Assembly: GCA_018823705.1 (NCBI GenBank) | Contig: JAHJHP010000031.1 | Coordinates: 1,982 to 65,981 of the forward strand | Source: Candidatus Omnitrophota bacterium | Lineage (GTDB): Bacteria > Omnitrophota > Gorgyraeia > 2-01-FULL-45-10 | DNA length: 64,000 nucleotides | Direction: 5' to 3' | Shown: positions 1 through 64,000 of the stretch, in pieces | Position numbering within the stretch: position 1 is the stretch's first letter | Layout of the letters: the number at the start of each line of letters is the position of its first letter | Position numbers and translations under genes: made by a program | The notes under the pieces: model-generated | What the model was told of the DNA's origin: nothing | Databases searched by the model: none | What the model saw: the letters and a program-made list of their open reading frames with translations, nothing else

Positions 1-1480
1 CATCATGGTAAATTGTAATCCCGAAACTGTCTCCACTGATTATGATACGTCCAATAAGCTGTATTTTGAGCCGCTCACCGTTGAAGACGTGCTTACCATC
101 TACCGTAAAGAGAAACCGGACGGTGTGATAGTCCAGTTTGGCGGGCAGACCCCTCTCAATATAGCTCAGGAGCTTCAGGATAATGGCGTAAAAATAATCG
201 GCACGAATCCCGAGAGCATAGCCTTTGCCGAAGACCGCGAGCTCTTCCGTAAAAAGATGATATTGCTCGGCATACGTCAGACGGATGGCGCCACAGCGTT
301 CTGTATTGAAGAGGCTCTCGAGATCGCGAAGAAGATAGGATATCCGCTTATGGTCCGCCCGTCATTTGTGCTCGGCGGGCGAGGTATGGACATAATACAT
401 GACGAAGATATGCTATCTACCTACGCCAGAGAAGCTATCAGGGTCAGCCCGGAATATCCGATGCTTCTCGACCGGTTCCTTGAGAATGCCCTTGAATGTG
501 AAGTCGATGCGCTTTCCGATGGGGAAGAGGTATTTGTGACGGCGGTCATGGAGCATATCGAGCAGGCCGGCATCCATTCCGGCGATTCGGCGTGTTCCAT
601 TCCTGCGCGTACGATCAAGCCGGAGCATATTAAGACGATCGAGAAGTATACGGTAGTGATCGCGAAAGAATTGAAGGTAATGGGCCTGATCAATATCCAA
701 TTTGCCATCTGCGATGACGTCGTATATATACTTGAGGCCAACCCCCGCGCTTCAAGGACGGTGCCGTTTGTCTCCAAGATAATAGGCATGCCCATAGCGC
801 GTATCGCCACACAGCTTATGCTTGGTAAGAAGATAAAGGATTTCCCCGAATTACGCCATCAATCACGCGATTATGTCGGCGTAAAAGAGGCGGTCTTTCC
901 GTTCAACATGTTCCCGGAAGTCGATCCGGTGCTGGGCCCCGAGATGAGGGCTACCGGTGAGGTGATGGGGATCGACCGGACATTCGGACTTGCTTTTTAC
1001 AAAGCCCAGGAAGCTGCGGGGAATCCGCTTCCGCGCGAAGGGAGCGTCCTGGTCACTGTAGCCGACGAAAACAAAGCGGAGCTCCTGCCGATAGCCAAAC
1101 GGCTGGTGAAACTGGGGTTCACGCTGCACGCGACCGAGCATACCTGCGAATATCTGAAGAAAAAAGGCGTTTCGTCATCGCTGATCAATAAGATGTATGA
1201 AGAAAGGCCGAATATTGAAGATGCGATAAAGAATAGACAGGTCCACCTGATCATCAATACTCCTTCCGGCAGGTTTGGGAAGCGGGACGATAGCTATATC
1301 AGGATGATGGCGATCCAATACAAGGTGCCTTATTTTACGACGATGGCAGGCGCGGAAGCGAGTGTCGAAGGAATAGAAGAGATGAGTAAAGGCCGGAGCG
1401 AACCGGTTTCATTGCAGGAGTACCATGCCCGGAAGATAGCGGCGGATCAGGGAAAGAAAGCGCTTAGCGCCAAAACATAA
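1..1480 (+). CDS. carB: carbamoyl-phosphate synthase large subunit, C-terminal portion (5' partial; starts upstream of window)
   Basis: ORF 5..1480 translation matches the CarB second ATP-grasp half plus MGS-like domain (VIVQFGGQTPLNIA, IQFAICDDVVYILEANPRASRTVPFVSK). No start codon inside the window. Confidence 0.9.
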   Translation, partial: IMVNCNPETVSTDYDTSNKLYFEPLTVEDVLTIYRKEKPDGVIVQFGGQTPLNIAQELQDNGVKIIGTNPESIAFAEDRELFRKKMILLGIRQTDGATAFCIEEALEIAKKIGYPLMVRPSFVLGGRGMDIIHDEDMLSTYAREAIRVSPEYPMLLDRFLENALECEVDALSDGEEVFVTAVMEHIEQAGIHSGDSACSIPARTIKPEHIKTIEKYTVVIAKELKVMGLINIQFAICDDVVYILEANPRASRTVPFVSKIIGMPIARIATQLMLGKKIKDFPELRHQSRDYVGVKEAVFPFNMFPEVDPVLGPEMRATGEVMGIDRTFGLAFYKAQEAAGNPLPREGSVLVTVADENKAELLPIAKRLVKLGFTLHATEHTCEYLKKKGVSSSLINKMYEERPNIEDAIKNRQVHLIINTPSGRFGKRDDSYIRMMAIQYKVPYFTTMAGAEASVEGIEEMSKGRSEPVSLQEYHARKIAADQGKKALSAKT

Positions 1481-1538
1481 ATACCGTTTATCTGAAAGCT
1501 TAAACGTGGTTTCCGTAAATTAAGGAGGCGGTTAAAAA

Positions 1539-2729
1539 ATGAAAAAAATATTAGTGATAGCAGGATGTATTATCTTTTGCCTCCTGGCCGCACTGATGAT
1601 CAGGAAGGCGCTGCCCCCCGCTGAAGAGATAGTGTATGATCAGGCTAATAAGGTATTCATGGTGAAGGGAGACGTGAAGATCAGAAGAGCCGAAAACCCG
1701 TCATCTTTGCAGGACATGAAAGTTTCGGCGATATTAAAAAAAGGCGATATATTGGAAACCTCCAAAGATTCCGCGGTGGAAATAGTGATCGGCGAAAATG
1801 TCGATAAAGCGGTAAAGCTGGGAGAGAATAGCCGCCTGGAGTTTCAGGATATTAACCCTGCGCATCTGAACCTTTCAAGGGGAAAAGTACGCGTGACATT
1901 AAAAAAATTGGAACCCAAGTCTTCGTTTACCGTAAAGACGCCTACGGCGATATCCGGCGCAAGAGCGACAGCGTGGTCGGCGGAGGTAATCGGCAACAAG
2001 ACCAAAATTTGCGTATTTGAAAGCGACGTATTGGTGCGCGGAATAGATGCCGCAGGAAAGCCTAACACGAAAAGATATATTACCGGTGAAGGGACGGAGC
2101 GGGAGGTCGAAAGAGGCAAACCCGTAAGCGCGGCCAAAAAGATATCGGAAATTGATATGCAGGACTGGCAATATTGGGATAAGAACATCTCGTTCCTCAG
2201 GGAAGGCAAAATATTGGTGGACGATTTTAGCAAAAAAGAGAATTTCAATAATCTTAGCGGCCCCCTGGGCTCCTGGAACGTATTTTATTCCGATCCAAAC
2301 CAGCAATGTAAAGATGAGTTTACCGACCTGGAAAGAGTAGGAGACAGCGGATACGGCCTGAAATTGACGTATGACGTCGATTCGCCATTTTCCGCCTATA
2401 ACGGTTTCTTTACAAGCCTTATGGGAATAGACCTGACGGATTATAGATATCTCGTCTTCTCCATAAAAGGGGATAAGAAGGCGGGCTTTACGACGACATT
2501 GAATATTGAGTTAAAGAATAAGAATCAGATAGGCAGGATGTCCATAGACGGCATAACGGATGAATGGGAAAAGATAACAGTTCCTCTGGGACAGTTCGTG
2601 GGCATAAATGATTTTAAGGACATGAAGGAATTCGTGATAGTATTCAGCGATATAAATGCCACTAAGAAAGAGGGTGTCGTGTATATAGACGACATCTATT
2701 TCGCAAAGCCGGAAGCTCCCGGTCAGTAA
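1539..2729 (+). CDS. secreted FecR-domain protein with C-terminal beta-rich (possible carbohydrate-binding) domain
   Basis: Signal peptide/TM at N-terminus. FecR-like motif (FTVKTPTAISGARATAWSAEV). RBS ggagg at ~1523. Confidence 0.5.
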   Translation: MKKILVIAGCIIFCLLAALMIRKALPPAEEIVYDQANKVFMVKGDVKIRRAENPSSLQDMKVSAILKKGDILETSKDSAVEIVIGENVDKAVKLGENSRLEFQDINPAHLNLSRGKVRVTLKKLEPKSSFTVKTPTAISGARATAWSAEVIGNKTKICVFESDVLVRGIDAAGKPNTKRYITGEGTEREVERGKPVSAAKKISEIDMQDWQYWDKNISFLREGKILVDDFSKKENFNNLSGPLGSWNVFYSDPNQQCKDEFTDLERVGDSGYGLKLTYDVDSPFSAYNGFFTSLMGIDLTDYRYLVFSIKGDKKAGFTTTLNIELKNKNQIGRMSIDGITDEWEKITVPLGQFVGINDFKDMKEFVIVFSDINATKKEGVVYIDDIYFAKPEAPGQ

Positions 2730-2733
2730 AGAC

Positions 2734-2773
2734 AAAAAACCCTACATACACCAAATGCGTTGTAGGGTTTTTT
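2734..2773. terminator. bidirectional rho-independent terminator shared by convergent genes
   Basis: A-run, stem ccctaca / tgtaggg, then T-run (aaaaaaccctacatacaccaaatgcgttgtagggtttttt). Confidence 0.65.
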
Positions 2774-2788
2774 AGAAGCGGCAACTGA

Positions 2789-3253
2789 CTATTCTTCGAC
2801 CGCTTCAACCTTTACGTTAAACGTGGTGCCTCTGACGCCCACGATAGATGTCGGGGTCTTCACCTCAAACCTTGAATTCTCGCTATGCACTTTCTGTGCT
2901 TTTATCATGACTTCGCCCATAGCCAGATCCAGAAGCGTCTGTGACGTGTCTGTCGCAGGATCAGCTCTTAATTCAGAGATCGACAACTCGGAGCCGCTCT
3001 TTACCTCTACGGTGGCTATCTTGCCGTCATCGAGATTCAGAAGCGCCGATGATCCCGCGGACGTCTTCATGGTATCTCCCTCACTTAATACCATTCCGAC
3101 GGTGGCCGGAGACCAGGCACTTTGCCCGGACTGTCTCATCTCAGCCGTTCCGTTTATACTCATGACCTGCGCGTTACGTTTTTCCACCGCGTAACCGGCT
3201 GTGGCGATACCTAATACCAGCACCATAATGCAAGCTAACCTTAATATTTTCAT
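2789..3253 (-). CDS. FecR-domain protein, secreted
   Basis: N-terminal signal peptide. FecR-like core (FEVKTPTSIVGVRGTTFNV). Only convincing minus-strand gene in the window. Confidence 0.55.
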   Translation of the reverse strand: MKILRLACIMVLVLGIATAGYAVEKRNAQVMSINGTAEMRQSGQSAWSPATVGMVLSEGDTMKTSAGSSALLNLDDGKIATVEVKSGSELSISELRADPATDTSQTLLDLAMGEVMIKAQKVHSENSRFEVKTPTSIVGVRGTTFNVKVEAVEE

Positions 3254-3464
3254 CTTGTCACCTCCAGTTTAAATATACCCGAAAATACACTAAAAGTCAA
3301 TGGACGGAGTTACTAATATATTTCTGTTAGGCATTGATTAAAAGTCAGATTTAGTGTAGACTCTAACTAAAATATGGTCTCAAATCACGATGGTTTTATG
3401 CGGCAATTTTCTTAATGTTAGAGAATAAAAAGTATGCGACATTTCAAGGTTTAAAAGAGAAGGC

Positions 3465-4538
3465 ATGCTGATGAAAAGAATAACGATATTGTCCGCGTTT
3501 ATAGTCATAATTTTGTTCACGCGCACGGCTGTAATGGCTCAGGAAACTGCCGGGAGTGACGCGCAGAAATCGGCGAAGACAAAGAACGCGATAAGCTGGC
3601 AGTCGATAGGCCAGAAGATGAAAGAATACAAAGGAATTTTGAAGGAGATCGTCAGTGATGCCGAGAAGAGCCTTAAAAAGATGGAAGAAGAATCTAAGGC
3701 CCGTGAGAGTGAAAAAGCGATGAAGGAAGCCGCCAAAAAGGCGAATGCGGAAGCTATCAAAAAAGCGGCGAAAAAAGCAGCTAAAAAGAAGGCCGCGGAT
3801 GAAGTCGTCGTGAAGGCTAATAAGGCAGCTGAAAAGAAGGCCGCGAAAGAGGCCATCGCGAAGGCAAAGAAGGCCGAGAAAGAAGCCGCCGCGAAGGCAA
3901 AGAAGGCCGAGAAAGAGGCCATCGCGAAGGCAAAGAAAGCCGAGAAAGAGGCCATCGCGAAGGCAAAGAAAGCCGAGAAAGAGGCCGCCGCGCAGGCAAA
4001 GAAAGCCGAGAAAGAGGCCGCCGCGCAGGCAAAGAAGGCTGCCAGGCAGAAGGCCACGGATGAAGCCGCCGCGAAGGCTGCCAGAGAGATTGAAAGGAAA
4101 AGGTCGGAAGAAGCCGCTATAATGGCGAAGAGTGCGTCAAGATTAAAAATCACGGAGCCCACTCAGGAGCCCCGCCTGTTACCTGCTACTAGACGTCCTG
4201 TGAAAAAACCCAGAGCGGTAAGAGAGGTAAAAAAAGAGAGCTCCGCGTCAACCGCTAAAAGTTCAGTAGACGCTAGGAGGCTTACACCTACAGAATTGGT
4301 TATAATTCCGGTGACGCATGTGAGGAAAAGACACTTGATCGATAGGCCTTCACCGGAAGCTCAGATGATCGTTGCCAGTGAAGAAGTCTCCGCTATATAC
4401 AGGGATGCGGTAGCGCTTTACTGGGATAATAAATACAGCGATGCTAAAGCGAAGTTCGAACAAGTCCAAAAGGCATTGCCTGAATATGCGCGCACGAGCT
4501 ACTATCTGAGGCGCGTCAAGGAAAAGCTAAGTAAGTGA
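3465..4538 (+). CDS. membrane-anchored Lys/Ala/Glu-rich tandem-repeat protein (TolA-domain-II-like helical region plus Pro-rich linker plus C-terminal globular domain)
   Basis: N-terminal hydrophobic segment. About six copies of an 11-aa unit (KAKKAEKEAIA/AAA), followed by a PTQEPRLLPATRRPVKKP linker. Confidence 0.5.
   Translation: MLMKRITILSAFIVIILFTRTAVMAQETAGSDAQKSAKTKNAISWQSIGQKMKEYKGILKEIVSDAEKSLKKMEEESKARESEKAMKEAAKKANAEAIKKAAKKAAKKKAADEVVVKANKAAEKKAAKEAIAKAKKAEKEAAAKAKKAEKEAIAKAKKAEKEAIAKAKKAEKEAAAQAKKAEKEAAAQAKKAARQKATDEAAAKAAREIERKRSEEAAIMAKSASRLKITEPTQEPRLLPATRRPVKKPRAVREVKKESSASTAKSSVDARRLTPTELVIIPVTHVRKRHLIDRPSPEAQMIVASEEVSAIYRDAVALYWDNKYSDAKAKFEQVQKALPEYARTSYYLRRVKEKLSK
3850..4060 (+). 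repeat. 33-nt in-frame tandem repeat (about 6 copies) inside the CDS
   Basis: Repeating gcgaaggcaaagaaRgccgagaaagaRgcc... units encoding the KAKKAEKEA(I/A)A repeats. Confidence 0.8.
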
Positions 4539-4554
4539 TTAGTTATTAGGACGT

Positions 4555-4800
4555 ATTAGGGGACGTGTCACTTTGGCCTGCCTGCCTGCGACCTGTTTAC
4601 CAGCAGGCAGGCAGGGACACTCCACTTTTTGTAAATTATCCATAACTACCGGCAAATTAACTATAAGTAGCCCAGGTTACTATTGTTATCAGCAGTAGGG
4701 GAGGTTTACCTGCCCGCCCGCAGCCGTATTCTTGCGAGCAGGCGGGAACCTCCCCTACCATAGGTCTTCCCGCTCGCCTCCCCCAAAGTGACACGTCCCC
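4555..4800. mobile_element. MITE-like non-autonomous element, copy 1 (terminal inverted repeats ATTAGGGGACGTGTCACTTTGG ... CCAAAGTGACACGTCCCC) with internal nested hairpins
   Basis: Left end at 4555-4576 is the reverse complement of the right end at 4783-4800. Same termini as the element at 48349-48463. Contains internal GC-rich hairpins (cctgcctgcctgc...gcaggcaggcagg; ggggaggtttacctgcccgcc...ggcgggaacctcccc). Confidence 0.6.
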
Positions 4801-4907
4801 TTTAGCCTTGAGTTTAAGTTGGTTATTTGATAATATAAACGCAAGCTCGCCGGCACGATAAAGGCAATAGCACAGAAATATTGGCGCTAACATTTAGGAG
4901 AGTTGCG

Positions 4908-5387
4908 ATGAAGACGATGATTACATATTATTCGTTCAGTGGCAATACCGACAAGGTAGCGAAGATCTTTGCCGAAGCATTGAAAGCGAAGGGAGAGGTC
5001 TCCATGCAAAGGCTTAAACCCGCGGATGAGATCACCGCTTTTTCCGCCCAGTGCCGCGCGGCGTTTACAAGAAAGCGCGCGGAGCTTGGCCCCGGAGTGA
5101 ATTTTGACATGAGCCCGTTTGATCTTGTGATACTTGGCTGTCCCGTCTGGGCATTCGCTCCCGTTCCCGCTATGAACAGCTACCTTGATAAGGTGAACGG
5201 TTTGCATGGCAAACGCGTTCTGATCTTTTTGACCTCCGGCAGCGGGCTCGGAGTCGGCAGATGCTTTAAAAACATAAGAGAGGCTTTGCGTAGTAAGGGA
5301 GCTTCTTCCATAGAGGATATAAATATTCCCGACCGGAAACAGGGTGACACCGGATTTATAACCGCGTCCATTTCGAAGTTCCTGTAG
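4908..5387 (+). CDS. flavodoxin-like domain protein
   Basis: MKTMITYYSFSGNTDKVAKIFAEAL is a flavodoxin-type phosphate-binding loop. RBS aggagag 4894-4900. Start chosen at the ATG 7 nt downstream of the RBS rather than the track start. Confidence 0.6.
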   Translation: MKTMITYYSFSGNTDKVAKIFAEALKAKGEVSMQRLKPADEITAFSAQCRAAFTRKRAELGPGVNFDMSPFDLVILGCPVWAFAPVPAMNSYLDKVNGLHGKRVLIFLTSGSGLGVGRCFKNIREALRSKGASSIEDINIPDRKQGDTGFITASISKFL

Positions 5388-5403
5388 CGAAAGGCCCCGT
5401 ATA

Positions 5404-6435
5404 ATGCGCGTTGCGATGTATTATGCCAATGATGATGTCAGGCTCGAGGAGATGGTTAATCCCGTTATAGGCGAGGGCGAACTTCTAGTCCGCGTTGAGG
5501 CTTCCGGCATCTGCGGCAGTGATGTCATGGAATGGTACAGAATCCACCGGGTGCCGTTGGTGCTCGGTCACGAGATCGCGGGTACTGTCGCTTGCGTGGG
5601 TAAAGGCGTAGCGCGCTTCAAGGCAGGTGATCGGGTTGCCGTAGCTCACCATGTGCCGTGCCTGAAGTGCCGTTACTGCATGGATGGCCACGAGACGGCC
5701 TGCGAGACTCTGCGCAAGACCAATTTTGATCCGGGCGGATTCAGCGAATATGTGAGAGTGCCGAAGATCAATGTCGAAAAGGGGGTATTTGCGCTCCCCG
5801 ATAAAGTCTCGTTCGAGGATGCCACATTCATAGAGCCGCTCGCCTGTGTCCTGCGCGGCCAGCGCCTGGCAAAAATTAAAAAAGGCAAGACCGTTCTCGT
5901 AGTGGGAAGCGGTATCTCAGGGCTTCTCCACATAAAGGCTGCGCGCGCTGAAGGCGCCGGGCGCATATTCGCGACCGACATTTCAGATTTCAGGCTTGAG
6001 TGCGCGAGAAGGTCCGGCGCGGATCACGCCATAAACGCGGCGGAATACAGTCCTGCCATGCTTAGTCAACTGAACGGTGGATATCTTGCCGACTTTGTGA
6101 TAATCTGCGCCAGCGCTGCCGAAGCATTCGAGCAGGGGATCAGGTCGGTCGAGCGCGGGGGCACCATACTGATATTTTCAGCCGCCGCGGGCAAGGATGC
6201 GCTCATTCCGGTGCCGACTAACGATATATTCTGGCGCAATGAGGTGACGGTTACAAGCTCTTACGCCGGGAGCCCGCAAGACCACCTTAATGCTTTAGAT
6301 AAGATATGCCTTGAAAAAATAAGAGTATGTGATATGATAACGCACCGGTTTAAGCTGGACGAGACAGGGCTGGGATTTAAACTTGTCGCGGAAGCAAAAG
6401 AGTCGATGAAAATTATAATCCAACCACAACGATAA
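5404..6435 (+). CDS. zinc-dependent alcohol/threonine dehydrogenase family (MDR) protein
   Basis: GICGSDVMEW...GHEIAG catalytic Zn motif. C-x2-C-x2-C-x7-C structural Zn motif. GxGxxG Rossmann fold. Confidence 0.8.
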   Translation: MRVAMYYANDDVRLEEMVNPVIGEGELLVRVEASGICGSDVMEWYRIHRVPLVLGHEIAGTVACVGKGVARFKAGDRVAVAHHVPCLKCRYCMDGHETACETLRKTNFDPGGFSEYVRVPKINVEKGVFALPDKVSFEDATFIEPLACVLRGQRLAKIKKGKTVLVVGSGISGLLHIKAARAEGAGRIFATDISDFRLECARRSGADHAINAAEYSPAMLSQLNGGYLADFVIICASAAEAFEQGIRSVERGGTILIFSAAAGKDALIPVPTNDIFWRNEVTVTSSYAGSPQDHLNALDKICLEKIRVCDMITHRFKLDETGLGFKLVAEAKESMKIIIQPQR

Positions 6436-6452
6436 TAACCGATAAGGACATT

Positions 6453-8228
6453 ATGGCGACACCTCTGGAGAGATGGGTAGACAAAATAGCGAAGATCACA
6501 AAGCCCGACAAGATTTATTGGTGCGATGGCTCTGAAGAAGAAGCGCGTCGTCTCGTCGAGATCGGTATTAAAGAAGAGAAGATAGTGGGCACTCCCATCT
6601 TCAGGGAGCTGAACCAGAAGACCTTCCCCAACAGTTATTACCACCGCAGCCATCCGACAGACGTTGCCCGCACAGAACACCTTACGTTCGTCTGCCATCC
6701 GGATAAGGAGACGGCGGGAGCTAACAATAACTGGATGGACCCGAAAGAGGCTAAGGAGAAGATGACAAAGCTCTCCGACGGCTGCATGCGCGGGAGGACT
6801 ATGTACGTCCTTCCGTATATGATGGGACACCCGCAATCACCATACGCCAAAGCCTGTATACAATTAACGGATGTTTCGTATGTCGCGGTGAGCATGCGCA
6901 TCATGACGCGCATGTCCAGGTACTCCATTGCGAAGATCGGCGACAGCGAGAACTTTGTTAAAGGCATACATTCGGTCGGAGATTTTGATCCCGAGAAGCG
7001 TTTTGTGATGCATTTTCCGGACGAGCAGCTGGTATGGTCGATAGGTTCCGGCTACGGAGGCAATGCCCTTCTCGGCAAGAAGTGTTTCAGCCTGCGCATC
7101 GCGTCGTGGCTCGGTAAACAGGAGGGATGGATAGCCGAGCATATGGTCATCATGGGGATACAGGATCCCTCCGGCAAGACGACTTATATAACCGCCGCGC
7201 TCCCGAGCGCCTGCGGTAAGACGAATTTAGCGATGCTCGAGAGCGCTCTTCCCGGCTACAAGATATGGACGCTTGGTGATGATATTGCCTGGCTCAATGT
7301 AGGATCCGATGGCAGGCTATGGGCGATCAATCCCGAGACGGGGTTTTTCGGTGTCGCGCCGGGCACATCGATGAAGACCAATCCCAATATGATGCGGACC
7401 CTGCTGAAAGGGACATTCTTTCCGACGTTATTCACCAATACGGCTTTGAACGCCGATACGAACGAGCCGTGGTGGGAGGGCATTGATGGCGAGTGTCCGG
7501 CAAACCTTATCGACTGGCTTGGCAACAAGTATGACCCGGCTTCCGGCAAGAAAGCGGCGCATCCGAACTCGCGCTTTACCGTTTCCGTTTCACAGTGTCC
7601 CAATCTTTCAAAAGAGTTCGATAATCCCAGAGGAGTACCGATCTCAGCGATCCTCTTCGGAGGCAGGCGCGCGCATGTCGTGCCTCTGGTCACGGAGTCG
7701 AAGAGTTGGCAGCAGGGAGTCCTTTTAGGCGCGCTCATGGGCTCAGAGACGACAGCGGCAGCCAGCCATAAGGAGGGTGTTCTCAGGAGAGATCCGATGG
7801 CGATGCTCCCGTTCTGCGGCTATAATATGGGCGACTATTTCAGCCATTGGCTGGATATCGGCAGGAAGATGACCCGTCCTCCGAAGATATTCTCCATAAA
7901 CTGGTTCAGGACCGATGACCAGGGCAAATTTATATGGCCCGGTTTCGGGGATAATATTCGCGTATTCAAATGGATCATAGACAGAGTTAATAAGAACGTC
8001 GATGCCAGAAATACACCGATCGGATATCTGCCGAACATAAGTGACCTGGATCTGAAAGGGCTTTCTATGTCGAAGGAAAACATAGAGCGTTTATTCATCG
8101 TTAAGTCCGACGAGTGGTTGAAGGAGGCTGAGGCTGCCGAAGTTTTCTTCGGTAAATTCGGCAGTCGTATACCGAAGGCATTGACAGAAGAGCTGCGAAG
8201 TTTGAAGGCGAAATTACAGGGCTGCTAG
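6453..8228 (+). CDS. pckG: phosphoenolpyruvate carboxykinase (GTP)
   Basis: 591 aa, full-length similarity to GTP-PEPCK (kinase-1a region AALPSACGKTN, WMDP, FFGVAPGTS). Confidence 0.9.
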   Translation: MATPLERWVDKIAKITKPDKIYWCDGSEEEARRLVEIGIKEEKIVGTPIFRELNQKTFPNSYYHRSHPTDVARTEHLTFVCHPDKETAGANNNWMDPKEAKEKMTKLSDGCMRGRTMYVLPYMMGHPQSPYAKACIQLTDVSYVAVSMRIMTRMSRYSIAKIGDSENFVKGIHSVGDFDPEKRFVMHFPDEQLVWSIGSGYGGNALLGKKCFSLRIASWLGKQEGWIAEHMVIMGIQDPSGKTTYITAALPSACGKTNLAMLESALPGYKIWTLGDDIAWLNVGSDGRLWAINPETGFFGVAPGTSMKTNPNMMRTLLKGTFFPTLFTNTALNADTNEPWWEGIDGECPANLIDWLGNKYDPASGKKAAHPNSRFTVSVSQCPNLSKEFDNPRGVPISAILFGGRRAHVVPLVTESKSWQQGVLLGALMGSETTAAASHKEGVLRRDPMAMLPFCGYNMGDYFSHWLDIGRKMTRPPKIFSINWFRTDDQGKFIWPGFGDNIRVFKWIIDRVNKNVDARNTPIGYLPNISDLDLKGLSMSKENIERLFIVKSDEWLKEAEAAEVFFGKFGSRIPKALTEELRSLKAKLQGC

Positions 8229-8246
8229 GCGTTTTTTGGCAAATAA

Positions 8247-9044
8247 ATGCGGAGGAGCGATATGGACTGGGGAATGAAGAACAGGGTATCGAGGCTGATA
8301 AAGCCGAAGACCGGTAAAGCGGTTTGGCTCGCGATAGATCATGGATATTTTTTAGGGCCGGTATCGAAACTTGAAGATCCCGCGAAGACGATCAAACCGT
8401 TGATCCCTTATACGGATGCGTTGATGCTGACGCGGGGTATCTTAAGAAATTGCGTTGATGCCGGCCTGGAGATACCATTTTTACTGAGAGTATCCGGAGG
8501 TAACTCAATAGTCGGGCCCGCGCTATCCGACGAATCCATCCATACGTCTATGGAAGAAGCTCTCAGGCTGAATGCCTCCGCGGTGGCTTTTTCGGTCTAC
8601 GTGGGAAGCCAGCATGAGAACCAGACGCTCACATGTCTCGGCCAGCTCGTTAACGAAGGCCAGAGGTTCGGCATGCCGGTCCTTGCGGTAACCGCTGTGG
8701 GCAAGGAACTCGAGAAGAGAGACGCCCGATATCTGAGCCTCTCGTGCCGTATAGCCGCCGAGCTCGGCGCGCAGATCGTGAAGACATATTATTGCGATGA
8801 CTTTGAGAAGGTAGTTAAGTCATGCCCGGTGCCGGTGGTCGTAGCCGGAGGGCCGAAGCTTGACACCGAGATGGACGTGCTTGATCTCGCTCACGAAGCT
8901 GTGACGGCGGGCGCCAGGGGCGTAGATATGGGCCGCAACATATGGCAATCGAGTAACGCCGTCGGAATGATAAAGGCCATACGCTCGATCGTCCATGACG
9001 GTTCATCGGTAAAAGAAGCCGCTAAATTTCTCAATCAGAAGTAG
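8247..9044 (+). CDS. class I fructose-bisphosphate aldolase, DhnA/FbaB (archaeal-type) family
   Basis: DhnA-type aldolase motifs (LAIDHG, Schiff-base Lys in IVKTYY). Confidence 0.75.
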   Translation: MRRSDMDWGMKNRVSRLIKPKTGKAVWLAIDHGYFLGPVSKLEDPAKTIKPLIPYTDALMLTRGILRNCVDAGLEIPFLLRVSGGNSIVGPALSDESIHTSMEEALRLNASAVAFSVYVGSQHENQTLTCLGQLVNEGQRFGMPVLAVTAVGKELEKRDARYLSLSCRIAAELGAQIVKTYYCDDFEKVVKSCPVPVVVAGGPKLDTEMDVLDLAHEAVTAGARGVDMGRNIWQSSNAVGMIKAIRSIVHDGSSVKEAAKFLNQK

Positions 9045-9069
9045 ATGGGCCGCGCGCGGCAGATTTCGT

Positions 9070-9098
9070 TTGCTATTTAGCCGGTCGTCCCGTATAAT
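9070..9098 (+). promoter_or_regulatory. sigma70-like promoter (TTGCTA-17-TATAAT) upstream of lipoprotein gene
   Basis: Hexamers read directly from the sequence. RBS aaggagg follows. Confidence 0.45.
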
Positions 9099-9133
9099 TA
9101 ACAGCGATGGGTAAAAATTAAGGAGGTTAAGGA

Positions 9134-9643
9134 ATGAGCAGGAATAACCTAATCGGTTTAAGCATTATAGTTTTAGCGGCATTTAGTATTTCCGGATGCG
9201 GGACATCCCAGAAGAAAGTCCAGTCGGAGGTTACCGGTATTAAGACCAGGGTCGAGACTCTCGAGTCGAGAGTGGAAGGTGTCGAATCAAAACAGGCGGA
9301 TGTTGAGCGCATGACCGCCGAGCAGGCGCAGGCTCTTGATGATCTGAAATCCGTAAATATGCCCCAGCCCAATACAAATATAAGCATAAAACCCAGAGAG
9401 GGCGCGCGCGCCGGCAGGATGAAAGATATACAGCAGGCTCTTAAGAATGCGGGTTACTATGACGGTATGATCGACGGAGTAAAAGGTAAGGTCACGAAGA
9501 GGGCTATAAAAGATTTTCAGAAGTCCAATGGTCTCAAGGCTGATGGAGTGGTGGGCCGCAAGACATGGAACCTGCTCAGCGGTTATCTTTCAGCCGCGTC
9601 CGCAGTCCCGGCTTATCAGGGTGGGGACGAAGCCGTAAAATAA
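9134..9643 (+). CDS. lipoprotein with coiled-coil region and C-terminal peptidoglycan-binding (PG_binding_1-like) domain
   Basis: Lipobox LAAFSISGC. C-terminal IQQALKNAGYYDGMIDGVKGKVTKRAIKDFQKSNGLKADGVVGRKTW. Paralog of the 11466 gene. Confidence 0.7.
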   Translation: MSRNNLIGLSIIVLAAFSISGCGTSQKKVQSEVTGIKTRVETLESRVEGVESKQADVERMTAEQAQALDDLKSVNMPQPNTNISIKPREGARAGRMKDIQQALKNAGYYDGMIDGVKGKVTKRAIKDFQKSNGLKADGVVGRKTWNLLSGYLSAASAVPAYQGGDEAVK

Positions 9644-9699
9644 CGGATCGCTCTGGCTTATAACCAAGGGACAGAAGAGTTAAGGTGAAATTTTCCGTA

Positions 9700-9749
9700 C
9701 AAAGGGGCGCATCCTGGGCAATATAAGGGTTCGCCCCTTTCAAATTTTC
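9700..9749 (+). terminator. rho-independent terminator
   Basis: Stem aaaggggcg / cgccccttt followed by caaattttc. Confidence 0.55.
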
Positions 9750-9761
9750 AAGGAGGATGAG

Positions 9762-10247
9762 ATGAACGAGATAATAGAGATATTGGAGCGTGACGCGCGC
9801 GCGACCCCGGAAGAGATAGCGAAGATGCTCGGAATGACGAGCAAGGCCGTGGCTTTGGCGATAAAGAAGATGGAAAAAGAGGGTATCATACTCAAGTATA
9901 AGGCGATAATAAATAGAGAGATGTCAAAAGAAGAGCGTAATGATGTCCGCGCCCTGATAGAGGTAAAGCTTACTCCGCAGAAGAACGTAGGTTTCGATCA
10001 TCTGGCGGAACGCATATATCAGTTTCCGGAAGTAACGAGCTGCTATCTGATGTCCGGCACTTATGATCTTCTGGTAGTGGTCGAAGGCGGCAATATCCAC
10101 ACGGTCTCCAGCTTTGTCAGCGAAAAACTTTCCCCCATGGAAGGGGTGAGGGGGACGGTCACCCATTTTATATTGAAGAAATATAAGGAAGACGGAGATA
10201 TATTGAAACAGCCGGAGCGCTCCAAGCGGCCGGCAATAAGCCTATAA
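9762..10247 (+). CDS. Lrp/AsnC family transcriptional regulator
   Basis: N-terminal HTH (ILERDARATPEEIAKMLGMTSKAV) plus RAM/ACT-like C-terminal domain. Confidence 0.85.
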   Translation: MNEIIEILERDARATPEEIAKMLGMTSKAVALAIKKMEKEGIILKYKAIINREMSKEERNDVRALIEVKLTPQKNVGFDHLAERIYQFPEVTSCYLMSGTYDLLVVVEGGNIHTVSSFVSEKLSPMEGVRGTVTHFILKKYKEDGDILKQPERSKRPAISL

Positions 10248-10251
10248 AAAT

Positions 10252-11412
10252 ATGAAGACAGCGAAAATAGTAGGGCAGATACCGCCTTCGGGCATACGCG
10301 TATTCTTTGATCTCGTTCTCGGGATGAAGGATGTTATATCACTTGGCGTAGGAGAGCCGGATTTTGTCACTCCCTGGAATATAAGGGAGAGGGCTATCTA
10401 CGCTGTCGAAGAGGGTTACACTTCCTACACATCCAATAAAGGCCTCGTGGAGCTCCGCCGTGAGATATCGAAATTTTTAAAGAACAAACACGGCCTCGAT
10501 TACGATCCTGAAGAAGAGATACTCATAACAGTGGGTGTCAGTGAGGCTTTTGATCTCTCCCTGAGAGCTATTATCGACAGAGGCGACAGGATCCTTATAC
10601 CCGAGCCGGCATATGTCTCTTATCGGCCGATAACGATGCTATGCGGCGGGACGCCAGTTTCGATAAATACAAGTCCCGGCAGTAATTTCAAGATCACGCC
10701 TAAGGATATATCGAGACTCTGCGATAAGAAGACGAAGGCGATGATATTGAACTATCCCAACAATCCCACGGGCGCTTCCTATTCCAAAAAAGAGCTCAAA
10801 GCCATATCCGAGGTGATATTGAAACGGGATCTCATAATGATATCGGACGAGATATATGGCGATCTCACCTATGATTTTGAGCATACGCCTTTCGCGACGC
10901 TCCCGAAGATGAAGGAGCGCACCATATACCTTAACGGATTTTCTAAATCATACGCTATGACGGGATGGAGAGTCGGGTACGCTTGCGGCCCCAAAAGCCT
11001 GATCGGGGCCATGACCAAGATACACCAGTATACGATGCTCTGCGCATCCATTATCTCTCAGATGGCAGCTGTGGAAGCTCTCAAGTCCGGGGAGAGATCC
11101 GTTCAGGAGATGAAGCGCGAATACAGGAGAAGGAGAGAATTCGTCATATCCCGCCTGAATGAGATAGGATTATCGTGCCATCGGCCAGAGGGCGCGTTTT
11201 ACGCTTTCCCGTCAATAAAAGAGACAAGGTTATCGTCCCTGGAGTTTTCGAGGAGGCTTCTGGAAAAAGAGAAAGTGGCGGTAGTGCCGGGCACGGCATT
11301 CGGCTCGCTTGGAGAAGGATATCTCAGGCTGTCCTACGCTTCGAATATGGATAAGCTTAAAGAAGCTCTTCTCGGTATCGAGCGTTTCGTGAAGTCCCTT
11401 AGCCAGATATAG
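10252..11412 (+). CDS. pyridoxal-phosphate-dependent aminotransferase class I/II (aspartate/aromatic aminotransferase-like)
   Basis: Fold-type I aminotransferase with Lys in FSKSYAMTGWRVGY. Classic AsnC-aminotransferase pairing. Confidence 0.85.
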   Translation: MKTAKIVGQIPPSGIRVFFDLVLGMKDVISLGVGEPDFVTPWNIRERAIYAVEEGYTSYTSNKGLVELRREISKFLKNKHGLDYDPEEEILITVGVSEAFDLSLRAIIDRGDRILIPEPAYVSYRPITMLCGGTPVSINTSPGSNFKITPKDISRLCDKKTKAMILNYPNNPTGASYSKKELKAISEVILKRDLIMISDEIYGDLTYDFEHTPFATLPKMKERTIYLNGFSKSYAMTGWRVGYACGPKSLIGAMTKIHQYTMLCASIISQMAAVEALKSGERSVQEMKREYRRRREFVISRLNEIGLSCHRPEGAFYAFPSIKETRLSSLEFSRRLLEKEKVAVVPGTAFGSLGEGYLRLSYASNMDKLKEALLGIERFVKSLSQI

Positions 11413-11413
11413 C

Positions 11414-11441
11414 TTGACAAAGAATTGAGTGGCGGTATAAT
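11414..11441 (+). promoter_or_regulatory. near-consensus sigma70 promoter TTGACA-16-TATAAT
   Basis: cttgacaaagaattgagtggcggtataatc, 25 nt upstream of the RBS aggagcgagg. Confidence 0.6.
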
Positions 11442-11465
11442 CACATTTAAAGAAAGGAGCGAGGA

Positions 11466-11939
11466 ATGAATAAGAGGTTTTTGACAGTTTTATTGATCGC
11501 AATAATAACATTAACAGTCGCTTTGCCGGGGTGTAAAGGTAAGATTGAGAAGCAGTTAGAAGAACCCGGATTAGAGGAGGCCGACACTATGACACCTCTG
11601 CCAATGGAAAGCATGATGAGCGCGCAGCAGGCGGCGCAGAACGTAATAGTGGAGCCGGCTCAAAGCCTTGCGTCCGAACCGATCCCTGCGACAGCAGCTC
11701 TTCCGGAAATTGCGGAGAGAGCGGCATCCTCTGTCACAAAGGCATCGCAGGACAGGAATAAAGATATTCAGAGAGCTCTTAAGTCAGCGGGATTCTATAC
11801 CGGCGCGATAGACGGTAAGATCGGCCCGAGGTCCAAGAAGGCTGTAATAGATTTTCAGAAAGCCAACGGTCTTAAGGTGGATGGAAAAGTAGGCCCGAAG
11901 ACATTGGCCGCGCTTGATAAGTACCTGTTGCGGGAGTAA
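11466..11939 (+). CDS. lipoprotein with C-terminal peptidoglycan-binding domain (paralog of 9134..9643)
   Basis: Lipobox ALPGC. C-terminal IQRALKSAGFYTGAIDGKIGPRSKKAVIDFQKANGLKVDGKVGPKT. Confidence 0.7.
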   Translation: MNKRFLTVLLIAIITLTVALPGCKGKIEKQLEEPGLEEADTMTPLPMESMMSAQQAAQNVIVEPAQSLASEPIPATAALPEIAERAASSVTKASQDRNKDIQRALKSAGFYTGAIDGKIGPRSKKAVIDFQKANGLKVDGKVGPKTLAALDKYLLRE

Positions 11940-11987
11940 CTCCCGAAAAGTCCGTCATGGTGACAATTTTATGGAGGTATTAATTTG

Positions 11988-12317
11988 ATGAAAGCTATTA
12001 AGGCGGCGGGTTTATGCGGCGCGGTTCTTGCTCTGGCGGTTTTACTGGCCGGTTGCGGAGTTTCAAAAAATAAGTACGAAGCTGTGCTGAACGAGAAGGT
12101 AGCCCTGGAAGAGAAAGTAGCTGTTATGACCGTGGCCAAAGACGCGCTGAAGAATGAGTATGACATACTGTTGAGCGAGAAGATGGATCAGGCGACCAAG
12201 CTTGAGATGGCTATCAATGAGAAAGCCGCGCTGAAATCCGAATACGATAAGCTGCTTGACGAAAAGATATCCCTGAGGGCGGCCTACGATAAGCTGTTAG
12301 CTGAGTCCGTGTCCTAA
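11988..12317 (+). CDS. coiled-coil lipoprotein
   Basis: Lipobox LLAGCG. Heptad-like repeats (NEKVALEEK, NEKAALKSEYDKLLDEK). Confidence 0.5.
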   Translation: MKAIKAAGLCGAVLALAVLLAGCGVSKNKYEAVLNEKVALEEKVAVMTVAKDALKNEYDILLSEKMDQATKLEMAINEKAALKSEYDKLLDEKISLRAAYDKLLAESVS

Positions 12318-12361
12318 TAACAGGACAGTTAACTAAAGAGTGAGGTAGCTGTAAGATCACC

Positions 12362-12401
12362 GGGAGGCACGTCTTCAGAAGATAGCGTGCCTCCTGTTTT
12401 T
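12362..12401 (+). terminator. rho-independent terminator
   Basis: Stem ggaggcacg / cgtgcctcc then tgtttttt. Confidence 0.65.
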
Positions 12402-12497
12402 TCCCGTCTAAACCTAACAATAAGCAACACATGACGGGATCCCGCCGTAAGTCGGATAGCAAGTTACAGGCGGGATCTCTCATCCAGGGGATGATAG

Positions 12498-13256
12498 ATG
12501 CTGAACGGTAAGAAGATAGTGGTCGTTATGCCCGCTTATAACGCCGAGAAGACGCTCAAGCGGACTTTCGATGAGATCCCGAAAGACATAGTAGACGATA
12601 TACTTCTCGTGGACGATAAGTCTTGCGATGGCACCGTAGATCTTGCCCGTTCACTGGGGATAAAAGTCTTCGTGCACGATAAGAACCTCGGCTACGGAGG
12701 TAATCAGAAGACCTGTTATAGCCAGGCGCTTAAGACCGGGGCCGATGTGGTCGTTATGCTGCATCCGGATTATCAATACCCCCCTAAACTCATAACGGCT
12801 ATGTCCGCGCTCATAACAAGCGGTATATTCGATGTTGTCCTCGGCTCAAGGATACTGGGCAATAAGGCTATAAAAGGCGGAATGCCGATATATAAATACA
12901 TTGCCAACAGGGCCCTGACGCTGCTGGAAAATAATATGATCGGACAAAAACTCTCCGAGTACCATACAGGCTACAGGGCTTTCTCCCGCAAGGTGCTTCT
13001 CAGCCTGCCCTTACTCGAGAATTCGGACGATTTTGTCTTTGATAACCAGATGCTGCTGCAGGCGTTCTATTTCGGGTATCAGGTGGGAGAGATAACGTGT
13101 CCCGCGAGCTATACCAGGGAGTCCTCATCCATCAATTTTTCAAGAAGCGTGATTTACGGGTTCGGTGTGCTGGAAGCGGCGTGGAAATATATGCTGAAGA
13201 AGCGCGGATTTGGCAAGTCGCGTATATTCGACAGTCTTGGCGATAAACTCTCTTAA
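12498..13256 (+). CDS. family 2 glycosyltransferase (dolichyl/polyprenyl-phosphate sugar transferase-like)
   Basis: [12 protein letters not shown]...[14 protein letters not shown]-type GT2 N-terminus. Confidence 0.8.
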
Positions 13257-13271
13257 GAATATTCCTATCGC

Positions 13272-13300
13272 TTGACTTTTAGCCGTATATTTGATATAAG
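13272..13300 (+). promoter_or_regulatory. sigma70-like promoter TTGACT-17-TATAAG
   Basis: cttgacttttagccgtatatttgatataag upstream of RBS aaggagg. Confidence 0.4.
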
Positions 13301-13342
13301 AACTAACAAAGGTCATTATAAACAAAAAAGGAGGTTAGCGCT

Positions 13343-13804
13343 ATGAAGTTGTCATATTTAAAGGTTTTACTTGTATCCTGCATGCTCGTTTCGCTCATCG
13401 CAGTCCCTGCGATTTCCCAGGATACCGGAAATGCACCCACGGCGCCGCAGGAAGGGTCATCATCCATATTGACTCCCGTAATTATTCCTCAGGCTAAAGA
13501 GATAGCTATATACGGAGAAATCCAGACTGTTGATGTCCAGGCAAATGCTTTGGCCGTCCAGTATTACGATTACGACAGCGACAGTGAAAAGACCGCGGAT
13601 ATCGTGATTAACGCCGACACGAAGCTGGAGAACGCCATAGCTCTAAGTGACATTAAGAAGGGCGATTGGGTCGATGTAATTTATACTTCGACGGATGGGA
13701 AGAGTACCGCCAAGGTCGTTACGCTCGAGAAAGAAGAAGTACCTGCGCCCGATGAAGCATCGGCTCAAGGCGCTCGTCCCGTAAGCGTGCCCGCGGAACA
13801 GTAA
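13343..13804 (+). CDS. hypothetical secreted protein
   Basis: Signal peptide. No recognisable catalytic motif. Confidence 0.4.
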   Translation: MKLSYLKVLLVSCMLVSLIAVPAISQDTGNAPTAPQEGSSSILTPVIIPQAKEIAIYGEIQTVDVQANALAVQYYDYDSDSEKTADIVINADTKLENAIALSDIKKGDWVDVIYTSTDGKSTAKVVTLEKEEVPAPDEASAQGARPVSVPAEQ

Positions 13805-14751
13805 TGGCTAAAAGACGCGAGAAGAAGAGCAAGGTCTTAAAGACGAAAAAAGATCGGGCTGTCGTTGCGGTTAGATCAGAGCAGGAGGTTGCTCCTATGC
13901 CGAAGCAGGCTGAGGAAACGGTAAAGCCTTTTGATATCAAAGAGCAAAATGTCATGGATAAAAAAGAGTTTCGTTTCCCGCATGGCTATGGTGATAACAG
14001 GATAATTATCCTCATCAGGGATCCGTGGTGGATATTCTCTTATTGGGAGGTCCGCAGGGATAAAGAAGAAGAGATATTACGCAAGATTGAGTCTGCCGGT
14101 GATCAGAAACAAAAGTCGGTCCTTAGAGTTTACGACGTTACCGATGTTCACTTTAACGGCAGAAACGCCCACACATATTTTGATATCGACCTTGCCGGGT
14201 TGGCCAACAGCTGGTATATAAATGTGGGCAAGCCGGACCGGGCATGGATCGTAGATATAGGCATCGTTACGAAGAAAGGCGATTTTTATCTGCTCGCCCG
14301 CTCCAATGTCGTAAAGACGCCGAGATTCGGCATGTCGGACCAGCTGGACGCCGAATGGATGATGCCGGAAGAAGAATACTGGAAGATGTTCTCGCTCTCC
14401 GGAGGTTTTGGCCTGGGAAAAGGGTCGGTCGAAGTCAGGGAGATGGTGAAGAGGCAACTGGAAGAACAGATCTCCTCGGGAGCTCTCTCCAGCGGCGCTT
14501 CGGTATTCAAGGCCCGCGCCGAGCGAAAATTCTGGCTGGTAGTTAACTGCGAGCTTATTGTGTACGGGGCCACAGAACCCGACGCGAAGGTTTCGATGCA
14601 GGGAAAACCGATGCAGCTTCGTCCGGATGGCACATTCTCCATGAGATTTGCGCTTCCAGACGGCATGCAGGCCATCCCTGTAGAGGCGACCTCAAACGAT
14701 GGGATCGATACCCGCCGCATAACCCCGATAGTTACACGAAAGACAGAATAA
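13804..14751 (+). CDS. DUF4912-like protein (GH57-associated)
   Basis: Basic N-terminus. Located immediately upstream of and translationally coupled to a GH57 gene, an arrangement recalled for DUF4912. Confidence 0.45.
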   Translation: MAKRREKKSKVLKTKKDRAVVAVRSEQEVAPMPKQAEETVKPFDIKEQNVMDKKEFRFPHGYGDNRIIILIRDPWWIFSYWEVRRDKEEEILRKIESAGDQKQKSVLRVYDVTDVHFNGRNAHTYFDIDLAGLANSWYINVGKPDRAWIVDIGIVTKKGDFYLLARSNVVKTPRFGMSDQLDAEWMMPEEEYWKMFSLSGGFGLGKGSVEVREMVKRQLEEQISSGALSSGASVFKARAERKFWLVVNCELIVYGATEPDAKVSMQGKPMQLRPDGTFSMRFALPDGMQAIPVEATSNDGIDTRRITPIVTRKTE

Positions 14752-14757
14752 CATCTT

Positions 14758-16347
14758 ATGGCAAAAGGTTATCTCGCGATAGTACTGCATGCGCACCTTC
14801 CTTTCGTACGTCACCCCGAGTTTACTGATTTTCTGGAAGAGGACTGGCTATTTGAAGCCATCACCGAGACTTACATCCCTCTCATAAAGATGCTGCAGGG
14901 CCTCGAAAGAGACAAGATAGAATATAAGCTCACGATATCGCTATCCCCGACGCTAATGACCATGCTTATGGACGGCCATTTGCAGAGTAAATATATAAGA
15001 CACCTGGAAAAATTGATCGAGCTTTCCGAAAAAGAGATAGACAGGACAAAATGGGAGCATCAGTTCAACGCCCTTGCTCACATGTATCACACGATGTTTG
15101 TTGACGCTCGCCGTATATTCGTGGAAGAGTACGGGCGTAACCTTGTAAATGCTTTCAAACATTTCCAGGAGACGGGTAATCTCGAAGTTATAACCTGCTG
15201 CGCTACACACGGTTACCTGCCGTTAATGGAGACGGAGAGGACTGCTTCGGTAAGAGGCCAGGTGAAGACGGCTACCGATATGTATCAGAAGGTATTCGGC
15301 AGGAAGACTCCGGGAATATGGCTTCCCGAATGCGGATATGTACCGGGCGATGAAGCGGCATTGAAGCGGGAAGGTGTGAAGTACTTCCTTGTCGACAGTC
15401 ACGGCATATTATTCGGCACTCCCAGGCCGAGGTTTGGCGTCTTCAGCGGCTACCTTACAAAGAGCGGCGTCGCGGTATACGGTAGAGACATAGAGTCGTC
15501 GAAGTCTGTATGGAGCGCGGTGGAGGGTTATCCGGGCGATTATAATTACAGGGAATTCTACAGGGATATCGGTTTCGACCTCGATTACAATTACATAAGG
15601 CCGTACATAAACGCCGACGGAGTAAGGATAAATACCGGCGTTAAATATTACAAGATCACGGGAATTACAAATCATAAAGAGCCTTATAACCCCGATCAGG
15701 CGCGCGATACGGCCGCTTCACATGCCGCCAACTTCATGTTCAATCGCGAGAAGCAGGTTGAACACCTGATAGGATCGATGGGTGGTAGAAAGCCGATAAT
15801 CATCGCGCCCTACGACGCGGAGTTATATGGCCACTGGTGGTATGAAGGCCCGATGTGGCTTGATTTTCTGATCAGGAAGATACGGTATGACCAGGATACG
15901 ATAGCGCTTACTACCCCCGGGGAATATATGAAGATGTATAAGAGCTATCAGGTACTGCAGCCGGCTTTCTCCAGTTGGGGGTATAAGGGTTACAGTGAAT
16001 TCTGGCTCGAAGGTTCCAACGACTGGATATACAGGCATCTTCACAAGATGGTAGAACGCATGGTAGAAGCGGCCAATACCAATAGACACGCCAAAGGCCT
16101 GGTATTAAGAGCGCTGAATCAGATGGCCAGGGAACTGCTCTTGGCCCAATCCAGCGATTGGGCATTCATCATAAAGACGGGTTCGCACTCTTCGTATGCG
16201 ATCAAGCGCTTCAGGGGCCATGCTGAGAACTTTACCAGCCTCTATGACGATATCAAATCGGGCTCACCGGATGAGGAATATTTAAAACGCCTCGAAGGTA
16301 AGAATAATATATTCCCGGACGTGGACTACACTGTCTATTGTACTTAA
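14758..16347 (+). CDS. GH57 family 1,4-alpha-glucan branching enzyme
   Basis: LAIVLHAHLPFVRHPE N-terminal GH57 signature. About 530 aa, typical of GH57 GlgB-type enzymes. Confidence 0.8.
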   Translation: MAKGYLAIVLHAHLPFVRHPEFTDFLEEDWLFEAITETYIPLIKMLQGLERDKIEYKLTISLSPTLMTMLMDGHLQSKYIRHLEKLIELSEKEIDRTKWEHQFNALAHMYHTMFVDARRIFVEEYGRNLVNAFKHFQETGNLEVITCCATHGYLPLMETERTASVRGQVKTATDMYQKVFGRKTPGIWLPECGYVPGDEAALKREGVKYFLVDSHGILFGTPRPRFGVFSGYLTKSGVAVYGRDIESSKSVWSAVEGYPGDYNYREFYRDIGFDLDYNYIRPYINADGVRINTGVKYYKITGITNHKEPYNPDQARDTAASHAANFMFNREKQVEHLIGSMGGRKPIIIAPYDAELYGHWWYEGPMWLDFLIRKIRYDQDTIALTTPGEYMKMYKSYQVLQPAFSSWGYKGYSEFWLEGSNDWIYRHLHKMVERMVEAANTNRHAKGLVLRALNQMARELLLAQSSDWAFIIKTGSHSSYAIKRFRGHAENFTSLYDDIKSGSPDEEYLKRLEGKNNIFPDVDYTVYCT

Positions 16348-16365
16348 ACATATCAAGGCCATAAG

Positions 16366-18027
16366 ATGAATGTAAACAAGAGGCTGGGTGTCGCGTTCTT
16401 GTGGCACATGCATCAACCGTTTTACAAAGATCCGCTATCCGATAAATACCTCATGCCCTGGGTAAGGCTCCACGGGATCAAAGATTATTTTCCGATGGCC
16501 CGCCTTGTAGAAAATTTCGACAATATCAGGGTTACTTTCAATCTGGTTCCATCGCTCGTGGAGCAGATCAACGACTATGTTCAAAATGACGTCTCAGACG
16601 CATATCTTGATCTCACCGTAAAGAAAGCCAGTCTCCTTACGCTCGAGGATAAGGTGGAAATCCTGAACCATTTCTTCAAGGTAAATTTCAAACAGTTCAT
16701 CGAGCCTAACCCCAGATTTTCCGAACTCCTGATCAAAAAAGGGGTCAAACCCCTTACGGGGACTGCCCTCAAAAGAATGGTCAAGACATTCTCGAAGCGG
16801 GACTTCCTGGATCTGCAGGTGCTATTCAACCTCGCGTGGTTCCATTCCATATCTATCGATGATGATACGCAGCTCAATGACCTGATAAGGAAGGGCAAGA
16901 ATTACAACGAAGGCGATAAAGAGTATGTGGTCATTAAGCAGAAAGAGATAATGAGCCAGATCCTGCCGCTCTACAGGAGATTGCAGGACGAGGGGCGCAT
17001 AGAGATCACGACTACGCCTTTTTACCATCCGATTTTACCGCTTATATGCGACACTTCAGTAGCGAAGATTTCGCTCCCTCACTCACCGCTGCCGAAAAAA
17101 TATTCGCATCCGGAAGATGCCGAATGGCAGGTGGAGGCAGCGATAAAATACCATACTGAGCAGTTCGGCGCGCCTCCGCGGGGCATGTGGCCGTCCGAAG
17201 GCAGTGTATCGGATCAGATGCTCGATATATTGACAAAGAAAGGCATAGACTGGGTAGCGACTGACGAGGACATACTCTTTAACAGCCTGTCATTATATGA
17301 TAAGAACTATAAGGGCCAGACAGAATTCGACCGTCGTATAATATACCGTCCTTATACTTATAAGGTCGATTCGCGCCGTATCACGATGATCTTCAGGGAC
17401 AAGAACCTTTCCGATATTATCAGCTTCAACTATCACTCCTGGGACCAGGACGAAGCGGCCCGGGACCTGATAAATCACTGCAATAACGTGGGCGAGCGTA
17501 TGCGCCGCGATAACGACAGGGGCCTATTGACGATAGTCATGGACGGTGAAAATGCGTGGGAATACTTTGACGATAACGGCAGATTATTTTTCGATACGCT
17601 CTATGCCGGCCTCGATAAACAGGAACTTATAGGATCCACTACGGTGAGCGATTTTCTGGAGCTCGAAAGCTCCAAGAGATCGATAACTAAGGTATTCCCG
17701 GGATCGTGGATAAACCATAATTTCGATATTTGGATAGGCCAGGAACAGGATAATATGTCGTGGGACTATCTTAACAGAGTCAGGAAAGACCTCGTAAAAT
17801 TCACAAAAGAGGCTGAAGATGACCCCGGTGTGGACGGAGTCAGTATAGCGAGTGCCTGGCGGGAGTTGTATATAGCGGAAGGGAGCGACTGGAACTGGTG
17901 GTATACCGGCAAGGCTCATGCCGGCAAAGAAAACCCGTTCGACAAGCTGTACAGGACCCATTTAAAGAATATATACAGGCTTCTGAAGAAGCCGATTCCG
18001 GACTTTTTGAAGATTTCTATTGCATAA
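16366..18027 (+). CDS. GH57 family glycoside hydrolase (alpha-amylase / 4-alpha-glucanotransferase-like)
   Basis: WHMHQPFY GH57 region-I motif. 553 aa. Confidence 0.75.
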   Translation: MNVNKRLGVAFLWHMHQPFYKDPLSDKYLMPWVRLHGIKDYFPMARLVENFDNIRVTFNLVPSLVEQINDYVQNDVSDAYLDLTVKKASLLTLEDKVEILNHFFKVNFKQFIEPNPRFSELLIKKGVKPLTGTALKRMVKTFSKRDFLDLQVLFNLAWFHSISIDDDTQLNDLIRKGKNYNEGDKEYVVIKQKEIMSQILPLYRRLQDEGRIEITTTPFYHPILPLICDTSVAKISLPHSPLPKKYSHPEDAEWQVEAAIKYHTEQFGAPPRGMWPSEGSVSDQMLDILTKKGIDWVATDEDILFNSLSLYDKNYKGQTEFDRRIIYRPYTYKVDSRRITMIFRDKNLSDIISFNYHSWDQDEAARDLINHCNNVGERMRRDNDRGLLTIVMDGENAWEYFDDNGRLFFDTLYAGLDKQELIGSTTVSDFLELESSKRSITKVFPGSWINHNFDIWIGQEQDNMSWDYLNRVRKDLVKFTKEAEDDPGVDGVSIASAWRELYIAEGSDWNWWYTGKAHAGKENPFDKLYRTHLKNIYRLLKKPIPDFLKISIA

Positions 18028-18081
18028 GAAGCCCCGGATATGTATAATTAGGGCAAATTCTATGAAAGGAGGTAGTTAGTC

Positions 18082-18264
18082 ATGGCAAAAACGACTTTTA
18101 AAATAGGGAAGTCTTCCAATCCGCCGATGTCTAAGGAAGATATAAATTCGTTAATAGCGAAGAAATCCTATGAGCTTTACGAAAAGAGAGGCCGCAAGAG
18201 CGGTTATGCGCTGCAGGACTGGATTGAAGCTGAGAAGATCGTAAAGGGTAAGATCTCCAGATAA
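18082..18264 (+). CDS. DUF2934-like small protein
   Basis: 60 aa. KKSYELYEKRG...LQDWIEAE core shared with the 33539 paralog. RBS aaggagg. Confidence 0.55.
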   Translation: MAKTTFKIGKSSNPPMSKEDINSLIAKKSYELYEKRGRKSGYALQDWIEAEKIVKGKISR

Positions 18265-18298
18265 TCTGACTTTTCCCGTAACAGTTTATAAAATTTAG

Positions 18299-18336
18299 TA
18301 AGGCCGGACTTTAAATGCCCGGCCTTATTGTTTTAT
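18299..18336 (+). terminator. rho-independent terminator
   Basis: aaggccgg...ccggcctt hairpin followed by attgtttt. Confidence 0.6.
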
Positions 18337-18439
18337 CCTTCGGCTCCACTGCTGGCAAATCTCTTGTTTTTGGCGGTGTATATGATATAATTTGATATAA
18401 TTATAGTAAAAGGGGGGCGCTATTACGCAGTTATTTCTC

Positions 18440-19021
18440 TTGTCGTTTATACCTATATTTGTTGCGATGGATGTCCTTGGCATACTTCCGCTATATATCG
18501 GATTTACCGAGCATCTCAAGAAGAGAAATAAGCGGGATATCATCAGTCAATCGATCATAACGGCTTTCGTGATAGGCATAACATTCCTTTTTTTGGGCAA
18601 GTGGATATTCGAGCTACTCGGTGTCATGGTATTTGATTTTAAGATAGCCGGAGGGCTTGTCCTTTTAACCATAGCTCTCCGCGATCTTCTTCAGCACAGA
18701 AAGCCTCACAGATTATCGACAGATACTATGGGAGCCGTACCTATAGGCACGCCGCTTGTAACAGGCCCTGCGGTGCTGACTACGATGGTGATCCTCCTGG
18801 ATTCATACGGCATGTTCTTTACGGTCTTATCTTTTATCGTCAACCTGATGATAGTATGGGTCGTGTTTACCTTCGCGGATTCGATATTGAAGGTCCTGGG
18901 TAAGGCGGGCTCTAAAGCGCTGTCAAAGATAGCGCATCTTTTACTTGCCGCGATCGCGGTTATGATGATGCGCAAAGGGCTGTTTGACGCAATAACGTAC
19001 TTTACTTCTAAAGGTTTCTGA
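18440..19021 (+). CDS. MarC family (UPF0056) integral membrane protein
   Basis: FIPIFVAMDVLGILPLY N-terminus typical of MarC. About 6 TM helices. TTG start per the ORF track. Confidence 0.75.
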   Translation: MSFIPIFVAMDVLGILPLYIGFTEHLKKRNKRDIISQSIITAFVIGITFLFLGKWIFELLGVMVFDFKIAGGLVLLTIALRDLLQHRKPHRLSTDTMGAVPIGTPLVTGPAVLTTMVILLDSYGMFFTVLSFIVNLMIVWVVFTFADSILKVLGKAGSKALSKIAHLLLAAIAVMMMRKGLFDAITYFTSKGF

Positions 19022-19052
19022 CGGGCCATAGAAGGGCTGTGAAAAGGATTAT

Positions 19053-19670
19053 ATGATCTGGATGATAAAAGGCGGGCCGGTTATGATACCGATAATATTC
19101 GGTTCCATACTCGGCCTGGCGATAATAATCTGTAAACTTTGGCAGCTGTACGGGATCAGGATGGATGCCGAAAAGTTTACGGAGGGCGTCATATCCAGAG
19201 TTCGTCTTAAACGTTTTGACGAGGCTATCGAATACTGTTCCCGTAACACACGATATCCGCTCGCCATAACTTTGAAAGCCGGTCTTGAGAAGAGAACCCT
19301 GGCCGTTCATGAGATAGAGAAGGTCCTGGAGCGGGTCGGAAATACCCAGGTAAAGCGGCTCGAAAAATATATAGGCGGCCTGATATCGATAATCGGCATA
19401 GAACCGCTACTGGGATTTTTGGGAACGATCACAGGGTTAATAAAAGCCTTCATGGCGTGGGAGAGGGCAGGGTCGAATGTAACCGTATCCCAGCTGGCCG
19501 CCGGGATATATGGGGCGATGGTAACGACCGCGGCCGGCCTTATCGTAGCCGTGCCTTTCTACCTGATATGCAATTTCATTATCTCAAGAATAAAATATGT
19601 CTCCTACGAATTGAGTGATTCTTCGATGCAGCTTGTCGAGGCGATAGTCGAAGCGAAACACGGCGCATGA
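19053..19670 (+). CDS. exbB: MotA/TolQ/ExbB proton-channel family protein
   Basis: 3-TM topology with conserved C-terminal channel helices (GFLGTITGLI...AAGIYGAMVTTAAGLIVAVP). Confidence 0.85.
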   Translation: MIWMIKGGPVMIPIIFGSILGLAIIICKLWQLYGIRMDAEKFTEGVISRVRLKRFDEAIEYCSRNTRYPLAITLKAGLEKRTLAVHEIEKVLERVGNTQVKRLEKYIGGLISIIGIEPLLGFLGTITGLIKAFMAWERAGSNVTVSQLAAGIYGAMVTTAAGLIVAVPFYLICNFIISRIKYVSYELSDSSMQLVEAIVEAKHGA

Positions 19671-20107
19671 TTACCATAAGAGGCAAGAAAGATTATCTGG
19701 TGGCGCTCGAGTCCGTCGCGATGACGGACATAGTCATGAACATGTTTATATTCTTCTTCATCTCGTTCAGCCTGATATACACGTTCAATCCTGTAAAGAT
19801 GTCGAAGATTGAAGTGAGGCTTCCGAAAGCTTCCTCCGCCATAGCGCTGGAAGGTTCCGAGAGGTTGACCTTTGTAATCAATAAAGAAGGAAGTTATTTT
19901 ATAAACGAGGAAGAGGTCAGGCCTTCCGGCATAAAGGCAGCCCTTGAGGCGAAATTGAAAGAAAACGCGGCCTTGAGTGTTATCCTGAAGGTCGATGGTT
20001 CCGCTAAGTTCGATAATGTCGTAAAGGCGCTCGATATCATAAACGAACTGAACATACAGAAGATCAGTATAGCGTCTGTCAAGAATGACGAGGGGGCAAT
20101 CCAATGA
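19667..20107 (+). CDS. exbD: ExbD/TolR biopolymer transport protein
   Basis: Single TM (MTDIVMNMFIFFFISFSL) plus periplasmic domain. 4-bp overlap with exbB. Confidence 0.85.
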   Translation: MITIRGKKDYLVALESVAMTDIVMNMFIFFFISFSLIYTFNPVKMSKIEVRLPKASSAIALEGSERLTFVINKEGSYFINEEEVRPSGIKAALEAKLKENAALSVILKVDGSAKFDNVVKALDIINELNIQKISIASVKNDEGAIQ

Positions 20108-20748
20108 ATGTGATGATAATAGGATGCGGCAGGGTCGGTTCGCAGCTTGCTTTATTGCTGGCTCAGGAAGGCCATAACGTTACGATAATAGATAAAAATC
20201 CGGAAGCTTTTAAGAATCTGGGCGGGACATTTAACGGTATAGCGGCTACCGGCACCGGGTTCGATGAGAAACTTCTCGATGAGCTGAAGATAAACAAGCA
20301 GGACGCTTTCATATCGGTCACCAGCGGTGACAATACCAACCTGATGGCAAGCCAGATAGCCAAGAAGATGTTTAAGGTCCCCAGGGTGATAGCCCGCGTG
20401 TACGATCCGAAGAGAGCGGATATCTACAGAAAACTCGGGCTCGACGTTATAAGCGGGACAACGCTTGTGGCGGCCATGATAAGAGACAAGATAATAGAGA
20501 ACCGTTTTACGAGTTATCTTGTTGAAACTGGCGAGCTTGGCGTTATCGAGATTGTGGTAAACGGAGCTCTTAAAGATAAGAGAGTCAGCGAAATAAATAT
20601 CCCCGATGAATTTCTCGTTACCGTAATAGAGAGAAAGAAGAGGGTTATCATACCGCAGCCGGATGCCAGGCTCGAGATCGACGATAAGGTGATGGGTGTC
20701 GTCAGGACTTCCAGTTTAAAGAAAGTCAAAGAGAAATTTAAGCTATAG
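20104..20748 (+). CDS. TrkA/KtrA-type RCK (K+ uptake regulatory) protein, half-size
   Basis: MIIGCGRVGSQLALLL Rossmann RCK-N domain plus RCK-C domain. Confidence 0.85.
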   Translation: MNVMIIGCGRVGSQLALLLAQEGHNVTIIDKNPEAFKNLGGTFNGIAATGTGFDEKLLDELKINKQDAFISVTSGDNTNLMASQIAKKMFKVPRVIARVYDPKRADIYRKLGLDVISGTTLVAAMIRDKIIENRFTSYLVETGELGVIEIVVNGALKDKRVSEINIPDEFLVTVIERKKRVIIPQPDARLEIDDKVMGVVRTSSLKKVKEKFKL

Positions 20749-20781
20749 AAGTTCTTTGGATTAATCTTTAGGAGAAGCCAT

Positions 20782-21447
20782 ATGAATATAGTCATAGTAG
20801 GCGCAGGCAGGATAGGATTTAATCTGGCCCAGAAGCTTATTCAGGATAAGCACACCGTTACCATGATAGAAAAAGACAAGGTGAAGTGCGAAGGCATATC
20901 CATGTCACTGAATGCGTTTGTGATTAACGGTGACGGGTGTGAGGCAAGGTTCCTGGAAGATGCCGAGGTCGGCCGCGCGGATGTTGTGGCAGCCGTTACG
21001 GCGGATGATGAGGATAATCTTGTCATATGCCAGCTCGCTAAAGAAGTCTTCGGCGTCAGACGTACCGTGGCCAGAGTCAACAATCCGAAAAACGAACATA
21101 TATTTACTGAGCTCGGAGTCGATGTTCCGGTCAATGCTACAAAGATAATAGCCAAGATCATTGAGGAAGAGGTCTCTTTTGAGGATTTTATAAATCTGAT
21201 GACTTTCAAGCGCGGCAAACTGGCCCTGGTAAGGGTGGACCTCTCATCAGACTCGCCGATAATAAATAAGTACGTAAAAGATATAATATTGCCCGAGAAT
21301 TCGGTCTTCGTTACGATAGTAAGGGGAGCGCAGATAATCGTTCCAAAGGGTGATACGGTGCTTCAGAAAGGCGACGATGTAGTAGCTCTTACAGCCATAG
21401 AGAACGAACAGGCCCTGTTGGACCTGATGATAGGCAAAGTAGAATGA
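20782..21447 (+). CDS. second TrkA/KtrA-type RCK protein
   Basis: IVIVGAGRIGFNLAQKL RCK-N domain plus RCK-C domain. Confidence 0.85.
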   Translation: MNIVIVGAGRIGFNLAQKLIQDKHTVTMIEKDKVKCEGISMSLNAFVINGDGCEARFLEDAEVGRADVVAAVTADDEDNLVICQLAKEVFGVRRTVARVNNPKNEHIFTELGVDVPVNATKIIAKIIEEEVSFEDFINLMTFKRGKLALVRVDLSSDSPIINKYVKDIILPENSVFVTIVRGAQIIVPKGDTVLQKGDDVVALTAIENEQALLDLMIGKVE

Positions 21448-21583
21448 TAACCTTGATCAAGGCAAGATTAGTCATTAAGAACATCTGGAACGGTATCTTC
21501 GGCATAGCCTCCGAGATATCCCTGGCATTCCTTTTTATCGCCGCGGGATTTGTGGTCTGTTTTTTCTGGTGGAGTTTTTTTAA

Positions 21584-23089
21584 ATGATCCTGAAGCCGAC
21601 ATCTGAAGATTACAAGGTCATAGGCTATTATCTGGGAAAGATAATCATAGGCCTGGGATTATTGATGATGATCCCCCTCGTCATAGCCGCAGCTTATTCG
21701 GAGCTCGAACCCGTCGTAGACTATCTTTTGAGCATATCGGTTGCGCTATTTTTGGGAGTATTGCTTACCGGAGCTTGCCATACGAATAAGGATATCGCCG
21801 CAGGAAATGCCATGTGTATTGCAGCTCTCTCGTGGCTCGTCGCGATGGTCATATCCGCGATCCCTCTTTACCTTAGCGGCCATTACGCCTCGTATCTTGA
21901 CGCATGTTTTGAGACGATGAGCGGTTTCGCCACGACGGGGCTCTCTTTGACCAACGATATGGACAGTATGGCCCATGCTCACATTTTTTGGCGCCATTTT
22001 ACAATGTTCATCGGAGGACAGGGTATAGTGGTGATAGCCCTTACCTTCCTCTTTAGGGGCACTGCCGGAGCATTCAGGATATATATCGGCGAAGCGCGCG
22101 ACGAGAAGATATTACCGAACGTCATACACACGGCGCGTTTTATATGGCTCGTTAGCATCGTATATATGGTGCTTGGCACAATAGCTCTTTCGGCCTCCGC
22201 CATTATTGGAGGGCTATCTCCCGGCAAAGCCATATTCGATTCAGTCTGTATATTCATGGCGGCCTGGGATACCGGGGGTTTCACTCCACAGTCGCAAAGT
22301 ATACTTTTTTACCATAATCTTTCCTTTGAAATTATAACGGTAGTCATAATGCTGCTCGGTTCAATGAACTTTGCGCTTCATTACGTCGTATGGACGGGCA
22401 ATAGGAGAGAGTTGTATAAAAATATAGAGGTAATCACGCTCTTTATAAGCGTCGTTGTGACACTGTCCATAACCGCAGTGGGATTTTTCGGCCACGATAT
22501 TTACGGCGGTGCGGCGGCGTTCTTCAGGAAGGTCTTTTATCAGCTCATATCAGGCCATACAGGGACGGGCTATTCTACGATATACCCCGGGCAATTCGTA
22601 AATGAATGGGGGCCTCTGGCTATGCTGGGAGTGACTATAGCGATGGCGATAGGCGGATGCATGTGTTCGACCACAGGCGCCATTAAAGTCCTGCGGCTCG
22701 GGATACTATACAAAGCTTTACGGCAGGATATAAAGAAGGTACTGCTCCCCGAAAGCGCCGTAGTCGTGCAGAAATTTCATCACATAAAAGACGTTATTCT
22801 CGAGAATAAGCATGTCAGGATGTCGGCTATCATTCTGCTCTCTTACCTGGGGCTTTATATGCTGGGTACCGTGGTAGCGATGTTATGCGGTTATTCCTTA
22901 AGCGAAGCCGCGTTCGAATCAGTATCGGCTGCCGCCAACGTCGGATTATCCTGTGGTATAACCAAGCCGTCAATGCCGTTGGTTCTCAAGATTACGTATA
23001 TGTTCCAGATGTGGGCGGGAAGACTCGAATTCATCGCGATATTTGCCCTTGGCGGCATGATCGTCGCGGCGTTGAAAGGCAAGAGATGA
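21584..23089 (+). CDS. trkH: TrkH/KtrB family potassium transporter
   Basis: 501 aa polytopic protein with repeated MPM pore-loop motifs (TMSGFATTG, GGCMCSTTGAIKVLR). Confidence 0.85.
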   Translation: MILKPTSEDYKVIGYYLGKIIIGLGLLMMIPLVIAAAYSELEPVVDYLLSISVALFLGVLLTGACHTNKDIAAGNAMCIAALSWLVAMVISAIPLYLSGHYASYLDACFETMSGFATTGLSLTNDMDSMAHAHIFWRHFTMFIGGQGIVVIALTFLFRGTAGAFRIYIGEARDEKILPNVIHTARFIWLVSIVYMVLGTIALSASAIIGGLSPGKAIFDSVCIFMAAWDTGGFTPQSQSILFYHNLSFEIITVVIMLLGSMNFALHYVVWTGNRRELYKNIEVITLFISVVVTLSITAVGFFGHDIYGGAAAFFRKVFYQLISGHTGTGYSTIYPGQFVNEWGPLAMLGVTIAMAIGGCMCSTTGAIKVLRLGILYKALRQDIKKVLLPESAVVVQKFHHIKDVILENKHVRMSAIILLSYLGLYMLGTVVAMLCGYSLSEAAFESVSAAANVGLSCGITKPSMPLVLKITYMFQMWAGRLEFIAIFALGGMIVAALKGKR

Positions 23090-23571
23090 AGAATCTGTAT
23101 GTCCTGATCATCGCGCTCGTTATGATAGCGTTGCCGCGCCCGGATGTCTACGCGGAAGTGAAGCCTATTACCAGTATAGAGCTTATAAGAGACGCCAATA
23201 GTCTCGATGGTAGCGTTATTACGTATAAAGGAGAGATAGTAGCGGCCATTATGAAGCGGGGAGACCATTCCTGGGTGAATCTGAACGACGGTTATAAGGC
23301 CATCGGGGTATGGTGCAAAACAAGCTCTCTCAGCGACGTAAAGACGCTGGGTGATTATAAGAACGAAGGCGATATACTGGAAGTAACGGGCGTATTTCAC
23401 AGGGCCTGTCCGGAGCATGGCGGTGAATTGGATATACACGCCGAAGCCCTGAGAATAGAGGCCCTGGGGTTTCCTGTGGAAGAACGCGTCTCCATGCGGA
23501 GAGTCAATATCTCCATAGCGTTCTTTATAATGGCTCTCTTAGCCATATTCATGCTTAGAAAAAGGTTATAA
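23086..23571 (+). CDS. hypothetical secreted protein with C-terminal TM anchor
   Basis: ATG overlaps the trkH stop. Signal peptide at N-terminus and hydrophobic C-terminus. The track ORF 22885..23571 is an upstream in-frame extension. Confidence 0.45.
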   Translation: MKNLYVLIIALVMIALPRPDVYAEVKPITSIELIRDANSLDGSVITYKGEIVAAIMKRGDHSWVNLNDGYKAIGVWCKTSSLSDVKTLGDYKNEGDILEVTGVFHRACPEHGGELDIHAEALRIEALGFPVEERVSMRRVNISIAFFIMALLAIFMLRKRL

Positions 23572-23579
23572 AACAGCAT

Positions 23580-24908
23580 ATGATAACTAATCTGAACGAG
23601 GCGAGAGCGATTGCCGCGGAGATGTTCATAAATTTCTCCGATCTTTTGAAGAAGGACGTCATTGCTTTTGACGGAGCATACATAGGAAAGGTTTGGGACG
23701 TATCTTCCAAGCTGGGCGAGATCTATCCTAAAGCCGAGGAGCTCATAATATATAAGGGAACAGTCAACCGTCTTTATGCGAGCGTTCCCTGGCCTGAGGT
23801 AGGGCAGGTGGCGGATGAAATAGTGCTGAATATCAAAAAAGACGATCTGAAGTTTTCATCCGAAATAAAAGATAGCGAGCTCATGCTCAGACGCGATGTC
23901 CTGGATCAGCAGGTAGTGGATACATTTAACCACAACGTGCGCCGTGTCAATGACGTACAGCTGCTGAAGGTCGATCATGATCTCGTTATTGCGCATGTCG
24001 ATATAGGTTTAAGCGGATTATTCAGAAGGCTTGGCTGGGACAAGTTCATAGGCCTTCTTATGAAGCTGGTATCTAAAGATTCATGGCGTTCTAAATCCAA
24101 GGATCTCATTTCCTGGAAATATGTGCAGCCCGTCACTATAAATCCCGCCAGCATGAAAATGAAGTTATCTGTGTCGGAAAAACAGCTCCTCTCCATCCCT
24201 CCGGCAGATCTCGGCGATATCATATTTGACCTTAACCCAAACCAGAGGATGGCGCTATTCAGGGTCCTCGATATAATGACCAAGGCAAAGATATTTGAGA
24301 ACCTGGAATTTGACGAACAGAATTTAATACTTAAGGAGCTCGACAAGAAAGAGGCGGCCCAGATAGTGGGCACTATGTCGACAGACGAAGCTACAGACCT
24401 GCTCGAGAGGCTCTCTCCCAGGACCGTAAATAACCTGCTGCCGCTCATCGAATCGTCGCGGGCGAAGAAGTTATCGACGCTCCTGGGATATTCAGGCGAT
24501 TCGGCAGGCGGCCTGATGACGACAGAATTTGTATCTCTTCCTGAAATGACCCTGGTCGAGGGAGCCATTATGTACATAAAGACCAATACAAAAAATTATG
24601 ACACGGTGCCGTACATATACATCGTAGACGACAAAAACCACCTGAAAGGCGTCACTACTATCAGGAGGCTCTTATTCGCGGATCCTAAAGACCCAATTTC
24701 TAAAACGGCTTTTCAGCAGACCCTTCACGTTTACCTGAATAACAGCGCTAAAGAGATAGCGTACTTCATGGATAAGTACAAAGTATCGGCCATACCGGTC
24801 ATAGACGAGAATAAAGTGATGCAAGGCATCATCACGATCGATGATATATTGAGTCAGGTCATAGCTATTGCGTGGAGAAAGAGACCGCGGACGCCTAAGG
24901 GATTGTAA
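23580..24908 (+). CDS. soluble MgtE-N-domain plus CBS-pair protein (no transmembrane domain)
   Basis: MgtE N-terminal-domain-like region (DEATDLLERLSPRTVNNLLPLIESSRAKKLSTLLGY) followed by two CBS motifs. No hydrophobic helices. Confidence 0.6.
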   Translation: MITNLNEARAIAAEMFINFSDLLKKDVIAFDGAYIGKVWDVSSKLGEIYPKAEELIIYKGTVNRLYASVPWPEVGQVADEIVLNIKKDDLKFSSEIKDSELMLRRDVLDQQVVDTFNHNVRRVNDVQLLKVDHDLVIAHVDIGLSGLFRRLGWDKFIGLLMKLVSKDSWRSKSKDLISWKYVQPVTINPASMKMKLSVSEKQLLSIPPADLGDIIFDLNPNQRMALFRVLDIMTKAKIFENLEFDEQNLILKELDKKEAAQIVGTMSTDEATDLLERLSPRTVNNLLPLIESSRAKKLSTLLGYSGDSAGGLMTTEFVSLPEMTLVEGAIMYIKTNTKNYDTVPYIYIVDDKNHLKGVTTIRRLLFADPKDPISKTAFQQTLHVYLNNSAKEIAYFMDKYKVSAIPVIDENKVMQGIITIDDILSQVIAIAWRKRPRTPKGL

Positions 24909-24917
24909 GGGAAACGT

Positions 24918-26171
24918 ATGAATAGCAGCGATGCGGTAAAAAAACCTTCTTCATGGAAGAGCCTTCTCATATTCCTGAGCGTGATGGGCCCCGGTATAAT
25001 TACCGCGAACGTTGATAATGACGCCGGAGGTATAGCGACATATTCCGTAGCCGGCGCGCATTTCGGATATTCGCTGCTGTGGATATTCATTCCGATGACG
25101 GTTGCCCTTATAGTCATTCAGGAGATGTGCTCCAGGATGGGCGTAGTAACGGGCAAGGGCCTGGCGGACCTGATCAGGGAAAAGTTCGGAGTGAAGGTGA
25201 CGTTCTACGCCATGCTTGTATTGATATTTTCCAACCTGACCAATACGATAAGCGAATTCTCCGGCATCGCTGCAAGCTGTGAAATATTCGGTATATCCAA
25301 ATATGTATCGGTCCCGATGGCGGCCATATTTGTCTGGTGGGTAGTCGTGAAGGGGACATACAAATCGGTCGAGAAGGTATTTCTCGGAGCCTGCCTGTTT
25401 TATCTCGCGTATGTTATTACCGGATTCCGGGTTGAGCCTTCATGGGGTGAGGTTTTGAAAGAGACGATAACGCCTTCATTTCATTTTAATAAAGCCTTTA
25501 TCCTCATGGTGATGGGTGTCGTAGGTACGACTATAGCCCCTTGGATGCAGTTCTATCAGCAGTCTTCGGTAGTGGAAAAAGGTATAAGCGTAAAAGACTA
25601 CAAATATGCCAGGCTGGACGTGATCATCGGAGGCGTACTTGTAAGCATCATAGCGATGTTCATCATGATATCGTGCGCCGCTACGCTCTTTAAGAGCGGT
25701 ATCAGGATAGAGTCCGCCAAGGACGCCGCGCTTGCGCTGGAGCCCCTCGCCGGCCGTTACTGCTCAAAACTATTTGCGTTCGGGCTCCTGAACGCCTCGG
25801 TATTTGCCGCGATGATACTGCCGCTCGCGACCGCGTACTCCGTATGCGAGGGGCTCGGCTGGGAGAACGGAGTCGATAAACGTTTTAAGGACGCGCCCCA
25901 GTTTTACTTCCTCTTTACCGCGCTGATTATAATAGGCGCAGGTTTCATAATGTTCCCGAATATAAATCTTATAATGGTCATGCTCTTATCTCAGGCGGCA
26001 AATTCCGTGTTTCTGCCGTTCGTCCTTGTATTCATGCTGCTTCTCATAAATGATAAGCGGCTGATGGGCGAGCACAGGAACTCCAGATTTTTTAATATAG
26101 TATCGTGGGCGACGGTTGTCGTAACGGTCTCCCTGACATTAGGTCTTACGATCACCATGTTTCTGGGGTAA
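24918..26171 (+). CDS. NRAMP/SLC11-family transporter with non-canonical metal-binding site (possible Mg2+-type NRAMP-related transporter)
   Basis: NRAMP TM1/TM6 architecture is recognisable. The DPGN motif is replaced by VDNDAGG and the MPH motif by APW. Confidence 0.7.
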   Translation: MNSSDAVKKPSSWKSLLIFLSVMGPGIITANVDNDAGGIATYSVAGAHFGYSLLWIFIPMTVALIVIQEMCSRMGVVTGKGLADLIREKFGVKVTFYAMLVLIFSNLTNTISEFSGIAASCEIFGISKYVSVPMAAIFVWWVVVKGTYKSVEKVFLGACLFYLAYVITGFRVEPSWGEVLKETITPSFHFNKAFILMVMGVVGTTIAPWMQFYQQSSVVEKGISVKDYKYARLDVIIGGVLVSIIAMFIMISCAATLFKSGIRIESAKDAALALEPLAGRYCSKLFAFGLLNASVFAAMILPLATAYSVCEGLGWENGVDKRFKDAPQFYFLFTALIIIGAGFIMFPNINLIMVMLLSQAANSVFLPFVLVFMLLLINDKRLMGEHRNSRFFNIVSWATVVVTVSLTLGLTITMFLG

Positions 26172-26188
26172 TAATAAAGAAAGGACAT

Positions 26189-26782
26189 ATGAAGATAAGG
26201 CATTATTTCGCGACAGGGTTCCTGATATCATTACCGGTATTCATAACGCTCTATTTAATTTTTATAATATTCCGTTTCATCGACGGGATATTCGGCAAGG
26301 TGATCAATTTTTATATAATGCGGTATCTGGGTTTCACGATACCCGGCGTCGGTATTATAATAAGCCTCATCATAGTATTCGCGGTAGGATTTACCGCCGC
26401 CAACTTCTTTGGCAAGAGGATAATGCACGCTCTCGAAGGCTGGTTTTTAAAGTTTCCGTTCATCCGCCAGATATATCCGGCCGCAAAACAGATAGTCGAC
26501 TCTTTCATCTCCAAAGATAGTCCGGCTTTTAAGAAAGTGGTATTGGTGCAGTATCCGTCAAAAGGGGTCTGGGCGGTAGGATTTCTTACGAATGAGAGTT
26601 TTAAAGAAGCAAATGAGAAGGCGGGCCGGGAACTTCTACACGTATTTATAGCCACAACGCCGAGCCCGTTTACAGGTTATCTTGCGCTCATTCCGAAAGA
26701 GGATGTCCGGTATCTTGACATGTCGATAGAGGAAGGGATAAAGCTTATCGTCTCGGGAGGCATCGTAAAGCCCGCCATGTAG
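26189..26782 (+). CDS. DUF502 family membrane protein
   Basis: Two N-terminal TM helices and a conserved FTGYLALIPKEDV C-terminal region. Start chosen at the ATG after RBS aaggacat. Confidence 0.55.
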   Translation: MKIRHYFATGFLISLPVFITLYLIFIIFRFIDGIFGKVINFYIMRYLGFTIPGVGIIISLIIVFAVGFTAANFFGKRIMHALEGWFLKFPFIRQIYPAAKQIVDSFISKDSPAFKKVVLVQYPSKGVWAVGFLTNESFKEANEKAGRELLHVFIATTPSPFTGYLALIPKEDVRYLDMSIEEGIKLIVSGGIVKPAM

Positions 26783-26802
26783 GCGCGTTAGAAGCTATAA
26801 TC

Positions 26803-27831
26803 ATGAAAGAATTAATACAGACTATATTGATATTCTTCCTGCTGATGCTGTCCGCCATAACGGCCGCGGCGGAAATCTCCATAATATCCGCGGGCCGGCT
26901 CAGACTCAGGCGTCTGGCATCCGAAGGCTCCAGGCGCGCCGCGATCATCCTGAAGATACTTGAGACGCCGGAACGCTTCTTCAGCACTATCCTGGTATCG
27001 AACAACGTTGTCGATACATTGATAGCGGTCCTTATCACCGCTATCGTTATACGGTTTATGGGACAGGGCGGGTGGGAAGTCGTAACCTCCACAATCGTCG
27101 CGGCCTTACTCATAATAGTATTCGAAGTCACCGCCAAGACTATAGCGGCAAATTATTCCGAGCGGATGTCGTTATATCTCGCCCGGCCTATGAGATTATT
27201 GATAAAATTATTTTCTCCCCTTGTCATCGGTTTCGAAGTGATAATAAACGCGATCTTAAGGGTGATCAGGGCCAAGACGCTCGCAAAGGCGTCTCTGGTG
27301 ACTGACGAAGAGATAAGGGCTATGATCAAGATAGGCCAGGAAGAAGGGAGCCTGCAAAAAGAGAAGTACAGCATGATAACCAAGGTATACGCCCTTCATG
27401 ACGCTGTGGTCAAGACTGTGATGACACCCAGGAAAGATATATTTTCGATCAACGCGCTCGCCGGTATGGACGATATATTGGCGAGGGTGCTGGAATCCGG
27501 ATATTCCAGGATACCCGTGTATACGGATAGCCCCGATAATATATCCGGTATAATAAATATGAAGGATCTTCTGATGCTCTCATCGAATAGAGATCTCGTA
27601 GTCCTGCAGGATATTATCTACCCTCCCACGGTTGTAAACGAATCGAAGAAAGTCACCGAGCTTCTTAAGGAGTTCCAGAAGGGGCATACGCATATAGCGA
27701 TCGTAGTCGATAACCAGAACAAGGTTCAGGGTATCATCACCCTTGAAGACCTTGTCGAAGAGATCGTGGGTGAAATAGAGGACGAGTACGACGTGAGGGT
27801 CAATAATTACAAGGCCAGGCATATCGAATGA
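26803..27831 (+). CDS. CNNM/CorC-HlyC family protein (DUF21 transmembrane domain plus CBS pair); putative Mg2+/divalent-cation efflux
   Basis: DUF21 region ISIISAGRLRLRRLASEGS. Tandem CBS domains. Confidence 0.75.
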   Translation: MKELIQTILIFFLLMLSAITAAAEISIISAGRLRLRRLASEGSRRAAIILKILETPERFFSTILVSNNVVDTLIAVLITAIVIRFMGQGGWEVVTSTIVAALLIIVFEVTAKTIAANYSERMSLYLARPMRLLIKLFSPLVIGFEVIINAILRVIRAKTLAKASLVTDEEIRAMIKIGQEEGSLQKEKYSMITKVYALHDAVVKTVMTPRKDIFSINALAGMDDILARVLESGYSRIPVYTDSPDNISGIINMKDLLMLSSNRDLVVLQDIIYPPTVVNESKKVTELLKEFQKGHTHIAIVVDNQNKVQGIITLEDLVEEIVGEIEDEYDVRVNNYKARHIE

Positions 27832-28475
27832 AGCGGTACAGGATAGTATATGAAGACGGCCGGCTGATCGTTATCGATAAACCCTCGGGAATGCTTGTAA
27901 TCCCCACCCCGAAGAGAGAGACAAACACTCTTACGGATCTGGTCAATAAAGAGCTGGATGCGCGCGGCGTCGAGGTGAATGCTTACCCCTGTCACAGGCT
28001 GGACAGAGAGACTTCAGGGCTCGTCATATACGCGAAAGGTAAGTCTGCCCAGCATGCCATGATGGAAGAATTCCGCAAAAGGTCGGTTAAAAAGGTGTAT
28101 GTGGCGTTCGTAAACGGCATAGTGAAGAAAAGATTTGATACTATAAAGGATCCTATCTATAATAGGAATAAGCGGAAAACTGATGATGCGGTAACGAAAT
28201 ATACTGTACTGGAGAAGCATGCCGCGTTTACGGTAATAGAAGCCGAGCCGGTCACGGGCAGAACTAACCAGATACGTATACATATGAAGTCGATAGGCCA
28301 TCCGCTTGTGGGCGAGACGGTGTATGCTTTCAGGAAAGATTTTAAGCTGCGCTTTAAAAGAGCCGCGCTTCACGCGAAGCGCATAGAATTTAATCATCCG
28401 GTCACCGGCGAGAAGATGAGCTTCGAATCACCGCTTGCTGCCGATATGGTAAATTTTTTAAAAGGCACGGACTAA
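27828..28475 (+). CDS. RluA-family pseudouridine synthase
   Basis: HRLDRETSGLVIYAK catalytic Asp motif. Confidence 0.85.
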   Translation: MKRYRIVYEDGRLIVIDKPSGMLVIPTPKRETNTLTDLVNKELDARGVEVNAYPCHRLDRETSGLVIYAKGKSAQHAMMEEFRKRSVKKVYVAFVNGIVKKRFDTIKDPIYNRNKRKTDDAVTKYTVLEKHAAFTVIEAEPVTGRTNQIRIHMKSIGHPLVGETVYAFRKDFKLRFKRAALHAKRIEFNHPVTGEKMSFESPLAADMVNFLKGTD

Positions 28476-28486
28476 CCGGAGGATTT

Positions 28487-29938
28487 ATGAGCGGTATATT
28501 CGGAGTGGCATCGAAGCACGATTGCGTGAGGGACCTTTTTTACGGGACGGACTATCATTCCCATCTGGGCACCGAATTCGGGGGGATGGCGGTCCTGGGT
28601 AAGAAGTTCACCAGGCAGATACATAATATAAGCCAGACGCAGTTCAAATCGAAGTTTTACGAGGATTCCAGGCTGATGTCCGGCACCAAGGGCATCGGAG
28701 TGATAAGCGCGCATGACGAACAACCTATCTACATAAATTCCAGGTTCGGGCCCTTCTGTATAGTGACCAACGGATTTATAGAGAATGCCGAAAAATTGGC
28801 CGCCGGGCTTATGGATAGAGGGGTGTCTTTCAGCGAGGTCACAAAAGGTTCCGTGAATATCACGGAGCTTATAGCCAAACTCATTGTGGAAGGAAGCTCT
28901 ATAGTAAGCGGGATAGAAAAGATGTTCGAGATGATAGAGGGATCTTGCTCGCTGCTGTTGCTGAATAAGGACGGTATATATGCCGCGCGCGACAGGTACG
29001 GGTATACTTCGATGGTGCTCGGTAAGCGCAAAGACGCCTGGGCTGTCACCTCGGAGACATCGGCATTTCCCAATAACGGTTTTGAGATCGCAAGTGACCT
29101 GGGCCCCGGCGAGATAGTCCTTATAAATGAGGACGGCCCCCAGGTAAAGAAGGTTCAGGGCGTCAGATCCCAAATCTGCACTTTCTTTTGGATATATACG
29201 GGATTTCCGGCGTCCACCTACGAAGGCGTAAATACCGAGATCGTCAGGGAGAGATCCGGCCGTTTTCTGGCAAAGCGCGACAAGGATATAGGCGTGGATC
29301 TTGTGGCAGGCGTTCCGGACTCGGGTGTGGGGCATGCTATAGGATACGCGATGGAATCCGGCAAACCCTACAGGCGTCCGCTGGTAAAGTATACGCCCGG
29401 TTACGGCAGAAGCTATACTCCACCGTCTCAGGAGACCAGGGACCTTATAGCAACGATGAAGCTGATACCCGTGAAAGAGATAATTGATTCACAGCGCATC
29501 GTGCTATGCGAAGATTCAATAGTGCGCGGCACACAGCTCAAGAACTTCGCGATCAAAAAACTATGGAGCGCGGGAGCCAAAGAGATACATGTGAGGCCTG
29601 CCTGTCCGCCGCTTATGTTCCCCTGCCGCTTCAATCTTTCGACGCGCACTATAAATGAACTTGTTGCGCGCAGGGCGATACGCAGCATCGAAGGGCGTGA
29701 TGTCGCGGATGTAGCAGCCTATATTGATCATAAATCTCCGAAATACAGAAAGATGGTGGATTGGATCGCGAAATATATCGGAGTCACAACCCTCAGATAC
29801 CAGACTGTGGATGACATGGTAAAGGCGATAGGCCTCCCCAGGGAGAAGCTTTGTCTATATTGCTGGACAGGTGAATGTTGCGGCAAGTCCTCCTGCCGGA
29901 AGAAGAGCAAAGAGAGCGAAACGGTTTTAAAATCATAA
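28487..29938 (+). CDS. purF: amidophosphoribosyltransferase-like protein (PurF homolog; N-terminal nucleophile position is Ser not Cys; Cys-rich C-terminal tail)
   Basis: Ntn-amidotransferase fold plus PRTase motif VLCEDSIVRGTQ. Begins MSGIFGV where canonical PurF has MCGI. Tail CLYCWTGECCGKSSC. Confidence 0.7.
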   Translation: MSGIFGVASKHDCVRDLFYGTDYHSHLGTEFGGMAVLGKKFTRQIHNISQTQFKSKFYEDSRLMSGTKGIGVISAHDEQPIYINSRFGPFCIVTNGFIENAEKLAAGLMDRGVSFSEVTKGSVNITELIAKLIVEGSSIVSGIEKMFEMIEGSCSLLLLNKDGIYAARDRYGYTSMVLGKRKDAWAVTSETSAFPNNGFEIASDLGPGEIVLINEDGPQVKKVQGVRSQICTFFWIYTGFPASTYEGVNTEIVRERSGRFLAKRDKDIGVDLVAGVPDSGVGHAIGYAMESGKPYRRPLVKYTPGYGRSYTPPSQETRDLIATMKLIPVKEIIDSQRIVLCEDSIVRGTQLKNFAIKKLWSAGAKEIHVRPACPPLMFPCRFNLSTRTINELVARRAIRSIEGRDVADVAAYIDHKSPKYRKMVDWIAKYIGVTTLRYQTVDDMVKAIGLPREKLCLYCWTGECCGKSSCRKKSKESETVLKS

Positions 29939-29953
29939 TCAAAGGAAGATAAT

Positions 29954-30427
29954 ATGCAAGAAGGTTCCTACCTTTCAAGCGCAGGGCATGAAAAGCTGAG
30001 TAAAGAACTGGAGCAATTAAAGACGGTAAAACGCAGGGCGCTGTCAAAGGCGATCGGCGAAGCGAGAGCCCATGGAGACATCAGCGAGAACGCCGAATAT
30101 GACGCCGCGAAAGAGGCTCAGGGGCTGAATGAGAAAAGGATCTCGGAGCTTGAGAATAAACTCGCGGCCTCTCAGATAATAGATGAAGAGCAGATGTCAT
30201 CCGATGAAGTGTTGGTCGGGGCAACCGTTCAGCTGGCCGATATCAAATCGGGCCGTGAGATCACTTATACCCTGGTGGCGGAGGAAGAGGCCGACTATTC
30301 AAAGGGTATGATATCAGTATCTTCTCCGGTCGGCAGCGGGCTTCTGAATCACAAAGAAGGCGATACGGTCGAGATTAAGGTGCCGGCAGGAGTCCTAAAA
30401 TATAAGGTACTTAAGATATCGAGATGA
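29954..30427 (+). CDS. greA: transcription elongation factor GreA
   Basis: N-terminal coiled coil plus FKBP-like C-terminal domain. 157 aa. Confidence 0.9.
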   Translation: MQEGSYLSSAGHEKLSKELEQLKTVKRRALSKAIGEARAHGDISENAEYDAAKEAQGLNEKRISELENKLAASQIIDEEQMSSDEVLVGATVQLADIKSGREITYTLVAEEEADYSKGMISVSSPVGSGLLNHKEGDTVEIKVPAGVLKYKVLKISR

Positions 30428-31764
30428 CACTAAACGCGATGAAGACCCTCGAAAGAGACCTTCGTTTATCCAGGAGAGAGCTTGAAAGCATAGTCAAAAG
30501 CTTTCACCAAGAGATGAAAAAGGGCCTCACGGGGTCATCGGGTTCCCTGAAGATGATCCCCACCTATGTCGACAGACCCACCGGAAGCGAAAAAGGGAGA
30601 TACCTCGCCCTGGACCTGGGAGGTACGAACTTCAGGATACTGAGCCTGACGCTAAAGGGGCGCGGCATTCCCTCTGATAAACGGGTCATGAAGTTCGCGC
30701 TGAGGAAAAGGGATATCTCCACTACAGGCAAGAGGCTCTTTAAGTTCCTGGCCGGATCGATCAAAAAATTCATCAAAGAAAAGAAGATAGACCTCTCCGG
30801 AAGTATAGATCTCGGCTTCACATTCTCTTTTCCGGTCAAGACTACCGGCCCGGCCAGCGGGACGCTCATCGTCTGGACTAAGGGTTTCAGCGCAAGCGGC
30901 GTAGAAGGGCGCGATGTCGTGGCCCTATTGGAAAGGGCTATCGCGGACGAGAAGATCGACAACATATCTGTGGTAGCGCTTGCCAACGATACCGTAGGCA
31001 CGCTGGTGGCCAGGAGTTACGATGATAAAGATTGCGATGTCGGAGTCATAATAGGAACCGGCACCAATGCCTGTTACGTGGAAGATCTCCGTAATATCAG
31101 GAAGATGAAGAACCTGCGCCGGCAGCCTGGCACGATGATAATCAATATAGAGTGGGGTAATTTCAACAGGCTTAAAGCAACGCGATATGACAGGCAGCTT
31201 GACGGAGAGTCTATCAATCCCGGCGCCCAGATACTGGAGAAGATGGTCTCCGGAATGTATCTTGGCGAACTTTGCAGGCTCATAGCCGTCGACCTCATAT
31301 CCGAAAAGATATTATTCGGCGGCAGGGCCTGCGGAAACTTTAATAAAAATATGGCTTTTAGCGGCGAATTTGTGTCACAGGTATTGGCGGACAGGTCCCG
31401 GGGCTTGAGCGGGATCATATCTTTGTTACGGCGCCTGGGCGTGAAAGATCCGGGAACTGAAGACGGAAAAACGATAAGAAAGATCTGTAGCCTGCTGGCG
31501 GTAAGGGCCGCGCGCATAAGCGCCGCCGCGATATTCGCGGTCATCACCAGGATAGATCCGGATATAAAGAAGAGGCATATCGTTGCCATAGACGGCAGCG
31601 TTTATGAAAAACTTCCCGGATTTGCTGAAAATATTAAAAGTGCCGTTAGTGAATTATCGGGCGTTCGGACGGGGAAGATAAGGATATCGCTGACTAAAGA
31701 CGGTTCAGGCTATGGCGCGGCTATTATCGCGGCGGTGTCATCGGCGGAGGGGGACACTAAGTGA
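30424..31764 (+). CDS. hexokinase-family sugar kinase (eukaryote-type hexokinase fold)
   Basis: LALDLGGTNFRIL phosphate-1 motif. IGTGTNACYVE. 446 aa. Confidence 0.75.
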   Translation: MTLNAMKTLERDLRLSRRELESIVKSFHQEMKKGLTGSSGSLKMIPTYVDRPTGSEKGRYLALDLGGTNFRILSLTLKGRGIPSDKRVMKFALRKRDISTTGKRLFKFLAGSIKKFIKEKKIDLSGSIDLGFTFSFPVKTTGPASGTLIVWTKGFSASGVEGRDVVALLERAIADEKIDNISVVALANDTVGTLVARSYDDKDCDVGVIIGTGTNACYVEDLRNIRKMKNLRRQPGTMIINIEWGNFNRLKATRYDRQLDGESINPGAQILEKMVSGMYLGELCRLIAVDLISEKILFGGRACGNFNKNMAFSGEFVSQVLADRSRGLSGIISLLRRLGVKDPGTEDGKTIRKICSLLAVRAARISAAAIFAVITRIDPDIKKRHIVAIDGSVYEKLPGFAENIKSAVSELSGVRTGKIRISLTKDGSGYGAAIIAAVSSAEGDTK

Positions 31765-33041
31765 GGAATAAAAATAAAGTCCTTGATACTGACAAAGTAA
31801 GCAATCTGGAGCGTAAACGTATCGACGCGCAACTGCGCAAGAGCGATGAGCGCTATCGGGCACTTACTGAAATGGCCGAGGACCTTATATATATGGTAGA
31901 CAAGTCCGGGCACATAGTATATATAAATACCTTTGGCGCGGCGTACTTTGGTAAGAAACCCAAGGATATGATAGGTAAGTACCTTCCTGATATGTTCTTA
32001 CATGAAGAAGCAGCGCATTTTATGAGAAGCTTCAGAAAAGTCCTGAAGACCGGTAAGTCTGTCTTCATTTATGGTGAATTTGGATTTCATGGCAGTAGAT
32101 TCTGGCTGGATACGCGCCTGAGCCCTATAACCGACGATAACGGTAAGATAACGCATATAATGGGTATATCCCGGGACGTGACAAGCTATAGGCGGGCGGA
32201 GGAAGTGCTTGAGAGAGATAAGGTAGAGCTTGAGAGGCTGGTAAGAGAGAACAGTAAAAAACTTTTGGCAACTCAGAAAAAACTCGACAGGGCCGGCAGG
32301 TTAGCCGATATAGGGACGATCTCCGCAACGATTGCCCATGAATTGCGAAGTCCGCTGGCGGCTATCGGTTTAGCGGCTTATAATATAAGAACAAAGAGCA
32401 AGGACCCTCAGATCAGCGGCAATATACGGAATATAGAGATAAAGGTGCTCGAGAGTGACCAGATAATCAAGAATCTGCTGTTATACTCCGGGCTAAAATC
32501 GCCTATACGGGAGGTTGTAAAAGTTTGCGAGTTACTGAGCGAGTGCGTGGATCTTGCGCACTCTATGTTCCCGGAGCACGATATAAAGATACGTAAGATA
32601 TTCAAATGCCCGCGCGATACGACGTTGAAGGCGGATCCGGTGCAGCTGCAGGAGGTATTTAATAATATATTGAATAATTCCTGCGAGTCATTTGAGAAGA
32701 AGAAGGGCGACATAAAGATATCTGCATCCGTGTATAAGGAGGGTAAATTCAGAATAGTATTCAAAGATAACGGCCCGGGAATAAGCCCTGCGGTGCTTGA
32801 GCATATCTACGAGCCCTTCAACAGCACAAAAGCGGAAGGAACCGGATTGGGGCTGCCGGTCTGTAAGCAGATAGTAAATCTTCACGGCGGTAAGATGGAT
32901 ATAGTAAGTTTGCCGGGCAAGGGCACGACGATTACCATTTACCTGCCCGCCTGTGGTCGCACCCCACGCGGGCAGGCGGGACTTCCGCTTAAAAACGGTC
33001 AGGCACGTGGTCAGCAGAGGCCTATAAAAACCGAACCATAA
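31761..33041 (+). CDS. PAS-domain sensor histidine kinase
   Basis: PAS region. H-box IAHELRSPL. N/G1/G2 boxes (DNGPGISP, GTGLGL). Confidence 0.85.
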   Translation: MRNKNKVLDTDKVSNLERKRIDAQLRKSDERYRALTEMAEDLIYMVDKSGHIVYINTFGAAYFGKKPKDMIGKYLPDMFLHEEAAHFMRSFRKVLKTGKSVFIYGEFGFHGSRFWLDTRLSPITDDNGKITHIMGISRDVTSYRRAEEVLERDKVELERLVRENSKKLLATQKKLDRAGRLADIGTISATIAHELRSPLAAIGLAAYNIRTKSKDPQISGNIRNIEIKVLESDQIIKNLLLYSGLKSPIREVVKVCELLSECVDLAHSMFPEHDIKIRKIFKCPRDTTLKADPVQLQEVFNNILNNSCESFEKKKGDIKISASVYKEGKFRIVFKDNGPGISPAVLEHIYEPFNSTKAEGTGLGLPVCKQIVNLHGGKMDIVSLPGKGTTITIYLPACGRTPRGQAGLPLKNGQARGQQRPIKTEP

Positions 33042-33058
33042 AAAAGGAGACGCGCGAA

Positions 33059-33448
33059 ATGGCTCCAAAGAAGATATTGATAGTTGACGATGATAAAGAA
33101 TATCTGGAAGAGCTGAGCGAGATGCTGACTCTGGCGGGATATGATGTAACGGCTATTAGCGATGGCGCTTCTGCCGTAAAGGCCGCGCAAGTCACAATGC
33201 CGGACATAATATTAATGGACCTTCGTATGCCGATAATGAGCGGATTCGAAGTTGCCGACCGCCTTAAGGTGCTTACCCAGACATGCAAGATACCCGTGAT
33301 AGCCATAACGGGGTATTATACGATGAAGGAGCACGTATGGCTGATGAAATTTTGCGGTATTAAAAGATGTATAAAAAAACCGGTCAATCCGATCGATATA
33401 AAAGCGGAAATAGAGAGCGTTTTAAAAGAGCAGGAAGCTTCAGGATAA
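33059..33448 (+). CDS. response regulator, receiver domain only
   Basis: ILIVDDD...phospho-acceptor D in IILMDLRMP. Confidence 0.85.
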   Translation: MAPKKILIVDDDKEYLEELSEMLTLAGYDVTAISDGASAVKAAQVTMPDIILMDLRMPIMSGFEVADRLKVLTQTCKIPVIAITGYYTMKEHVWLMKFCGIKRCIKKPVNPIDIKAEIESVLKEQEASG

Positions 33449-33472
33449 TGACATTTTGAATCGGGTAATAAA

Positions 33473-33526
33473 GGCCTCGGTCGGAGACCTCGGCACTTAG
33501 CTAACACTGTGGCTTAATAAACTTGG
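33473..33526 (+). repeat. 54-nt leader repeat (family D: GGCCTCGGTCGGAGACCTCGGCACTTAGC-N12-GGCTTAATAAACTTGG), single copy, abutting the RBS
   Basis: Also present as two tandem copies at 36312-36417. Ends in cttggagg, i.e. it supplies or abuts the Shine-Dalgarno sequence. Confidence 0.7.
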
Positions 33527-33538
33527 AGGTGGCTTGAG

Positions 33539-33718
33539 ATGGCAAAAGTTATGAACGTGGGTACAGATTATTTAAAGAAGGCTTCAGGCAAAAATCTCGG
33601 TAATATGGTCCAGAAGAAAGCATATGAGTTGTATGTGAAAAGAGGTAAGCGGCCCGGCCACGAGCTGGACGACTGGCTGGAGGCCGAAAGGCTCATAAGG
33701 CAGAAGGCCAGTTTCTAA
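33539..33718 (+). CDS. DUF2934-like small protein (59 aa; below the ORF-track length cut-off)
   Basis: MAKVMNVGTDYLKK...KKAYELYVKRGKRPGHELDDWLEAERLIRQKASF. Paralog of 18082..18264. RBS ggagg. Confidence 0.55.
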   Translation: MAKVMNVGTDYLKKASGKNLGNMVQKKAYELYVKRGKRPGHELDDWLEAERLIRQKASF

Positions 33719-33732
33719 TTGGGAAATCAATT

Positions 33733-34857
33733 ATGAAGTCAAAGCATGGCCGCGCCGGAGATGAAGCTCCCAGGAGAAAGTCTTACGCCGAAGAAAGGAT
33801 AGAAGACGCCGTTATGCAGCTATCCGCGGTGATAGAGCGTATCGATGAGGGTATAGCTTTATGCGATTCGAACGGCCAATTTGTGATATTTAATTCGAAG
33901 ATGGAGGAGATAACCGGATATAAGATGGAGGAGGCCAACACCCACAAAGATTTTCTCAAGGCGATCTATCCGGATCACGAAGAAAGACGTAAAGCTCTTG
34001 AGAGGCTTGGCGAAGTCGTAAAGAAGGGTAAGGTATATGAGGCCGAATCGACTATAACGTCAAAGGAAGGGGTAGTAAAGACGCTCCTCGTATCCACATC
34101 GCTAATACCGCATATGGGCCAGGATATGTTCCTCAGCGTTTACCGCGATATAACCAAACATAAGAAGTTTAATCAGCTCAAAGATGATTTTATAGACATG
34201 GTCTCTCACGAACTGCGTACGCCGCTATCCATCGTCAATGAGGGGATAAATATTATTCTGGATGAGATACCCGGCAAGATAAACCCCCAGCAGGCCAGAA
34301 TACTGACAAGCGCTAAGGCCAACATAGAAAGGCTGAAGCGCATATTAAACAATCTGCTGGATATCTCAAAAATAGAAGCCGACAAAGTAGTCATGAAAAA
34401 AGAGGTAATGGATATTAAGAAACTGATGAAAGATGTCCTATTCTCGTTTGAACCCAAGATGAAAGAGAAGGGCCTGGAGGCAAAGATGGACCTGCCGGAA
34501 GTTGAAATAAAGGCCTGCGCGGATAAGGATATGATGGCGCAAATTATGACGAACCTTATCGATAACGCGATAAAGTTTACCGAACATGGTTTTGTAAGGG
34601 TATCAGTCAGAGAAACTAAGGAAGGCATTGAATGTTCGGTTTCAGACACCGGCATCGGGATCACCGCCGAGAACCTTCCCAGGATATTCGGAAAGTTCCA
34701 GCAATTCGCGCGAGTAACCGGACCCAGTGAGAAGGGCACAGGGCTTGGCCTCCTGATATCGAAGAAACTGGTAGATATGCATGGCGGCAGTATACACGTG
34801 GAGAGCAGGCTCGGCAAAGGCACAAAGATTATCTTCACATTACCAGGAGACGCTTAA
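33733..34857 (+). CDS. PAS-domain sensor histidine kinase
   Basis: H-box MVSHELRTPL. G-boxes (DTGIGI, GTGLGL). Confidence 0.85.
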   Translation: MKSKHGRAGDEAPRRKSYAEERIEDAVMQLSAVIERIDEGIALCDSNGQFVIFNSKMEEITGYKMEEANTHKDFLKAIYPDHEERRKALERLGEVVKKGKVYEAESTITSKEGVVKTLLVSTSLIPHMGQDMFLSVYRDITKHKKFNQLKDDFIDMVSHELRTPLSIVNEGINIILDEIPGKINPQQARILTSAKANIERLKRILNNLLDISKIEADKVVMKKEVMDIKKLMKDVLFSFEPKMKEKGLEAKMDLPEVEIKACADKDMMAQIMTNLIDNAIKFTEHGFVRVSVRETKEGIECSVSDTGIGITAENLPRIFGKFQQFARVTGPSEKGTGLGLLISKKLVDMHGGSIHVESRLGKGTKIIFTLPGDA

Positions 34858-34877
34858 GTGCGCTTAAGGAGGGTACC

Positions 34878-35264
34878 ATGACCAGGAAGAGGGCCATACT
34901 TGTGGTCGATGATGAGGTTGAATTTTTAAAGATGATAAGGCTCAGGCTGGAGGCAAACGATTACGAAGTCGTCACCGCGATAAACGGAGCACAGGCCAAG
35001 GAGAAGCTTAAGAGCTATAAGCTCGATGCGGTTCTCCTGGATATAATGCTGCCCGATATGAACGGTATCGATATATTGAAGACGATCAGGAAGACAGATA
35101 AGAATATGCCGGTCTTTATGATAACGGCGTTCTCCAGTCCGGAGCGCTTTGAGCTGGCCAATAAGTTTAATGCCTCGGGTTTCATCGTCAAGACCGATGA
35201 CCTTCAGGTGGAGGTCAATAATATAACGAGCGCGATAAGGCTTGCGGATAAATTTAAAGGTTAG
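34878..35264 (+). CDS. response regulator, receiver domain only
   Basis: ILVVDDEVEFL...VLLDIMLPDMNG. Confidence 0.85.
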   Translation: MTRKRAILVVDDEVEFLKMIRLRLEANDYEVVTAINGAQAKEKLKSYKLDAVLLDIMLPDMNGIDILKTIRKTDKNMPVFMITAFSSPERFELANKFNASGFIVKTDDLQVEVNNITSAIRLADKFKG

Positions 35265-35312
35265 AAAGCTTTGAGTTAGATTACACGTCCCCTAATTCAT
35301 TAGGATGACTTT

Positions 35313-35981
35313 ATGGTAGCGATCATAGCATCGTTTATATTTGTCCTTCTGGCGGAGATGGGGGATAAGACTCAGCTTCTGGCGATGGCGTTTGCGACAA
35401 GATACAGCGCTCATAAGGTGCTTATTGCAGTATTCTTTGCGACTCTCCTGAACCACGCGCTCGCGGTAGCTGCGGGTCATTACCTGACTACCGTAGTGCC
35501 TATGGATATCATCTCTTTTATTGCCGCGCTCTCCTTCATAATATTCGGGCTATGGACCATTCGCGGCGATAAACTTGATCGTGAGGATAAGAAGGTATCA
35601 CTCTTTGGTCCGGTGATGACCGTTGGCATCGCGTTCTTCCTTGCCGAAATGGGGGACAAGACGCAGCTTGCCACTATCAGCCTTGCCGTAGAATACAGGA
35701 GTATGCTGCACGTTCTCATCGGGACGACTCTCGGCATGGTAGTAGCGGACGCCATAGGTATCTCTATCGGTATAGTCATGCGCAAACATATCCCGAAGGG
35801 TGCTATTAAGTGGATCTCTGCGTCTATTTTTATACTATTCGGGCTTAGCGGAGTTCACAGAGTATTATCCGGCCATATCGGCAGCACATATGTCTGGCTC
35901 GCCATCACATTTATTATCGCGTGCACAGCCTATTGCGCGCGCTATCTGATCAGGAAAAATTCCCGCCTGGTTGTAAGCTGA
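35313..35981 (+). CDS. GDT1/TMEM165 (UPF0016) family putative Ca2+/Mn2+:H+ antiporter
   Basis: Duplicated E-x-G-D-K-T-Q motifs (LAEMGDKTQL twice). Confidence 0.8.
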   Translation: MVAIIASFIFVLLAEMGDKTQLLAMAFATRYSAHKVLIAVFFATLLNHALAVAAGHYLTTVVPMDIISFIAALSFIIFGLWTIRGDKLDREDKKVSLFGPVMTVGIAFFLAEMGDKTQLATISLAVEYRSMLHVLIGTTLGMVVADAIGISIGIVMRKHIPKGAIKWISASIFILFGLSGVHRVLSGHIGSTYVWLAITFIIACTAYCARYLIRKNSRLVVS

Positions 35982-35997
35982 AATAACAGACAATCCT

Positions 35998-36025
35998 TGA
36001 CTTAAGATAAGCGCATGCTATAATA
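35998..36025 (+). promoter_or_regulatory. sigma70-like promoter TTGACT-16-TATAAT driving the TPP riboswitch
   Basis: ccttgacttaagataagcgcatgctataataag, about 15 nt upstream of the riboswitch. Confidence 0.5.
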
Positions 36026-36040
36026 AGACCGTTAAGAAAA

Positions 36041-36190
36041 GGGGAGGTCGTAGGTACGGCCTGAGAGTTCCGCGCGCGCCTTCGGGCGCAGAGCGGATTA
36101 CCCAATGAACCTGATCTGGATAATGCCAGCGGAGGGAGAGGGGGGATGAAGAACGATAACCTTTATGCGACAAGCATAAGGGTTTTTTAT
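36041..36190 (+). promoter_or_regulatory. TPP (THI-box) riboswitch with intrinsic-terminator expression platform
   Basis: cctgagag...acccaatgaacctgatctggataatgccagcggagggag matches the THI-box core (CUGAGA ... ACCC.UGAACCUGAUCUGGAUAAUGCCAGCG.AGGGA). Followed by hairpin cctttatgc-gacaa-gcataaggg then tttttt. Confidence 0.85.
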
Positions 36191-36311
36191 TGAGGCCACA
36201 ACTTATGGGGCCATATTCTGCTGGCAGCGACATAAGTTGTAAGGACGAAATAATCCCGCCTGAATAAGAATTTTTCATATATCTGGCGGGATAATCAGCA
36301 ACCACAACTAA

Positions 36312-36417
36312 GGCCTCGGTCGGAGACCTCGGCACTTAGCCAATATCGTGGCTTAATAAACTTGGCCTCGGTCGGAGACCTCGGCACTTAGCCAATATCG
36401 TGGCTTAATAAACTTGG
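36312..36417 (+). repeat. two tandem copies of 52-nt leader repeat family D, immediately upstream of the thi4 RBS
   Basis: Two near-identical units (ggcctcggtcggagacctcggcacttagccaatatcgtggcttaataaactt), head to tail, with no spacer. Confidence 0.75.
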
Positions 36418-36428
36418 AGGGCGGATAA

Positions 36429-37238
36429 ATGTTTAAAAAGATAACAGAGTCTCAAATAAGCAGGGCCATTGTTGGTGAATTCACTAAGTGGTTTAATGAG
36501 TATATTGTTTCGGATGTTATAGTAGTAGGTGGAGGCCCCAGTGGCCTGATCGCGGCGCGTGATCTGGCGAATAGCGGCCTTAAGACGCTAATAATAGAGA
36601 GTAATAATTATATAGGCGGGGGCTTCTGGATAGGCGGATATTTTATGAATACCCTGACCTTCAGGGCTCCGTCAGACGAGATCCTTGATGAACTGAAGAT
36701 ACCTTATAAAGAGGTAGAAGACGGACTGTTCGTTGCGGATGGCCCTACCGCCTGCTCAAAACTCATTTCTGCGACCTGCGATTCCGGCGCTAAAATCCTG
36801 AACCTAACCAAATTTGACGATGTTGTCCATCGTAACAACAGAGTTGAGGGAGCAGTAATTAACTGGTCGCCGGTTTCTGCTCTACCGAGACAGCTCACCT
36901 GCGTAGATCCTATTGCTCTGGAATCAAAGGTTGTAATCGATGCTACCGGCCATGATGCCTGGGTGGCGAAGAGCCTTGAAAAGAGAGGGTTATTGAAACT
37001 GCAGACATACGGACCTATGGATGTGTGTTCCTCGGAGGATCTTGTAGTCGAAAAAACAGGGGAAGTATACCCCGGCTTATATGTGATGGGCATGGCAGCG
37101 GCTACCGTTCATGGCATACCACGCATGGGCCCAACATTCGGGGGGATGCTCTTCTCAGGCAGGAAAGCAGCTGAGCAGATAATAAAAAAATTGAATCAAA
37201 AAGAACAGTTTTCCGCTAAAGAAACTGTAGCTGTTTAA
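36429..37238 (+). CDS. thi4: thiazole biosynthesis enzyme Thi4 (archaeal/eukaryotic type)
   Basis: VIVVGGGPSGLIAA FAD/NAD fold. GMAAATVHGIPRMGPTFGGMLFSG. 269 aa. Downstream of the TPP riboswitch. Confidence 0.85.
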   Translation: MFKKITESQISRAIVGEFTKWFNEYIVSDVIVVGGGPSGLIAARDLANSGLKTLIIESNNYIGGGFWIGGYFMNTLTFRAPSDEILDELKIPYKEVEDGLFVADGPTACSKLISATCDSGAKILNLTKFDDVVHRNNRVEGAVINWSPVSALPRQLTCVDPIALESKVVIDATGHDAWVAKSLEKRGLLKLQTYGPMDVCSSEDLVVEKTGEVYPGLYVMGMAAATVHGIPRMGPTFGGMLFSGRKAAEQIIKKLNQKEQFSAKETVAV

Positions 37239-37265
37239 GAATATTCTAAACAGAGATTATATATT

Positions 37266-37441
37266 GTAGCCCGGGCTCCTGCCTACCTGCTTTCCTATTG
37301 GCAAGTAGGCAGGCAGGTAAGCCCGGGCTACAATCGTGTATAACCGTAATAGTTTAGCCGGAAGAACAACTTACGACGTAGGGGACATTTAAATGTCCCC
37401 TACAACCTCGTAGAGATACTTCTTTATGCTAAACTATTACG
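37266..37441. repeat. intergenic palindromic repeat cluster: family B hairpin (GTAGCCCGGGCTCCTGCCTACCTGC...GCAGGTAAGCCCGGGCTAC) plus an adjacent ~100-bp imperfect palindrome
   Basis: Family B unit recurs at 51707-51786. Arms cgtaatagtttagc (37345-58) / gctaaactattacg (37428-41) enclose the palindrome gtaggggacatttaaatgtcccctac. Confidence 0.7.
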
Positions 37442-37467
37442 TATAGCTATCTTCGAAAAAAAATGTC

Positions 37468-37511
37468 TTGACAGATTTTAGGAATAGTGTATACTCTACT
37501 ATGTTAGTAGA
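37468..37511 (+). promoter_or_regulatory. promoter (TTGACA-16/17-TATACT) with overlapping 17-bp palindrome TCTACTAtgtTAGTAGA; candidate Rrf2 autoregulatory operator
   Basis: Hexamers and palindrome read from the sequence, about 25 nt upstream of the rrf2 start. Confidence 0.45.
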
Positions 37512-37534
37512 GATAGTCAAGATAAGGGGTTCTG

Positions 37535-37975
37535 ATGAGAGTAACGTATAGAGGAGATTACGCTTTAAAGGTGGTCTTGGCTTTGGCCCTGAACTATGGT
37601 AAAGACGTGGTAACGATCCACGAATTGGCCAAACGCATCGATGCTCCCATTAAGTTTTTGGAGCAAGTATTACTGGACCTGAAGAAGGGCGGTTTTGTGG
37701 AGTCCAGACGCGGCAAGATGGGTGGATATCGATTAGCCAGGCCGCCGGGCAATATAACGGTGGGCCAGGTAATAAGATTTATCGATGGCCCCACAGAGCC
37801 TATTTCTTGTGTAAGAAATGGGTATTCCAGTTGCGGTGACATGTATAAGTGTGTATTTAGAAAAGTGTGGCAGGATGTCGCGAAAACAACCTCAGATATC
37901 ATAGACAATGTAACTTTTGAGGCGCTGGCTTTCGAGGCTGATTCAGAACAAGAGGTACTTGTTTATTCGATTTAA
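37535..37975 (+). CDS. Rrf2 family transcriptional regulator (IscR/CymR-like, three-Cys cluster ligand motif)
   Basis: N-terminal wHTH (MRVTYRGDYALKVVLALAL...). C-x7-C-x5-C (SCVRNGYSSCGDMYKC). Confidence 0.85.
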   Translation: MRVTYRGDYALKVVLALALNYGKDVVTIHELAKRIDAPIKFLEQVLLDLKKGGFVESRRGKMGGYRLARPPGNITVGQVIRFIDGPTEPISCVRNGYSSCGDMYKCVFRKVWQDVAKTTSDIIDNVTFEALAFEADSEQEVLVYSI

Positions 37976-37994
37976 AAAAAAGGAGGAAGGGAAG

Positions 37995-38705
37995 ATGGGC
38001 GTTTTAAATGAGAAAGCGGATCTGAAAGAGTTGGTAGAGAAGTTGAATTTTAAGGAGAAAGTGGAGAGGTCAAAGGCGCTAATCGAGGAAGCATATAAAG
38101 TATACGGCGATGGACTTGTGGTGGCAAATAGCTTAGGGAAAGATTCGGTCGCGGTATGGGATCTCGCTAAAAGGGTAAATCCGAAAATACGCGGGTTTAT
38201 AGTGACGACCAGATATAAGCCGGTCGAGACTTTAAAATTCATGAAGGAGACCGTGAATAGGTATCCGGAGCTCAAAGTCTATAAGAATGATTCGGAGATA
38301 CCGGAACGGTTGTATGAAACAAAGCCGGACCTATGCTGCGATATATTAAAGGTTGAGCCTGTGAAGCGCGCCATAGAAGAGATGGGCGTTACATGCTGGG
38401 TGACGGGCTTGCGCTGCACCGAAGGCAGGACGCGCACCGACTTTCAGGAAGTAGAAGAGCGGGATAAGGGGCTGATAAAGCTTAACCCCATACTTATATG
38501 GAAAGAGCGCGAAGTTTGGCAATATCTGGCGCTATACGGGGTCCCTGTGAACCCTCTGTATGCGGAAGGCTATAGATCGCTCGGGTGCGCGCCGTGCTCA
38601 AAGATCACCAATGACGATAATGAGCGGGCCGGCCGCTGGATAGGAACGAGTAAATGCGGCGGCGAATGCGGTATACACACAAGGCCATTGAAGGGTAATA
38701 AATGA
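37995..38705 (+). CDS. cysH: phosphoadenosine/adenosine phosphosulfate reductase (PAPS/APS reductase family)
   Basis: PP-loop SLGKDS. Conserved C-terminal Cys residues (ECGIH tail). RBS aaggagg then ATG at 37995. Confidence 0.8.
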   Translation: MGVLNEKADLKELVEKLNFKEKVERSKALIEEAYKVYGDGLVVANSLGKDSVAVWDLAKRVNPKIRGFIVTTRYKPVETLKFMKETVNRYPELKVYKNDSEIPERLYETKPDLCCDILKVEPVKRAIEEMGVTCWVTGLRCTEGRTRTDFQEVEERDKGLIKLNPILIWKEREVWQYLALYGVPVNPLYAEGYRSLGCAPCSKITNDDNERAGRWIGTSKCGGECGIHTRPLKGNK

Positions 38706-39673
38706 TAATAGCGGTCACGATACTGGTTTCAGTATTTCTCGCGATGAACATGGGTATAAGTGGTTTCTCTGTGTCATTCGCGCCTTCCTTTGGAAGCAAT
38801 GTCCTGAGAAAAAACAAGGCGGCGCTACTCTATGGCCTTTGCGTAATAGCGGGAGCCTGCCTGATTGGCCCGAGAGTCGTAGAAACTCTGGTGCGGAAAA
38901 TATCCTACGCGCCATTAAACGTTGTTTCAAGCGGGATAATACTCATCTCGTGCGCTATAACCATGTTCTTAAGCAATGTTTTAAAGGTGCCGCAATCTAC
39001 GAGTTTCGTGACCGTCGCAAGCTTCGTGGGGTCGGGTCTATTTTACGGCAAGGTCAACTGGTATACGGTAGAAAAGATCCTGGTATTCGCAGTCATCTTT
39101 TCTATCGCATCCTTTGGCCTTACCGTTATAATTAAGCGTAGAATCTATCCGCCCCGTCAAGATAACCTGGGATTTTATGAGAAATTTTTTGTACACAGGG
39201 ATAAATTCAAGAAATTCATAATTTTCCACGATATGTATGCCGGTTTTAGCGTTGGTACGAATAATGTGGCCAATATCGTAGCTCCTTTAGTAGTCGCGTT
39301 AGGTATGGGAAATCTTTTCTGGTTCCTGGTGATCAGCCCGCTCTTTGGTTTAGGGGCATATTTTTGGGGAGAAAGAATGATACGTTCGGTATCTCGGGAC
39401 ATCGTACCTGTAGGAGAATTCTCCGCCAGCATAGTATCTTTTATCACAGCCACTTTTGTGCTTATCGCGTCTTTTTTAGGGCTGCCGACACCTTACGTTC
39501 AGTTTACGACATTTTCTCTATTGGGGATAAGCTGTGTAAAGGATGGGTTTAAAAAGACTTCAGAAAAATTGATTGTAAAAAAGATGCTGTGTGTCTGGAT
39601 ACTGGTCCCTCTCTTTACGGTCTTACTTAGTTTTAGTTTGCATCTTATCTGTATAAAATATCTACATCTATAA
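38702..39673 (+). CDS. PiT (inorganic phosphate transporter) family anion permease, putative sulfate permease (CysP-like)
   Basis: Polytopic protein with FSVGTNNVANIVAPL, a PiT-family signature-like motif. Embedded between cysH and cysK, as with B. subtilis CysP. Confidence 0.55.
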   Translation: MIIAVTILVSVFLAMNMGISGFSVSFAPSFGSNVLRKNKAALLYGLCVIAGACLIGPRVVETLVRKISYAPLNVVSSGIILISCAITMFLSNVLKVPQSTSFVTVASFVGSGLFYGKVNWYTVEKILVFAVIFSIASFGLTVIIKRRIYPPRQDNLGFYEKFFVHRDKFKKFIIFHDMYAGFSVGTNNVANIVAPLVVALGMGNLFWFLVISPLFGLGAYFWGERMIRSVSRDIVPVGEFSASIVSFITATFVLIASFLGLPTPYVQFTTFSLLGISCVKDGFKKTSEKLIVKKMLCVWILVPLFTVLLSFSLHLICIKYLHL

Positions 39674-39687
39674 TAGGAGAATGCGCT

Positions 39688-40623
39688 ATGCGTGAAGATT
39701 CGGAGATCACAAAAAATATTCTCGAAGTTATAGGGAGAACCCCCCTGATAAGGCTTAATCGTATCGCCGGCCGGGGTATGGCAGAAATACTTGCTAAAGT
39801 TGAATCGCTGAATCCGGGCGGCAGTGTTAAGGATAGAATAGCTCTTGCCATGATCGAGGACGCTCAAGCGAAGGGAGAGCTTAAGCCCGATTCGACTATT
39901 ATAGAACCTACCAGCGGGAATACAGGGATCGGCCTGGCAATGGTCTGCGCGGTCAAGGGCTACCGATGCATACTTACTATGCCTGAGACGATGAGCCTGG
40001 AGAGAATATATATCCTGAAAGCTTATGGCGCGGAAGTGGTTCTTACTCCCGGTTCTCAGGGCATGAAAGGGGCTATAAAGAAGGCGGAGGAGATCCAGGC
40101 AAAGACAGCAAATTCATTCATGCCTCACCAGTTTGAACATCCGGCAAATCCGAAAGTTCATAGAGAGACTACGGCTAGAGAGATACTTTCACAGACGGGC
40201 GGCAGGCTCGATGCTTTTGTCGCCGGGGTTGGTACCGGTGGAACCATAACGGGAGTCGGCGAGATATTGAAGAAGCATGATGCCCGAATAAGAATTATTG
40301 CCGTAGAGCCTGAAACGAGCGCCGTCCTATCAGGTAAAAAACACGGGACTCATAAGATACAGGGTATAGGAGCCGGATTTATACCCGATATTTTGAATAG
40401 GAACGTTATAGATGAGATTATAACCGTAAGCGACCGGGATGCGTATGAAGCAGCAAAGCTATTGGCTGTGAAGGAAGGCATATTCTGCGGCCCGTCTTCA
40501 GGCGCGGCTTTTGTAGCTGCGCTAAAGATTGCGAAGACATTGGGGGCCGGTAAGAGAGTCATAACGGTATTTCCGGATACAGGCGAAAGATATTTTTCAA
40601 TGAACCAATACTTTGAATTCTAA
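39688..40623 (+). CDS. cysK: cysteine synthase A (O-acetylserine sulfhydrylase)
   Basis: PLP lysine in SVKDR. TSGNTGIGLA. GTGGT loop. Confidence 0.9.
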   Translation: MREDSEITKNILEVIGRTPLIRLNRIAGRGMAEILAKVESLNPGGSVKDRIALAMIEDAQAKGELKPDSTIIEPTSGNTGIGLAMVCAVKGYRCILTMPETMSLERIYILKAYGAEVVLTPGSQGMKGAIKKAEEIQAKTANSFMPHQFEHPANPKVHRETTAREILSQTGGRLDAFVAGVGTGGTITGVGEILKKHDARIRIIAVEPETSAVLSGKKHGTHKIQGIGAGFIPDILNRNVIDEIITVSDRDAYEAAKLLAVKEGIFCGPSSGAAFVAALKIAKTLGAGKRVITVFPDTGERYFSMNQYFEF

Positions 40624-40638
40624 CCGGCGCGGAGCGAA

Positions 40639-41118
40639 ATGAAAGAGTTATATTATCCGATAGCGTTAAAGCTTAAAGGCAAAACCGCCCTGGTTGTCGG
40701 AGGCGGACAGGTCGCTGAGCGCAAAGTAAAGACCCTGCTTCGTTTTGGCGCGCGGGTCCGTCTTGTGTCGCCTGATTTAACAACAGCATTAAGAAGACTT
40801 TTTAAATCCCGCAAGATCGCCTGGCACAAGAGAGCTATAAGATCTTCGGACGTCGAAGGCGCGGATCTTATCATAGCAGCCACTTCTATCGCGGCCGTCA
40901 ATAAGAAGGTAAGTAAATGGGCGAAAAGAGAAGGAACTCCGGTAAATATTGTAGATAGAGCGGATTTAAGCAGTTTTATTTCGCCGGCAATTCTGCATAC
41001 ATCCAGGGCCGTTGTAGCCGTATATACGCACGGCCGGAACCCTGCTTTAAGCAGGGATCTGAAGAACTTTCTGAAGGAGAATTGGGATGTATTTTTATCT
41101 TATAGGGGTAGATTATAA
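40639..41118 (+). CDS. precorrin-2 dehydrogenase / sirohydrochlorin ferrochelatase (siroheme synthase N-terminal domain type, SirC/CysG-N)
   Basis: LKGKTALVVGGGQVAERKVKTLL NAD-binding motif typical of the CysG N-terminal domain. 159 aa. Confidence 0.75.
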   Translation: MKELYYPIALKLKGKTALVVGGGQVAERKVKTLLRFGARVRLVSPDLTTALRRLFKSRKIAWHKRAIRSSDVEGADLIIAATSIAAVNKKVSKWAKREGTPVNIVDRADLSSFISPAILHTSRAVVAVYTHGRNPALSRDLKNFLKENWDVFLSYRGRL

Positions 41119-42070
41119 AAGTTCGACGATCGATACGCGCGAAAAGCTCTACCGTAATAGAAAGGCCATCTCCGGTTTCTGCGCAAGCCATCTCCCCCAT
41201 GAAGCAGCTCTCCTTACGACTTGTAACCGCATAGAGATCTATGGCCTTACAAAATACGCTGACGATGCGCTTGGGCATATCGCCGCTTTTTCCGAACGTC
41301 TCCCTGAATTTTCAAAGTACGCGTATGTGAAATACGGAGAAGCGGAAGTGTTTCATCATGCGCTCAGGCTGGGCGTCGGACTCGAGTCGCAGCTTAAGGG
41401 AGAGCCGCAGATATTGGCGCAGCTCGAGGCGTGGAGTTCAGGCGACAGAGTGCCGCTTCCTATTAAGGTTTTATGGGATAGGGCTATTACATTAGCGCGA
41501 AAAATACGAGTTGCGTCGAAGCTAAACGAGGATAATGATAATATAGCTACTATCGTGCTTGAAGATATAAGGAGACGTCTGGGTGGGCGCAGAAAGTATG
41601 AAATCGTAATTGTAGGGACAGGCAAGATCGCCGAACTTTTCTCAGGATCCCGGCCGATTGGCGCGCATCTTCTTTTCGCGGCCCATAAGAATTATCAAAA
41701 AGCACAAATGCTGGCAATGAATTCAGGCGGAGACGCGCTGTTTTTAAAGGATCTGCCTGGCATCATAGCCAGGACGGATGCATTGATATGCGCGACATCG
41801 AGCCCGCATCATGTTATTGAAAAGGATATCTTTAACAATCTGGCCGTTGGTCGTGAGTATCCGCTATATATTTATGATCTTGCGATTCCGAGGGATGTGG
41901 AGCCGACCTCAGGACGCGTAAATGGCATATTTTTGAATAATCTCGACAGTTTGAGATATCTATTTTACAGATATAACAAGTCGAAACAGGAGCGCATAGA
42001 GCTGGCATCCGATCTGATAGGCGATGTGTTAAAAATTCATCAGGAGCTCGCTCATGGCAAAGACCATTAA
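41087..42070 (+). CDS. hemA: glutamyl-tRNA reductase (short form, 327 aa)
   Basis: Catalytic Cys in LTTCNRIEIY. NADPH domain IVIVGTGKIAE. Confidence 0.8.
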   Translation: MYFYLIGVDYKSSTIDTREKLYRNRKAISGFCASHLPHEAALLTTCNRIEIYGLTKYADDALGHIAAFSERLPEFSKYAYVKYGEAEVFHHALRLGVGLESQLKGEPQILAQLEAWSSGDRVPLPIKVLWDRAITLARKIRVASKLNEDNDNIATIVLEDIRRRLGGRRKYEIVIVGTGKIAELFSGSRPIGAHLLFAAHKNYQKAQMLAMNSGGDALFLKDLPGIIARTDALICATSSPHHVIEKDIFNNLAVGREYPLYIYDLAIPRDVEPTSGRVNGIFLNNLDSLRYLFYRYNKSKQERIELASDLIGDVLKIHQELAHGKDH

Positions 42071-42707
42071 AGTCGGGACGCGGCCGAGCGCTCTTGCGCT
42101 AAAGCAGGTTGAAGAAGTGCGCAAGCGCTTGCCGCAGTATCACATAGAGACCGTTCTTATCGAAACTCGCGGCGACAAAGATAAGATCTCTTCTCTATCG
42201 GATAAAGAAAATAGCGACTTTTTTACACGCGAGATCGAGCAAGCTCTAATAGATGGGTCTATTGACGCGGCCATTCATAGCGCGAAGGACCTGGAAGATG
42301 TTATGTCGAGAGAATTGGTAATAGCGGCGATGACGTCTCCTATCAGCCCTTTCGAATGTTTGGTGTCTCGGGGAGGTTCGACGATGGAGAAGCTTCCTTT
42401 GGGCGCCTGCGTAGGCACTAGTAGCCGGAAGCGAAGAAGAGCGCTTATGAATTTCAGGCCGGACCTCGACGTAAAGGATATACGCGGCGATATTGATGAA
42501 AGACTGGCGCAGTTGAATAGCGGGAAGTTTGACGCTATTATCGTCGCGCATGCTGCCTTGATCAGATTGGGATATGAAGATAGGATCGCCGAGATCATTC
42601 CCAGAGAAATAATGGAGCCCCACCCTTTACAGGGAAGCCTCGCGGTCCAGATCCGTCGAGACAGGGATGACTTGTCGGCAATTTTTAGGAGCTTAGATGG
42701 AAAATAA
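42054..42707 (+). CDS. hemC: hydroxymethylbilane synthase (porphobilinogen deaminase) lacking C-terminal domain 3
   Basis: Domains 1-2 align to HemC (VGTRPSALALKQV, GTSSRKR, DAIIVAHAALIRLG). The ORF ends at 217 aa, where the cofactor-Cys domain would begin. Confidence 0.7.
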   Translation: MAKTIKVGTRPSALALKQVEEVRKRLPQYHIETVLIETRGDKDKISSLSDKENSDFFTREIEQALIDGSIDAAIHSAKDLEDVMSRELVIAAMTSPISPFECLVSRGGSTMEKLPLGACVGTSSRKRRRALMNFRPDLDVKDIRGDIDERLAQLNSGKFDAIIVAHAALIRLGYEDRIAEIIPREIMEPHPLQGSLAVQIRRDRDDLSAIFRSLDGK

Positions 42708-43416
42708 GAAGGGTAAAGTTTATATAGTAGGAGCCGGCCCGGGCGACCCGGAACTTATAAGCGTGAAAGGGCTGAAGGCACTCAAAAAAGCGGATTGCGT
42801 ATTGTATGATTTTTTGTCTTCCCCGGCGCTATTAAAATATGTTAAAACGGGCGCTAAAAAGATATGCGTAGGCAAAGCGAATGGCCTGCATCTTAAGGAA
42901 CAGGGTGATATAAATGAGTTACTTTACAAATATTCTCAGGTTTATAGATATGTCGTGCGCCTCAAAGGCGGCGATCCGTTTGTATTCAGCCGCGGTTTTG
43001 AAGAGGCGCGGTACTTGGCCGAGAAGAGAGTAAAATGTGAGGTGATCCCGGGAATAACGTCGGCCATCGCGGGCCCGGAAAGTTTCGGAATTCCGCTCAC
43101 GATAAAAAATAAGATACAATCCTTTGCGGTGTTGACCGGACGCAAAGAGAATCCAAATGCCGAAATCGATGCGCCCGATTGCCGGACGCTCGTGTATGTG
43201 ATGGGTGTAGCCAATATAAAGAATATAGTGAAGGCATTACGGAAGAGAGGCCGTCCCGATAAGACTCCGTGCGCATTCATAGAACGAGCGACCACCAGGA
43301 AGGCGAGGATCGTGACAGCCACGATAAAGACTATAGCGAGAGAGGTTGTGAGGCAAAAAGTGAAGCCTCCCGCTATTTTGATTGTAGGTGAGGTCGTAAA
43401 GTATGCTAAAAAATAA
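42697..43416 (+). CDS. cobA: uroporphyrinogen-III C-methyltransferase (SUMT)
   Basis: VYIVGAGPGDPELISVKG SAM-MT motif. 239 aa. Confidence 0.9.
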   Translation: MENKKGKVYIVGAGPGDPELISVKGLKALKKADCVLYDFLSSPALLKYVKTGAKKICVGKANGLHLKEQGDINELLYKYSQVYRYVVRLKGGDPFVFSRGFEEARYLAEKRVKCEVIPGITSAIAGPESFGIPLTIKNKIQSFAVLTGRKENPNAEIDAPDCRTLVYVMGVANIKNIVKALRKRGRPDKTPCAFIERATTRKARIVTATIKTIAREVVRQKVKPPAILIVGEVVKYAKK

Positions 43417-44335
43417 AAAGACTACCATCAGCGTAAAGGATCTGGTCTACCCTTTATTTGTAAGAGAGGGAATAGGTATATGCGAGGAGATACCTTCCAT
43501 GCCCGGTATTTACAGGTTCCCTCTTGACGCTATTGCCAGGGAAACCCGGGCTCTGGTGAAGTTGGGGATAGGGGCTGTTTTACTCTTCGGTGTGCCGACC
43601 GGGAAAAGCCGGGAAGGCTCAGAAGCATATAAAAAAGATAATGTAGCCGCCAAAGCCGTAACAAAACTTAAGCGAAAGTTTCCGGATCTTACCGTTATGA
43701 CCGATGTGTGTCTGTGTGCGTATACATCGCATGGGCATTGCGGCGTTATTCTGCCGGGATGCAGGACTATAGCTCATAAAACGACGCTTGATGCGCTCTG
43801 CAGGATGGCGTTATCCCACGCCGAAGCCGGCGCGGATTATGTGGCGCCTTCGGCTATGGCAAAAGGGCAGGTATGGGCTATAAGAAGAGCATTGGATGCC
43901 CACGGTTTTAAGGATACCGGGATAATGGGGTATTCAGCGAAGTACGCTTCAAATTTCTACGGCCCATTCAGGGATGCGGCTAATTCATCTCCGTTATTTG
44001 GGGACAGAAGCGCGTATCAACTCGGATTTTCTAACAGCGCGTCGGCTATGAAAGAGATAGCGGCTGATATAAGAGAAGGCGCAGACATAGTAATGGTCAA
44101 GCCGGCATTGGCATATCTGGATATAATCAGGGAGGCCGCGAACCGCTTCCGGGCGCCGCTTGCAGCCTATAACGTGAGCGGCGAATACGCCATGGTCAAA
44201 CATGGCGCAAAGCTGGGTTTGTGGAATGAAAAGAAGGTTGTGCTCGAGATCATTACTTCGATTAAACGTGCGGGGGCGGATCTGGTCATTACATATCATG
44301 CTAAGGACATTGCGAAATGGCTAAAAGAACGATAA
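43403..44335 (+). CDS. hemB: porphobilinogen synthase (ALA dehydratase), Zn/Cys-rich type
   Basis: DVCLCAYTSHGHCG metal site. Active-site Lys region. Confidence 0.9.
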   Translation: MLKNKKTTISVKDLVYPLFVREGIGICEEIPSMPGIYRFPLDAIARETRALVKLGIGAVLLFGVPTGKSREGSEAYKKDNVAAKAVTKLKRKFPDLTVMTDVCLCAYTSHGHCGVILPGCRTIAHKTTLDALCRMALSHAEAGADYVAPSAMAKGQVWAIRRALDAHGFKDTGIMGYSAKYASNFYGPFRDAANSSPLFGDRSAYQLGFSNSASAMKEIAADIREGADIVMVKPALAYLDIIREAANRFRAPLAAYNVSGEYAMVKHGAKLGLWNEKKVVLEIITSIKRAGADLVITYHAKDIAKWLKER

Positions 44336-45567
44336 ATTCTAAATTATTCTCTGAGGCGCAAAAATATCTGGTGGGCGGCGTCAATAGCCCCGTGCGGGCT
44401 TTTAATTATGTAGGCGGTGACCCTCTTATAATTAAGAGAGGCCATGGCTCAAAAGTCTATGACCACGATGGTAATGAGTATATCGATTATGTGCTTTCAT
44501 GGGGAAGCCTCATTCTTGGCCATGCGTTTCCCGATGTTGTGAATGCGGTCAAGGCCGCGGCTTGCGACGGTTTGAGTTTCGGCACGACAAATATAAAGGA
44601 AGTGGAGCTGGCAAAGTTGATCCATAAGGCGATACCGTTTGTAGAAAAGATAAGGTTTGTCAATTCAGGCACAGAAGCTGTTATGAGCGCGGTGAGGCTT
44701 GCCAGAGGGCATACCGGCAGGGACAAGATCGTGAAGTTTGAGAACTCTTATCACGGACACGCCGATTATCTCCTAGTCTCAGGAGGCTCGGGACTCGCAA
44801 CCCTAAATATTCCGCAAAGCCCCGGTGTCCCCCGAAGTTTCATCAAAGACACAATGGTCCTTCCTTACGGCGATTTCCGAAAACTGGAAGAGGCATTTGA
44901 ACTGCACGGAAGAGAGATAGCTGCTGTGCTGGTGGAGCCCGTGGGAGGCAATTATGGTGTCATGCCCCCCGATACAGGTTTTTTGCGGCATCTAAGGAAG
45001 ATCACTGATCGATACTCCGCGCTTCTGATCGCCGATGAAGTGATCACCGGATTTCGTTTCTCATTCGGTTCTTTTATGCATAGGTCGGGCGTATTGCCCG
45101 ATCTTATATGCCTCGGGAAGATCATAGGCGGAGGGTTACCTATAGGAGCTTACGGCGGTGGCGGTAAGATAATGAATAAACTCGCTCCGCTCGGAAAAGT
45201 CTATCAGGCATCAACATTTTCCGGGAATCCGGTCGTTATGCAGGCAGGCATATCCACACTTAAAGTGTTAGCGTTATCCGGGGGAAGATATAGGCAGATT
45301 GAAAGATTCGCGGAACTTTTAAGCAGCGCTATTGAAAGAGCCGCGAGGTCATGTAATATCGATTTAAAAGTGAGCAGATTTGGCTCCATGTTCAGCCTGA
45401 AGTTTGAGAGAAAGGATGATTTTAAGAAGTTCTACAGAGGGTTGCTCCGGAGCGGAGTCTATTTTGCGCCTTCGGAATTTGAATCGAATTTTGTGTCATT
45501 TGCGCACACAAAAAAAGATATTGATGATACAATAAATTTGATAAGAGTTATTTTGGCGAAGATATAA
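44317..45567 (+). CDS. hemL: glutamate-1-semialdehyde 2,1-aminomutase
   Basis: Class III aminotransferase fold. Length and motifs (VNSGTEAVM, GKIIGGGLP) typical of HemL. Confidence 0.9.
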   Translation: MAKRTINSKLFSEAQKYLVGGVNSPVRAFNYVGGDPLIIKRGHGSKVYDHDGNEYIDYVLSWGSLILGHAFPDVVNAVKAAACDGLSFGTTNIKEVELAKLIHKAIPFVEKIRFVNSGTEAVMSAVRLARGHTGRDKIVKFENSYHGHADYLLVSGGSGLATLNIPQSPGVPRSFIKDTMVLPYGDFRKLEEAFELHGREIAAVLVEPVGGNYGVMPPDTGFLRHLRKITDRYSALLIADEVITGFRFSFGSFMHRSGVLPDLICLGKIIGGGLPIGAYGGGGKIMNKLAPLGKVYQASTFSGNPVVMQAGISTLKVLALSGGRYRQIERFAELLSSAIERAARSCNIDLKVSRFGSMFSLKFERKDDFKKFYRGLLRSGVYFAPSEFESNFVSFAHTKKDIDDTINLIRVILAKI

Positions 45568-45583
45568 AATAAGCGGAGGATAA

Positions 45584-46291
45584 ATGGAAAATATCGATTA
45601 TGAAGATTTAAAGAAACGGGGATTCTTAAGACAAGCCCAGGAAGGTTTTTTTGTATTAAGGACGAGAATGCCGGGTGGCAACTATAAGAGAGAAGACCTC
45701 GAAAAACTGGCCGTGATAGCGCAAAAGTATGCCAAAGGATTTGTCCATGCCACTGTCCGTCAGGGGCTGGAGATCCCTTTTATAAGATTTGAAAATATTC
45801 CTGAGGTCGAATCCGAGGTAAAAAAAACCGGTATTCTGATAGGTGCGTCCGGTCCGCGGCTCAGGACGACCGTTGCCTGCCCCGGCAACAACTGGTGCAA
45901 ACGAGGCCTCGTAAATACATTTTCTCTTGCCGATAGAATAGAAAAAGAGCCGGGGCTAAAATGCGGGTTAGACCTGCCGCACAAATTTAAGATAGCTATC
46001 TCCGGATGCCCCAACGCCTGTACGCGGCCTCAAGTCTCCGAGATAGGCATGCACGGTCAAGCCGATAGTCTGACGAAAGCGGCCGGCTATACCGTATATA
46101 TAGGAGGTTGCGGAGGCAGAATATCAAAGTCGGGTATAAAGCTCGAAAAAGTTTATACGGAAGATGAAGTTATGCGTCTGGTAGAGAAAGTGGTAAAATT
46201 TTATAAAGATCATGCTAAGCCCCGACAGCGGCTCGGCGCATTGATCGATGAATTCGGAATAGACAATTTTTATAAAACATGTTCGTGTTGA
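45584..46291 (+). CDS. small siroheme-[4Fe-4S] sulfite/nitrite reductase hemoprotein (low-molecular-weight assimilatory-type sulfite reductase-like)
   Basis: C-x5-C ... C-x3-C siroheme/Fe-S ligand pattern (CPGNNWC ... CPNAC) in a ~235-aa single-module protein. Confidence 0.6.
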   Translation: MENIDYEDLKKRGFLRQAQEGFFVLRTRMPGGNYKREDLEKLAVIAQKYAKGFVHATVRQGLEIPFIRFENIPEVESEVKKTGILIGASGPRLRTTVACPGNNWCKRGLVNTFSLADRIEKEPGLKCGLDLPHKFKIAISGCPNACTRPQVSEIGMHGQADSLTKAAGYTVYIGGCGGRISKSGIKLEKVYTEDEVMRLVEKVVKFYKDHAKPRQRLGALIDEFGIDNFYKTCSC

Positions 46292-46341
46292 TATGAGTTG
46301 CCCCCATATACACAAAGAGATACAATATGGGTGTGAGTAAT

Positions 46342-46380
46342 AGTCCGGGCTTAAGCCCGGACTACAATTGTGGATAACTT
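46342..46380. repeat. palindromic repeat family C (AGTCCGGGCTTAAGCCCGGACT plus CAATTGTGGATAACT)
   Basis: The CAATTGTGGATAACT 15-mer also occurs at 51772-51786 and, reverse-complemented, inside the MITE at 48386-48400. Confidence 0.65.
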
Positions 46381-46381
46381 T

Positions 46382-46615
46382 ATGAAGAAGATGTCTTTAA
46401 TAAAACTCAAGGCGAATCGCAAGGGCAGGATCGTTGAGATTTTAGGAGGCTCGAACTTGCAGAGCAGGTTGATGAATATGGGTGTGTTTAAGGGCAAGGA
46501 AATCAGTAAGCTCAGCCATGTTGGGCTGAGAGGCCCCGTAGTAATAAAATCCGGCAGAAGCATTCTAGCTTTAGGTCATGGCGTAGCAGCCAAAGTGATA
46601 TTAGAGACAGAATGA
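46382..46615 (+). CDS. feoA: FeoA family protein
   Basis: SH3-like FeoA (GRIVEILGGSNLQSRLMNMGVFKGKEI). Confidence 0.85.
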   Translation: MKKMSLIKLKANRKGRIVEILGGSNLQSRLMNMGVFKGKEISKLSHVGLRGPVVIKSGRSILALGHGVAAKVILETE

Positions 46616-48342
46616 TAAAGAAGATATATTTAATCGGTAATCCTAATGTAGGGAAAAGTGTAGTATTTTCACGTCTCACCGGCGTGCAGGTAATATCTTC
46701 AAACTATCCCGGTACTACCATAGAGCTTTGTAAGGGTTATCTCAGCTTAGGCGCCGAAAAGATCGAAATCGTAGACCTGCCCGGAACTTACTCGTTGGAA
46801 CCTACCTCAAAAGCGGAAGAAGCCGCAATCTCTTTATTAAAGGAATACTCCAAAGACGAAATTGTGGTCGTCAATGTACTGGATTCGACCAATCTGGAAA
46901 GAAACTTACTTCTCACCTTACAACTTATTGAAGATGGGTTCCCGACAATTGTATGCCTGAACATGTGTGATGATGCTGTTCATAAGGGTGTCCATATCGA
47001 TATCAAGACGCTGGAAGATATCCTCCATGTTCCGGTGATCTCGACCTGCGCGATAACGGGAGCAGGCATAAAATTATTGATCGAAAGGATCAAGGAAGCG
47101 GCCCCTGTTCCGAGAGATAAACTCCTCCATGAAGAGCAATGGAAAGAGATAGGTTTGATAATAAACCGGGTCCAGCGCCTGGAACATCGCCATCATACTT
47201 TCAGGGAGGCTTTAGAGGACGCATCCGTACGGCCAGTCACCGGTCTTGTAATGGCAGCAGGCGTAATTTACGCTTCATTTAAGATTGTGCGTTTTATAGG
47301 TGAGTTTATTATCAACAGAATAACGGACCCGATATTTATCAATCTTTACCAACCCATACTGGAAAAGCTGACCCGTCATTGGCAGGAACAGAGTTTTTTA
47401 TTTCATCTGCTGATAGGCGATTTAATCAACGGCAAGATCGACTTTAAACAATCACTCGGCGTATTAACAACGGCTCCATACATTGAATTCGGAATGGTAT
47501 TGCCGTATATCATCTCGTTCTATTTTATCTTAAGTCTTTTAGAAGATATAGGATATCTGCCGCGCCTGGCGATATTATTGGACAATCTTCTGCATCGGTT
47601 GGGGCTGCATGGTTTTGCGATCATTCCCATGCTTTTAGGTTTTGGATGTAACGTACCCGGCATATTAGCTACCCGTACCTTAGAATCGAAACGTGAGAGG
47701 TTTATCGCGGCGACATTGATCTCGATAGGCGTGCCGTGTGTGCCGTTACAAGCCATGATATTCGGATTATTAGGTAGCTTTGGAGGATTTTATGTAGCAG
47801 GGGTATATCTGGTATTATTTTCTTTAGTCCTGATATTAGGATTGATCCTGAACCGTGTCTTAAAAGGTTATAGCCCGGAATTCCTGCTGGAGATCCCTCC
47901 GTACAGATTTCCTCCGTTGGACATTTTAGGCAGGAAATTATACTTTCGCATAAAGGGGTTTATAATTGAGGCGGTTCCGATCGTGCTCGTTGGAGTTGCC
48001 GTTATAAACATCCTTATTTACTTTAACGTATTCAGTATAATATCCGGTTTTTTTGCGCCGGTTATTCACGATCTATTAGGACTGCCAAAAGAGTCGATAA
48101 TTGCGCTGGTGATCGGATTCTTCAGAAAAGATGTAGCGGTCGGGATGTTGATGCCATTAGGGCTTACTGCCAAGCAGCTATTCATCGCCGCGACATTATT
48201 GGCAATATCGTTTCCGTGCGTTGCCACGTTTATAATCCTGTGGAAAGAGTTGGGTTTGAAAGATTTGATCAAATCCACCCTCATTATGATAACTATAAGC
48301 ATCATCGTGGGCTCAGCGCTCAATCTTCTGATATTACGCTGA
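46612..48342 (+). CDS. feoB: ferrous iron transport protein B (short form, 576 aa)
   Basis: N-terminal GTPase G1 GNPNVGKS, G3 DLPG. Polytopic permease domain. Confidence 0.9.
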   Translation: MIKKIYLIGNPNVGKSVVFSRLTGVQVISSNYPGTTIELCKGYLSLGAEKIEIVDLPGTYSLEPTSKAEEAAISLLKEYSKDEIVVVNVLDSTNLERNLLLTLQLIEDGFPTIVCLNMCDDAVHKGVHIDIKTLEDILHVPVISTCAITGAGIKLLIERIKEAAPVPRDKLLHEEQWKEIGLIINRVQRLEHRHHTFREALEDASVRPVTGLVMAAGVIYASFKIVRFIGEFIINRITDPIFINLYQPILEKLTRHWQEQSFLFHLLIGDLINGKIDFKQSLGVLTTAPYIEFGMVLPYIISFYFILSLLEDIGYLPRLAILLDNLLHRLGLHGFAIIPMLLGFGCNVPGILATRTLESKRERFIAATLISIGVPCVPLQAMIFGLLGSFGGFYVAGVYLVLFSLVLILGLILNRVLKGYSPEFLLEIPPYRFPPLDILGRKLYFRIKGFIIEAVPIVLVGVAVINILIYFNVFSIISGFFAPVIHDLLGLPKESIIALVIGFFRKDVAVGMLMPLGLTAKQLFIAATLLAISFPCVATFIILWKELGLKDLIKSTLIMITISIIVGSALNLLILR

Positions 48343-48348
48343 GGCATA

Positions 48349-48463
48349 GGGGACGTGTCACTTTGGGACACTCCACTTTATATAAGTTATCCACAATTGT
48401 AGTCCGGGCTACAAGTTCGCTATTAGTTCTCTTAAGTGGAGTGTCCCAAAGTGACACGTCCCC
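48349..48463. mobile_element. MITE-like element, copy 2: 115 bp with perfect 30-bp terminal inverted repeats (GGGGACGTGTCACTTTGGGACACTCCACTT)
   Basis: First 30 nt are the exact reverse complement of the last 30 nt. The core carries the family C motif ttatccacaattgtagtccgggctac. Confidence 0.75.
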
Positions 48464-48491
48464 TAATTCGCGTTAAATCAAAATATATATA

Positions 48492-48543
48492 TTGACGTAG
48501 ATACGAGATGTGATATTATGGTTATGGACATATGTTCATAACC
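48492..48543 (+). promoter_or_regulatory. promoter (TTGACG-16-TATTAT) followed by a 24-bp near-palindrome GGTTATGGACATATGTTCATAACC (candidate operator)
   Basis: Read directly from the sequence. One mismatch in the palindrome. Located immediately upstream of the DUF134 regulator gene. Confidence 0.4.
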
Positions 48544-48556
48544 AGCGGAGATTATT

Positions 48557-48862
48557 TTGCGCCCAAAAAAGACCAGATGGATACGTTGTTTACCCGGCGA
48601 AAGATGCTTCAAGCCACTTTGCAAGCCTTTGAATAAACTGAAAAGCGTGCATCTTACTCTTGACGAACTTGAAGCCTTAAGGCTCGCAGATCTTGACGGA
48701 ATGAAACAGGTTGATGCAGCAAAAAGACTTAAGATATCCAGGCCCACATTCTCAAGGATCGTATCTTCAGCGCGGAATAAGATAGCTGATGGCTTAGTTA
48801 ATATCAAAGCTATAAGGATTGAAGGGGGTTGCTGTAGAGTGATAAGGAGGAACGCGCGATGA
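48557..48862 (+). CDS. DUF134 (UPF0251) family putative DNA-binding protein
   Basis: FKPLCKP...LTLDELEALRLADLDGMKQVDAAKRLKISRPTFSRIV sigma-70 region-4-like HTH. TTG start per the ORF track. Confidence 0.7.
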   Translation: MRPKKTRWIRCLPGERCFKPLCKPLNKLKSVHLTLDELEALRLADLDGMKQVDAAKRLKISRPTFSRIVSSARNKIADGLVNIKAIRIEGGCCRVIRRNAR

Positions 48863-50163
48863 AAGGTCTAAAGAAACTCTATTGGCTTATAGGCATATTC
48901 ATCGTTATGTACTTTTTGCCGCTGGGGAATCCCAAGATAACGAATGCCATCTTTGAAGCATTTAAGCTTCTTCAATGGTACGTAATTAATCATACGCTCG
49001 CATGCGTGGTACCGGCCATGTTTATAGCAGGTGCAATATCGACATTTCTGTCCCAGGCCTTTGTTATGCGATATCTCGGCCCTAACGCAAACCGCGGCAT
49101 GGCCTATGCCGTAGCGTCTGTGTCGGGAGTTATACTCGCAGTATGTTCCTGCAGCGTCTTGCCGATGTTTGCCGGTATTTATACCATGGGAGCGGGGCTT
49201 GGGCCCGCAAGCGCTTTTCTTTATTCGGGTCCCGCGATAAACGTCATGGCAATATTTTTATCAGCACGCGTTCTTGGGTTCGACATAGGATTAGCCAGGG
49301 CAGTTGGCGCGATAGTCTTTGCCTGTGTCATAGGGCTATGCATGGCCTTTATCTTCAGGCGATCCGAACATGCCCGAACAAAAAAAGCGATGGAGCTTCC
49401 TCCTCCTCCGCATCCTGCGAGGCCGTTATGGAAGACAGCGCTCTACTTCTTATGCATGGTATTATTTCTTGTTTTTAGCGATTGGTATAATACCAACGAT
49501 GTAACTATTACGCTAAAAAACGGGATAGTAATGAAGGTGAATATCCAATATTCCACGCAGGACTTTATCGAAGCTAAGAAGTACGAAGCCGGTGGTAAGC
49601 TGGCTATAGATGCCGAGCGCCTAAACAGGCCTGATATAGCCGAAATAAAACCGGAAGATAACTTTGTCATGAGAGTTCACGCCATTAAGTGGTACCTCGC
49701 CGGGCTTATGGGGTTGACTATACTTATTATGCTGCATCGATGGTTCAAAAAAGACGAGATCCGACAGTGGCTTACTGCGACATGGGACTTCGGGATGATG
49801 ATAGTGCCGCTTCTATTCGGCGGTGTATTCTTGACCGGGTTTGTTGGAGCGTTACTTCCTGAGAAAGTGGTTGCGGCGTTTGTTGGAGGCAATAGCCTAT
49901 TTTCGAATTTTTTTGCATCCTTTATAGGCGTATTTTGGTACTTTGCCACTCTTACCGAGATACCCATTACGCAAATGTTAATGCGTCTTGGCATGGGCAA
50001 GGGGCCTGCGCTTGCGCTTCTTCTGGCCGGCCCTGCATTGTCAGTGCCGAGCATCCTGGTTATTAATAAGGTATTAGGATGGCGCAAGACGCTTGTTTTC
50101 TTCGTGCTTATAGTGGGATTTTCGACTATAGCGGGATATGTTTTTGGAATGATAATACGTTAA
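48859..50163 (+). CDS. DUF318 (YraQ/ArsP-like) family permease
   Basis: Polytopic protein with the Cys-containing motif AVCSCSVLPMFAGIYTMGAG. Confidence 0.7.
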   Translation: MKGLKKLYWLIGIFIVMYFLPLGNPKITNAIFEAFKLLQWYVINHTLACVVPAMFIAGAISTFLSQAFVMRYLGPNANRGMAYAVASVSGVILAVCSCSVLPMFAGIYTMGAGLGPASAFLYSGPAINVMAIFLSARVLGFDIGLARAVGAIVFACVIGLCMAFIFRRSEHARTKKAMELPPPPHPARPLWKTALYFLCMVLFLVFSDWYNTNDVTITLKNGIVMKVNIQYSTQDFIEAKKYEAGGKLAIDAERLNRPDIAEIKPEDNFVMRVHAIKWYLAGLMGLTILIMLHRWFKKDEIRQWLTATWDFGMMIVPLLFGGVFLTGFVGALLPEKVVAAFVGGNSLFSNFFASFIGVFWYFATLTEIPITQMLMRLGMGKGPALALLLAGPALSVPSILVINKVLGWRKTLVFFVLIVGFSTIAGYVFGMIIR

Positions 50164-50191
50164 ATGCAGGACTTAAAGGCGAGGAGATGAG

Positions 50192-50425
50192 ATGAAAATC
50201 GAAATTTTAGGAGTAGGATGTCCCAAGTGCAAACAACTTACTGCCAATGCAGAAGCGGCAGTAAGGGAGCTTAATATAGCCGCTGAAGTTTCCAAGGTGA
50301 CGGATATTGGAAAAATAACCGAATATGGCGTGATGATGACTCCTGCGCTTGCCCTTGATGGCACGATAGTTTCATTCGGCAAGGTATTAAGCAAGGATGA
50401 GATTAAGAAGATTATTTCAAAATAG
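50192..50425 (+). CDS. small thioredoxin-fold protein (redox-active disulfide protein 2-like)
   Basis: 77 aa. N-terminal CPKC redox motif in MKIEILGVGCPKC. Confidence 0.7.
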   Translation: MKIEILGVGCPKCKQLTANAEAAVRELNIAAEVSKVTDIGKITEYGVMMTPALALDGTIVSFGKVLSKDEIKKIISK

Positions 50426-50435
50426 GGAGGAAAGA

Positions 50436-50873
50436 TTGAAGAAACTATTTTTTATTCTTCTGGCAATTACTGCGCTAAGTAGTAGTGGAATAATTATTGC
50501 GCCGCCAGCTCAAGCAGGAGAGGACGCAAAAGGCGCTCATGTCGTCGCTTATTATTTTCACGGGACAATGCGCTGCTCTACCTGCCATAAACTGGAACAG
50601 TATTCAAAGGAAGCGATAGAGACTAATTTTAAAGATGCGCTTCAATCCGGAAAGCTGGAATATAAAGTTGTAAATGTGGAAGATAAAGGCAACGAACACT
50701 TTTGCGATGACTATCAACTTTATACGAAATCACTCATCCTGTCTTTAATCGAAGACGGTAAAGAAATAAAATGGAAAAATCTTGATAAAATATGGGAATA
50801 CGTCGGTAATAAACAGAAGTTTCTTGATTATGTTAAGGCGGGAGTCACCGATTTTCTGAAGGACGCTCAATGA
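50436..50873 (+). CDS. secreted CxxC protein (possible periplasmic thiol-disulfide oxidoreductase)
   Basis: Signal peptide KKLFFILLAITALSS. CSTCH motif. TTG start after RBS gggagg. The track ORF extends upstream in-frame across the previous gene's end. Confidence 0.4.
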   Translation: MKKLFFILLAITALSSSGIIIAPPAQAGEDAKGAHVVAYYFHGTMRCSTCHKLEQYSKEAIETNFKDALQSGKLEYKVVNVEDKGNEHFCDDYQLYTKSLILSLIEDGKEIKWKNLDKIWEYVGNKQKFLDYVKAGVTDFLKDAQ

Positions 50874-51559
50874 CAGAGATATTAATAAGCTTTGTTTCGG
50901 CATTGTGGCTGGGGATTTTGACATCAATTAGTCCGTGTCCTTTGGCCAGTAACGTGGCCGCCATCTCTTTTCTGTCCAAGAAGATAACCCATCCGGCACT
51001 TGTGTTTATCTCAGGATTGGCGTATACGCTGGGACGTATGGCCTCTTATGCGTTCCTGGGATGGATTATCATTAGTTATCTTTTAAGCGTTCCGCAGGTT
51101 GCTCAGTTCTTACAAAAATACATGGGCAAAGCTCTGGGGCCGATATTAATTCTTACCGGGCTTATTTTGTTGGAAATAATTACTATTCGCCTGCCAGGAC
51201 TATCGCTATCACAAAAGCACCATAATAAACTTGCGGAGTCCGGTGCCCCGGGCGCCTTTTTGCTTGGTTTTATCTTTGCTCTGGCGTTTTGTCCAATTTC
51301 GGCGGCGTTATTCTTTGGGAGCCTTATTCCTTTAGCTATTACCAATAAAAGCGGTATCGTGCTGCCATTTATTTACGGAATCGGCACAGGATTACCGGTT
51401 CTTTTATTTTCTGTTGCCATTGCGTTAGGTGTGAGATCGCTGAGTCATTGGTTTCATAGGATCACGCGGCTGGAATACTATACCCGAAAGATTACAGGAG
51501 TCGTATTTGTCCTCGTCGGCTTATACTACGTAGGGATATATGTGTTGAAATTATTTTAA
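50870..51559 (+). CDS. ccdA: cytochrome c biogenesis protein CcdA / DsbD-core family transmembrane thiol-disulfide transporter
   Basis: 6-TM protein with conserved Cys in TM1 (SISPCPLA) and TM4 (AFCPISAAL). Confidence 0.75.
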   Translation: MTEILISFVSALWLGILTSISPCPLASNVAAISFLSKKITHPALVFISGLAYTLGRMASYAFLGWIIISYLLSVPQVAQFLQKYMGKALGPILILTGLILLEIITIRLPGLSLSQKHHNKLAESGAPGAFLLGFIFALAFCPISAALFFGSLIPLAITNKSGIVLPFIYGIGTGLPVLLFSVAIALGVRSLSHWFHRITRLEYYTRKITGVVFVLVGLYYVGIYVLKLF

Positions 51560-51706
51560 AAGCATTAAATTCTGCTTGATGAAGAAAAAACGAACCTGTT
51601 TTTCTGCCGCTCCAAATTGCCCATTTTGAATGGAATCCAGTCTATTTTCATTTATGCTAATCCATTTTCATGATAATATATGGTATATTCAGCAGTAGCA
51701 GAAGCA

Positions 51707-51786
51707 GTAGCCCGGGCTCCTGCCTACCTGCTTTCCTATCGGCAAGTAGGCAGGCAGGTAAGCCTGAGCTGCAATTGTGGATAACT
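51707..51786. repeat. palindromic repeat family B copy 2 fused to family C 15-mer
   Basis: gtagcccgggctcctgcctacctgctttcctatcggcaagtaggcaggcaggtaagcctgagctgcaattgtggataact. Nearly identical to 37266-37330. Confidence 0.7.
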
Positions 51787-51829
51787 GTACGTAAGTGGGT
51801 TTTTAGTAGCTTATAAAGGTTGGCAAAAA

Positions 51830-52678
51830 ATGAGTCTATATTTTATTTTTACCGTGGACGGCGATTGGAACGAGTATTTTTCCACCAAATTGTCAAAGAA
51901 AGAAAGAAAACCTGACAGGAAAGGCTTACTTGGTTTGATTAAGCGTGAGATCGCAATTGCCCGTTCTATTGGCGGCAAAATTCTGCATTTTGTGCACACA
52001 TCACCCGTCACCCGGCAATATTACCTACAGCCAGAATTTATCCGCCTCTGGAAGAAGATAGAGGCATCCGGGGGGAGCATAGGGGTCCACTGTCACGAGG
52101 AAGGTCTTTTTAGCCGCGGCAGGCTTAACGATTCGGGCATGCTGGAGCAGTCGGTCCGCTCATTAACTGAGCCATTACGCAAAGAGGGGCTGACCCTCAT
52201 TTCTTATCGCGGCGGTTATCTTACTTTTTGTAAAAAAGTCATACCAATCTTAGAAAGAAACGAGCTTTTCCTTGATTTTTCTTGCGACCCGGGTCGTTAT
52301 CTTCATCACAAAAGAAGGCTGATCGCGGATTGGCGAGGGGCGCCGAAGAATTATTATCGCATGTGTTATCAAGATCACCGCGCAGAAGGTAAAAGTAATG
52401 TTATTGAAATACCCCTTGGAAAAATAAGGCAACGCGCTTTATATATAGACATTACATCTCTGCCGGATATCTGGAAGGTAACGCGGCGTTTGGCTAAAAA
52501 GGATAAATCATCAAAGGGCAACATAATTGTATCCCTCTTGACGCACACGTATGAGTTTTCTTCTGCATGGAAACGGGTTAAAATAAAAGCGGCCCTCCTT
52601 GTCTGCAGATTGTACGGTAGTTTTATTAATGATAAAGAAGCGTTAGAGATTATCGCAAAGGAGAAAGGAAAAACATGA
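51830..52678 (+). CDS. hypothetical protein, possibly divergent polysaccharide-deacetylase (CE4)-like fold
   Basis: Weak CE4-like motif order (FTVDGDW; HFVHTSP; YRGGY; LTHTY). AT-richer codon usage than neighbouring genes. Confidence 0.3.
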   Translation: MSLYFIFTVDGDWNEYFSTKLSKKERKPDRKGLLGLIKREIAIARSIGGKILHFVHTSPVTRQYYLQPEFIRLWKKIEASGGSIGVHCHEEGLFSRGRLNDSGMLEQSVRSLTEPLRKEGLTLISYRGGYLTFCKKVIPILERNELFLDFSCDPGRYLHHKRRLIADWRGAPKNYYRMCYQDHRAEGKSNVIEIPLGKIRQRALYIDITSLPDIWKVTRRLAKKDKSSKGNIIVSLLTHTYEFSSAWKRVKIKAALLVCRLYGSFINDKEALEIIAKEKGKT

Positions 52679-53613
52679 GAATTGGAATTGCGGCAGAAAA
52701 CATACCGCAAGAAAAGAGGGTTGTCATCCAGCCGCCTGAAATTAACAAAATTGCAAAAAAACATGAGGTAATTGTTGAGAGAGAAGCAGGGATAGGTATT
52801 GATATTACAGATGATGCCTTTATGAAAGCAGGGTGTAAAATCGGTTCTCGTAGAGAGGTGTATGATTGCGATTTGGTAGTTCGTATTAAAGAACCTAGTA
52901 TCGAGGATATTGCAATGATGCGGCCAGGTAGTATTATCATGAGCATGATGCATATCCGCTGTCACCCAAAATTAGAAGACGCCCTGCGTAAACAGAAACT
53001 CATCGCAATCGCATTAGAGAATCTGAAGAATTCAACCGGCAAAAGGACGGTTGAAGCAGTCGAAGATTCCGGCCGTATTGGAATGGAGTATGCTTTCAAA
53101 CTCTGGGGGAAAGACCCCGCAACTGCCAATGTGAAGATTATGGGGTATGGTAATATGTCTGTGGGCGCTATCAGGTGTGTTGCGCGTAAATTTGCCAGTC
53201 TTACTATTCTGAATAAAAGAGATTTTCTTGAAATGGCTAAGCATATCCCCGGGACAGATATTCTAGTAGACGCAGTCAATCGCCCTTTTCGTCGAGAAGT
53301 TGCCAAAGAACCTCCCATTGTTACTCGTGAGATGCTTAAACTTTTTAAGCCCGGATCAGTTATTGTAGATTTAGTTTCAACTCCTGAAAATCATGCGCCA
53401 GTGGAAACCATGCATCCAACAACGCTGGATAATTTACATTATATGGTCGATGGGATTTATCATACTTCTTGTTGGGGTTGGCCAGGTTTAGAGCCAAAGA
53501 AAATTGCCAAAAGGTATAGTCTTCAGCTTATGCCGATTCTTAAAAATCTAGCAGACAAAGGTATTGATAAGTGCAGTAGCCTTACTAAAGCAGCTATTTT
53601 ACGTTTTGATTAA
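52675..53613 (+). CDS. alanine dehydrogenase/PNT-family NAD(P)-dependent enzyme, opine-synthase-like (N5-(carboxyethyl)ornithine synthase-like size, 312 aa)
   Basis: AlaDH/PNT N-terminal domain (MRIGIAAE...VIVEREAGIGIDITDDAFMKAGCKI). Rossmann IMGYGNMSVGA. Confidence 0.5.
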   Translation: MRIGIAAENIPQEKRVVIQPPEINKIAKKHEVIVEREAGIGIDITDDAFMKAGCKIGSRREVYDCDLVVRIKEPSIEDIAMMRPGSIIMSMMHIRCHPKLEDALRKQKLIAIALENLKNSTGKRTVEAVEDSGRIGMEYAFKLWGKDPATANVKIMGYGNMSVGAIRCVARKFASLTILNKRDFLEMAKHIPGTDILVDAVNRPFRREVAKEPPIVTREMLKLFKPGSVIVDLVSTPENHAPVETMHPTTLDNLHYMVDGIYHTSCWGWPGLEPKKIAKRYSLQLMPILKNLADKGIDKCSSLTKAAILRFD

Positions 53614-53668
53614 CGGAACGTAGATTATAACGAGTTACGAGAATTAAAGCTAAGAGAACCGAACGTAA

Positions 53669-54985
53669 GTGAGAAAAAGAGGAATAGGTACTATTGAGAT
53701 GATTTCAAAGAAAATGACATTTTTTCTTATCATAATGATTGTAGGCGCCATTTTACTGGCTGGAGGAGGGATTTATCATATTGTTTTTACGACCAAAGGA
53801 TCGGATTCTATTATTCGGCCTCTCCTATCAAAATATGTCGAAGCAGAAAGTACCAACATTAAAAAAACAACAGGCAATCTTTCAAAAGCTTTAGTCTATC
53901 AGGATATTGAGTTCCGTAATCTAAAATGGCTTCCAATGGGAAATTCGCTTAAAATCCAAAAACTCGAAATAGCATTAAACTCTTTCAGCCTAAAAGGACT
54001 TAACATCAAAATACAAAATGGAAAACTAAGATTTTCTGGGTCCGGGGTGATCCTTTTCTATGGCGATTATCAAAATGGCATGTTAAATATTACTGTATAT
54101 TCCAAGGATATGAGTGTTCGTGACGTACTGGATTTATTTGCTGAAACTGTGAAATTAAAAAAGGTTTCAGGGACTCTTGATAATGTAGACATCAATATCA
54201 AAGGTTCTTTATTAGAGCCTGAAATATACGGTAGTTTTAATGTCGAAGAATTGACTATGAATGGATTTTCTATGACTAATTGTCTAGGCGACGTAAAGTT
54301 GCAACTTAAAGGTATAAAAGATGATTTTAAATTAGACGGTCAGATTTTATTAAAAAGCGGGGTAATATCGGGACCTAAAACAGCAGTTATAAATATAAAG
54401 GAGAGCAAAATCCTGTTTATAAATGAGCCTAAAAGACCGATGCTGGATCTAAAGGGGTTAGCCATTGTTGAAAAAGTTAATATTAATATTGCGTTGAAGG
54501 GCACCTTTGATCAACCAGAGTTAAAGCTAACCTCTATGCCTCCAATGGATGAGGACAGGTTGCTCTTGATGCTTGCAACAAATAAAACATGGCAAAGCGT
54601 TGAGACGGCCATAAACAAACAGGAATTGTCGGCCGATATTGCCAAAGATTTTTTAGATTATTTTATTTTTTCCGGATCTGGCAGCAAGATTTCCGAGAAA
54701 TATGGCATACGGGATATTTCGGTAAAATATAATAAGACTACTACTGGAGTCAGAGCCACAAAAGATATTACAGATAAAGCAGCACTCAGTTATTCTGTCG
54801 AGCAGTCACTGCAAACAATGGGTAATCAAACTACTACGCAAAAGATAGCAAGCGAATACAAAATCAACGAAAATATATCAGTAGGCGCAGAAAAAGAATT
54901 AAAGCAAAATGATAAAAATGCGCGTCCGGAGGATAAACAGCAAACAGATGATAAGGTAACAGTGAAATTTAAAAAAGAGTTTTAA
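53669..54985 (+). CDS. hypothetical membrane-anchored beta-rich protein (TamB/AsmA-like C-terminal region?)
   Basis: N-terminal TM (MTFFLIIMIVGAILLAGGG). Lys/Thr-rich C-terminus. No catalytic motif. Confidence 0.3.
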   Translation: MRKRGIGTIEMISKKMTFFLIIMIVGAILLAGGGIYHIVFTTKGSDSIIRPLLSKYVEAESTNIKKTTGNLSKALVYQDIEFRNLKWLPMGNSLKIQKLEIALNSFSLKGLNIKIQNGKLRFSGSGVILFYGDYQNGMLNITVYSKDMSVRDVLDLFAETVKLKKVSGTLDNVDINIKGSLLEPEIYGSFNVEELTMNGFSMTNCLGDVKLQLKGIKDDFKLDGQILLKSGVISGPKTAVINIKESKILFINEPKRPMLDLKGLAIVEKVNINIALKGTFDQPELKLTSMPPMDEDRLLLMLATNKTWQSVETAINKQELSADIAKDFLDYFIFSGSGSKISEKYGIRDISVKYNKTTTGVRATKDITDKAALSYSVEQSLQTMGNQTTTQKIASEYKINENISVGAEKELKQNDKNARPEDKQQTDDKVTVKFKKEF

Positions 54986-55033
54986 TAGTTTTTGCAGTTT
55001 TATACATTTTTTAGGAAATCATAACTTATTGAT

Positions 55034-56362
55034 ATGAATAAAGAAAAAACATGTCAGCCAAAAGTTTTTGTAAAGACTTTTGGCTGTCAGATGAATATGC
55101 GCGATTCGGAGCATGTGGCGGGGATACTGATCGATAACGGGTTCAGGCTCTCCGGCACCATGGACGATGCCGATGTTATCCTGTTTAACTCCTGCTCCGT
55201 AAGAAAGCACGCTGAGGAGAGGTTATTTGGCAATATAGCCTGTCTTAAAGGCCTGAAGAAGAAGAGGCCCGGGCTTGTCATCGCTCTTATGGGCTGCACC
55301 GCCCAGGCATACGAGGGCAAAGCTATGGACAGATCCTCCCTGATAGATATTGTCTGCGGGCCCGGCAACGAAACAGACCTGCCCCGGCTTATAAAAGACG
55401 TATTGAAGAAGAGGTGCCATATAATAGCGGTCGACAAGTTCAATAAAAAGCGCCCGGAACTTTTTCCCAAATACCGTGAGCATAAATTTAAAGCGCTCGT
55501 TTCGATAAGCGAAGGGTGCGATAACTTCTGCTCATACTGCATCGTGCCTTATCTGCGCGGCAGAGAGCGCTCGCGTCATGCCAGGGACATAATAAGAGAA
55601 GTCAAAGGCCTGGCCGGGCGCGGGTTCAAAGAAGTCCTGCTTCTGGGCCAGAATGTCAATTCCTATAAAGCGGAGTGCGGTAAAGACTTCATAAAACTAC
55701 TCGAAGACGTAAATAAGATAAAAGGGATTGAGCGCATCCGTTTCATGACGAGCCACCCAAAGGACGCCCATAAGGAACTATTCAGGGCCATGCGCGATCT
55801 CGATAAAGTCTGCGAGCATCTTCATCTGCCGCTGCAGTCAGGCTCCGACCGTATCCTGAAGCTTATGAATAGAAGGTATACTTCCGGAAAGTATCTGAAC
55901 TTAGCCGAAGAGTACAAGAGGATAGTCCCCGGGGGCAGTCTCACGACCGATATAATAGCGGGCTTCCCATCCGAAACAGATAGTGATTTTAAAAAGACAT
56001 GCGTTATAATGAAGGATGTCGGCTTTGACAGCTCCTATACGTTTAAATATTCGCCGCGCGAAAGGACAAAGGCTTCGGAGCTGGCGGATGACGTGCCGGA
56101 TGATGTAAAGGCCTCGCGCCTTAAGTCTCTCAGCGAGCTTCAATGCGGTATATCGGAAGAGAGAAACAGACGCCTGACGGATAAAGTGGTCGAGGTGCTG
56201 GTCGAGGGAGTAAGTAAAAAGGATGGAGAGATTCTGACCGGGAGGACCGGGACAAATAAACCGGCTGTATTTAAAGGAAGCCGGTCTCTCGTTGGAAGAT
56301 CAGTGGATGTCGAAATAGAATCTGTAACTGCGTATGCGCTCAGGGGGAGGATAGTAAGATGA
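55034..56362 (+). CDS. miaB: tRNA-2-methylthio-N6-dimethylallyladenosine synthase
   Basis: UPF0004 domain (FGCQMN...FNSCSVR). Radical-SAM CDNFCSYC. TRAM domain. Confidence 0.9.
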   Translation: MNKEKTCQPKVFVKTFGCQMNMRDSEHVAGILIDNGFRLSGTMDDADVILFNSCSVRKHAEERLFGNIACLKGLKKKRPGLVIALMGCTAQAYEGKAMDRSSLIDIVCGPGNETDLPRLIKDVLKKRCHIIAVDKFNKKRPELFPKYREHKFKALVSISEGCDNFCSYCIVPYLRGRERSRHARDIIREVKGLAGRGFKEVLLLGQNVNSYKAECGKDFIKLLEDVNKIKGIERIRFMTSHPKDAHKELFRAMRDLDKVCEHLHLPLQSGSDRILKLMNRRYTSGKYLNLAEEYKRIVPGGSLTTDIIAGFPSETDSDFKKTCVIMKDVGFDSSYTFKYSPRERTKASELADDVPDDVKASRLKSLSELQCGISEERNRRLTDKVVEVLVEGVSKKDGEILTGRTGTNKPAVFKGSRSLVGRSVDVEIESVTAYALRGRIVR

Positions 56363-57198
56363 AAGGGGCGTTATTACCGGCGCTGGTATCGATCATTATT
56401 TTTGCTCAATTATCGCCTGCAGGCGCCGCGGAGTCAGGCTATGCACTCGCCGAAAAGTATTTTCTCGAAGGAAATTATAAGTCGGCCATATCGAAATCCG
56501 ACGAGCTTATAGACTCCGGATCGGGCAGGAAGGATGAGCTCTATTATCTTAAAGGGCTAAGCGAACTGAAGGTCAATAAGTTCAGCGCCGCTAGAGCCAG
56601 TTTTAACTATATAATATCGAACTATTCGTGGTCAAAGAAAGTATTCGACGCGCGCCTTGGCCTGGGTGATTCGTATTTCCTGGAAGGCAATAGCGCAAAA
56701 GCGGCCGGTATCTACGACGATATGATCGAGAGGTATCCAACAAATAAGAATATCGCCATAGTTTACAGCAGGTTGAGCGCCCATTATGCCGGGACGGGCG
56801 CTCGCAATAAGGCGGATTCTTATCACGCCATGGTCAAGTCGAAGGCGCCGCACAGTTTCGAAGCTAAGTCCGCGCCGGTCACAAACCCTAAATCTCAATC
56901 TCAAGGCCCAGCCCCGGCAGGCCGCGCCGCCATCTTTTCCGGCTCCGATGCTAAGAAAGACGGATATTCTGTGCAGGCAGGGTCTTTTAGGAGTAAGAGA
57001 AACGCTGATAGACTGGTAAAAAAACTCGCGGCGCACGGTTATAAAAGTTACGTGGAGATATCCGTATCGGCCGGCGATAAATTTTACAGGGTCAAAGTAG
57101 GAAAACTGGTATCGAAAGAAGAAGCTTCCAGGATAGCTTCGAGACTGGAATCGGACGGTTACCTTGCCAAGATCTGCACTGATACCGCATGCCAGTGA
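56359..57198 (+). CDS. TPR-repeat plus C-terminal SPOR-domain protein
   Basis: Signal peptide. TPR-like helices. SPOR domain (GYSVQAGSFRSKRNADRLVKKLAAHGY...YRVKVGKL). Confidence 0.75.
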   Translation: MKGALLPALVSIIIFAQLSPAGAAESGYALAEKYFLEGNYKSAISKSDELIDSGSGRKDELYYLKGLSELKVNKFSAARASFNYIISNYSWSKKVFDARLGLGDSYFLEGNSAKAAGIYDDMIERYPTNKNIAIVYSRLSAHYAGTGARNKADSYHAMVKSKAPHSFEAKSAPVTNPKSQSQGPAPAGRAAIFSGSDAKKDGYSVQAGSFRSKRNADRLVKKLAAHGYKSYVEISVSAGDKFYRVKVGKLVSKEEASRIASRLESDGYLAKICTDTACQ

Positions 57199-58124
57199 AG
57201 AGAATCCGCGAAAATAAAGTCATATTACTCATAGTCGGGCCCACCGCTATAGGCAAGACCCGCCTCGCCATTACACTAGCCAAAAAGCTCCAGGGCGAAG
57301 TCATATCCTGTGATTCGATGCAGGCCTATAAAGGTATGGATATCTTAAGCCAGGCTCCGTCGAAGGATGAGAAGAAGGCCGCAAAACATCACCTGGTTGG
57401 AATTCTTGACCCAAAGAGAGAATACAGCGCGGCAACCTTCAGGAAAAAGGCCATGCCGGTTATAGCGGCTATCTTAAAGAGGAAGAGAGTGCCAATAGTC
57501 GCAGGAGGCAGCGGCCTATATGTGAGGGCCCTTGTAGACGGCCTCTTTCCGACAACCGCGGCTGATATGAAATTCAGGGAGAGGATGCAGAGATTCGTCT
57601 CGCGTAACGGATCCCAAGAATTACACGACCGGCTTTTGAGGATCGATCCGGGTTCCGCCCGGCTCATCCACCCTAACGATGTCAGGCGTATAATAAGGGC
57701 GCTCGAGATATATGAAACGACCGGTCGCACGATGACGGAGCTGAAGACCGCGACCAGGCCCTTAAAAGACCGTTACGATATCAAAATATTCGGGCTTATC
57801 GCCTCCAGAAAGAAGATATATTCCCGGATAGATTCCCGCGTCGATAAGATGTTTGATTGTGGAGCCGTGAAAGAGGCCGGGAAGCTTGCGAAGAAGAGAA
57901 TATCGAGAACAGCGGAGACTGTTCTTGGTTTCAGAGAGATAAAGAGATATTTGAATGGCGAATATGACCTGGAATACGCAAAAGATCTTGTTAAGATGAA
58001 TACCAGGCGTTTTGCCAAGCGTCAGCTCACGTGGTTTCGTTCGGATGGCAGGATAAAGTGGTTTGACATTACCAGGAATAAAGAGGCAAAGATCGTGAGA
58101 CGCATAATAAAAGAGGTCCGTTAG
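57189..58124 (+). CDS. miaA: tRNA dimethylallyltransferase
   Basis: P-loop GPTAIGKT. DSMQAYKGMDI. Confidence 0.9.
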   Translation: MPVKRIRENKVILLIVGPTAIGKTRLAITLAKKLQGEVISCDSMQAYKGMDILSQAPSKDEKKAAKHHLVGILDPKREYSAATFRKKAMPVIAAILKRKRVPIVAGGSGLYVRALVDGLFPTTAADMKFRERMQRFVSRNGSQELHDRLLRIDPGSARLIHPNDVRRIIRALEIYETTGRTMTELKTATRPLKDRYDIKIFGLIASRKKIYSRIDSRVDKMFDCGAVKEAGKLAKKRISRTAETVLGFREIKRYLNGEYDLEYAKDLVKMNTRRFAKRQLTWFRSDGRIKWFDITRNKEAKIVRRIIKEVR

Positions 58125-58125
58125 C

Positions 58126-59373
58126 ATGGAGCGGGCTATGATCGTAACGGTAGATTTCGGCAAGAGGGAATCATGGACGGCCGAGGAACGATCGGCCGAG
58201 CTCGCTGAGCTCGCGGAGTCGGCTTTTGCCAAAGTGGTACGCCGGGAGATAGTGCACAGGCATGAACCGTCGAGCGCGTCTTTTATAGGCAGCGGTAAAG
58301 CCGGGGAACTGGCCGCGATAGCCTTAAGCGAGAAGATAGACGTCGTGATATTTAATAACGACCTGACCGCTTCCCAGCAGAAGAATCTCGAGGATATAAT
58401 AAACACGAAGACGATCGACAGGACGCAGCTCATCCTGGACATATTCGCGCGGCGTGCCCATTCTAACGAGGGTAAACTACAGGTAGAGCTTGCGCAGCTC
58501 AAGTATATTCTGCCGCGGCTGATGGACCAGGGGCTCAGTATGTCGAGGCCCGGAGGAGGAATCGGGACGAGTGGCCCCGGAGAACAGAAGCTAGAAACGG
58601 ATCGCCGCACGATAAAAGCGAGAGTCTCCAAGCTTACAAAGGACCTTGCCGCGCTTGGCAGGAGGCGAGATATGATGCGGACCAACCGTTCGCGCCATTC
58701 GCTCCCGACCATAGCGATCGTGGGTTATACCAACGCCGGGAAGTCTACTCTGATTAACGCTCTTACAGGTTCCGATGTCGTAGTCAGGAATAAGCTCTTT
58801 GCCACACTCGATCCCACCGTAAGGAAACTCGTGATGCCCAATAACCAGAAGGTGCTCTTCATCGATACGGTCGGCTTTATAAAAGAGCTTCCGCACCATC
58901 TGGTCGAAGCGTTTAAGGCGACGCTCGAAGAAGTGACCGAGGCGGATTTTCTCCTGCATATTGTCGATGCAAGCCATCCTAAAGCCATGGAACAGGCGGA
59001 AGCGGTATATGAAGTATTGAAGGAGATAGGAGCGATAGATAAGCCTACGATCACCGCTCTCAATAAGACCGATAAAGCCGAAGGTAGAGCTGCGGCGGAG
59101 AGCCTTAAGGGCCGGTTCAGCGACCCGGTGGCGATATCCGCCATTAAGAAGGATGGACTTGACCGTCTTATATCGAGGATCCTCCATTATATAAAAGACT
59201 CTACCGTAGTCATCAATATAAGCATCCCGGCCGGTGATGTAAAGACGCTTAACCTTATCCATGAGAACGGCTTCATCAGGGATCAGAAATACCGGGGCGA
59301 GGAGCTCCTGATCGAGGCAGAAGTCCCCATCCGCCTCAAAGAGATGCTGGGCAGGAGATTTTGCGGAAAATAA
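58126..59373 (+). CDS. hflX: GTPase HflX
   Basis: HflX N-terminal domain plus G-domain (GYTNAGKSTLINALTG, DTVGF, NKTD). Confidence 0.9.
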   Translation: MERAMIVTVDFGKRESWTAEERSAELAELAESAFAKVVRREIVHRHEPSSASFIGSGKAGELAAIALSEKIDVVIFNNDLTASQQKNLEDIINTKTIDRTQLILDIFARRAHSNEGKLQVELAQLKYILPRLMDQGLSMSRPGGGIGTSGPGEQKLETDRRTIKARVSKLTKDLAALGRRRDMMRTNRSRHSLPTIAIVGYTNAGKSTLINALTGSDVVVRNKLFATLDPTVRKLVMPNNQKVLFIDTVGFIKELPHHLVEAFKATLEEVTEADFLLHIVDASHPKAMEQAEAVYEVLKEIGAIDKPTITALNKTDKAEGRAAAESLKGRFSDPVAISAIKKDGLDRLISRILHYIKDSTVVINISIPAGDVKTLNLIHENGFIRDQKYRGEELLIEAEVPIRLKEMLGRRFCGK

Positions 59374-59375
59374 TC

Positions 59376-59409
59376 TTGACATTTAGCACTCATTGATGTA
59401 GAGTGCTAA
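59376..59409 (+). promoter_or_regulatory. heat-shock promoter with CIRCE operator (TTAGCACTC-N9-GAGTGCTAA)
   Basis: cttgacatTTAGCACTCattgatgtaGAGTGCTAAtac. The -35 TTGACA overlaps the CIRCE left arm. Located 20 nt upstream of the hrcA start. Confidence 0.9.
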
Positions 59410-59428
59410 TACAAGGAAGAAAGCAAAG

Positions 59429-60169
59429 ATGATCAAAGAATTGAACGGAAGACAGCAGGGGGTGCTTGAGATTATAGTGCGCCGCTACGTCGAGACGGCG
59501 GAACCTGTGGGGTCACGCTATATCTCGCGAAAACTGAACCTGTCGAGCGCCACGATACGCAACGTGATGGCCGACCTTGAGGATTTGGGATACATAATGC
59601 AGCCGCATACTTCAGCCGGCCGCTCGCCTACGGATAAGGGGTACCGCTACTACATCGAGAGTCTCATGCATTTAAAGAATGTCAATATGCTGGAGGCGAA
59701 ACGCTCCGTAAAAGACCAGTATGGCGAAGCGGTGCGTTCCATTGAAGATGTCCTGGAGCGCACGTCATACATGATATCGAACGTGACAAATTACGTCGGA
59801 TTGACACTCTTTTCGCAATACGATAAGTTGTATCTTGACGGCACAAGCCATATAATAGAGCAGCCGGAATTCCGCGACCTGAGAAAGCTCTACGCATTGC
59901 TGAAGTGCCTTGAGCATAAGAGCGAACTGCTGGACCTCCTGAAGAATGATTTCGAGACAGAGGGCGTAACCATACACATAGGTAAGGAGAATTTTTCGAA
60001 CTCATTGAACGACTGCAGTATTGTGACTAAGGGCTACAAAGTGAAAGGCAAGACATCCGGAAGGCTTGGCGTTATCGGTCCGAAGAGGATGGTATACGAA
60101 AAGGTCATCCCTATGGTAGAATTCCTGGCGGATACGGTGACCGGCATATTCGATGAAATGGAGACATAA
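59429..60169 (+). CDS. hrcA: heat-inducible transcription repressor HrcA (short form)
   Basis: N-terminal wHTH (RQQGVLEIIVRRYVETAEPVGSRYISRKLNLSSATIRNVMADLEDLGYI). Confidence 0.9.
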   Translation: MIKELNGRQQGVLEIIVRRYVETAEPVGSRYISRKLNLSSATIRNVMADLEDLGYIMQPHTSAGRSPTDKGYRYYIESLMHLKNVNMLEAKRSVKDQYGEAVRSIEDVLERTSYMISNVTNYVGLTLFSQYDKLYLDGTSHIIEQPEFRDLRKLYALLKCLEHKSELLDLLKNDFETEGVTIHIGKENFSNSLNDCSIVTKGYKVKGKTSGRLGVIGPKRMVYEKVIPMVEFLADTVTGIFDEMET

Positions 60170-60174
60170 GATAA

Positions 60175-60747
60175 GTGGCACATAATAAGAACGCCCATAA
60201 AGATAAGAATGATAAAGACCCGGCGAGCGTAAGCCCGGCCGCCCAACCGGCGCCCGAAGAGAATCTTGTCACTATCGCGAAAGAGGAATACGAAGCGTTA
60301 AAGGCCAAAGCTGAAGAGCGGGACGCTTTCAGCGATAAGTACGTCCGAGCCCATGCTGAATTTGAGAATATAAGGAAACGCCTGGAGAAAGAGAAGGCCG
60401 ATTTCATAAAATACGCGAACGAAAGCCTGATCTTCGACCTCCTTCCGATAATAGATAATCTGGAGATTGCCGAAAAACATATCAAGGAGGCAAAGGATTT
60501 TAAGGCGGTGCAGGATGGAGTGGATATGATCCAGCTCCAGATACAGGGTTTTTTGAAGGATATCGGGCTGGAACGGATTAAGACGATCGGTGAGAAGTTC
60601 GATCCTCACATGCATGAACCGATCGAGACCGTCGAGGCCCATGACAGAGAAGAAGGTACGATCACCGACGAATTAAAGCCGGGGTATAAGCTTAACGGTA
60701 AGCTTATGAGGCCCGCATCGGTGAAGATCGTAAAAAATAGCACATAG
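60175..60747 (+). CDS. grpE: nucleotide exchange factor GrpE
   Basis: Coiled-coil N-terminus plus GrpE C-terminal domain (FDPHMHEP...[14 protein letters not shown]). Confidence 0.9.
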
Positions 60748-60757
60748 GAGGTGTAAT

Positions 60758-62701
60758 ATGTCAAAAGTCATAGGAATAGATCTCGGTACTTCAAATTCGG
60801 CGGCAGCATACATGGAGGCGGGCCGTCCGGTGATAATACCGTCAGCCGAAGGCGCCGGAGTGGCCAGCGGAAAGGCGTTCCCGTCGTTTGTAGCTTTCAC
60901 CAAGGACGGCCAGAAGTTGGTCGGTGAGCCGGCAAAGAGGCAGGCTTCGATCAACCCTGAAGGCACGATATTCGGCGCCAAGCGCAAGATGGGCACAGAC
61001 TTCAAGTATAAGGTATATGGAAAAGAGTATACTCCTCAACAGGTATCTTCATTCCTTCTGCAGAAGATAAAGCAGGATGCCGAGGCTTATCTTGGCGACA
61101 CTGTGAATGAAGTGGTCATCACGTGTCCGGCGTATTTCAATGATAACCAGCGCCAGGCGACCAAAGATGCCGGAGAGATCGCAGGATTAAAAGTATTAAG
61201 GATAATCAACGAGCCGACCGCGGCATGCCTGGCGTACGGCCTCGACAAGGCAGGAAAAGAGCAGAAGATAATGGTGTTCGATCTCGGCGGCGGCACGCTG
61301 GACGTAACCGTGCTCGAAATGGGATGGGACGATGAGCATAAGGCGGCGACGTTTGAAGTAATGTCGACATCCGGTGACACACAGCTCGGCGGTACCGATA
61401 TGGATAATACGCTCGTTGACTATATAGTGAAAGAGTTCAAGAGGGAGACGGGAATTGACCTCAAGAACGACAAGATGGCGGTTCAGCGCGTAAGGGAAGC
61501 TGCCGAAAAGGCCAAGGTCGAGCTGTCGAGCACCCTGTCGACCGATCTCAATCTGCCGTTCATCACAGCAGACCAGACGGGCCCGAAACATCTTACGATG
61601 ACACTGAACAGGGCCAAGGTCGAGGAGCTCGTTCAACCCATCATAGATCGCTGTAAGCATCCGATAGAGCAGGCGTTGTCGGACGCTAAAGTCACAGCTA
61701 AAGATATAAGCAAGGTTATACTTGTGGGCGGCCCCACAAGAATGCCGATAGTCCAGAAGTTTGTCGAAGATTATGTGGGTAAGAAGATCGAGCGCGGGGT
61801 CGATCCTATGGAGTGCGTGGCATTAGGCGCCGCGATCCAGGCGTCGATCATGAAGGGCGATACGAAAGATGTGCTGCTTCTGGACGTCACGCCGCTTTCA
61901 CTTGGGCTTGAGACGCTCGGAGGCGTGAATACAAAGCTCATAGAGCGCAATACGACAGTTCCGACCAGGAAGAGCCAGATATTCTCTACTGCCGCGGATA
62001 ACCAGACAGCGGTCACTATACGTGTTATCCAGGGCGAGCGTCAGCTGGCTGAAGGCGAAGGCAATGTGGAGCTCGGCAGGTTTGACCTGATAGGCATACC
62101 GCCGGCGCCGCGAGGAATTCCCCAGATAGAAGTCGGATTCGATATCGATGCCAACGGCATCGTGCACGTCTCGGCCAAGGACCTTGGCACAGGTAAGGAA
62201 CAGTCGATAAAGATCACTGCTCCCAAAAAACTGTCCAAGGAAGAGATCGATAAGATGATCAAGGACGCCGAGAAGTATGCCTCCGAGGATGCTAAGAAGA
62301 AGGAAGAGGTCGAGCTTGTCAACCAGGCGGATTCTCTGGCGTATTCGACTGAGAAGTCATTGAAAGAGTTCGGCGATAAAGTGAGCCAGTCAGACAGGGC
62401 AGATATAGAGTCGCGTCTTAATGAACTTAAGCAGGCTATAAAAGAGAAGAACCTGCCGAGCATCAAGCGCGGCATGGAAGATCTTACGAAGGCCGCTCAT
62501 AAACTGGCTGAAGAGGTATATAAGAAGACTGCGGGTGCCGGTAAGGGCCCGGGTGCACAACCGGGTGGACCCGGCGCCGGAGAGCCCCAGCAAGGCGCTC
62601 CCGAGCCCGGACAGGAAGCCCCGGGCCCCAAACAGGGCGAAGAGATCATAGACGCTGAATATACAGCCGAGAACGAGGACGATAAGAAGAAAAAGAAATA
62701 A
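60758..62701 (+). CDS. dnaK: molecular chaperone DnaK (Hsp70)
   Basis: [18 protein letters not shown], and other Hsp70 signatures. 647 aa. Confidence 0.95.
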
Positions 62702-63855
62702 TGGCAAAACGCGATTACTACGAAGTCCTCGGCTTAAGCAAGACGGCTAATGCGGACGATATAAAAAAAGCGTACAGAAACCTTGCGCTCAAATACCATC
62801 CGGATAGGGTAACTCCCGATAAGAAGAAAGAGGCCGAGGAGAAGTTCAAAGAGATGTCCGAGGCCTACGAGGTCCTCGTAGATAAGGAGAAGCGCGCCGG
62901 TTACGACCAGTACGGCCACGCAGGCGTTGAGGGCTCGTTCAAGCAGGGCGGCTTCCAGTGGCAGGACTTCCATCACTACGACGACCTTAAGGATATCTTC
63001 GGCGGCGCCGACGTAAGCGACCTCCTGAGAGGATTCGGTTTCGGCGGCGATAGCTTCGGATCTTCCCGTGGGTCGCGCTCAAGCCGCGGATCGGATCTCG
63101 AATACCAGCTTGAGATATCATTTGATGAGGCCGCTTTCGGCGGTGAAGAGACGATCACCATACCGCGTTATGAGACGTGTGAGGAATGCCGCGGCACGGG
63201 CGCCAAGCCCGGCTCCAAGAAAGAGCGATGCGCCGATTGCGGCGGCAAAGGGCAGGTCAGATCCTCGAACGGATTCTTCAATGTCGTGCAGGCCTGCCGG
63301 AGGTGCGGAGGCGAAGGGTCGATAATAAAGACTCCGTGTCCGTTATGCGGCGGCAGAGGGCGTGTAAAGACAAAGCGTAATATAAAGGTAAAGATCCCTG
63401 CCGGCGTGGATTCCGGGTCGAGATTGAGGATCCACGGGGAAGGAGAGGCGGGGGAAAGAGGCGGCCAGCGGGGAGACCTGTACATATTGATCTACGTGAA
63501 GGTTCACGAGATATTCGAGCGCCACGAAGCCGATATATATTGCGAGGTACCGATAGCGTATGCCACGGCGGTCTTTGGCGGTGAAATAGAGGTGCCTACT
63601 ATCGAGGGCAAGATAATGATGAAGATCCCGCCCGGCACTCAGGCCGGCCGGCAGTTCAGGCTGAGGAATAAAGGGATCGCCCATCTTCACGATTATAGTA
63701 GGGGCGACCAGATAGTGAAGATACAGATAGATATTCCCGAGGACCTTAATCAGGACGAGAAGAGGGCGCTAAAGGAGTATGCCAGGGTGTCGGCCGGAGA
63801 CAAGGGGCCGCTGGCAAAGAGATTCGTAGAGAAGATGAAGAGGATACTCAAGTAG
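62701..63855 (+). CDS. dnaJ: molecular chaperone DnaJ
   Basis: J-domain HPD (KYHPDRV). G/F region. Four CxxCxGxG zinc-finger repeats. Confidence 0.95.
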
Positions 63856-63856
63856 A

Positions 63857-64000
63857 TGCCAACGTACGATTATCAATGCGATAAATGCGGCAACCATTTT
63901 GAAAAGTTCGAGAAGATGACGGATAAACCGCATGGGAAATGCCCCAAGTGCGGCGGGAAGACCCACCGTCTTATTGGCGGCGGTAGCGGTGTGATATTTA
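63857..64000 (+). CDS. FmdB-family zinc-ribbon protein (3' partial; runs off window)
   Basis: MPTYDYQCDKCGNHFEKFEKMTDKPHGKCPKCGG, a CxxC...CxxC zinc ribbon. Confidence 0.7.

Follow-up and report, generated by a model that had tools for sequence, protein, structure and literature searches.

The region described here probably constitutes an Omnitrophota sulfur-assimilation operon fused with a dedicated siroheme pathway. It lies in a MAG of Candidatus Omnitrophota, an uncultured bacterium, within a 64-kb stretch of DNA that was analyzed as a whole (the window). Eleven genes run in the same direction between positions 37535 and 46291, in the order rrf2-cysH-PiT/CysP-like permease-cysK-sirC-hemA-hemC-cobA-hemB-hemL-siroheme sulfite reductase, and profile matches bore out the families assigned to them in the initial annotation. 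Overlaps of 4-20 bp had been given for this run. The tight co-directional packing stood, but between rrf2 and the reductase gene neighboring genes proved to be separated by 14-19 bp or to overlap by 4-32 bp, with the largest overlap (32 bp) between sirC and hemA. Judging from this spacing, the stretch from rrf2 to the reductase gene is operon-like and tightly packed.

Conservation and limits of the cluster

We compared the cluster with 64 related species loci, 48 of which had enough flank for gene order to be counted. The order sirC-hemA-hemC-cobA-hemB-hemL-SiR was kept in 41 of these 48, and cysH lay upstream of the ordered core in 39 of the 41. Synonymous sites are saturated between the species compared, and the conservation is therefore selective; since about 40 other species show the same order at such divergence, the arrangement is far beyond chance. 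An Rrf2 gene was found nearby in 35 of the 64 loci, cysK in 36 and the PiT permease gene in 11, and the permease and cysK genes are lineage-specific insertions. The flanks of the cluster in relatives encode sulfide-consuming enzymes (MetY/HcyBio, MetX/MetW and thiamine enzymes). In the window, the upstream neighbor of the cluster is a sulfide-dependent Thi4.

The initial annotation had also reported that sat, cysDN, cysC and hemD are missing from the run. This was borne out and extends to the whole 64-kb window, in which cysE and sirB/cbiX were likewise not found. Neither the window nor any of the 64 related neighborhoods contains sat, hemD or a dedicated ferrochelatase, and so the pathway as proposed needs genes located elsewhere. 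In the part of Seymour et al. that gives KOs for two Omnitrophota genome entries, sat appears in one entry and cysC in neither.

Downstream of the reductase gene lie feoA (46382-46615, + strand, 77 aa, PF04023) and feoB (46612-48342, + strand, 576 aa, TIGR00437 score of 359 against a cutoff of 316). The initial annotation had treated the whole 11-kb run, feoAB included, as one Rrf2-controlled iron-sulfur regulon unit, a reading that we consider unlikely. The feo genes are co-directional with the operon and start only 90 bp downstream of it with no T-run terminator between, and siroheme and Fe-S clusters need iron. However, the gap is occupied by stable hairpins and a promoter-like site (46298-46326). 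The structured region (46301-46382, + strand; fold energy -29.8 kcal/mol, z = -3.8) lacks a T-run and consists of a hairpin, CCCCATAT...ATATGGG, followed by a REP-like hairpin, AGTCCGGGCTTAAGCCCGGACT, with the tail ACAATTGTGGATAAC. The REP-like family has 4 copies against 0 expected, and the repeat element previously noted before feoA is real. A species-specific element further brackets feoAB with a perfect 27-nt inverted repeat (46354-46380 and 48384-48410), and the module is closed by a 119-nt palindromic repeat (48347-48465, no strand) with a 32-bp stem (-72.6 kcal/mol, z = -10.9), shortly before a strain-variable region that starts at 48470. No copy of the operator described below was found at feoAB. 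Adjacency to the cluster does recur, but in only 3 of the 64 other loci (L032, L036 and L040), and at a different position, upstream of cysH. The operon claim therefore holds from rrf2 to the reductase gene, but feoAB falls outside the conserved unit and is probably an Fe2+ uptake module of its own, or coupled to the operon only in part.

The sulfite reductase and the sulfur genes

The last gene of the operon, sir (45584-46291, + strand), encodes a 235-aa siroheme-[4Fe-4S] sulfite reductase with NIR_SIR_ferr and NIR_SIR domains and the motif C99-x5-C105...C142-x3-C146. Its length of about 235 aa is kept in the 64 species loci at 55-73% identity; the nearest relatives found outside the Omnitrophota are 31-45% identical, and most of these (the 31-34% class) have a length of about 279 aa. 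The best PDB match is the sulfite-reductase domain of Fsr (7np8, E = 5e-34), without its ferredoxin insert. R26, R59, R94, K134 and K136 align with Fsr R355, R388, R423, K460 and K462, so that the four substrate-binding Arg/Lys residues and the equivalent of the aSir-type Arg388 are all present. On these features the protein is an assimilatory-type enzyme (alSiR / group I Dsr-LP), neither a fragment nor a DsrA, and the initial annotation of a small sulfite-reductase-like hemoprotein holds for a full-length, conserved protein with assimilatory traits.

An HMM classification of this protein recovered the NIR_SIR domains, but all of its NCBIfam matches were far below cutoff. The top two were the NirB siroheme domain (105.6 bits, cutoff 578) and ferredoxin-nitrite reductase (104.2 bits, cutoff 594). 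These matches, together with strong PDB matches to plant nitrite reductases and substrate-binding Arg/Lys residues that nitrite and sulfite reductases have in common, would suit a small assimilatory nitrite reductase (NirA/NirB-domain-like), with the siroheme genes serving nitrogen assimilation. We regard this as highly unlikely: the best PDB match is a sulfite reductase, the gene closes an operon begun by cysH in 39 of 41 species, and no nitrate/nitrite transporter or reductase genes were found nearby in the loci examined. Sequence models do not separate nitrite from sulfite reductases here; the call of a sulfite reductase is based on active-site traits and gene context.

A dissimilatory or detoxifying role for the hemoprotein as a sulfite reductase, in which the cluster would support sulfite respiration, sulfide oxidation or the detoxification of sulfite instead of assimilation, also seems very improbable. 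Seymour et al. (2023) assign "DsrA, COG2221" to 23 Omnitrophota genomes and read it as reversible and desulfoviridin-type; moreover, among solved structures the protein is closest to Fsr, which detoxifies sulfite, and the physiological role of alSiRs is called unclear in the literature. However, the Omnitrophota protein consists of one 235-aa chain and lacks a DsrB partner, and DsrC/DsrMK genes were seen in no neighborhood. It has the Arg388 equivalent and a CX5C..CX3C motif rather than the DsrB-type CXnCCX3C, and its gene shares an operon with cysH and cysK, beside metY/metX/metW, HcyBio and thiamine genes.

As an assimilatory sulfite reductase, the protein resembles alSiR (DVU_1597) in its features, which are a size of about 25 kDa, one coupled siroheme-[4Fe-4S] site (CX5C..CX3C), sulfite-binding Arg/Lys residues and no ferredoxin domain. 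In contrast to the characterized alSiRs, its gene stands in an explicit assimilatory operon with the cofactor pathway. With Fsr (PDB 7NP8) it has in common the four substrate-binding residues, the aSir-type Arg and the cluster motif, but it lacks the F420H2-oxidase domain and the inserted two-cluster ferredoxin domain (Fsr 485-545). Fsr is a head-to-tail homodimer that swaps cofactors (PMC10229431), and it is likely a model for the small enzyme, which by this analogy may itself be a homodimer. The electron donor is presumably a free ferredoxin.

The product of cysH (37995-38705, + strand, PF01507) is a CysH-type sulfonucleotide (APS/PAPS) reductase of the Fe-S class, whose start is the ATG at 37995 and not the TTG at 37917. 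It exceeds the NF002537 cutoff of 154 with a score of 173.5, carries the CC, CxxC and ECGIH motifs, and has the APS reductases of M. tuberculosis and P. aeruginosa as its best PDB matches; APS is the substrate that these features suggest. The nucleotide-binding motifs are altered, with SLGKDS as the P-loop and VTTRYKP in place of LDTG, and across 42 species 49% of positions do not vary, marking an atypical, hyper-conserved subfamily. At the P-loop and LDTG positions the protein departs from canonical APS reductases, so that APS is a putative substrate. Between cysH and cysK lies the gene for a PiT/PHO4-family permease (38702-39673, + strand, PF01384 at 122 bits), a CysP-like putative sulfate importer that scores 190.8 with the sulfate permease CysP model NF053884, below its cutoff of 400. 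CysK (39688-40623, + strand) is an O-acetylserine sulfhydrylase (cysteine synthase A; TIGR01139 score of 449, cutoff 351).

The siroheme genes

The six genes between cysK and the reductase gene include three with shortened products. SirC (40639-41118, + strand, 159 aa, PF13241) is a short SirC/CysG-N-like precorrin-2 dehydrogenase that matches only positions 1-138 of the 205 in TIGR01470 (122.6, cutoff 62.3) and has orthologs of 153-193 aa. Met8p and CysG-N insert iron, and SirC may likewise double as the ferrochelatase. HemA (41087-42070, + strand, 327 aa) is a short glutamyl-tRNA reductase consisting of the GlutR_N and Shikimate_DH domains only, without the C-terminal dimerization domain. 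It covers positions 3-327 of the 416 in TIGR01035 with a score of 164, below the cutoff of 209.6; its catalytic Cys46 is invariant and its orthologs are 318-374 aa long. HemC (42054-42707, + strand, 217 aa) is a two-domain porphobilinogen deaminase that matches PF01379 only, and positions 1-215 of the 293 in TIGR00212 (score 210, cutoff 164). Domain 3 and the dipyrromethane-binding cysteine are missing: the alignment with E. coli HemC stops short of C242, and none of the Cys residues is invariant among the HemC orthologs. The AF2 model (pLDDT 93.9) superposes on domains 1-2 of 1PDA, and the same truncation is found in 44 of 46 orthologs and in 120 of 120 among the database homologs listed. To our knowledge, every characterized HemC needs domain 3 and its cysteine for the cofactor. 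We infer that the two-domain HemC makes hydroxymethylbilane.

The remaining three enzymes score above their model cutoffs. CobA (42697-43416, + strand) is a uroporphyrinogen-III C-methyltransferase (SUMT; TIGR01469 score of 262, cutoff 185) without a HemD half; of the 474 positions in the PRK07168 model it covers only 2-237. HemB (43403-44335, + strand) is a zinc-type porphobilinogen synthase (NF006762 score of 428, cutoff 297) with an invariant Cys103/105/113 triad, and HemL (44317-45567, + strand) is a glutamate-1-semialdehyde 2,1-aminomutase (NF000818 score of 549, cutoff 398). The cluster encodes no heme-branch genes beyond precorrin-2/sirohydrochlorin. The product of the branch is therefore siroheme, and the heme biosynthesis included in the initial annotation is not encoded here. 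That annotation had also missed the truncated HemC, HemA and SirC and the atypical CysH.

The domains that HemC, HemA and SirC lack relative to model enzymes, the local lack of hemD and a chelatase, and the reduced genomes of Omnitrophota might suggest that the truncated genes are decaying remnants, with siroheme or its precursors obtained from a host or partner in keeping with the proposed host-dependent lifestyle. This is extremely improbable, as the truncation points are the same in more than 40 species with saturated synonymous sites, no frameshifts were seen, catalytic residues are conserved in HemA, HemB and HemC, and the predicted fold is confident. Natural in-frame SirC-HemA-HemC and HemA-HemC fusions occasionally occur, which supports a functional siroheme module. 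In addition, hemD KOs are given for both of the two Omnitrophota genome entries considered.

The siroheme genes have a counterpart in the clostridial-type tetrapyrrole cluster (e.g. Clostridium josui), sirC(cysG-N)-hemA-hemC-cobA/hemD-hemB-hemL. The order sirC-hemA-hemC-cobA-hemB-hemL is identical, but in the Omnitrophota cluster CobA has no fused HemD half, domain 3 is missing from HemC and the dimerization domain from HemA, and the genes stand between cysH and the sulfite reductase gene with no link to B12 genes. Short versions are also represented by NF002202/PRK01066 (HemC, 241 positions) and NF001909/PRK00676 (HemA, 338 positions), which we take to be chlamydial forms; the usual placement of Omnitrophota is close to the PVC group, to which Chlamydiae belong. 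The Omnitrophota HemC matches positions 19-230 of NF002202, ending after domains 1 and 2, and the C-terminal domain missing from NF001909 is missing from its HemA as well. However, the scores (163 against a cutoff of 251 for HemC, 27 against 478 for HemA) are below the short-form cutoffs, and the Omnitrophota proteins therefore form a separate lineage.

Regulation and proposed working of the operon

A sigma-70-type promoter precedes rrf2 (37468-37495, + strand), with TTGACA at 37468 and TATACT at 37490 separated by 16 nt. It scores 11/12 against the consensus, the best site within 36-52 kb, and its -35 and -10 hexamers vary little or not at all in an alignment of 11 orthologous promoters. A putative Rrf2 operator abuts or overlaps the -10 box and extends over the predicted start site. 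The 17-bp palindrome reported initially, TCTACTAtgtTAGTAGA, is present at 37495-37511, but it is the core of a perfect 8+3+8 palindrome of 19 bp, CTCTACTA-TGT-TAGTAGAG (37494-37512, no strand), and the conserved block around it runs on to about 37519 (GATAGT). This block, CTACTATGTTnATAGAGATnATAG, is unique in the window, and 11 promoters from diverged species carry it in the corresponding position. One of the 11 is a second copy, located 5' of cysH in L025, a locus in which rrf2 lies 3' of the reductase gene. When up to 3 mismatches are allowed, the palindrome does not stand out statistically within the window, and its weight comes from its conservation across species.

Rrf2 itself (37535-37975, + strand, 146 aa; PF02082 at 124 bits, TIGR00738 above cutoff) falls below the cutoffs of the IscR, CymR, NsrR and RirA equivalogs. 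D8, C92, C100 and C106, the putative Fe-S ligands, are invariant in 12 type-A orthologs. The protein resembles IscR, NsrR and RsrR in its winged-helix Rrf2 fold, three C-terminal Cys, an acidic residue at position 8 and a palindromic operator overlapping its own promoter, but it differs from them in Cys spacing (C-x7-C-x5-C, not C-x5-C-x5-C), in scoring below every equivalog cutoff, and in that the genes regulated are sulfur and siroheme genes. We know of no IscR, NsrR or CymR box like the operator CTCTACTA-N3-TAGTAGAG. The idea of a single Fe-S-sensing Rrf2 regulator over all of these genes is thus plausible for its own operon, given the invariant ligands and the conserved operator-like block, but does not extend to Feo.

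In the working that we propose, the promoter at 37468-37495 alone would drive all genes from rrf2 to sir. Rrf2 probably holds an Fe-S cluster and, bound to the 19-bp palindrome, would repress its own operon when the supply of sulfur or Fe-S is sufficient. Sulfate would be imported by the PiT permease, converted to APS by an ATP sulfurylase whose gene lies elsewhere, and reduced to sulfite by the Fe-S CysH and to sulfide by the small homodimer-type reductase, with CysK forming cysteine from the sulfide. The six middle genes would supply the reductase's cofactor from glutamyl-tRNA: HemA and HemL would form ALA, HemB porphobilinogen and HemC hydroxymethylbilane, which a HemD encoded elsewhere would cyclize to uroporphyrinogen III; CobA would then form precorrin-2 and SirC sirohydrochlorin, SirC probably also inserting the iron. 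The feoAB genes would be a neighboring module inserted between repeats and at most co-transcribed by read-through.

The Bacillus subtilis cysH operon, cysH-cysP-sat-cysC-sumT/ylnD-sirB/ylnE-sirC/ylnF, is repressed by the Rrf2 protein CymR. Both operons have an Rrf2 regulator, a leading Fe-S CysH and a PiT-family CysP permease, and both couple sulfate assimilation to siroheme genes (SUMT, SirC). However, the Omnitrophota regulator, with three Cys and Asp8, is of the Fe-S type, whereas CymR lacks those Cys. The Omnitrophota operon is without sat, cysC and sirB but adds the hemA, hemL, hemB and hemC trunk, cysK and a sulfite reductase, the latter a 235-aa alSiR in contrast to CysJI in B. subtilis. 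The cluster is a new variation on the cysH/CymR design known from B. subtilis, and its coupling of cofactor synthesis to the enzyme needing it, as first suggested for this single locus, holds phylum-wide, as seen in the ordered core.

Organization of the cluster and its conservation

Thirteen open reading frames, identified with Pfam and NCBIfam, lie back to back on the + strand between 37.4 and 48.4 kb. They encode an Rrf2 regulator (37535-37975), CysH (37995-38705, with an ATG start and an AAGGAGG ribosome-binding site, and called identically on the public contig), a PiT/PHO4 permease (38702-39673), CysK (39688-40623), a short SirC/CysG-N protein (40639-41118), HemA (41087-42070), HemC (42054-42707), CobA (42697-43416), HemB (43403-44335), HemL (44317-45567), a 235-aa hemoprotein with NIR_SIR_ferr and NIR_SIR domains (45584-46291), FeoA (46382-46615) and FeoB (46612-48342). 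The co-directional run from rrf2 to the hemoprotein gene that the initial annotation described is real, and its gene identities were upheld with small coordinate corrections. The genes do overlap as described, but by 4-32 bp rather than 4-20 bp, and some junctions are instead gaps of 14-19 bp. No sat, cysDN, cysC, hemD, cysE or sirB/cbiX gene was found with Pfam and NCBIfam among all + strand ORFs of the window, a search that also used precomputed Pfam annotations of identical contigs; the reported absence of sat, cysDN, cysC and hemD from the run thus stands. Rfam and tRNA scans across the window found no known RNA families or tRNAs.

We consider it probable that this is an Rrf2-controlled sulfur-assimilation operon furnished with its own siroheme pathway. 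A single Rrf2-controlled transcript would encode the steps from sulfate to cysteine together with the cofactor pathway of the reductase. Sulfate would be imported by the PiT permease, CysH would convert APS to sulfite, a small homodimeric siroheme enzyme would reduce sulfite to sulfide, with ferredoxin presumably as the donor, and CysK would incorporate the sulfide into cysteine. The hem/sir genes would build the siroheme of the reductase from glutamyl-tRNA. Genes elsewhere, or unrecognised activities of the short enzymes, would have to provide sulfate activation, cyclisation to uroporphyrinogen III and perhaps the chelation of iron. What we infer in this scheme is how the repressor acts, what CysH reduces, whether the reductase is a dimer and which protein is the chelatase.

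The closest described system is the Bacillus subtilis cysH operon under CymR, in which an Rrf2 regulator goes together with an Fe-S CysH, a PiT-type CysP and siroheme genes. The window cluster shares this combination, its permease being of the PiT type. However, its regulator is of the Fe-S type and its reductase of the alSiR type (a class of small siroheme-[4Fe-4S] sulfite reductases), and it also carries the full trunk pathway along with cysK and the reductase itself, with the hem part in clostridial gene order. It differs further in lacking sat, cysC, sirB and hemD and in being built from truncated enzymes.

The hemoprotein is 100% identical on JAHJBI010000181.1 (GCA_018813565.1) and five other metagenomic contigs, and a scan of species-representative genomes recovered 64 loci, nearly all labelled Candidatus Omnitrophota, with a 55-73% identical homolog. 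Gene order in these loci was read by tblastn with the window proteins and counted in the 48 that have at least 5.8 kb of upstream sequence. The exact order sirC-hemA-hemC-cobA-hemB-hemL-sir (sir being the hemoprotein gene) is present in 41 of the 48, and the same cysH lies upstream of this core in 39 of the 41, adjacent to it in 32 and separated from it by PiT/cysK in 7. An Rrf2 gene heads the cluster or lies just 3' of the reductase gene in 35 of the 64 loci; PiT occurs in 11 of the related loci and cysK in 36. Identity at third positions of conserved four-fold codons is 29-34% for every gene. Since silent sites have fully diverged among these genomes, the shared gene order reflects selection.

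Downstream of the reductase gene, relatives carry metY, cysK, metX and metW or, alternatively, genes for a ferredoxin, a ThiI-like protein, CysK and HcyBio with NIL-ferredoxin, followed by thiamine genes. In the window, the gene directly upstream of the operon (36429-37238) encodes the sulfide-dependent ADP-thiazole synthase Thi4 (TIGR00292, 256 against a cutoff of 148). Together, these sulfur and thiamine neighbors identify the cluster as the sulfide-producing core of a sulfur-assimilation neighborhood. Thi4 consumes free sulfide, and a REP element separates thi4 from the operon. When all ORFs of the 64 related loci were clustered, no genes for the missing steps were found near the cluster, and the only conserved neighbors were DUF2061, MetY, MetX, MetW, ThiI-like, ferredoxin, ThiF and ThiH proteins. 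The DUF2061 protein, a 73-aa membrane protein, is encoded directly 5' of cysH in 28 of the 64 loci (for example at 3660-3881 of locus L056); it is found in most Omnitrophota lacking the PiT/cysK insertion, is absent from the window, and by its position suggests a part in sulfur uptake or assimilation that has gone unrecognised.

The Rrf2 regulator, its putative operator and the feoAB flank

The winged-helix domain of the regulator scores well above cutoff (PF02082, 124 bits against 30; TIGR00738, 115.6 against 73.3). All named equivalogs fall below theirs: IscR (88.9 against 207.6), CymR (84.6 against 195), NsrR (46 against 182) and likewise RirA and SufR-Xantho. Rrf2 proteins of the related loci form two groups. 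Type A consists of the window protein and 11 others of at least 50% identity, with D8, C92, C100 and C106 invariant (n=12); type B comprises 29 proteins of 28-39% identity, in which the Cys residues are kept in about one third and lost in the rest. CymR lacks the Cys ligands, as do most type B proteins. Asp8 and the three Cys residues of type A are the pattern expected of an Fe-S-binding Rrf2, and cluster binding is putative; the Cys spacing (x7/x5) differs from that of IscR.

The best promoter match within 36-52 kb is TTGACA(37468)-16-TATACT(37490). The palindrome previously described here as 17 bp is real but longer, a perfect 8+3+8 sequence (CTCTACTA-TGT-TAGTAGAG) at 37494-37512 that takes in the final two bases of the -10 box. 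An alignment (A1) of ten regions upstream of type-A rrf2 genes and one further site has an invariant -35 hexamer, a nearly invariant -10 and, immediately 3' of the latter, a conserved block, CTACTATGTTnATAGAG-ATnATAG. In one related locus (L025), rrf2 lies downstream of the reductase gene with its own copy of the block, and a second copy with its own promoter stands upstream of cysH, as expected of an operator by which type-A Rrf2 controls the cys-hem-sir operon. At up to 3 mismatches, 2.0 matches to the motif are expected in the window by chance, a test that is uninformative alone, so the putative operator is called from the cross-species footprint. By analogy with IscR and NsrR, holo-Rrf2 may repress when the supply of sulfur or Fe-S clusters is adequate.

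In four related species the rrf2-cysH spacer (L008:2242-2307, L013:3093-3137, L015:2251-2370 and L019:2183-2266) encodes a short Met/Cys-rich leader peptide, such as MTALFSGIMCCIKN or MSMAVNCYGMMCCMQMRG..., with a GC-rich hairpin and a T-run behind it. Such elements are candidate attenuators of transcription that would sense Cys/Met. The window spacer is only 19 bp and carries no such leader.

The initial annotation placed everything from rrf2 to feoAB potentially under this one regulator. A conserved operator-like block does precede the cys-hem-sir genes, but there is no sign that it controls Feo: the motif occurs once in the window, with no further copy, notably none upstream of feoA. Furthermore, feoAB adjoins the cluster in only three other-species loci, where it lies upstream of cysH. 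In biochemical terms, iron uptake beside a siroheme/Fe-S operon is sensible, but the conserved unit does not include Feo. The 90 bp that separate the reductase gene from feoA contain a promoter-like site and two stable hairpins with no T-run (-29.8 kcal/mol, z = -3.8), the second of which belongs to a REP-like family (37266-37348, 46343-46382, 48384-48410 inverted, and 51707-51789) that is confined to contigs of the same species and absent from the loci of other Omnitrophota species. A perfect 27-nt inverted repeat brackets feoAB, which is closed by a 119-nt palindrome at 48347-48465 (32-bp stem, -72.6 kcal/mol, z = -10.9).

The 83-nt copies of the REP-like family are 92% identical, the family sits at operon boundaries, and REP-like/hairpin repeats also occur at 4552-4576 and 4782-4801. 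The tail of the repeat carries a perfect DnaA-box 9-mer, TTATCCACA, at 46369-46377, 48387-48395 and 51776-51784 (3 copies against 0.38 expected), and the minus strand has a variant with one mismatch, TTATACACA, at 37337-37345. GC skew indicated no replication origin in the window, and the boxes may either matter or merely be part of the repeat. A 2.5-kb segment (48470-51010) encoding a DUF134 regulator, an ArsP-type permease, Thioredoxin_3, an ArsF-like protein and the 5' part of a DsbD-like gene is missing from the near-identical contigs L003 and L005, with the breakpoint right 3' of the palindromic repeat; the difference could reflect either an indel between strains or an assembly variant. 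Upstream, at about 19000-36000, is a run of cation-transport genes (ExbB/ExbD, two TrkA, TrkH, MgtE, Nramp, DUF502, CNNM/CorC and GDT1) that, with FeoAB downstream, marks the region as an ion-homeostasis neighborhood. A second repeat family of 57 nt (88-93% identity) is found at 33473-33529, 36312-36368 and 36364-36420, the latter two in tandem just 5' of thi4. Within a 357-aa ORF (3465-4538), a 33-nt coding unit is repeated in tandem about 7-8 times (3780-4063) and gives a Lys/Glu/Ala-rich stretch of the AKKAEKEAxAK type.

The probable small sulfite reductase and CysH

The product of 45584-46291 has a coupled siroheme-[4Fe-4S] motif, C99-x5-C105...C142-x3-C146, whose four Cys residues do not vary among 64 sequences. 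Of solved structures, the best match is the sulfite-reductase domain of the F420-dependent enzyme Fsr (7NP8, E = 5e-34). With 235 residues it has no peripheral or additional ferredoxin domain, the alignment skipping Fsr residues 486-540, and it is of the size of its class (about 23-27 kDa). R26, R94, K134 and K136 align with the sulfite-binding R355, R423, K460 and K462 of MjFsr, and R59 aligns with Arg388, the aSir-type Arg. Arg388 and the CX5C..CX3C arrangement are marks of assimilatory enzymes as opposed to DsrA/B, and group I Dsr-LP (alSiR) is defined by the coupled siroheme cluster, the Arg/Lys residues and the lack of a ferredoxin domain. The protein matches this definition, its activity being predicted from these residues. 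HMM classification, proposed earlier as the means of placing it, did not decide the matter, as all NCBIfam hits are far below cutoff and the models do not separate nitrite from sulfite; the active-site traits and the context of a cysH-led operon favor sulfite. Fsr works as a head-to-tail homodimer, with siroheme from one protomer and the cluster from the other (PMC10229431), and by analogy with this architecture the small form is likely a homodimer as well.

In 23 genomes, Seymour et al. (2023) annotated genes of this kind as 'putative reversible desulfoviridin-type DsrA (COG2221)'. The evidence described here argues that these genes are assimilatory. If the small reductases are assimilatory rather than dissimilatory DsrA, the part in sulfur cycling that this annotation gave Omnitrophota should be reconsidered.

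CysH has the expected fold (PF01507, 142.7 bits; NF002537, 173.5 against a cutoff of 154) and scores below the APS-reductase subfamily model (TIGR02055, 132.6 against 235.3). The C-terminal catalytic ECGIH is present and invariant, the Arg-loop is also present, and the CC...CxxC ligands of a [4Fe-4S] cluster (LCCD and GCAPC) align with those of the Fe-S APS reductases of Mycobacterium tuberculosis and Pseudomonas aeruginosa, its best solved relatives. The canonical nucleotide-binding motifs (the P-loop S-x-x-x-E-D and LDTG) are replaced by SLGKDS, which is PP-loop-like as in CysD, and VTTRYKP, both invariant in 42 species. An ordinary CysH with canonical motifs occurs in three Omnitrophota loci (L045, L058 and L066). 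No other protein of the cluster comes close to CysH in conservation: its median identity is 83%, compared with 39-66% for the rest, and 49% of its positions are invariant across the 42 species. Horizontal transfer was rejected as the source of this conservation, as its conserved four-fold third positions are 31% identical, the same as in the other genes. An exhaustive search of 1.84 billion representatives returned only 67 proteins at E <= 1e-30, the nearest full-length relatives being 47-58% identical and having SxGKDS...CC...GYRSLGCxPC...GGECGIH in common. Some of these SxGKDS proteins are fusions: P0133 has a C-terminal hexapeptide-repeat (acyltransferase-like) domain and P0137 an N-terminal thioredoxin-like CxxC domain, the latter supporting a reductase role.

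The substrate is likelier to be APS than PAPS, given the Fe-S ligands and given that the cysC KO appears in neither of the two accessible Omnitrophota entries of the KO table of Seymour et al., one of which has sat. Less likely, this atypical CysH with its intact PP-loop-like SxGKDS uses a sulfur donor other than APS/PAPS or activates the donor itself, which would account for the lack of sat nearby. Import of sulfate is attributed to a PiT permease that resembles B. subtilis CysP but scores below the cutoff of the NCBIfam CysP model.

The siroheme branch and a two-domain HemC

The six middle genes span the pathway from glutamyl-tRNA to sirohydrochlorin, minus uroporphyrinogen-III synthase and a dedicated ferrochelatase. 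The cluster had been credited with heme as well as siroheme biosynthesis; it contains no hemE, hemN, hemG, hemH or ahb, so its end product is siroheme and not heme. Three of the enzymes are short throughout the phylum: SirC has 153-193 aa, HemA 318-374 aa, with no dimerisation domain, and HemC 205-238 aa in 44 of 46 species. HemA retains its GlutR_N (catalytic) and Shikimate_DH (NADPH) domains and the invariant nucleophilic Cys46 of TCNR, and matches only positions 3-327 of the 416 in TIGR01035 (164.4, below the cutoff of 209.6), the C-terminal dimerisation domain being absent. SirC, 159 aa here, has the NAD-binding precorrin-2 dehydrogenase domain (TIGR01470, 122.6 against 62.3, positions 1-138 of 205), and no SirB, CbiX or CbiK was found in the window or the conserved neighborhood. 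CobA is a SUMT (TIGR01469, 262 against 185) and, compared with the clostridial CobA-HemD fusion, constitutes the methyltransferase half only. Its C57, C162 and C192 are invariant or nearly so across 46 Omnitrophota orthologs; the equivalent positions are not known to be conserved in model SUMTs. The conservation pattern excludes pseudogene decay of the truncated enzymes. In the remaining 2 of the 46 species there are in-frame fusions, SirC-HemA-HemC of 693 aa (L066:5011-7092) and HemA-HemC of 502 aa (L032:5741-7249), a hint that the short enzymes act as a complex.

HemC consists of domains 1 and 2 (PF01379, 207 bits; TIGR00212, 210 against 164), and equivalents of R11, K83, the catalytic D84, R131/132, R149 and R155 are conserved. 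It ends at the equivalent of E. coli residue ~220 and therefore lacks domain 3 (PF03900) and Cys242, which in the E. coli enzyme covalently carries the dipyrromethane primer. No Cys is invariant among 45 HemC sequences, in which the catalytic Asp and the cleft Arg/Lys residues are conserved, and all 120 database homologs listed are of about 217 aa with PF01379 only. The AlphaFold model (pLDDT 93.9) superposes on domains 1-2 of E. coli PBG deaminase (1PDA; TMq 0.89, TMt 0.66). Either HemC is part of a split enzyme whose domain 3 comes in trans, or its mechanism is non-canonical. No credible match to [GA]GCxxP[IVLM] that could mark a separate domain 3 was found in six-frame translations of 1.35 Mb of related loci, the HemC orthologs have no C-terminal extensions, and our literature search on domain-3-less HemC or a missing hemD in Chlamydia returned nothing relevant.

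For the missing cyclisation step, K01719 appears together with hemA/L/B/C, cobA and cysH in both accessible entries of the KO table of Seymour et al., and on this thin evidence hemD is probably encoded elsewhere in the genome. Those two entries do not explain how HemC works without its cofactor domain. It is possible, albeit unlikely, that siroheme, the only tetrapyrrole, is assembled non-canonically by way of a HemC lacking domain 3 and the anchoring Cys and an operon lacking hemD. If there were no separate domain-3 or HemD protein, hydroxymethylbilane and uroporphyrinogen III would be made by a non-canonical route, either by a two-domain polymerase that is non-covalently primed or cofactor-free or by HemC in complex with the short HemA and SirC, its fusion partners in some species. 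A further ORF, orf282 (51830-52678), was rejected as a divergent HemD, as neither Pfam nor NCBIfam gives a match and the sequence (DGDW.., HCHEE) is unlike HEM4. This 282-aa protein is conserved beside DsbD in sister contigs, and its gene shares 4 bp with the beginning of an AlaDh/PNT-like gene.

Overall, the cluster looks as specialists would predict for a sulfur-assimilation operon. What is added is its conservation across the phylum, a correction, argued from active-site residues and operon context, of the published reading of these small reductases as dissimilatory DsrA, and two unusual features, the domain-3-less HemC and a hyper-conserved, atypical CysH with no sat nearby. For a poorly understood, uncultured phylum, the cluster provides a concrete and conserved way of turning oxidised sulfur into cysteine and methionine. 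It also appears to be a clean natural example of an enzyme encoded with its own cofactor pathway under one Fe-S-type regulator with a recognisable putative operator. Finally, a two-domain HemC found phylum-wide in an evidently functional operon offers a handle on whether the covalent dipyrromethane cofactor and domain 3 are indispensable or can be supplied in trans.

Follow-up and report, generated by a model that had tools for sequence, protein, structure and literature searches.

The open reading frame at positions 42054..42707 (+ strand) is probably a complete, functional gene, and its sequence points to a hydroxymethylbilane synthase (HmbS, HemC) that naturally consists of two domains, belongs to a large subfamily devoid of domain 3 and anchors its primer in a non-canonical way. 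Textbooks and recent reviews, among them two of 2020 and 2026, describe HmbS as a protein of ~35 kDa that carries a unique dipyrromethane cofactor on a conserved cysteine (PMC7242693, PMC13564367), and crystallographic papers assign it three domains, with the cofactor cysteine residing in domain 3 (PMC7959689, PMC3949521). No description of a domain-3-less HmbS was found in the literature searched, subscription-only work lying outside that search, and the two-domain form is apparently both widespread and previously undescribed. The frame lies in a 64,000-nucleotide stretch of Omnitrophota DNA, analysed here as a whole and referred to as the window.

A HemC that ends with domain 2

The hemC frame opens with ATG, closes with TAA at 42705-42707 and encodes 217 amino acids. 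Its assignment is supported by profile matches, structural comparison and orthologues. Pfam detects PF01379 alone (residues 5-207, E 2e-61), with no match to the domain 3 family PF03900, and the TIGR00212 profile is matched at positions 1-215 of 293 with 210 bits, above its cut-off of 164. The top match among PDB sequences is the porphobilinogen deaminase (PBGD) of B. megaterium (312 aa), in which residues 5-220 of the chain align with HemC 4-214. These results agree with a preliminary description that had aligned the frame to HemC domains 1 and 2. The same description had placed the end near residue 217, where domain 3 begins in E. coli, and had noted the absence of domain 3 and of the cofactor Cys. 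Indeed, the last residue, K217, pairs in the alignment with E. coli H222, where domain 3 starts, and the dipyrromethane-binding C242 of E. coli has no aligned residue.

Comparison of an AlphaFold2 model with PDB structures, which had been proposed as a check, confirms the missing domain. The model (pLDDT 93.6) fits domains 1 and 2, and only those, of every solved PBGD found by Foldseek, with TM-scores of 0.83-0.92 when normalised by query length and 0.55-0.67 by target length; its rmsd to 1pda is 1.8 Å over 216 columns.

A two-domain subfamily with its own signature

Two-domain HemC is found in Omnitrophota, Chlamydiota (Estrella, Parachlamydia), Verrucomicrobiota, Elusimicrobiota and Spirochaetes, either as a stand-alone protein or within SirC-HemA-HemC, HemA-HemC, HemC-HemD and HemC-CobA-HemD fusions; in Parachlamydia and Estrella the hemC and hemD genes overlap. 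Domain 3 is absent from 96 of the 150 best representatives. To describe these proteins we defined a subfamily signature, scored from 0 to 4, that consists of E21, D55, any residue other than Arg at position 96 and an acidic residue at position 149. The HemC of the window has all four (E21, D55, P96 and E149). Scores of 3-4 were obtained for 118 of 120 Omnitrophota sequences, 85 of the 96 domain-3-less representatives and all 51 independent metagenome modules, and scores of 0-2 for all 57 domain-3-containing sequences; two-domain and three-domain sequences are thus split in two independent samples.

Each signature position differs in its own way from the canonical enzymes. Glu21 (codon 42114..42116, +), which corresponds to E. 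coli Tyr22, is Glu in 89-100% of sequences per two-domain group; the commonest residues here in domain-3-containing sequences are Leu (18%) and His (16%). Asp55 (42216..42218, +) corresponds to Gly60 of E. coli, in the lid loop just before Phe62, and is Asp in 92-97% of two-domain groups and Gly in 86% of domain-3-containing sequences. Glu149 (42498..42500, +), the counterpart of E. coli Thr154, adjoins Arg155; an acidic residue occupies the position in 75-94% of sequences in the Omnitrophota and fusion groups and in 62% of the Chlamydiae type, where most others have Gln, and it is Thr in 98% of domain-3-containing sequences. At position 96, the counterpart of E. coli R101 has been lost across the two-domain subfamily. 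In canonical enzymes this Arg forms a salt bridge to domain 3 (E. coli R101; human R116-E250) (PMC10577081). As judged from alignment, secondary structure and published contacts, on which our spatial arguments about residues 21, 55, 102 and 167 are based, the subfamily-specific residues appear to cluster near the substrate site.

A neighbour-joining tree built without the signature columns, with short internal branches and no bootstrap, parts 54 of 54 domain-3-containing sequences from 104 two-domain sequences by a single split. Six short representatives that give no domain 3 match (P0203, P0210, P0231, P0234, P0241 and P0250) were rejected as two-domain members, given that they carry the canonical signature and group with three-domain enzymes; they are probably fragments or have a divergent domain 3. 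His190, part of an HPLQG motif, was likewise rejected as a universal catalytic or anchor residue, as it is missing from the branch of X-HemC fusions and from the Chlamydiae branch.

The active site itself is familiar. HemC residues R10, S12, Q18, F57, S76, K78, D79, T122, S123, S124, K126, R127, R144, G145, R150, A165, R171, Q193 and G194 match Table 2 of PMC7959689, the catalytic Asp being D79 (E. coli D84). Conservation at these sites is 95-100% among 120 Chlamydiae-type sequences; position 126 is Lys in HemC and Arg in the Chlamydiae-type and canonical enzymes. Judged by alignment, the substrate- and pyrrole-ring-binding residues of canonical enzymes are all kept in two-domain HemC. That four porphobilinogen molecules are converted to hydroxymethylbilane is a prediction, made from the conserved active site, the operon setting and the fusions.

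Holding the primer

The only conserved cysteine, Cys102 (codon TGT, 42357..42359, +), aligns with Ala107 of E. coli and is a candidate alternative anchor. Of 120 Omnitrophota orthologues, 116 have Cys at position 102 and the other four have Ser, also a nucleophile. Both TGT and TGC codons occur among the loci, and such near-invariance through synonymous changes is also compatible with an indispensable thioether anchor in this clade. The residue stands next after E101, which corresponds to human D121, a residue that forms a salt bridge with the cofactor-binding R149/R150 (PMC10577081). Cys102 is present in 83% of X-HemC fusions (HemA-HemC, SirC-HemA-HemC), and Cys167 in 75-95% of HemC-CobA-HemD fusions (19/20); two residues before the latter stands A165, which binds the c2 acetate through its backbone NH. 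All this speaks for a covalent dipyrromethane whose thioether comes from Cys102, or elsewhere from Cys167, at the cleft's domain 2 edge, instead of from the domain 3 loop.

Nevertheless, we regard a relocated thioether as rather unlikely. Position 102 is a generic site for small residues, being Val or Ala in canonical enzymes and Ser, Ala or Val in 113 of 120 Chlamydiae-type sequences, and Cys also occurs there in 4 of 50 domain-3-containing sequences. Because Cys can mutate in a single step to no small residue other than Ser, the Cys/Ser pattern may come from packing alone. A cysteine on a beta-strand, moreover, could not slide backwards during elongation as the domain 3 loop does (PMC7959689). 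Two orthologues with no Cys at all (P0075, P0100) belong to the clade of the window's HemC; P0184, P0256 and 15 of 120 Chlamydiae-type sequences are equally cysteine-free, and all 13 HemC-HemD fusions have neither Cys102 nor Cys167. A cysteine common to the whole two-domain subfamily was not found, and Cys102 was rejected as its general anchor. Altered cofactor attachment in a domain-3-less HemC had been among the options first put forward; this pointed in the right direction insofar as Cys102 is a candidate within the clade, but it does not hold for the subfamily at large.

Under the preferred reading of a naturally two-domain synthase, the primer would be held otherwise than by the canonical domain 3 thioether. 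The subfamily seems to be independent of a Cys-linked dipyrromethane, because whole branches have no conserved Cys and some members have none. Instead, the starter pyrrole(s) may be held non-covalently or by another link, and the acidic E21, D55 and E149 near the substrate site possibly help to hold them; in the clade of the window's HemC, a thioether at Cys102 may serve as an additional or substitute anchor. Canonical enzymes have the back of the cleft closed off by domain 3; in the two-domain form it would be open or covered by a partner enzyme, which would allow the growing chain to be handed on directly. A bolder proposal, possible but offered tentatively, is a two-domain HmbS with no covalent dipyrromethane whatsoever, where the bilane would be built on a starter bound non-covalently or through a carboxylate link and would reach an adjoining enzyme by way of the cleft's open back, and where the clade would also make uroporphyrinogen III with no recognisable HemD. 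A thioether is impossible where members are cysteine-free, and such members exist.

A siroheme operon without HemD

The gene is embedded in an operon with the order Rrf2-cysH-PiT-cysK-sirC-hemA-hemC-cobA-hemB-hemL-small sulfite reductase, conserved in five independent Omnitrophota loci. All genes described here are on the + strand. Its sulfur-assimilation part (37917..40623) comprises cysH for a PAPS/APS reductase (PF01507), a PHO4/PiT-family permease (PF01384) and cysK, named from the PF00291 match of the syntenic genes in loci L001 and L092. Next come a sirC/cysG-N-like precorrin-2 dehydrogenase of 159 aa (40639..41118; PF13241; TIGR01470 positions 1-138 of 205) and hemA (41087..42070), a short glutamyl-tRNA reductase of 327 aa with no dimerisation domain (PF05201, PF01488; TIGR01035 3-327 of 416), which overlaps hemC by 17 nt and is fused to two-domain HemC in relatives. 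Downstream of hemC lie cobA (42697..43416), a uroporphyrinogen-III C-methyltransferase of 239 aa without a HemD module (PF00590, TIGR01469), hemB (43403..44335), a porphobilinogen synthase (PF00490, E 7e-130), and hemL (44317..45567), a glutamate-1-semialdehyde aminomutase (PF00202) whose position is kept in all syntenic loci. A small sulfite/nitrite reductase-like protein of 235 aa (45584..46291; PF03460, PF01077) closes the operon here and in L001, L002, L091 and L092, and is likely the siroheme client of the operon. Of the siroheme steps, hemA, hemL, hemB, hemC, cobA and sirC are all present.

HemD (PF02602) was not detected in the window or the syntenic loci by Pfam searches of 20 ORFs and two purpose-built HMMs; the 64-kb window holds no HemD-like or domain-3-like ORF, and 4 kb of another assembly, reached via DnaJ, contain no HemD past the window's end. 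The apparent lack of hemD, already remarked on in the preliminary description, extends to all five independent operons of this clade, while sister operons carry a CobA-HemD (468-470 aa) or HemC-CobA-HemD fusion in the same position. This speaks against our main reading, as uroporphyrinogen III production in the clade is only putative. If HemC made uroporphyrinogen III on its own or jointly with CobA, this would account for the lack of HemD in a pathway that is otherwise complete, and the gathering of subfamily-specific residues near the substrate site could be seen in the same light. A protein of changed function might not release hydroxymethylbilane, or might have become a porphobilinogen-binding or scaffold subunit. 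We consider this improbable, in that the polymerase site is fully conserved and the dual HmbS/UroS activity once claimed for Plasmodium was later disproved (PMC8698207). Furthermore, elsewhere the two-domain module nearly always has HemD as a neighbour or fusion partner, and therefore does not itself replace HemD.

Supply of domain 3 in trans, another of the options first raised, would call for a separate small protein of PF03900 fold, encoded elsewhere, that brings the cofactor cysteine and docks on the two-domain core. Split enzymes are common in streamlined genomes, but here the idea has very little probability. A domain 3 HMM built from 50 sequences detected no candidate in the window or in any of five syntenic loci of 20 kb each (L001, L002, L003, L091, L092), the best E-value being 0.5, although such a subunit would be expected inside an otherwise complete and tightly coupled operon. 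Outside these loci a second, canonical HemC is conceivable. The docking Arg (E. coli R101) is gone from the whole subfamily, and the fusions run from domain 2 directly into HemD or CobA-HemD.

The end of the gene

The 3' end of hemC forms a translational-coupling junction (42687..42707, +) made up of AGGAG at 42687-42691, the cobA ATG at 42697-42699 and the hemC TAA at 42705-42707. The cobA start at 42697 thus falls 11 nt before the hemC stop; the overlap had been recognised from the outset, with a figure of 10 nt that needs this small correction. As the earlier view had it, there is no room for a frameshifted hemC continuation. AGGAG, ATG and the overlapping TAA are the same in L001 and L002, and in L006 hemC and cobA are joined by a linker with no stop in between. 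The same 217-aa HemC with the same overlapping 239-aa cobA is found in GCA_018813565.1, GCA_018817565.1, ERZ27247128 and SRR10598178. More than 120 Omnitrophota orthologues, 58-81% identical, have the same end point; in the best 120 homologues listed, lengths are 212-240 aa (apart from two, of 192 and 201 aa, that are probably incomplete) and PF01379 is the only domain. In the alignment with canonical enzymes and relatives, 38 columns are invariant, and all catalytic residues are among them.

A sequencing or assembly error at the stop codon, or decay into a truncated pseudogene, is hardly credible and was rejected, since nothing but the unexpected length favours it and it is opposed by four identical copies in other assemblies, the shared end and junction of diverged orthologues, the invariant catalytic residues and the in-frame fusion of the two-domain module in other lineages. 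The option of a non-functional step likewise fails, as catalytic and pyrrole-binding residues are kept across hundreds of diverged sequences and the module is fused in frame to pathway enzymes.

Implications

A large natural family keeps the polymerase cleft and yet has no domain 3, and many of its members have no cysteine at all. As cultured Chlamydiae are included, the family is open to experiment. Should the proteins prove active, it becomes testable whether processive, length-controlled polymerisation of pyrroles needs domain 3 and a covalent cofactor, what determines the length of the chain when the domain 3 cavity is missing, and whether a fused or coupled HemD or CobA takes over by channelling the unstable product. 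There is also a consequence for annotation, in that two-domain proteins pass the HemC equivalog cut-off and receive the ordinary HemC name. The HemD-less siroheme operon of the Omnitrophota clade presents a second, linked puzzle.

Comparison with known systems

Canonical three-domain HmbS (E. coli 1PDA, B. megaterium 4MLQ, human 3ECR/7CCX) and the HemC of the window share the type-II periplasmic-binding-protein-like fold of domains 1 and 2 (rmsd 1.6-2.5 Å against bacterial and plant structures), 31-35% sequence identity, the catalytic Asp and the carboxylate-binding Arg, Ser, Lys and Gln residues. The canonical enzymes have a domain 3 of ~90 residues (PF03900), the dipyrromethane Cys and the Arg that bridges to domain 3, all three of which are lacking here. 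Conversely, E21, D55 and E149 are particular to the two-domain protein, and its branch has H190-P-L where canonical A-V-G precedes Q-G.

Another known relative is the short HemC of Chlamydiota (NCBIfam NF002202 / PRK01066, a model of 241 positions), exemplified by Estrella lausannensis and Parachlamydia sp. AcF125 and annotated as HemC in public genomes. The PRK01066 model was presumably built on Chlamydia sequences. These proteins have the same two-domain form (PF01379 only, 201-262 aa) with E21 and D55, have likewise lost the Arg and keep the active site. The HemC of the window scores 163 bits against NF002202, under the cut-off of 251 bits, which places it in a different branch; the two-domain relative P0256 reaches 232 bits. 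The Chlamydiae type has neither a conserved Cys nor H190, both of which are present in the window's protein, and the next gene after it is a short, overlapping hemD; in the window the next gene is cobA, with no hemD nearby.

CobA/HemD fusions are known from the literature, and an active HmbS-UroS fusion from Leptospira is cited in PMC8698207. The HemC-HemD, HemC-CobA-HemD, HemA-HemC and SirC-HemA-HemC fusions contain the same two-domain module and signature as the window's HemC and have in common with its operon the order sirC-hemA-hemC-cobA(-hemD)-hemB-hemL. In the window, by comparison, the modules are separate ORFs with overlaps of 11-32 nt, and the HemD module is absent.

A hydroxymethylbilane synthase that ends after domain 2

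The 217-aa product of hemC (42054-42707, +) is a hydroxymethylbilane synthase (HemC, also HmbS or PBGD) that stops after domain 2 and lacks the cofactor cysteine, as the preliminary description had proposed. Its sole Pfam match is PF01379, the domain 1-2 family (residues 5-207, E 2e-61), with no match to the domain-3 family PF03900, and TIGR00212 (hemC) scores 210 bits against a cut-off of 164 over profile positions 1-215 of 293. When aligned with E. coli HemC, the final residue, K217, falls on H222 at the start of domain 3, so that nothing pairs with the cofactor cysteine C242 (PMC7242693). An AlphaFold2 model (pLDDT 93.6, pTM 0.88) agrees, matching 32 of 32 solved PBGD chains, all of them three-domain, over about 216-223 columns, with an rmsd of ~1.6-2.5 A against bacterial and plant entries; TM-scores are 0.83-0.92 when normalised to the query but 0.55-0.67 when normalised to the target. 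The best solved relative is B. megaterium PBGD (312 aa), whose chain 5-220 pairs with query 4-214.

An assembly error at the stop can be dismissed, as four further assemblies or runs contain contigs with the identical product and the same overlapping 239-aa cobA, and the top 120 listed homologues, at 58-81% identity and Omnitrophota where named, are 212-240 aa long with PF01379 only, two shorter ones being probably partial. Both Cys codons occur at residue 102, so these sequences evolve independently. The cobA start (42697, +) lies 11 nt before the hemC stop, an overlap already described but put at 10 nt, and is preceded by AGGAG at 42687-42691 (+). This AGGAG-ATG-TAA junction is conserved in two syntenic loci (L001 and L002), and a linker joins hemC and cobA into one fusion in L006, another Omnitrophota genome. 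The window hemC is intact and belongs to a two-domain HmbS subfamily.

Members and signature of the two-domain subfamily

When 1.84 billion representatives were searched exhaustively with HMMER, 96 of the closest 150 proved to lack domain 3; source names of the two-domain sequences include Omnitrophota, Elusimicrobiota and Spirochaetes. Pfam scans of ten revealed in-frame SirC-HemA-HemC (about 690 aa), HemA-HemC, HemC-HemD (463 aa) and HemC-CobA-HemD (about 650-690 aa) fusions. In locus L005 (5512-8981), genes lacking any recorded Pfam hit are SirC-HemA and a HemC-CobA-HemD interrupted by masked-base runs, and the blank Pfam record is a data artefact. A search seeded with the two-domain relative P0256 added 120 proteins of the Chlamydiae type modelled by NCBIfam NF002202 (241 positions), under names such as Estrella lausannensis, Parachlamydia sp., Waddliaceae, Parachlamydiaceae, Chlamydiia and Verrucomicrobiota.

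Four positions co-vary with the absence of domain 3: Glu21 (E. coli Y22), Asp55 (G60), non-Arg 96 (R101) and acidic 149 (T154). Three or four of these are present in 118/120 Omnitrophota sequences and 85/96 two-domain representatives, and at most one in all 54 domain-3-containing representatives. In an independent sample from a metagenome scan with a HemD alignment, 51/51 two-domain modules scored at least 3 and 3/3 three-domain ones at most 2. In a neighbour-joining tree built without the signature columns (no bootstrap, short internal branches), a single split sets all 54 three-domain sequences apart, and six probable fragments with the canonical signature group with them. In the second hinge strand, PHPLQG replaces the canonical PAVGQG (H190-P-L-Q, 42621-42632); His190 is invariant in a 30-member clade alignment, present in 78% of HemC-CobA-HemD fusions and absent from the X-HemC (HemA-HemC and SirC-HemA-HemC) fusion and Chlamydiae branches.

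The Arg lost at position 96 is equivalent to human R116, which salt-bridges domain-3 Glu250 (PMC10577081), and its loss fits an enzyme without domain-3 docking. Supply of domain 3 in trans, suggested earlier, is a minor alternative: HMMs from 50 domain-3 and 71 HemD sequences found no match in the window or five syntenic loci, and Pfam found neither a HemD nor a domain-3 ORF among 20 further ORFs.

Active site and primer attachment

Every residue listed as binding substrate or pyrrole rings c1/c2 (PMC7959689) has a counterpart in the alignment, namely R10, S12, Q18, F57, S76, K78, D79, T122, S123, S124, K126 (Arg in E. coli), R127, R144, G145, R150, A165, R171, Q193 and G194. Conservation at these positions reaches 95-100% among the Chlamydiae-type sequences, in which 126 is Arg, and the only cofactor contacts lost are those from domain 3. 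With all binding residues represented, a step made non-functional by a pseudogene or artefact is a minor rival, as is a changed function. Window HemC very probably works as a porphobilinogen polymerase in a pathway that makes siroheme for the neighbouring small sulfite reductase.

Canonical-style primer attachment cannot apply, and to that extent the earlier suggestion of an altered attachment stands. Given activity, we favour priming independent of a Cys thioether, at roughly even odds. The main alternative, a cofactor anchored on Cys102 (E. coli A107) within the Omnitrophota clade, is possible but clearly less probable. Cys102 is a fair candidate anchor there: it is found in 116/120 sequences, directly follows an Asp/Glu that salt-bridges two cofactor-binding arginines, and occurs in 83% of X-HemC fusions. 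In 75-95% of HemC-CobA-HemD fusions the cysteine is instead Cys167 (E. coli A172), two positions past A165, which contacts the c2 acetate through its backbone NH (PMC7959689). These neighbours would place both residues at the domain-2 cleft edge. Against this anchor, 102 and 167 are small-residue packing sites, and Ser, found at 102 in the other four clade sequences, is the sole small residue one mutation from Cys; two of those four (P0075 and P0100) have no cysteine at all. Elsewhere, 13/13 HemC-HemD fusions have neither cysteine, residue 102 is Ser, Ala or Val in the Chlamydiae type, of which 15/120 members are cysteine-free, and Cys102 occurs in 4/50 three-domain sequences. A thioether cannot be the general solution for the whole subfamily.

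Because fusion or coupling with HemD, CobA or HemA is habitual, a partner enzyme rather than domain 3 may close the back of the cleft, and would also receive the HemC product.

The operon and its missing HemD

The operon runs Thi4, Rrf2, cysH, PHO4/PiT permease, cysK, sirC, hemA, hemC, cobA, hemB, hemL and a NIR_SIR protein, then feoAB. Start/stop overlaps across 40639-45567 (sirC/hemA 32 nt, hemA/hemC 17, hemC/cobA 11, cobA/hemB 14, hemB/hemL 19) suggest translational coupling of six tetrapyrrole genes whose modules are single fused proteins in other lineages. L001 (a 1.99-Mb contig), L002/L003, L091 and L092 retain the core that begins with cysH and ends with the small reductase, with HemC identities of 60-69%.

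All steps from Glu-tRNA to sirohydrochlorin are encoded except HemD, whose apparent lack was noted at the outset and persists, with none within +-10 kb in five independent loci of the clade. Sister operons carry a HemD module at exactly the gap position: HemC-CobA-HemD in L006, a 468-470-aa CobA-HemD after SirC-HemA-HemC or HemA-HemC in L009 and L010, and a short hemD overlapping the 3' end of two-domain hemC in Parachlamydia and Estrella. CobA of the window (42697-43416, 239 aa), L001, L002, L091 and L092 is 239-247 aa long without a HemD module; L006, L009, L010 and about 40 metagenome loci have a CobA-HemD fusion at the equivalent position.

Other modules are short too. HemA (41087-42070, 327 aa; TIGR01035 positions 3-327 of 416) lacks the C-terminal dimerisation domain; a 301-342 aa form is kept in syntenic loci, and relatives fuse HemA straight to two-domain HemC. 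SirC (40639-41118, 159 aa; TIGR01470 positions 1-138 of 205) lacks the C-terminal part of CysG-N/Met8p-type enzymes, and the operon shows no sirohydrochlorin ferrochelatase gene of its own. The 235-aa protein at 45584-46291 consists of a single NIR_SIR_ferr plus NIR_SIR module, stands last in the operon at every syntenic locus and is probably a small sulfite reductase that depends on siroheme; its L005 and L009 relatives have two modules (502-742 aa). Ahead of cysH lies a regulator of the Rrf2 family that has three Cys (37535-37975), and the PHO4/PiT-family permease between cysH and cysK (within 37535-40623) probably transports sulfate or sulfite; neither ATP sulfurylase nor APS kinase occurs in the operon. 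Nearly all real-looking ORFs above 150 aa across the 64 kb are on the plus strand, most minus-strand ORFs overlapping larger plus-strand ones, and at E <= 0.01 Pfam assigns no family to three ORFs (51830-52678, 282 aa; 22885-23571, 228 aa; 50397-50873, 158 aa).

Relation to known HmbS enzymes

Neither the two-domain variant nor what it implies for mechanism appears to have been described: full-text searches turned up no HmbS reported to lack domain 3, and in reviews of 2020 and 2026 HmbS features only as a roughly 35-kDa enzyme with the conserved cysteine (PMC7242693, PMC13564367). The canonical enzyme is built of three domains, the third of which bears the cysteine (PMC7959689, PMC3949521). 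The two-domain sequences themselves are already known, since annotations of Chlamydiae genomes have long called them HemC and a curated NCBIfam model covers them.

Follow-up and report, generated by a model that had tools for sequence, protein, structure and literature searches.

A 64-kb stretch of DNA from Candidatus Omnitrophota (64,000 nucleotides, hereafter the window) contains a 115-bp element with perfect inverted ends between the feoB gene and the gene of a DUF134 regulator. A preliminary description, made from the letters of the sequence, took the perfect ends as a mark of recent mobility or of strong structural selection, and proposed a role as a bidirectional terminator or insulator. 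The locus raises the question of which kind of repeat this is, what keeps its ends perfect, and whether the neighbouring genes make use of it. Loci from other assemblies that were used for comparison are cited below by L numbers.

Structure and position of the 115-bp element

The 30/30 terminal inverted repeats around a 55-bp core were confirmed by reading of the sequence and by a pattern search, and the flanking genes are those described (Table 1). With up to three mismatches allowed, the pattern search of the 64-kb window with GGGGACGTGTCACTTTGGGACACTCCACTT returned the two arms and nothing further, and no chance match to the arm was obtained in 100 dinucleotide-preserving shuffles. The inverted complementarity runs on through the flanking TA and then to 44 nt at 89%. 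When the element was folded as RNA, a perfect 32-bp stem was obtained on either strand (−70.8 and −71.5 kcal/mol), with z-scores of −12.7 and −11.6 for the two strands. A single arm folded as single-stranded DNA gave the structure GGA-(C bulge)-GTGTC, loop ACTTTGG, GACAC-TCC, i.e., an 8-bp stem with one bulge and a 7-nt loop, at −5.5 kcal/mol (z = −3.0; 1 of 200 shuffles was equally good).

Table 1. Features of the window discussed in the text, in window coordinates.
Feature	Position	Strand	Remarks
Whole element with TA flanks	48347..48465		element proper 48349-48463, 115 bp; REPIN-like doublet
Left arm, 30 nt	48349..48378	+	GGGGACGTGTCACTTTGGGACACTCCACTT; by itself a REP-like imperfect palindrome
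Right arm	48434..48463	-	exact reverse complement of the left arm GGGGACGTGTCACTTTGGGACACTCCACTT
Variable core, 55 bp	48379..48433		left half, collapsed GTAG hairpin, right half
Family C remnant GTAGTCCGGGCTAC	48399..48412	+	GTAG-type palindrome; full form GTAGTCCGGGCTTAAGCCCGGACTAC; second arm lacks 12 nt
feoB, 576 aa	46612..48342	+	coding sequence intact, length as in homologues; 115-bp element in its 3′ untranslated region
Sigma-70-like promoter match	48492..48519	+	TTGACG, 16-nt spacer, TG-TATTAT; consensus match only
Segment missing from two assemblies that are otherwise 99.9% identical	48470..51010		2541 bp; 115-bp element kept
Second family A element, 242 bp	4559..4800		outer 18-20 nt at both ends shared with the 115-bp element
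Family B hairpin (CCTGCCTGCCTGC...GCAGGCAGGCAGG)	4577..4615	+	in the left-arm loop, between ACTTTGG and GACAC, without duplication
GTAGGGGAGGTT...AACCTCCCCTAC hairpin	4695..4758	+	inside the second family A element; B-like hairpin 4709-4747 nested in its loop
Stand-alone family C unit	46340..46382	+	26-nt GTAG-type palindrome and tail CAATTGTGGATAACTT
Family C palindrome with C tail	37266..37348	+	family B hairpin (37278-37317) in its loop
Second composite of C and B	51707..51789	+	92% identity to 37266-37348

The left half of the core (TATATAAGTTATCCACAATT) resembles the cores of 94-nt copies from other loci, and the right half (AAGTTCGCTATTAGTTCTCTTA) those of L042 and L057. The core as such was found at no other locus in the data and gave no sign of recent copying. 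The family C motif that it contains (48387-48412) recurs on the opposite strand at 46352-46377 with two mismatches; the match at this second site is perfect across 27 nt at 46354-46380, and a third site, 51761-51786, matches at 85% and is joined to a family B hairpin. The occurrence of the motif in the core, alone near 46342-46380 and joined to B at 51707-51786 thus agrees with what had been described. Base-for-base identical copies of the 115 bp were found in two independent metagenome assemblies, L032 (ENA ERZ27247128) and L033 (JGI 3300014656), and the element is therefore not an assembly artefact. It is contained in all three assemblies that span the feoB/DUF134 locus.

The element begins 6 nt after the feoB stop codon (48340-48342), or 4 nt when the TA is counted. 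FeoA and FeoB are encoded upstream, a DUF134 gene (48557-48862) followed by an ArsP permease gene lies downstream, and every credible gene of the 64-kb window reads on the + strand. The promoter match located after the element (Table 1) suggests that DUF134 and the following genes may have their own promoter.

Exact-protein look-up of the DUF134 and FeoB products of the window gave no record, and comparison loci were obtained through FeoB homologues. FeoB relatives at 85–87% identity (L034–L037) have no element 3′ of feoB and have different downstream genes; one of them carries an unrelated inverted repeat with 19-nt arms downstream of feoB. These relatives provide nothing against mobility, with the qualification that synteny is broken and that they offer no true empty site. 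Flank-to-flank BLAST of all fetched loci returned homologous filled sites only, with no empty site and no excision or insertion junction. The join predicted for excision of 48349-48463 is ...GCTGAGGCA(TA)ATTCGCGTT....

A presence/absence difference at the locus concerns its right-hand neighbourhood. The segment missing from two assemblies (Table 1) comprises DUF134, ArsP, an ORF of 158 aa and the start of a DsbD_2 gene (~47 codons), and its left breakpoint lies 6 nt to the right of the element, with a 2-nt (TC) microhomology. The microhomology at the junction and the truncated DsbD_2 gene indicate that the absence is due to a deletion in those strains. A strain-level deletion of 2.5 kb beside the element fits the behaviour of long inverted repeats as fragile sites. 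In the deletion variant, the gene caller starts a DsbD gene inside the element. An integron attC reading was also considered for this locus, a GTTAAAT sequence lying 10 nt to the right of the element, and was rejected: the deletion is joined elsewhere than at G|TT, its breakpoint on the right lies inside dsbD with a 2-nt microhomology, and there is no inverse core site.

Invariant arms, variable cores and nested composites

The 18-nt start of the arm was found at 31 loci in GTDB genomes. Some 24 of these loci have a REP-like context and belong to Omnitrophota/PVC MAGs from several species (UBA6215, WOR_2, fen_1319/1320 and SO_2017 among them), where the arm start is part of 29-nt perfect palindromes, 60-nt doublets and longer doublets. 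Fully palindromic 29-nt singlets with the same arm sequence are exemplified by L003, L004 and L025. Matches of the 18-mer in Clostridia, Amorphus, Pirellulales and Anaerolineales were dismissed as chance, since they are unrelated palindromes or conserved coding sequence. The 26-nt arm was present in 47 metagenome contigs, of which 16 came from JGI 3300014656, where a window-identical contig (L033/L064) was found as well. As judged from these sequence matches, the family appears to be confined to Candidatus Omnitrophota. The arm was absent from 2.9 million viral contigs, and a phage or plasmid vehicle was rejected on this ground. The copies observed number tens at most, many of them within 300 nt of contig ends; the elements are extragenic and lie 0–22 nt from stop codons, the two window copies at 6 and 18 nt.

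Ten complete short elements were obtained, with lengths of 79, 94–96 (six copies), 115, 131 and 164 bp. All 20 of their arms and the arms of a transposase-bearing element described below are identical over 28–30 nt. The exact search had picked one arm per element, the other ten arms being independent of that search, and these ten showed 0 substitutions in 280 positions. In contrast, the cores of the six 94–96-nt copies share only 77–93% identity (mean 82%), and in the homologous pair L046/L063, with ~89% identity in the shared flank, six differences were found in the core and none in the arms (60/60 identical). Because all these arms are identical while cores vary, and the core of the 115-bp element is unique, its perfect 30/30 match reflects a sequence constraint on the whole family and is not a sign of recent mobility, as had been proposed. 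Selfish transposition alone does not easily explain old copies with invariant arms.

The second family A element of the window lies 18 nt past the stop codon of ORF 3465-4538, and its right arm diverges after position ~19. This element and the composites listed in Table 1 disclose how the three repeat families are combined. Family B, CCTGCCT.CCTGC...GCAGG.AGGCAGG, was found in seven occurrences, five in a family C loop, one in the loop of a family A arm and one alone (L085), with no duplication at any of the seven. Family C is intact inside the A cores of L047 and L055, collapsed in the 115-bp element and alone at 46340-46382, between a sulfite-reductase-like gene and feoA. Three kinds of nesting were observed: B lies in C loops, A cores hold C, and B interrupts an A arm at its loop. 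The preliminary description was right that A, B and C form composite units; these units are nested insertions into hairpin loops, however, and not products of recombination.

Position 18|19 of the arm, the loop-stem junction, recurs as a point of breakage or joining in four independent events, namely the B insertion at window position 4577, the insertion at L028, the deletion at L016 and the diverged right arm at window position 4783.

A Y1/HUH transposase between the same arms

No transposase gene was found within the 64-kb window. At L011, L022/L073, L056 and L070, a single ORF of 196 aa lies between two inverted arms. L070, from JGI 3300014656, is a 747-bp element whose perfect 30-nt termini are the same as the arms of the 115-bp element. 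Identical 30-nt arms were found in L070/L085–L088, and identical 26-nt arms in L011, L022 and L056. The same protein (P0121), between the same arms, occupies one fixed locus, after genes of the DUF362 and ferredoxin types, in the MAGs GCA_018815945.1, GCA_018813565.1 and GCA_018817565.1 and in ERZ928008. In GCA_018815945.1, GCA_018813565.1 and ERZ928008, the DnaK and PEPCK genes of the window were matched at 98.8–99.95% DNA identity. MAGs and metagenomes that share 99.4–99.95% identity with the window count as its population, and the 747-bp element belongs to it. The presence of near-identical window DNA in MAGs that bear P0121 indicates that the organism of the window carries the transposase gene as well, a link made through near-identical MAGs and samples and not within one closed genome. 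Membership of the 115-bp element in a repeat family of the mobile type, as first proposed, is supported both by the dispersed copies and by the transposase-bearing element with the same arms.

The 196-aa protein matched the Pfam family Y1_Tnp with E = 1.9e-16. Against the NCBIfam model REP_Tyr_transpos (REP-associated tyrosine transposase), scores of 68–78 bits were obtained, just below the cutoff of 80, as compared with 20 bits for IS200. An HUH motif (NHFHLL) and a tyrosine motif (RYIERNP) do not vary among 24 homologues with identities as low as 50%, and the enzyme has a conserved C-terminal extension. A phmmer search of the PDB with the single sequence gave no match, and a four-sequence profile gave 4ER8, the E. 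coli TnpA_REP, as its sole match. In a fold search with the AlphaFold model (pLDDT 89, pTM 0.85), 4ER8 was again the best match (E = 2.5e-9, TM 0.65/0.76), the TnpA proteins of IS200, IS608 and ISDra2 being four orders of magnitude weaker (E ~2e-5). The protein is accordingly classed, on its predicted fold and profile scores, as a RAYT-type Y1/HUH transposase rather than one of the IS200 type. More than 1000 relatives were found at E ≤ 1e-20, those with a name being mostly from Omnitrophota. A relative at 55% identity (L091) has another inverted repeat on its flanks, and one at 71% identity (L089) has diverged or truncated arms; the enzyme and its arms therefore change together. The L011-type gene is syntenic across MAGs, with a neighbouring protein 83% identical; it is degraded in L016, where a deletion at the syntenic locus has left just 18 nt of arm, and absent in L068.

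The terminal repeats by themselves would also suit a classical MITE, derived from an insertion sequence with a DDE transposase (IS630/Tc1-mariner), moved by cut-and-paste and flanked by a TA target duplication. Such an element would have long and perfect terminal inverted repeats, and TA does stand on both sides of the 115-bp element and on both sides of five of the ten complete elements. However, among 98 arms the flanking dinucleotide, A/T-rich overall, was TA at only 34% (TT 22%, AA 12%, AT 10%), the two sides are often unequal (AT/TT, CA/AA, GA/TA), and some flanks are complementary instead of direct (AA...TT at the RAYT element). The TA flank is thus a preference or a part of the element, and not a fixed target duplication. 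Moreover, the nested B insertions lack any duplication, and all coding elements found with these termini encode a Y1/HUH and not a DDE enzyme. A DDE-type MITE is very improbable.

The signs of movement are indirect and consist of the nested insertions, the remnant at L016 and the recurrent 18|19 breakpoints. An immobile relic of a past expansion, with arms kept alike only by arm-to-arm correction within each element, would be in line with a core unique to its locus, with fixation of the element in three assemblies, with the many degenerate or nested copies and with the fact that no transposition junctions were seen. Such correction keeps the arms of an element complementary, but not identical across ten loci and a transposase element, and the same population holds an intact, conserved transposase gene with intact arms. 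This explanation was judged distinctly unlikely.

Relation to known repeats and to the host genes

The best explanation, taken with a probability of about 0.8, places the 115-bp element in the REP/REPIN class, as a non-autonomous mobile DNA hairpin that a RAYT-like enzyme moves in trans; the term TIR repeat would fit it equally well. REPINs have invariant ends and a less conserved spacer (PMC3116915, Bertels and Rainey 2011). The likeness extends to the two inverted imperfect palindromes that together with their spacer form one long hairpin (PMC3116915; PMC2817692, Nunvar 2010; PMC5581495), to an extragenic location mostly just after genes, with the same invariant ends and variable spacer, to a Y1/HUH gene between inverted copies of the same repeats at one fixed locus, and to the predicted fold of the enzyme, which is closest to TnpA_REP (4ER8, PMC3479197).

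The differences from REPIN/RAYT systems are also clear. The Omnitrophota arms are longer (30 nt) and, in the 98 arms checked, lack the unpaired 5′ GTAG tag: the 4 nt preceding GGGACG were TTAG in 16, ATAG in 13, TTTG in 13 and GTAG in one; TA(G) is found at about a third of the arms. The tag is the one defining feature of these systems, among those tested with a clear outcome, that the arms lack. GTAG is present in the same window on family C and on the GTAGGGGA hairpins. Copies apparently number tens here and hundreds in classical REPs, the host is an Omnitrophota bacterium whereas the studied cases are from Proteobacteria and Cyanobacteria, and the 196-aa enzyme has its C-terminal extension and a score just under the NCBIfam RAYT cutoff.

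In TIRYT/TIRtron elements, a RAYT-like gene lies between long TIRs and not between GTAG REPs, and the TIR repeats form moderately abundant families organised as dimers (PMC3733652). They have been reported in the PVC superphylum and in Acidobacteria, Omnitrophota not being covered (PMC3733652), and the motif GGGGWSAS is shared by only some TIRs (PMC3733652, Di Nocera et al. 2013). The tyrosine transposase flanked by long TIRs, the moderately abundant family of dimers, the G-rich repeat start (here GGGGACGT) and the partial self-complementarity of some repeats were all found in the present family. On the other hand, GGGGACGT agrees with GGGGWSAS at 6/8 positions, and neither three-level nesting nor a population of invariant arms with variable cores is described in PMC3733652. 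A copy number of only tens fits the moderately abundant TIR families of Di Nocera better than the REPINs of Pseudomonas and E. coli.

As in enterobacterial BIMEs, several types of palindromic repeat are mosaicked in one intergenic region (for example, window 37266-37441 and the composite A elements); BIMEs alternate REP types linearly, however, whereas the Omnitrophota units nest in each other's loops. With IS200/IS605 elements (IS608, ISDra2), the family shares the transposase superfamily, presumably hairpin recognition on single-stranded DNA and, as in the nested B insertions, insertion without target duplication. Those elements differ in having subterminal hairpins, no terminal inverted repeats and usually many copies, and both the profile scores (20 bits as against 74–78) and the fold search favour RAYT over them.

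For a REP/REPIN-class hairpin of this kind, the following mechanism may be put forward. The enzyme would recognise the hairpins that the arms form in single-stranded DNA, much as REPs are recognised by TnpA_REP of E. coli. It would cut and rejoin at the arms and in this way move the short elements, or maintain them, in trans. An element whose arms do not stay intact would drop out of the family, which would explain why the arms are invariant while the cores drift and gain C and B hairpins in single-stranded loops. From the breakpoints, the cut is predicted at ACTTTGG^GACAC or beside it, with TA^GGGG as the alternative.

At the RNA level, the proposal of a bidirectional terminator or insulator is weak. 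A scan for the terminator consensus found no T-run after the main stem, which is followed by TAATTCGCGTTAAATC; an intrinsic (Rho-independent) terminator was rejected for lack of this T/U run, and the only terminator-like match was a weak 6-bp stem inside the core. The whole window gave no Rfam match at gathering thresholds, and a permissive scan of 48250-48600 returned only sub-threshold miRNA-precursor models, i.e., generic long hairpins, and a known structured RNA was rejected on this basis. Since every credible gene is on the + strand, a bidirectional terminator has no object here. Only the analogy with the REPs of E. coli makes a one-directional effect of a 3′-UTR hairpin on the feoAB mRNA plausible, REP325 being a partly Rho-dependent terminator and an mRNA stabiliser (bioRxiv 10.64898/2026.03.23.713779). 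The feoAB message probably ends with a transcribed copy of the element, which would form a 32-bp RNA stem 4–6 nt past the stop codon. By the same analogy, this stem would shield the mRNA before it from 3′ exonucleases, reduce read-through into DUF134-arsP, or both.

It is possible, if on the unlikely side, that such a service to the host is the main reason for retention of the element between feoAB and DUF134-arsP, as an attenuator or terminator, a stabiliser of mRNA 3′ ends or an RNase III site, its transposon ancestry being secondary. Arms that remain invariant while flanks and cores diverge are hard to explain for neutral relics, and the stereotyped placement 0–22 nt past stop codons, the highly stable stem on the mRNA strand, the separate promoter-like site after the element and the REP325 precedent (bioRxiv 10.64898/2026.03.23.713779) all agree with a host function. 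In another Omnitrophota contig (L051), each of six genes has after it a doublet of the same type that carries a TATAAT box and, with a T-run, a hairpin resembling a terminator. The 115-bp element, in turn, has no T-tract behind its main stem and belongs to no Rfam family at threshold, and FeoB relatives at 85–87% identity manage without it. Selection for a structure would also allow compensatory changes in the arms, and none was seen, so that the constraint is on the sequence, as for recognition by a protein.

A joint reading, with features not so far described for RAYT-type systems, combines mosaics that arise by duplication-free insertion into loops, position 18|19 as the cleavage site of the enzyme, and arms selected by the host as gene punctuation. 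It is unlikely; its last part rests on the invariant arms at old loci and on the cassette-like gene array of L051, in which the arms would serve as spacers that bear terminators and promoters. Further study may be worthwhile for the nested loop insertions, the 18|19 breakpoint and the L051 array.

The 115-bp element represents a known kind of bacterial repeat, of which it is a new member, and not a new kind. In a full-text literature search, no description of such repeats in Omnitrophota was found. Hairpin repeats of this type break metagenome assemblies and are overlooked by gene callers, which read through them. Biochemical work on a RAYT-like enzyme gains a concrete substrate and a predicted cut site from the constant arms, from the clean insertions into loops and from the breakpoint that recurs. 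The element extends REP/REPIN-RAYT biology, studied earlier almost only in Proteobacteria and Cyanobacteria, to Omnitrophota, a phylum of uncultured, often ultra-small and host-dependent bacteria.

A strain-level deletion beside the 115-bp element

A stretch of 2541 bp, whose left end lies 6 nt to the right of the 115-bp hairpin element, is missing from L032 (ERZ27247128) and L033 (JGI 3300014656), both of them assemblies that otherwise match the window at 99.9% identity. The missing segment contains DUF134, ArsP, an ORF of 158 aa and the 5' end of the DsbD_2 gene (its first ~47 codons), and its junction showed a 2-nt microhomology, TC. This absence is a strain-level deletion adjoining a long inverted repeat. 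An inverted repeat of 118 bp with 19-nt arms TAAGTTTGCACCCGGTACA, unrelated to the 115-bp element, was found in L034, ~100 nt downstream of feoB in an 87%-identical FeoB relative.

Positions of the repeats and related sites
Feature	Sequence	Position	Containing ORF
Deleted segment	window	48470-51010
Deletion counterpart site	L032	3649-3660
Deletion counterpart site	L033	3699-3710
118-bp inverted repeat	L034	11835-11952
C+B composite	window	37266-37348
Inverted repeat, 22-nt arms	window	37345-37441
GTAG hairpin	window	37378-37403
B-like hairpin	window	32942-32980	31761-33041
57-nt repeat	window	33473-33529, 36312-36420
33-nt tandem repeat	window	3780-4063	3465-4538
Transposase element	L011	6724-7433
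Left-arm remainder	L016	619-636
Permease/aldolase abutment	L068	~1419
60-nt doublet	L017	896-955
60-nt doublet	L020	156-215
Doublet with insertion	L028	662-742
Doublet array	L051	1600-6500
A-type arms	L001	2013-2812	UvrD-like helicase

Other repeats and strand bias in the window

A further inverted repeat (22-nt arms, 86% complementary), which encloses the GTAG hairpin GTAGGGGACATTTAAATGTCCCCTAC, comes straight after a composite of the C and B hairpin families, the two forming a BIME-like mosaic within a single spacer. A B-like hairpin (CCTGCCCGCCTGT...GCGGGCAGGCGGG) occupies the 3' part of an ORF. Three copies of a 57-nt repeat, two of them in tandem, end in GGAGG immediately upstream of start codons, and this repeat may be a common 5' leader with a ribosome-binding site. 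A 33-nt tandem repeat encodes a repetitive Lys/Ala/Glu-rich protein segment. All real-looking ORFs of at least 150 aa (positions 1-64000) are on the + strand, an unusually strong strand bias across 64 kb.

A-type arms at other loci

The transposase element (two inverted A-type arms around a transposase ORF) lies between permease and aldolase genes in L011, L022 and L012; at the same site all that is left of it in L016 is 18 nt of the left arm, and in L068 the two genes abut without it. Between the orthologous 60-nt doublets of L017 and L020, from different MAGs, the 16-nt spacer is inverted with the orientation of the outer arms unchanged, and compared with these the orthologous doublet of L028 carries an additional insertion of ~21 nt at arm position 18|19, the loop-stem junction. 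Many arm-bearing elements of L039-L083 (sample 3300014656) are no more than about 300 nt away from the end of a contig; short-read assemblies are evidently broken by these repeats.

L051 (Ga0272441_10016074) has six small genes, mostly without Pfam matches and one of them a papain-like protease/GNAT fusion. One and the same A-type doublet of ~120 nt comes after each of them, and this doublet includes a TATAAT box and a terminator-like hairpin that has a T-run; this layout resembles a cassette array. The two arms in the 1049-aa helicase ORF of L001 are in frame and are intragenic repeats, like the REPs reported in repair genes.
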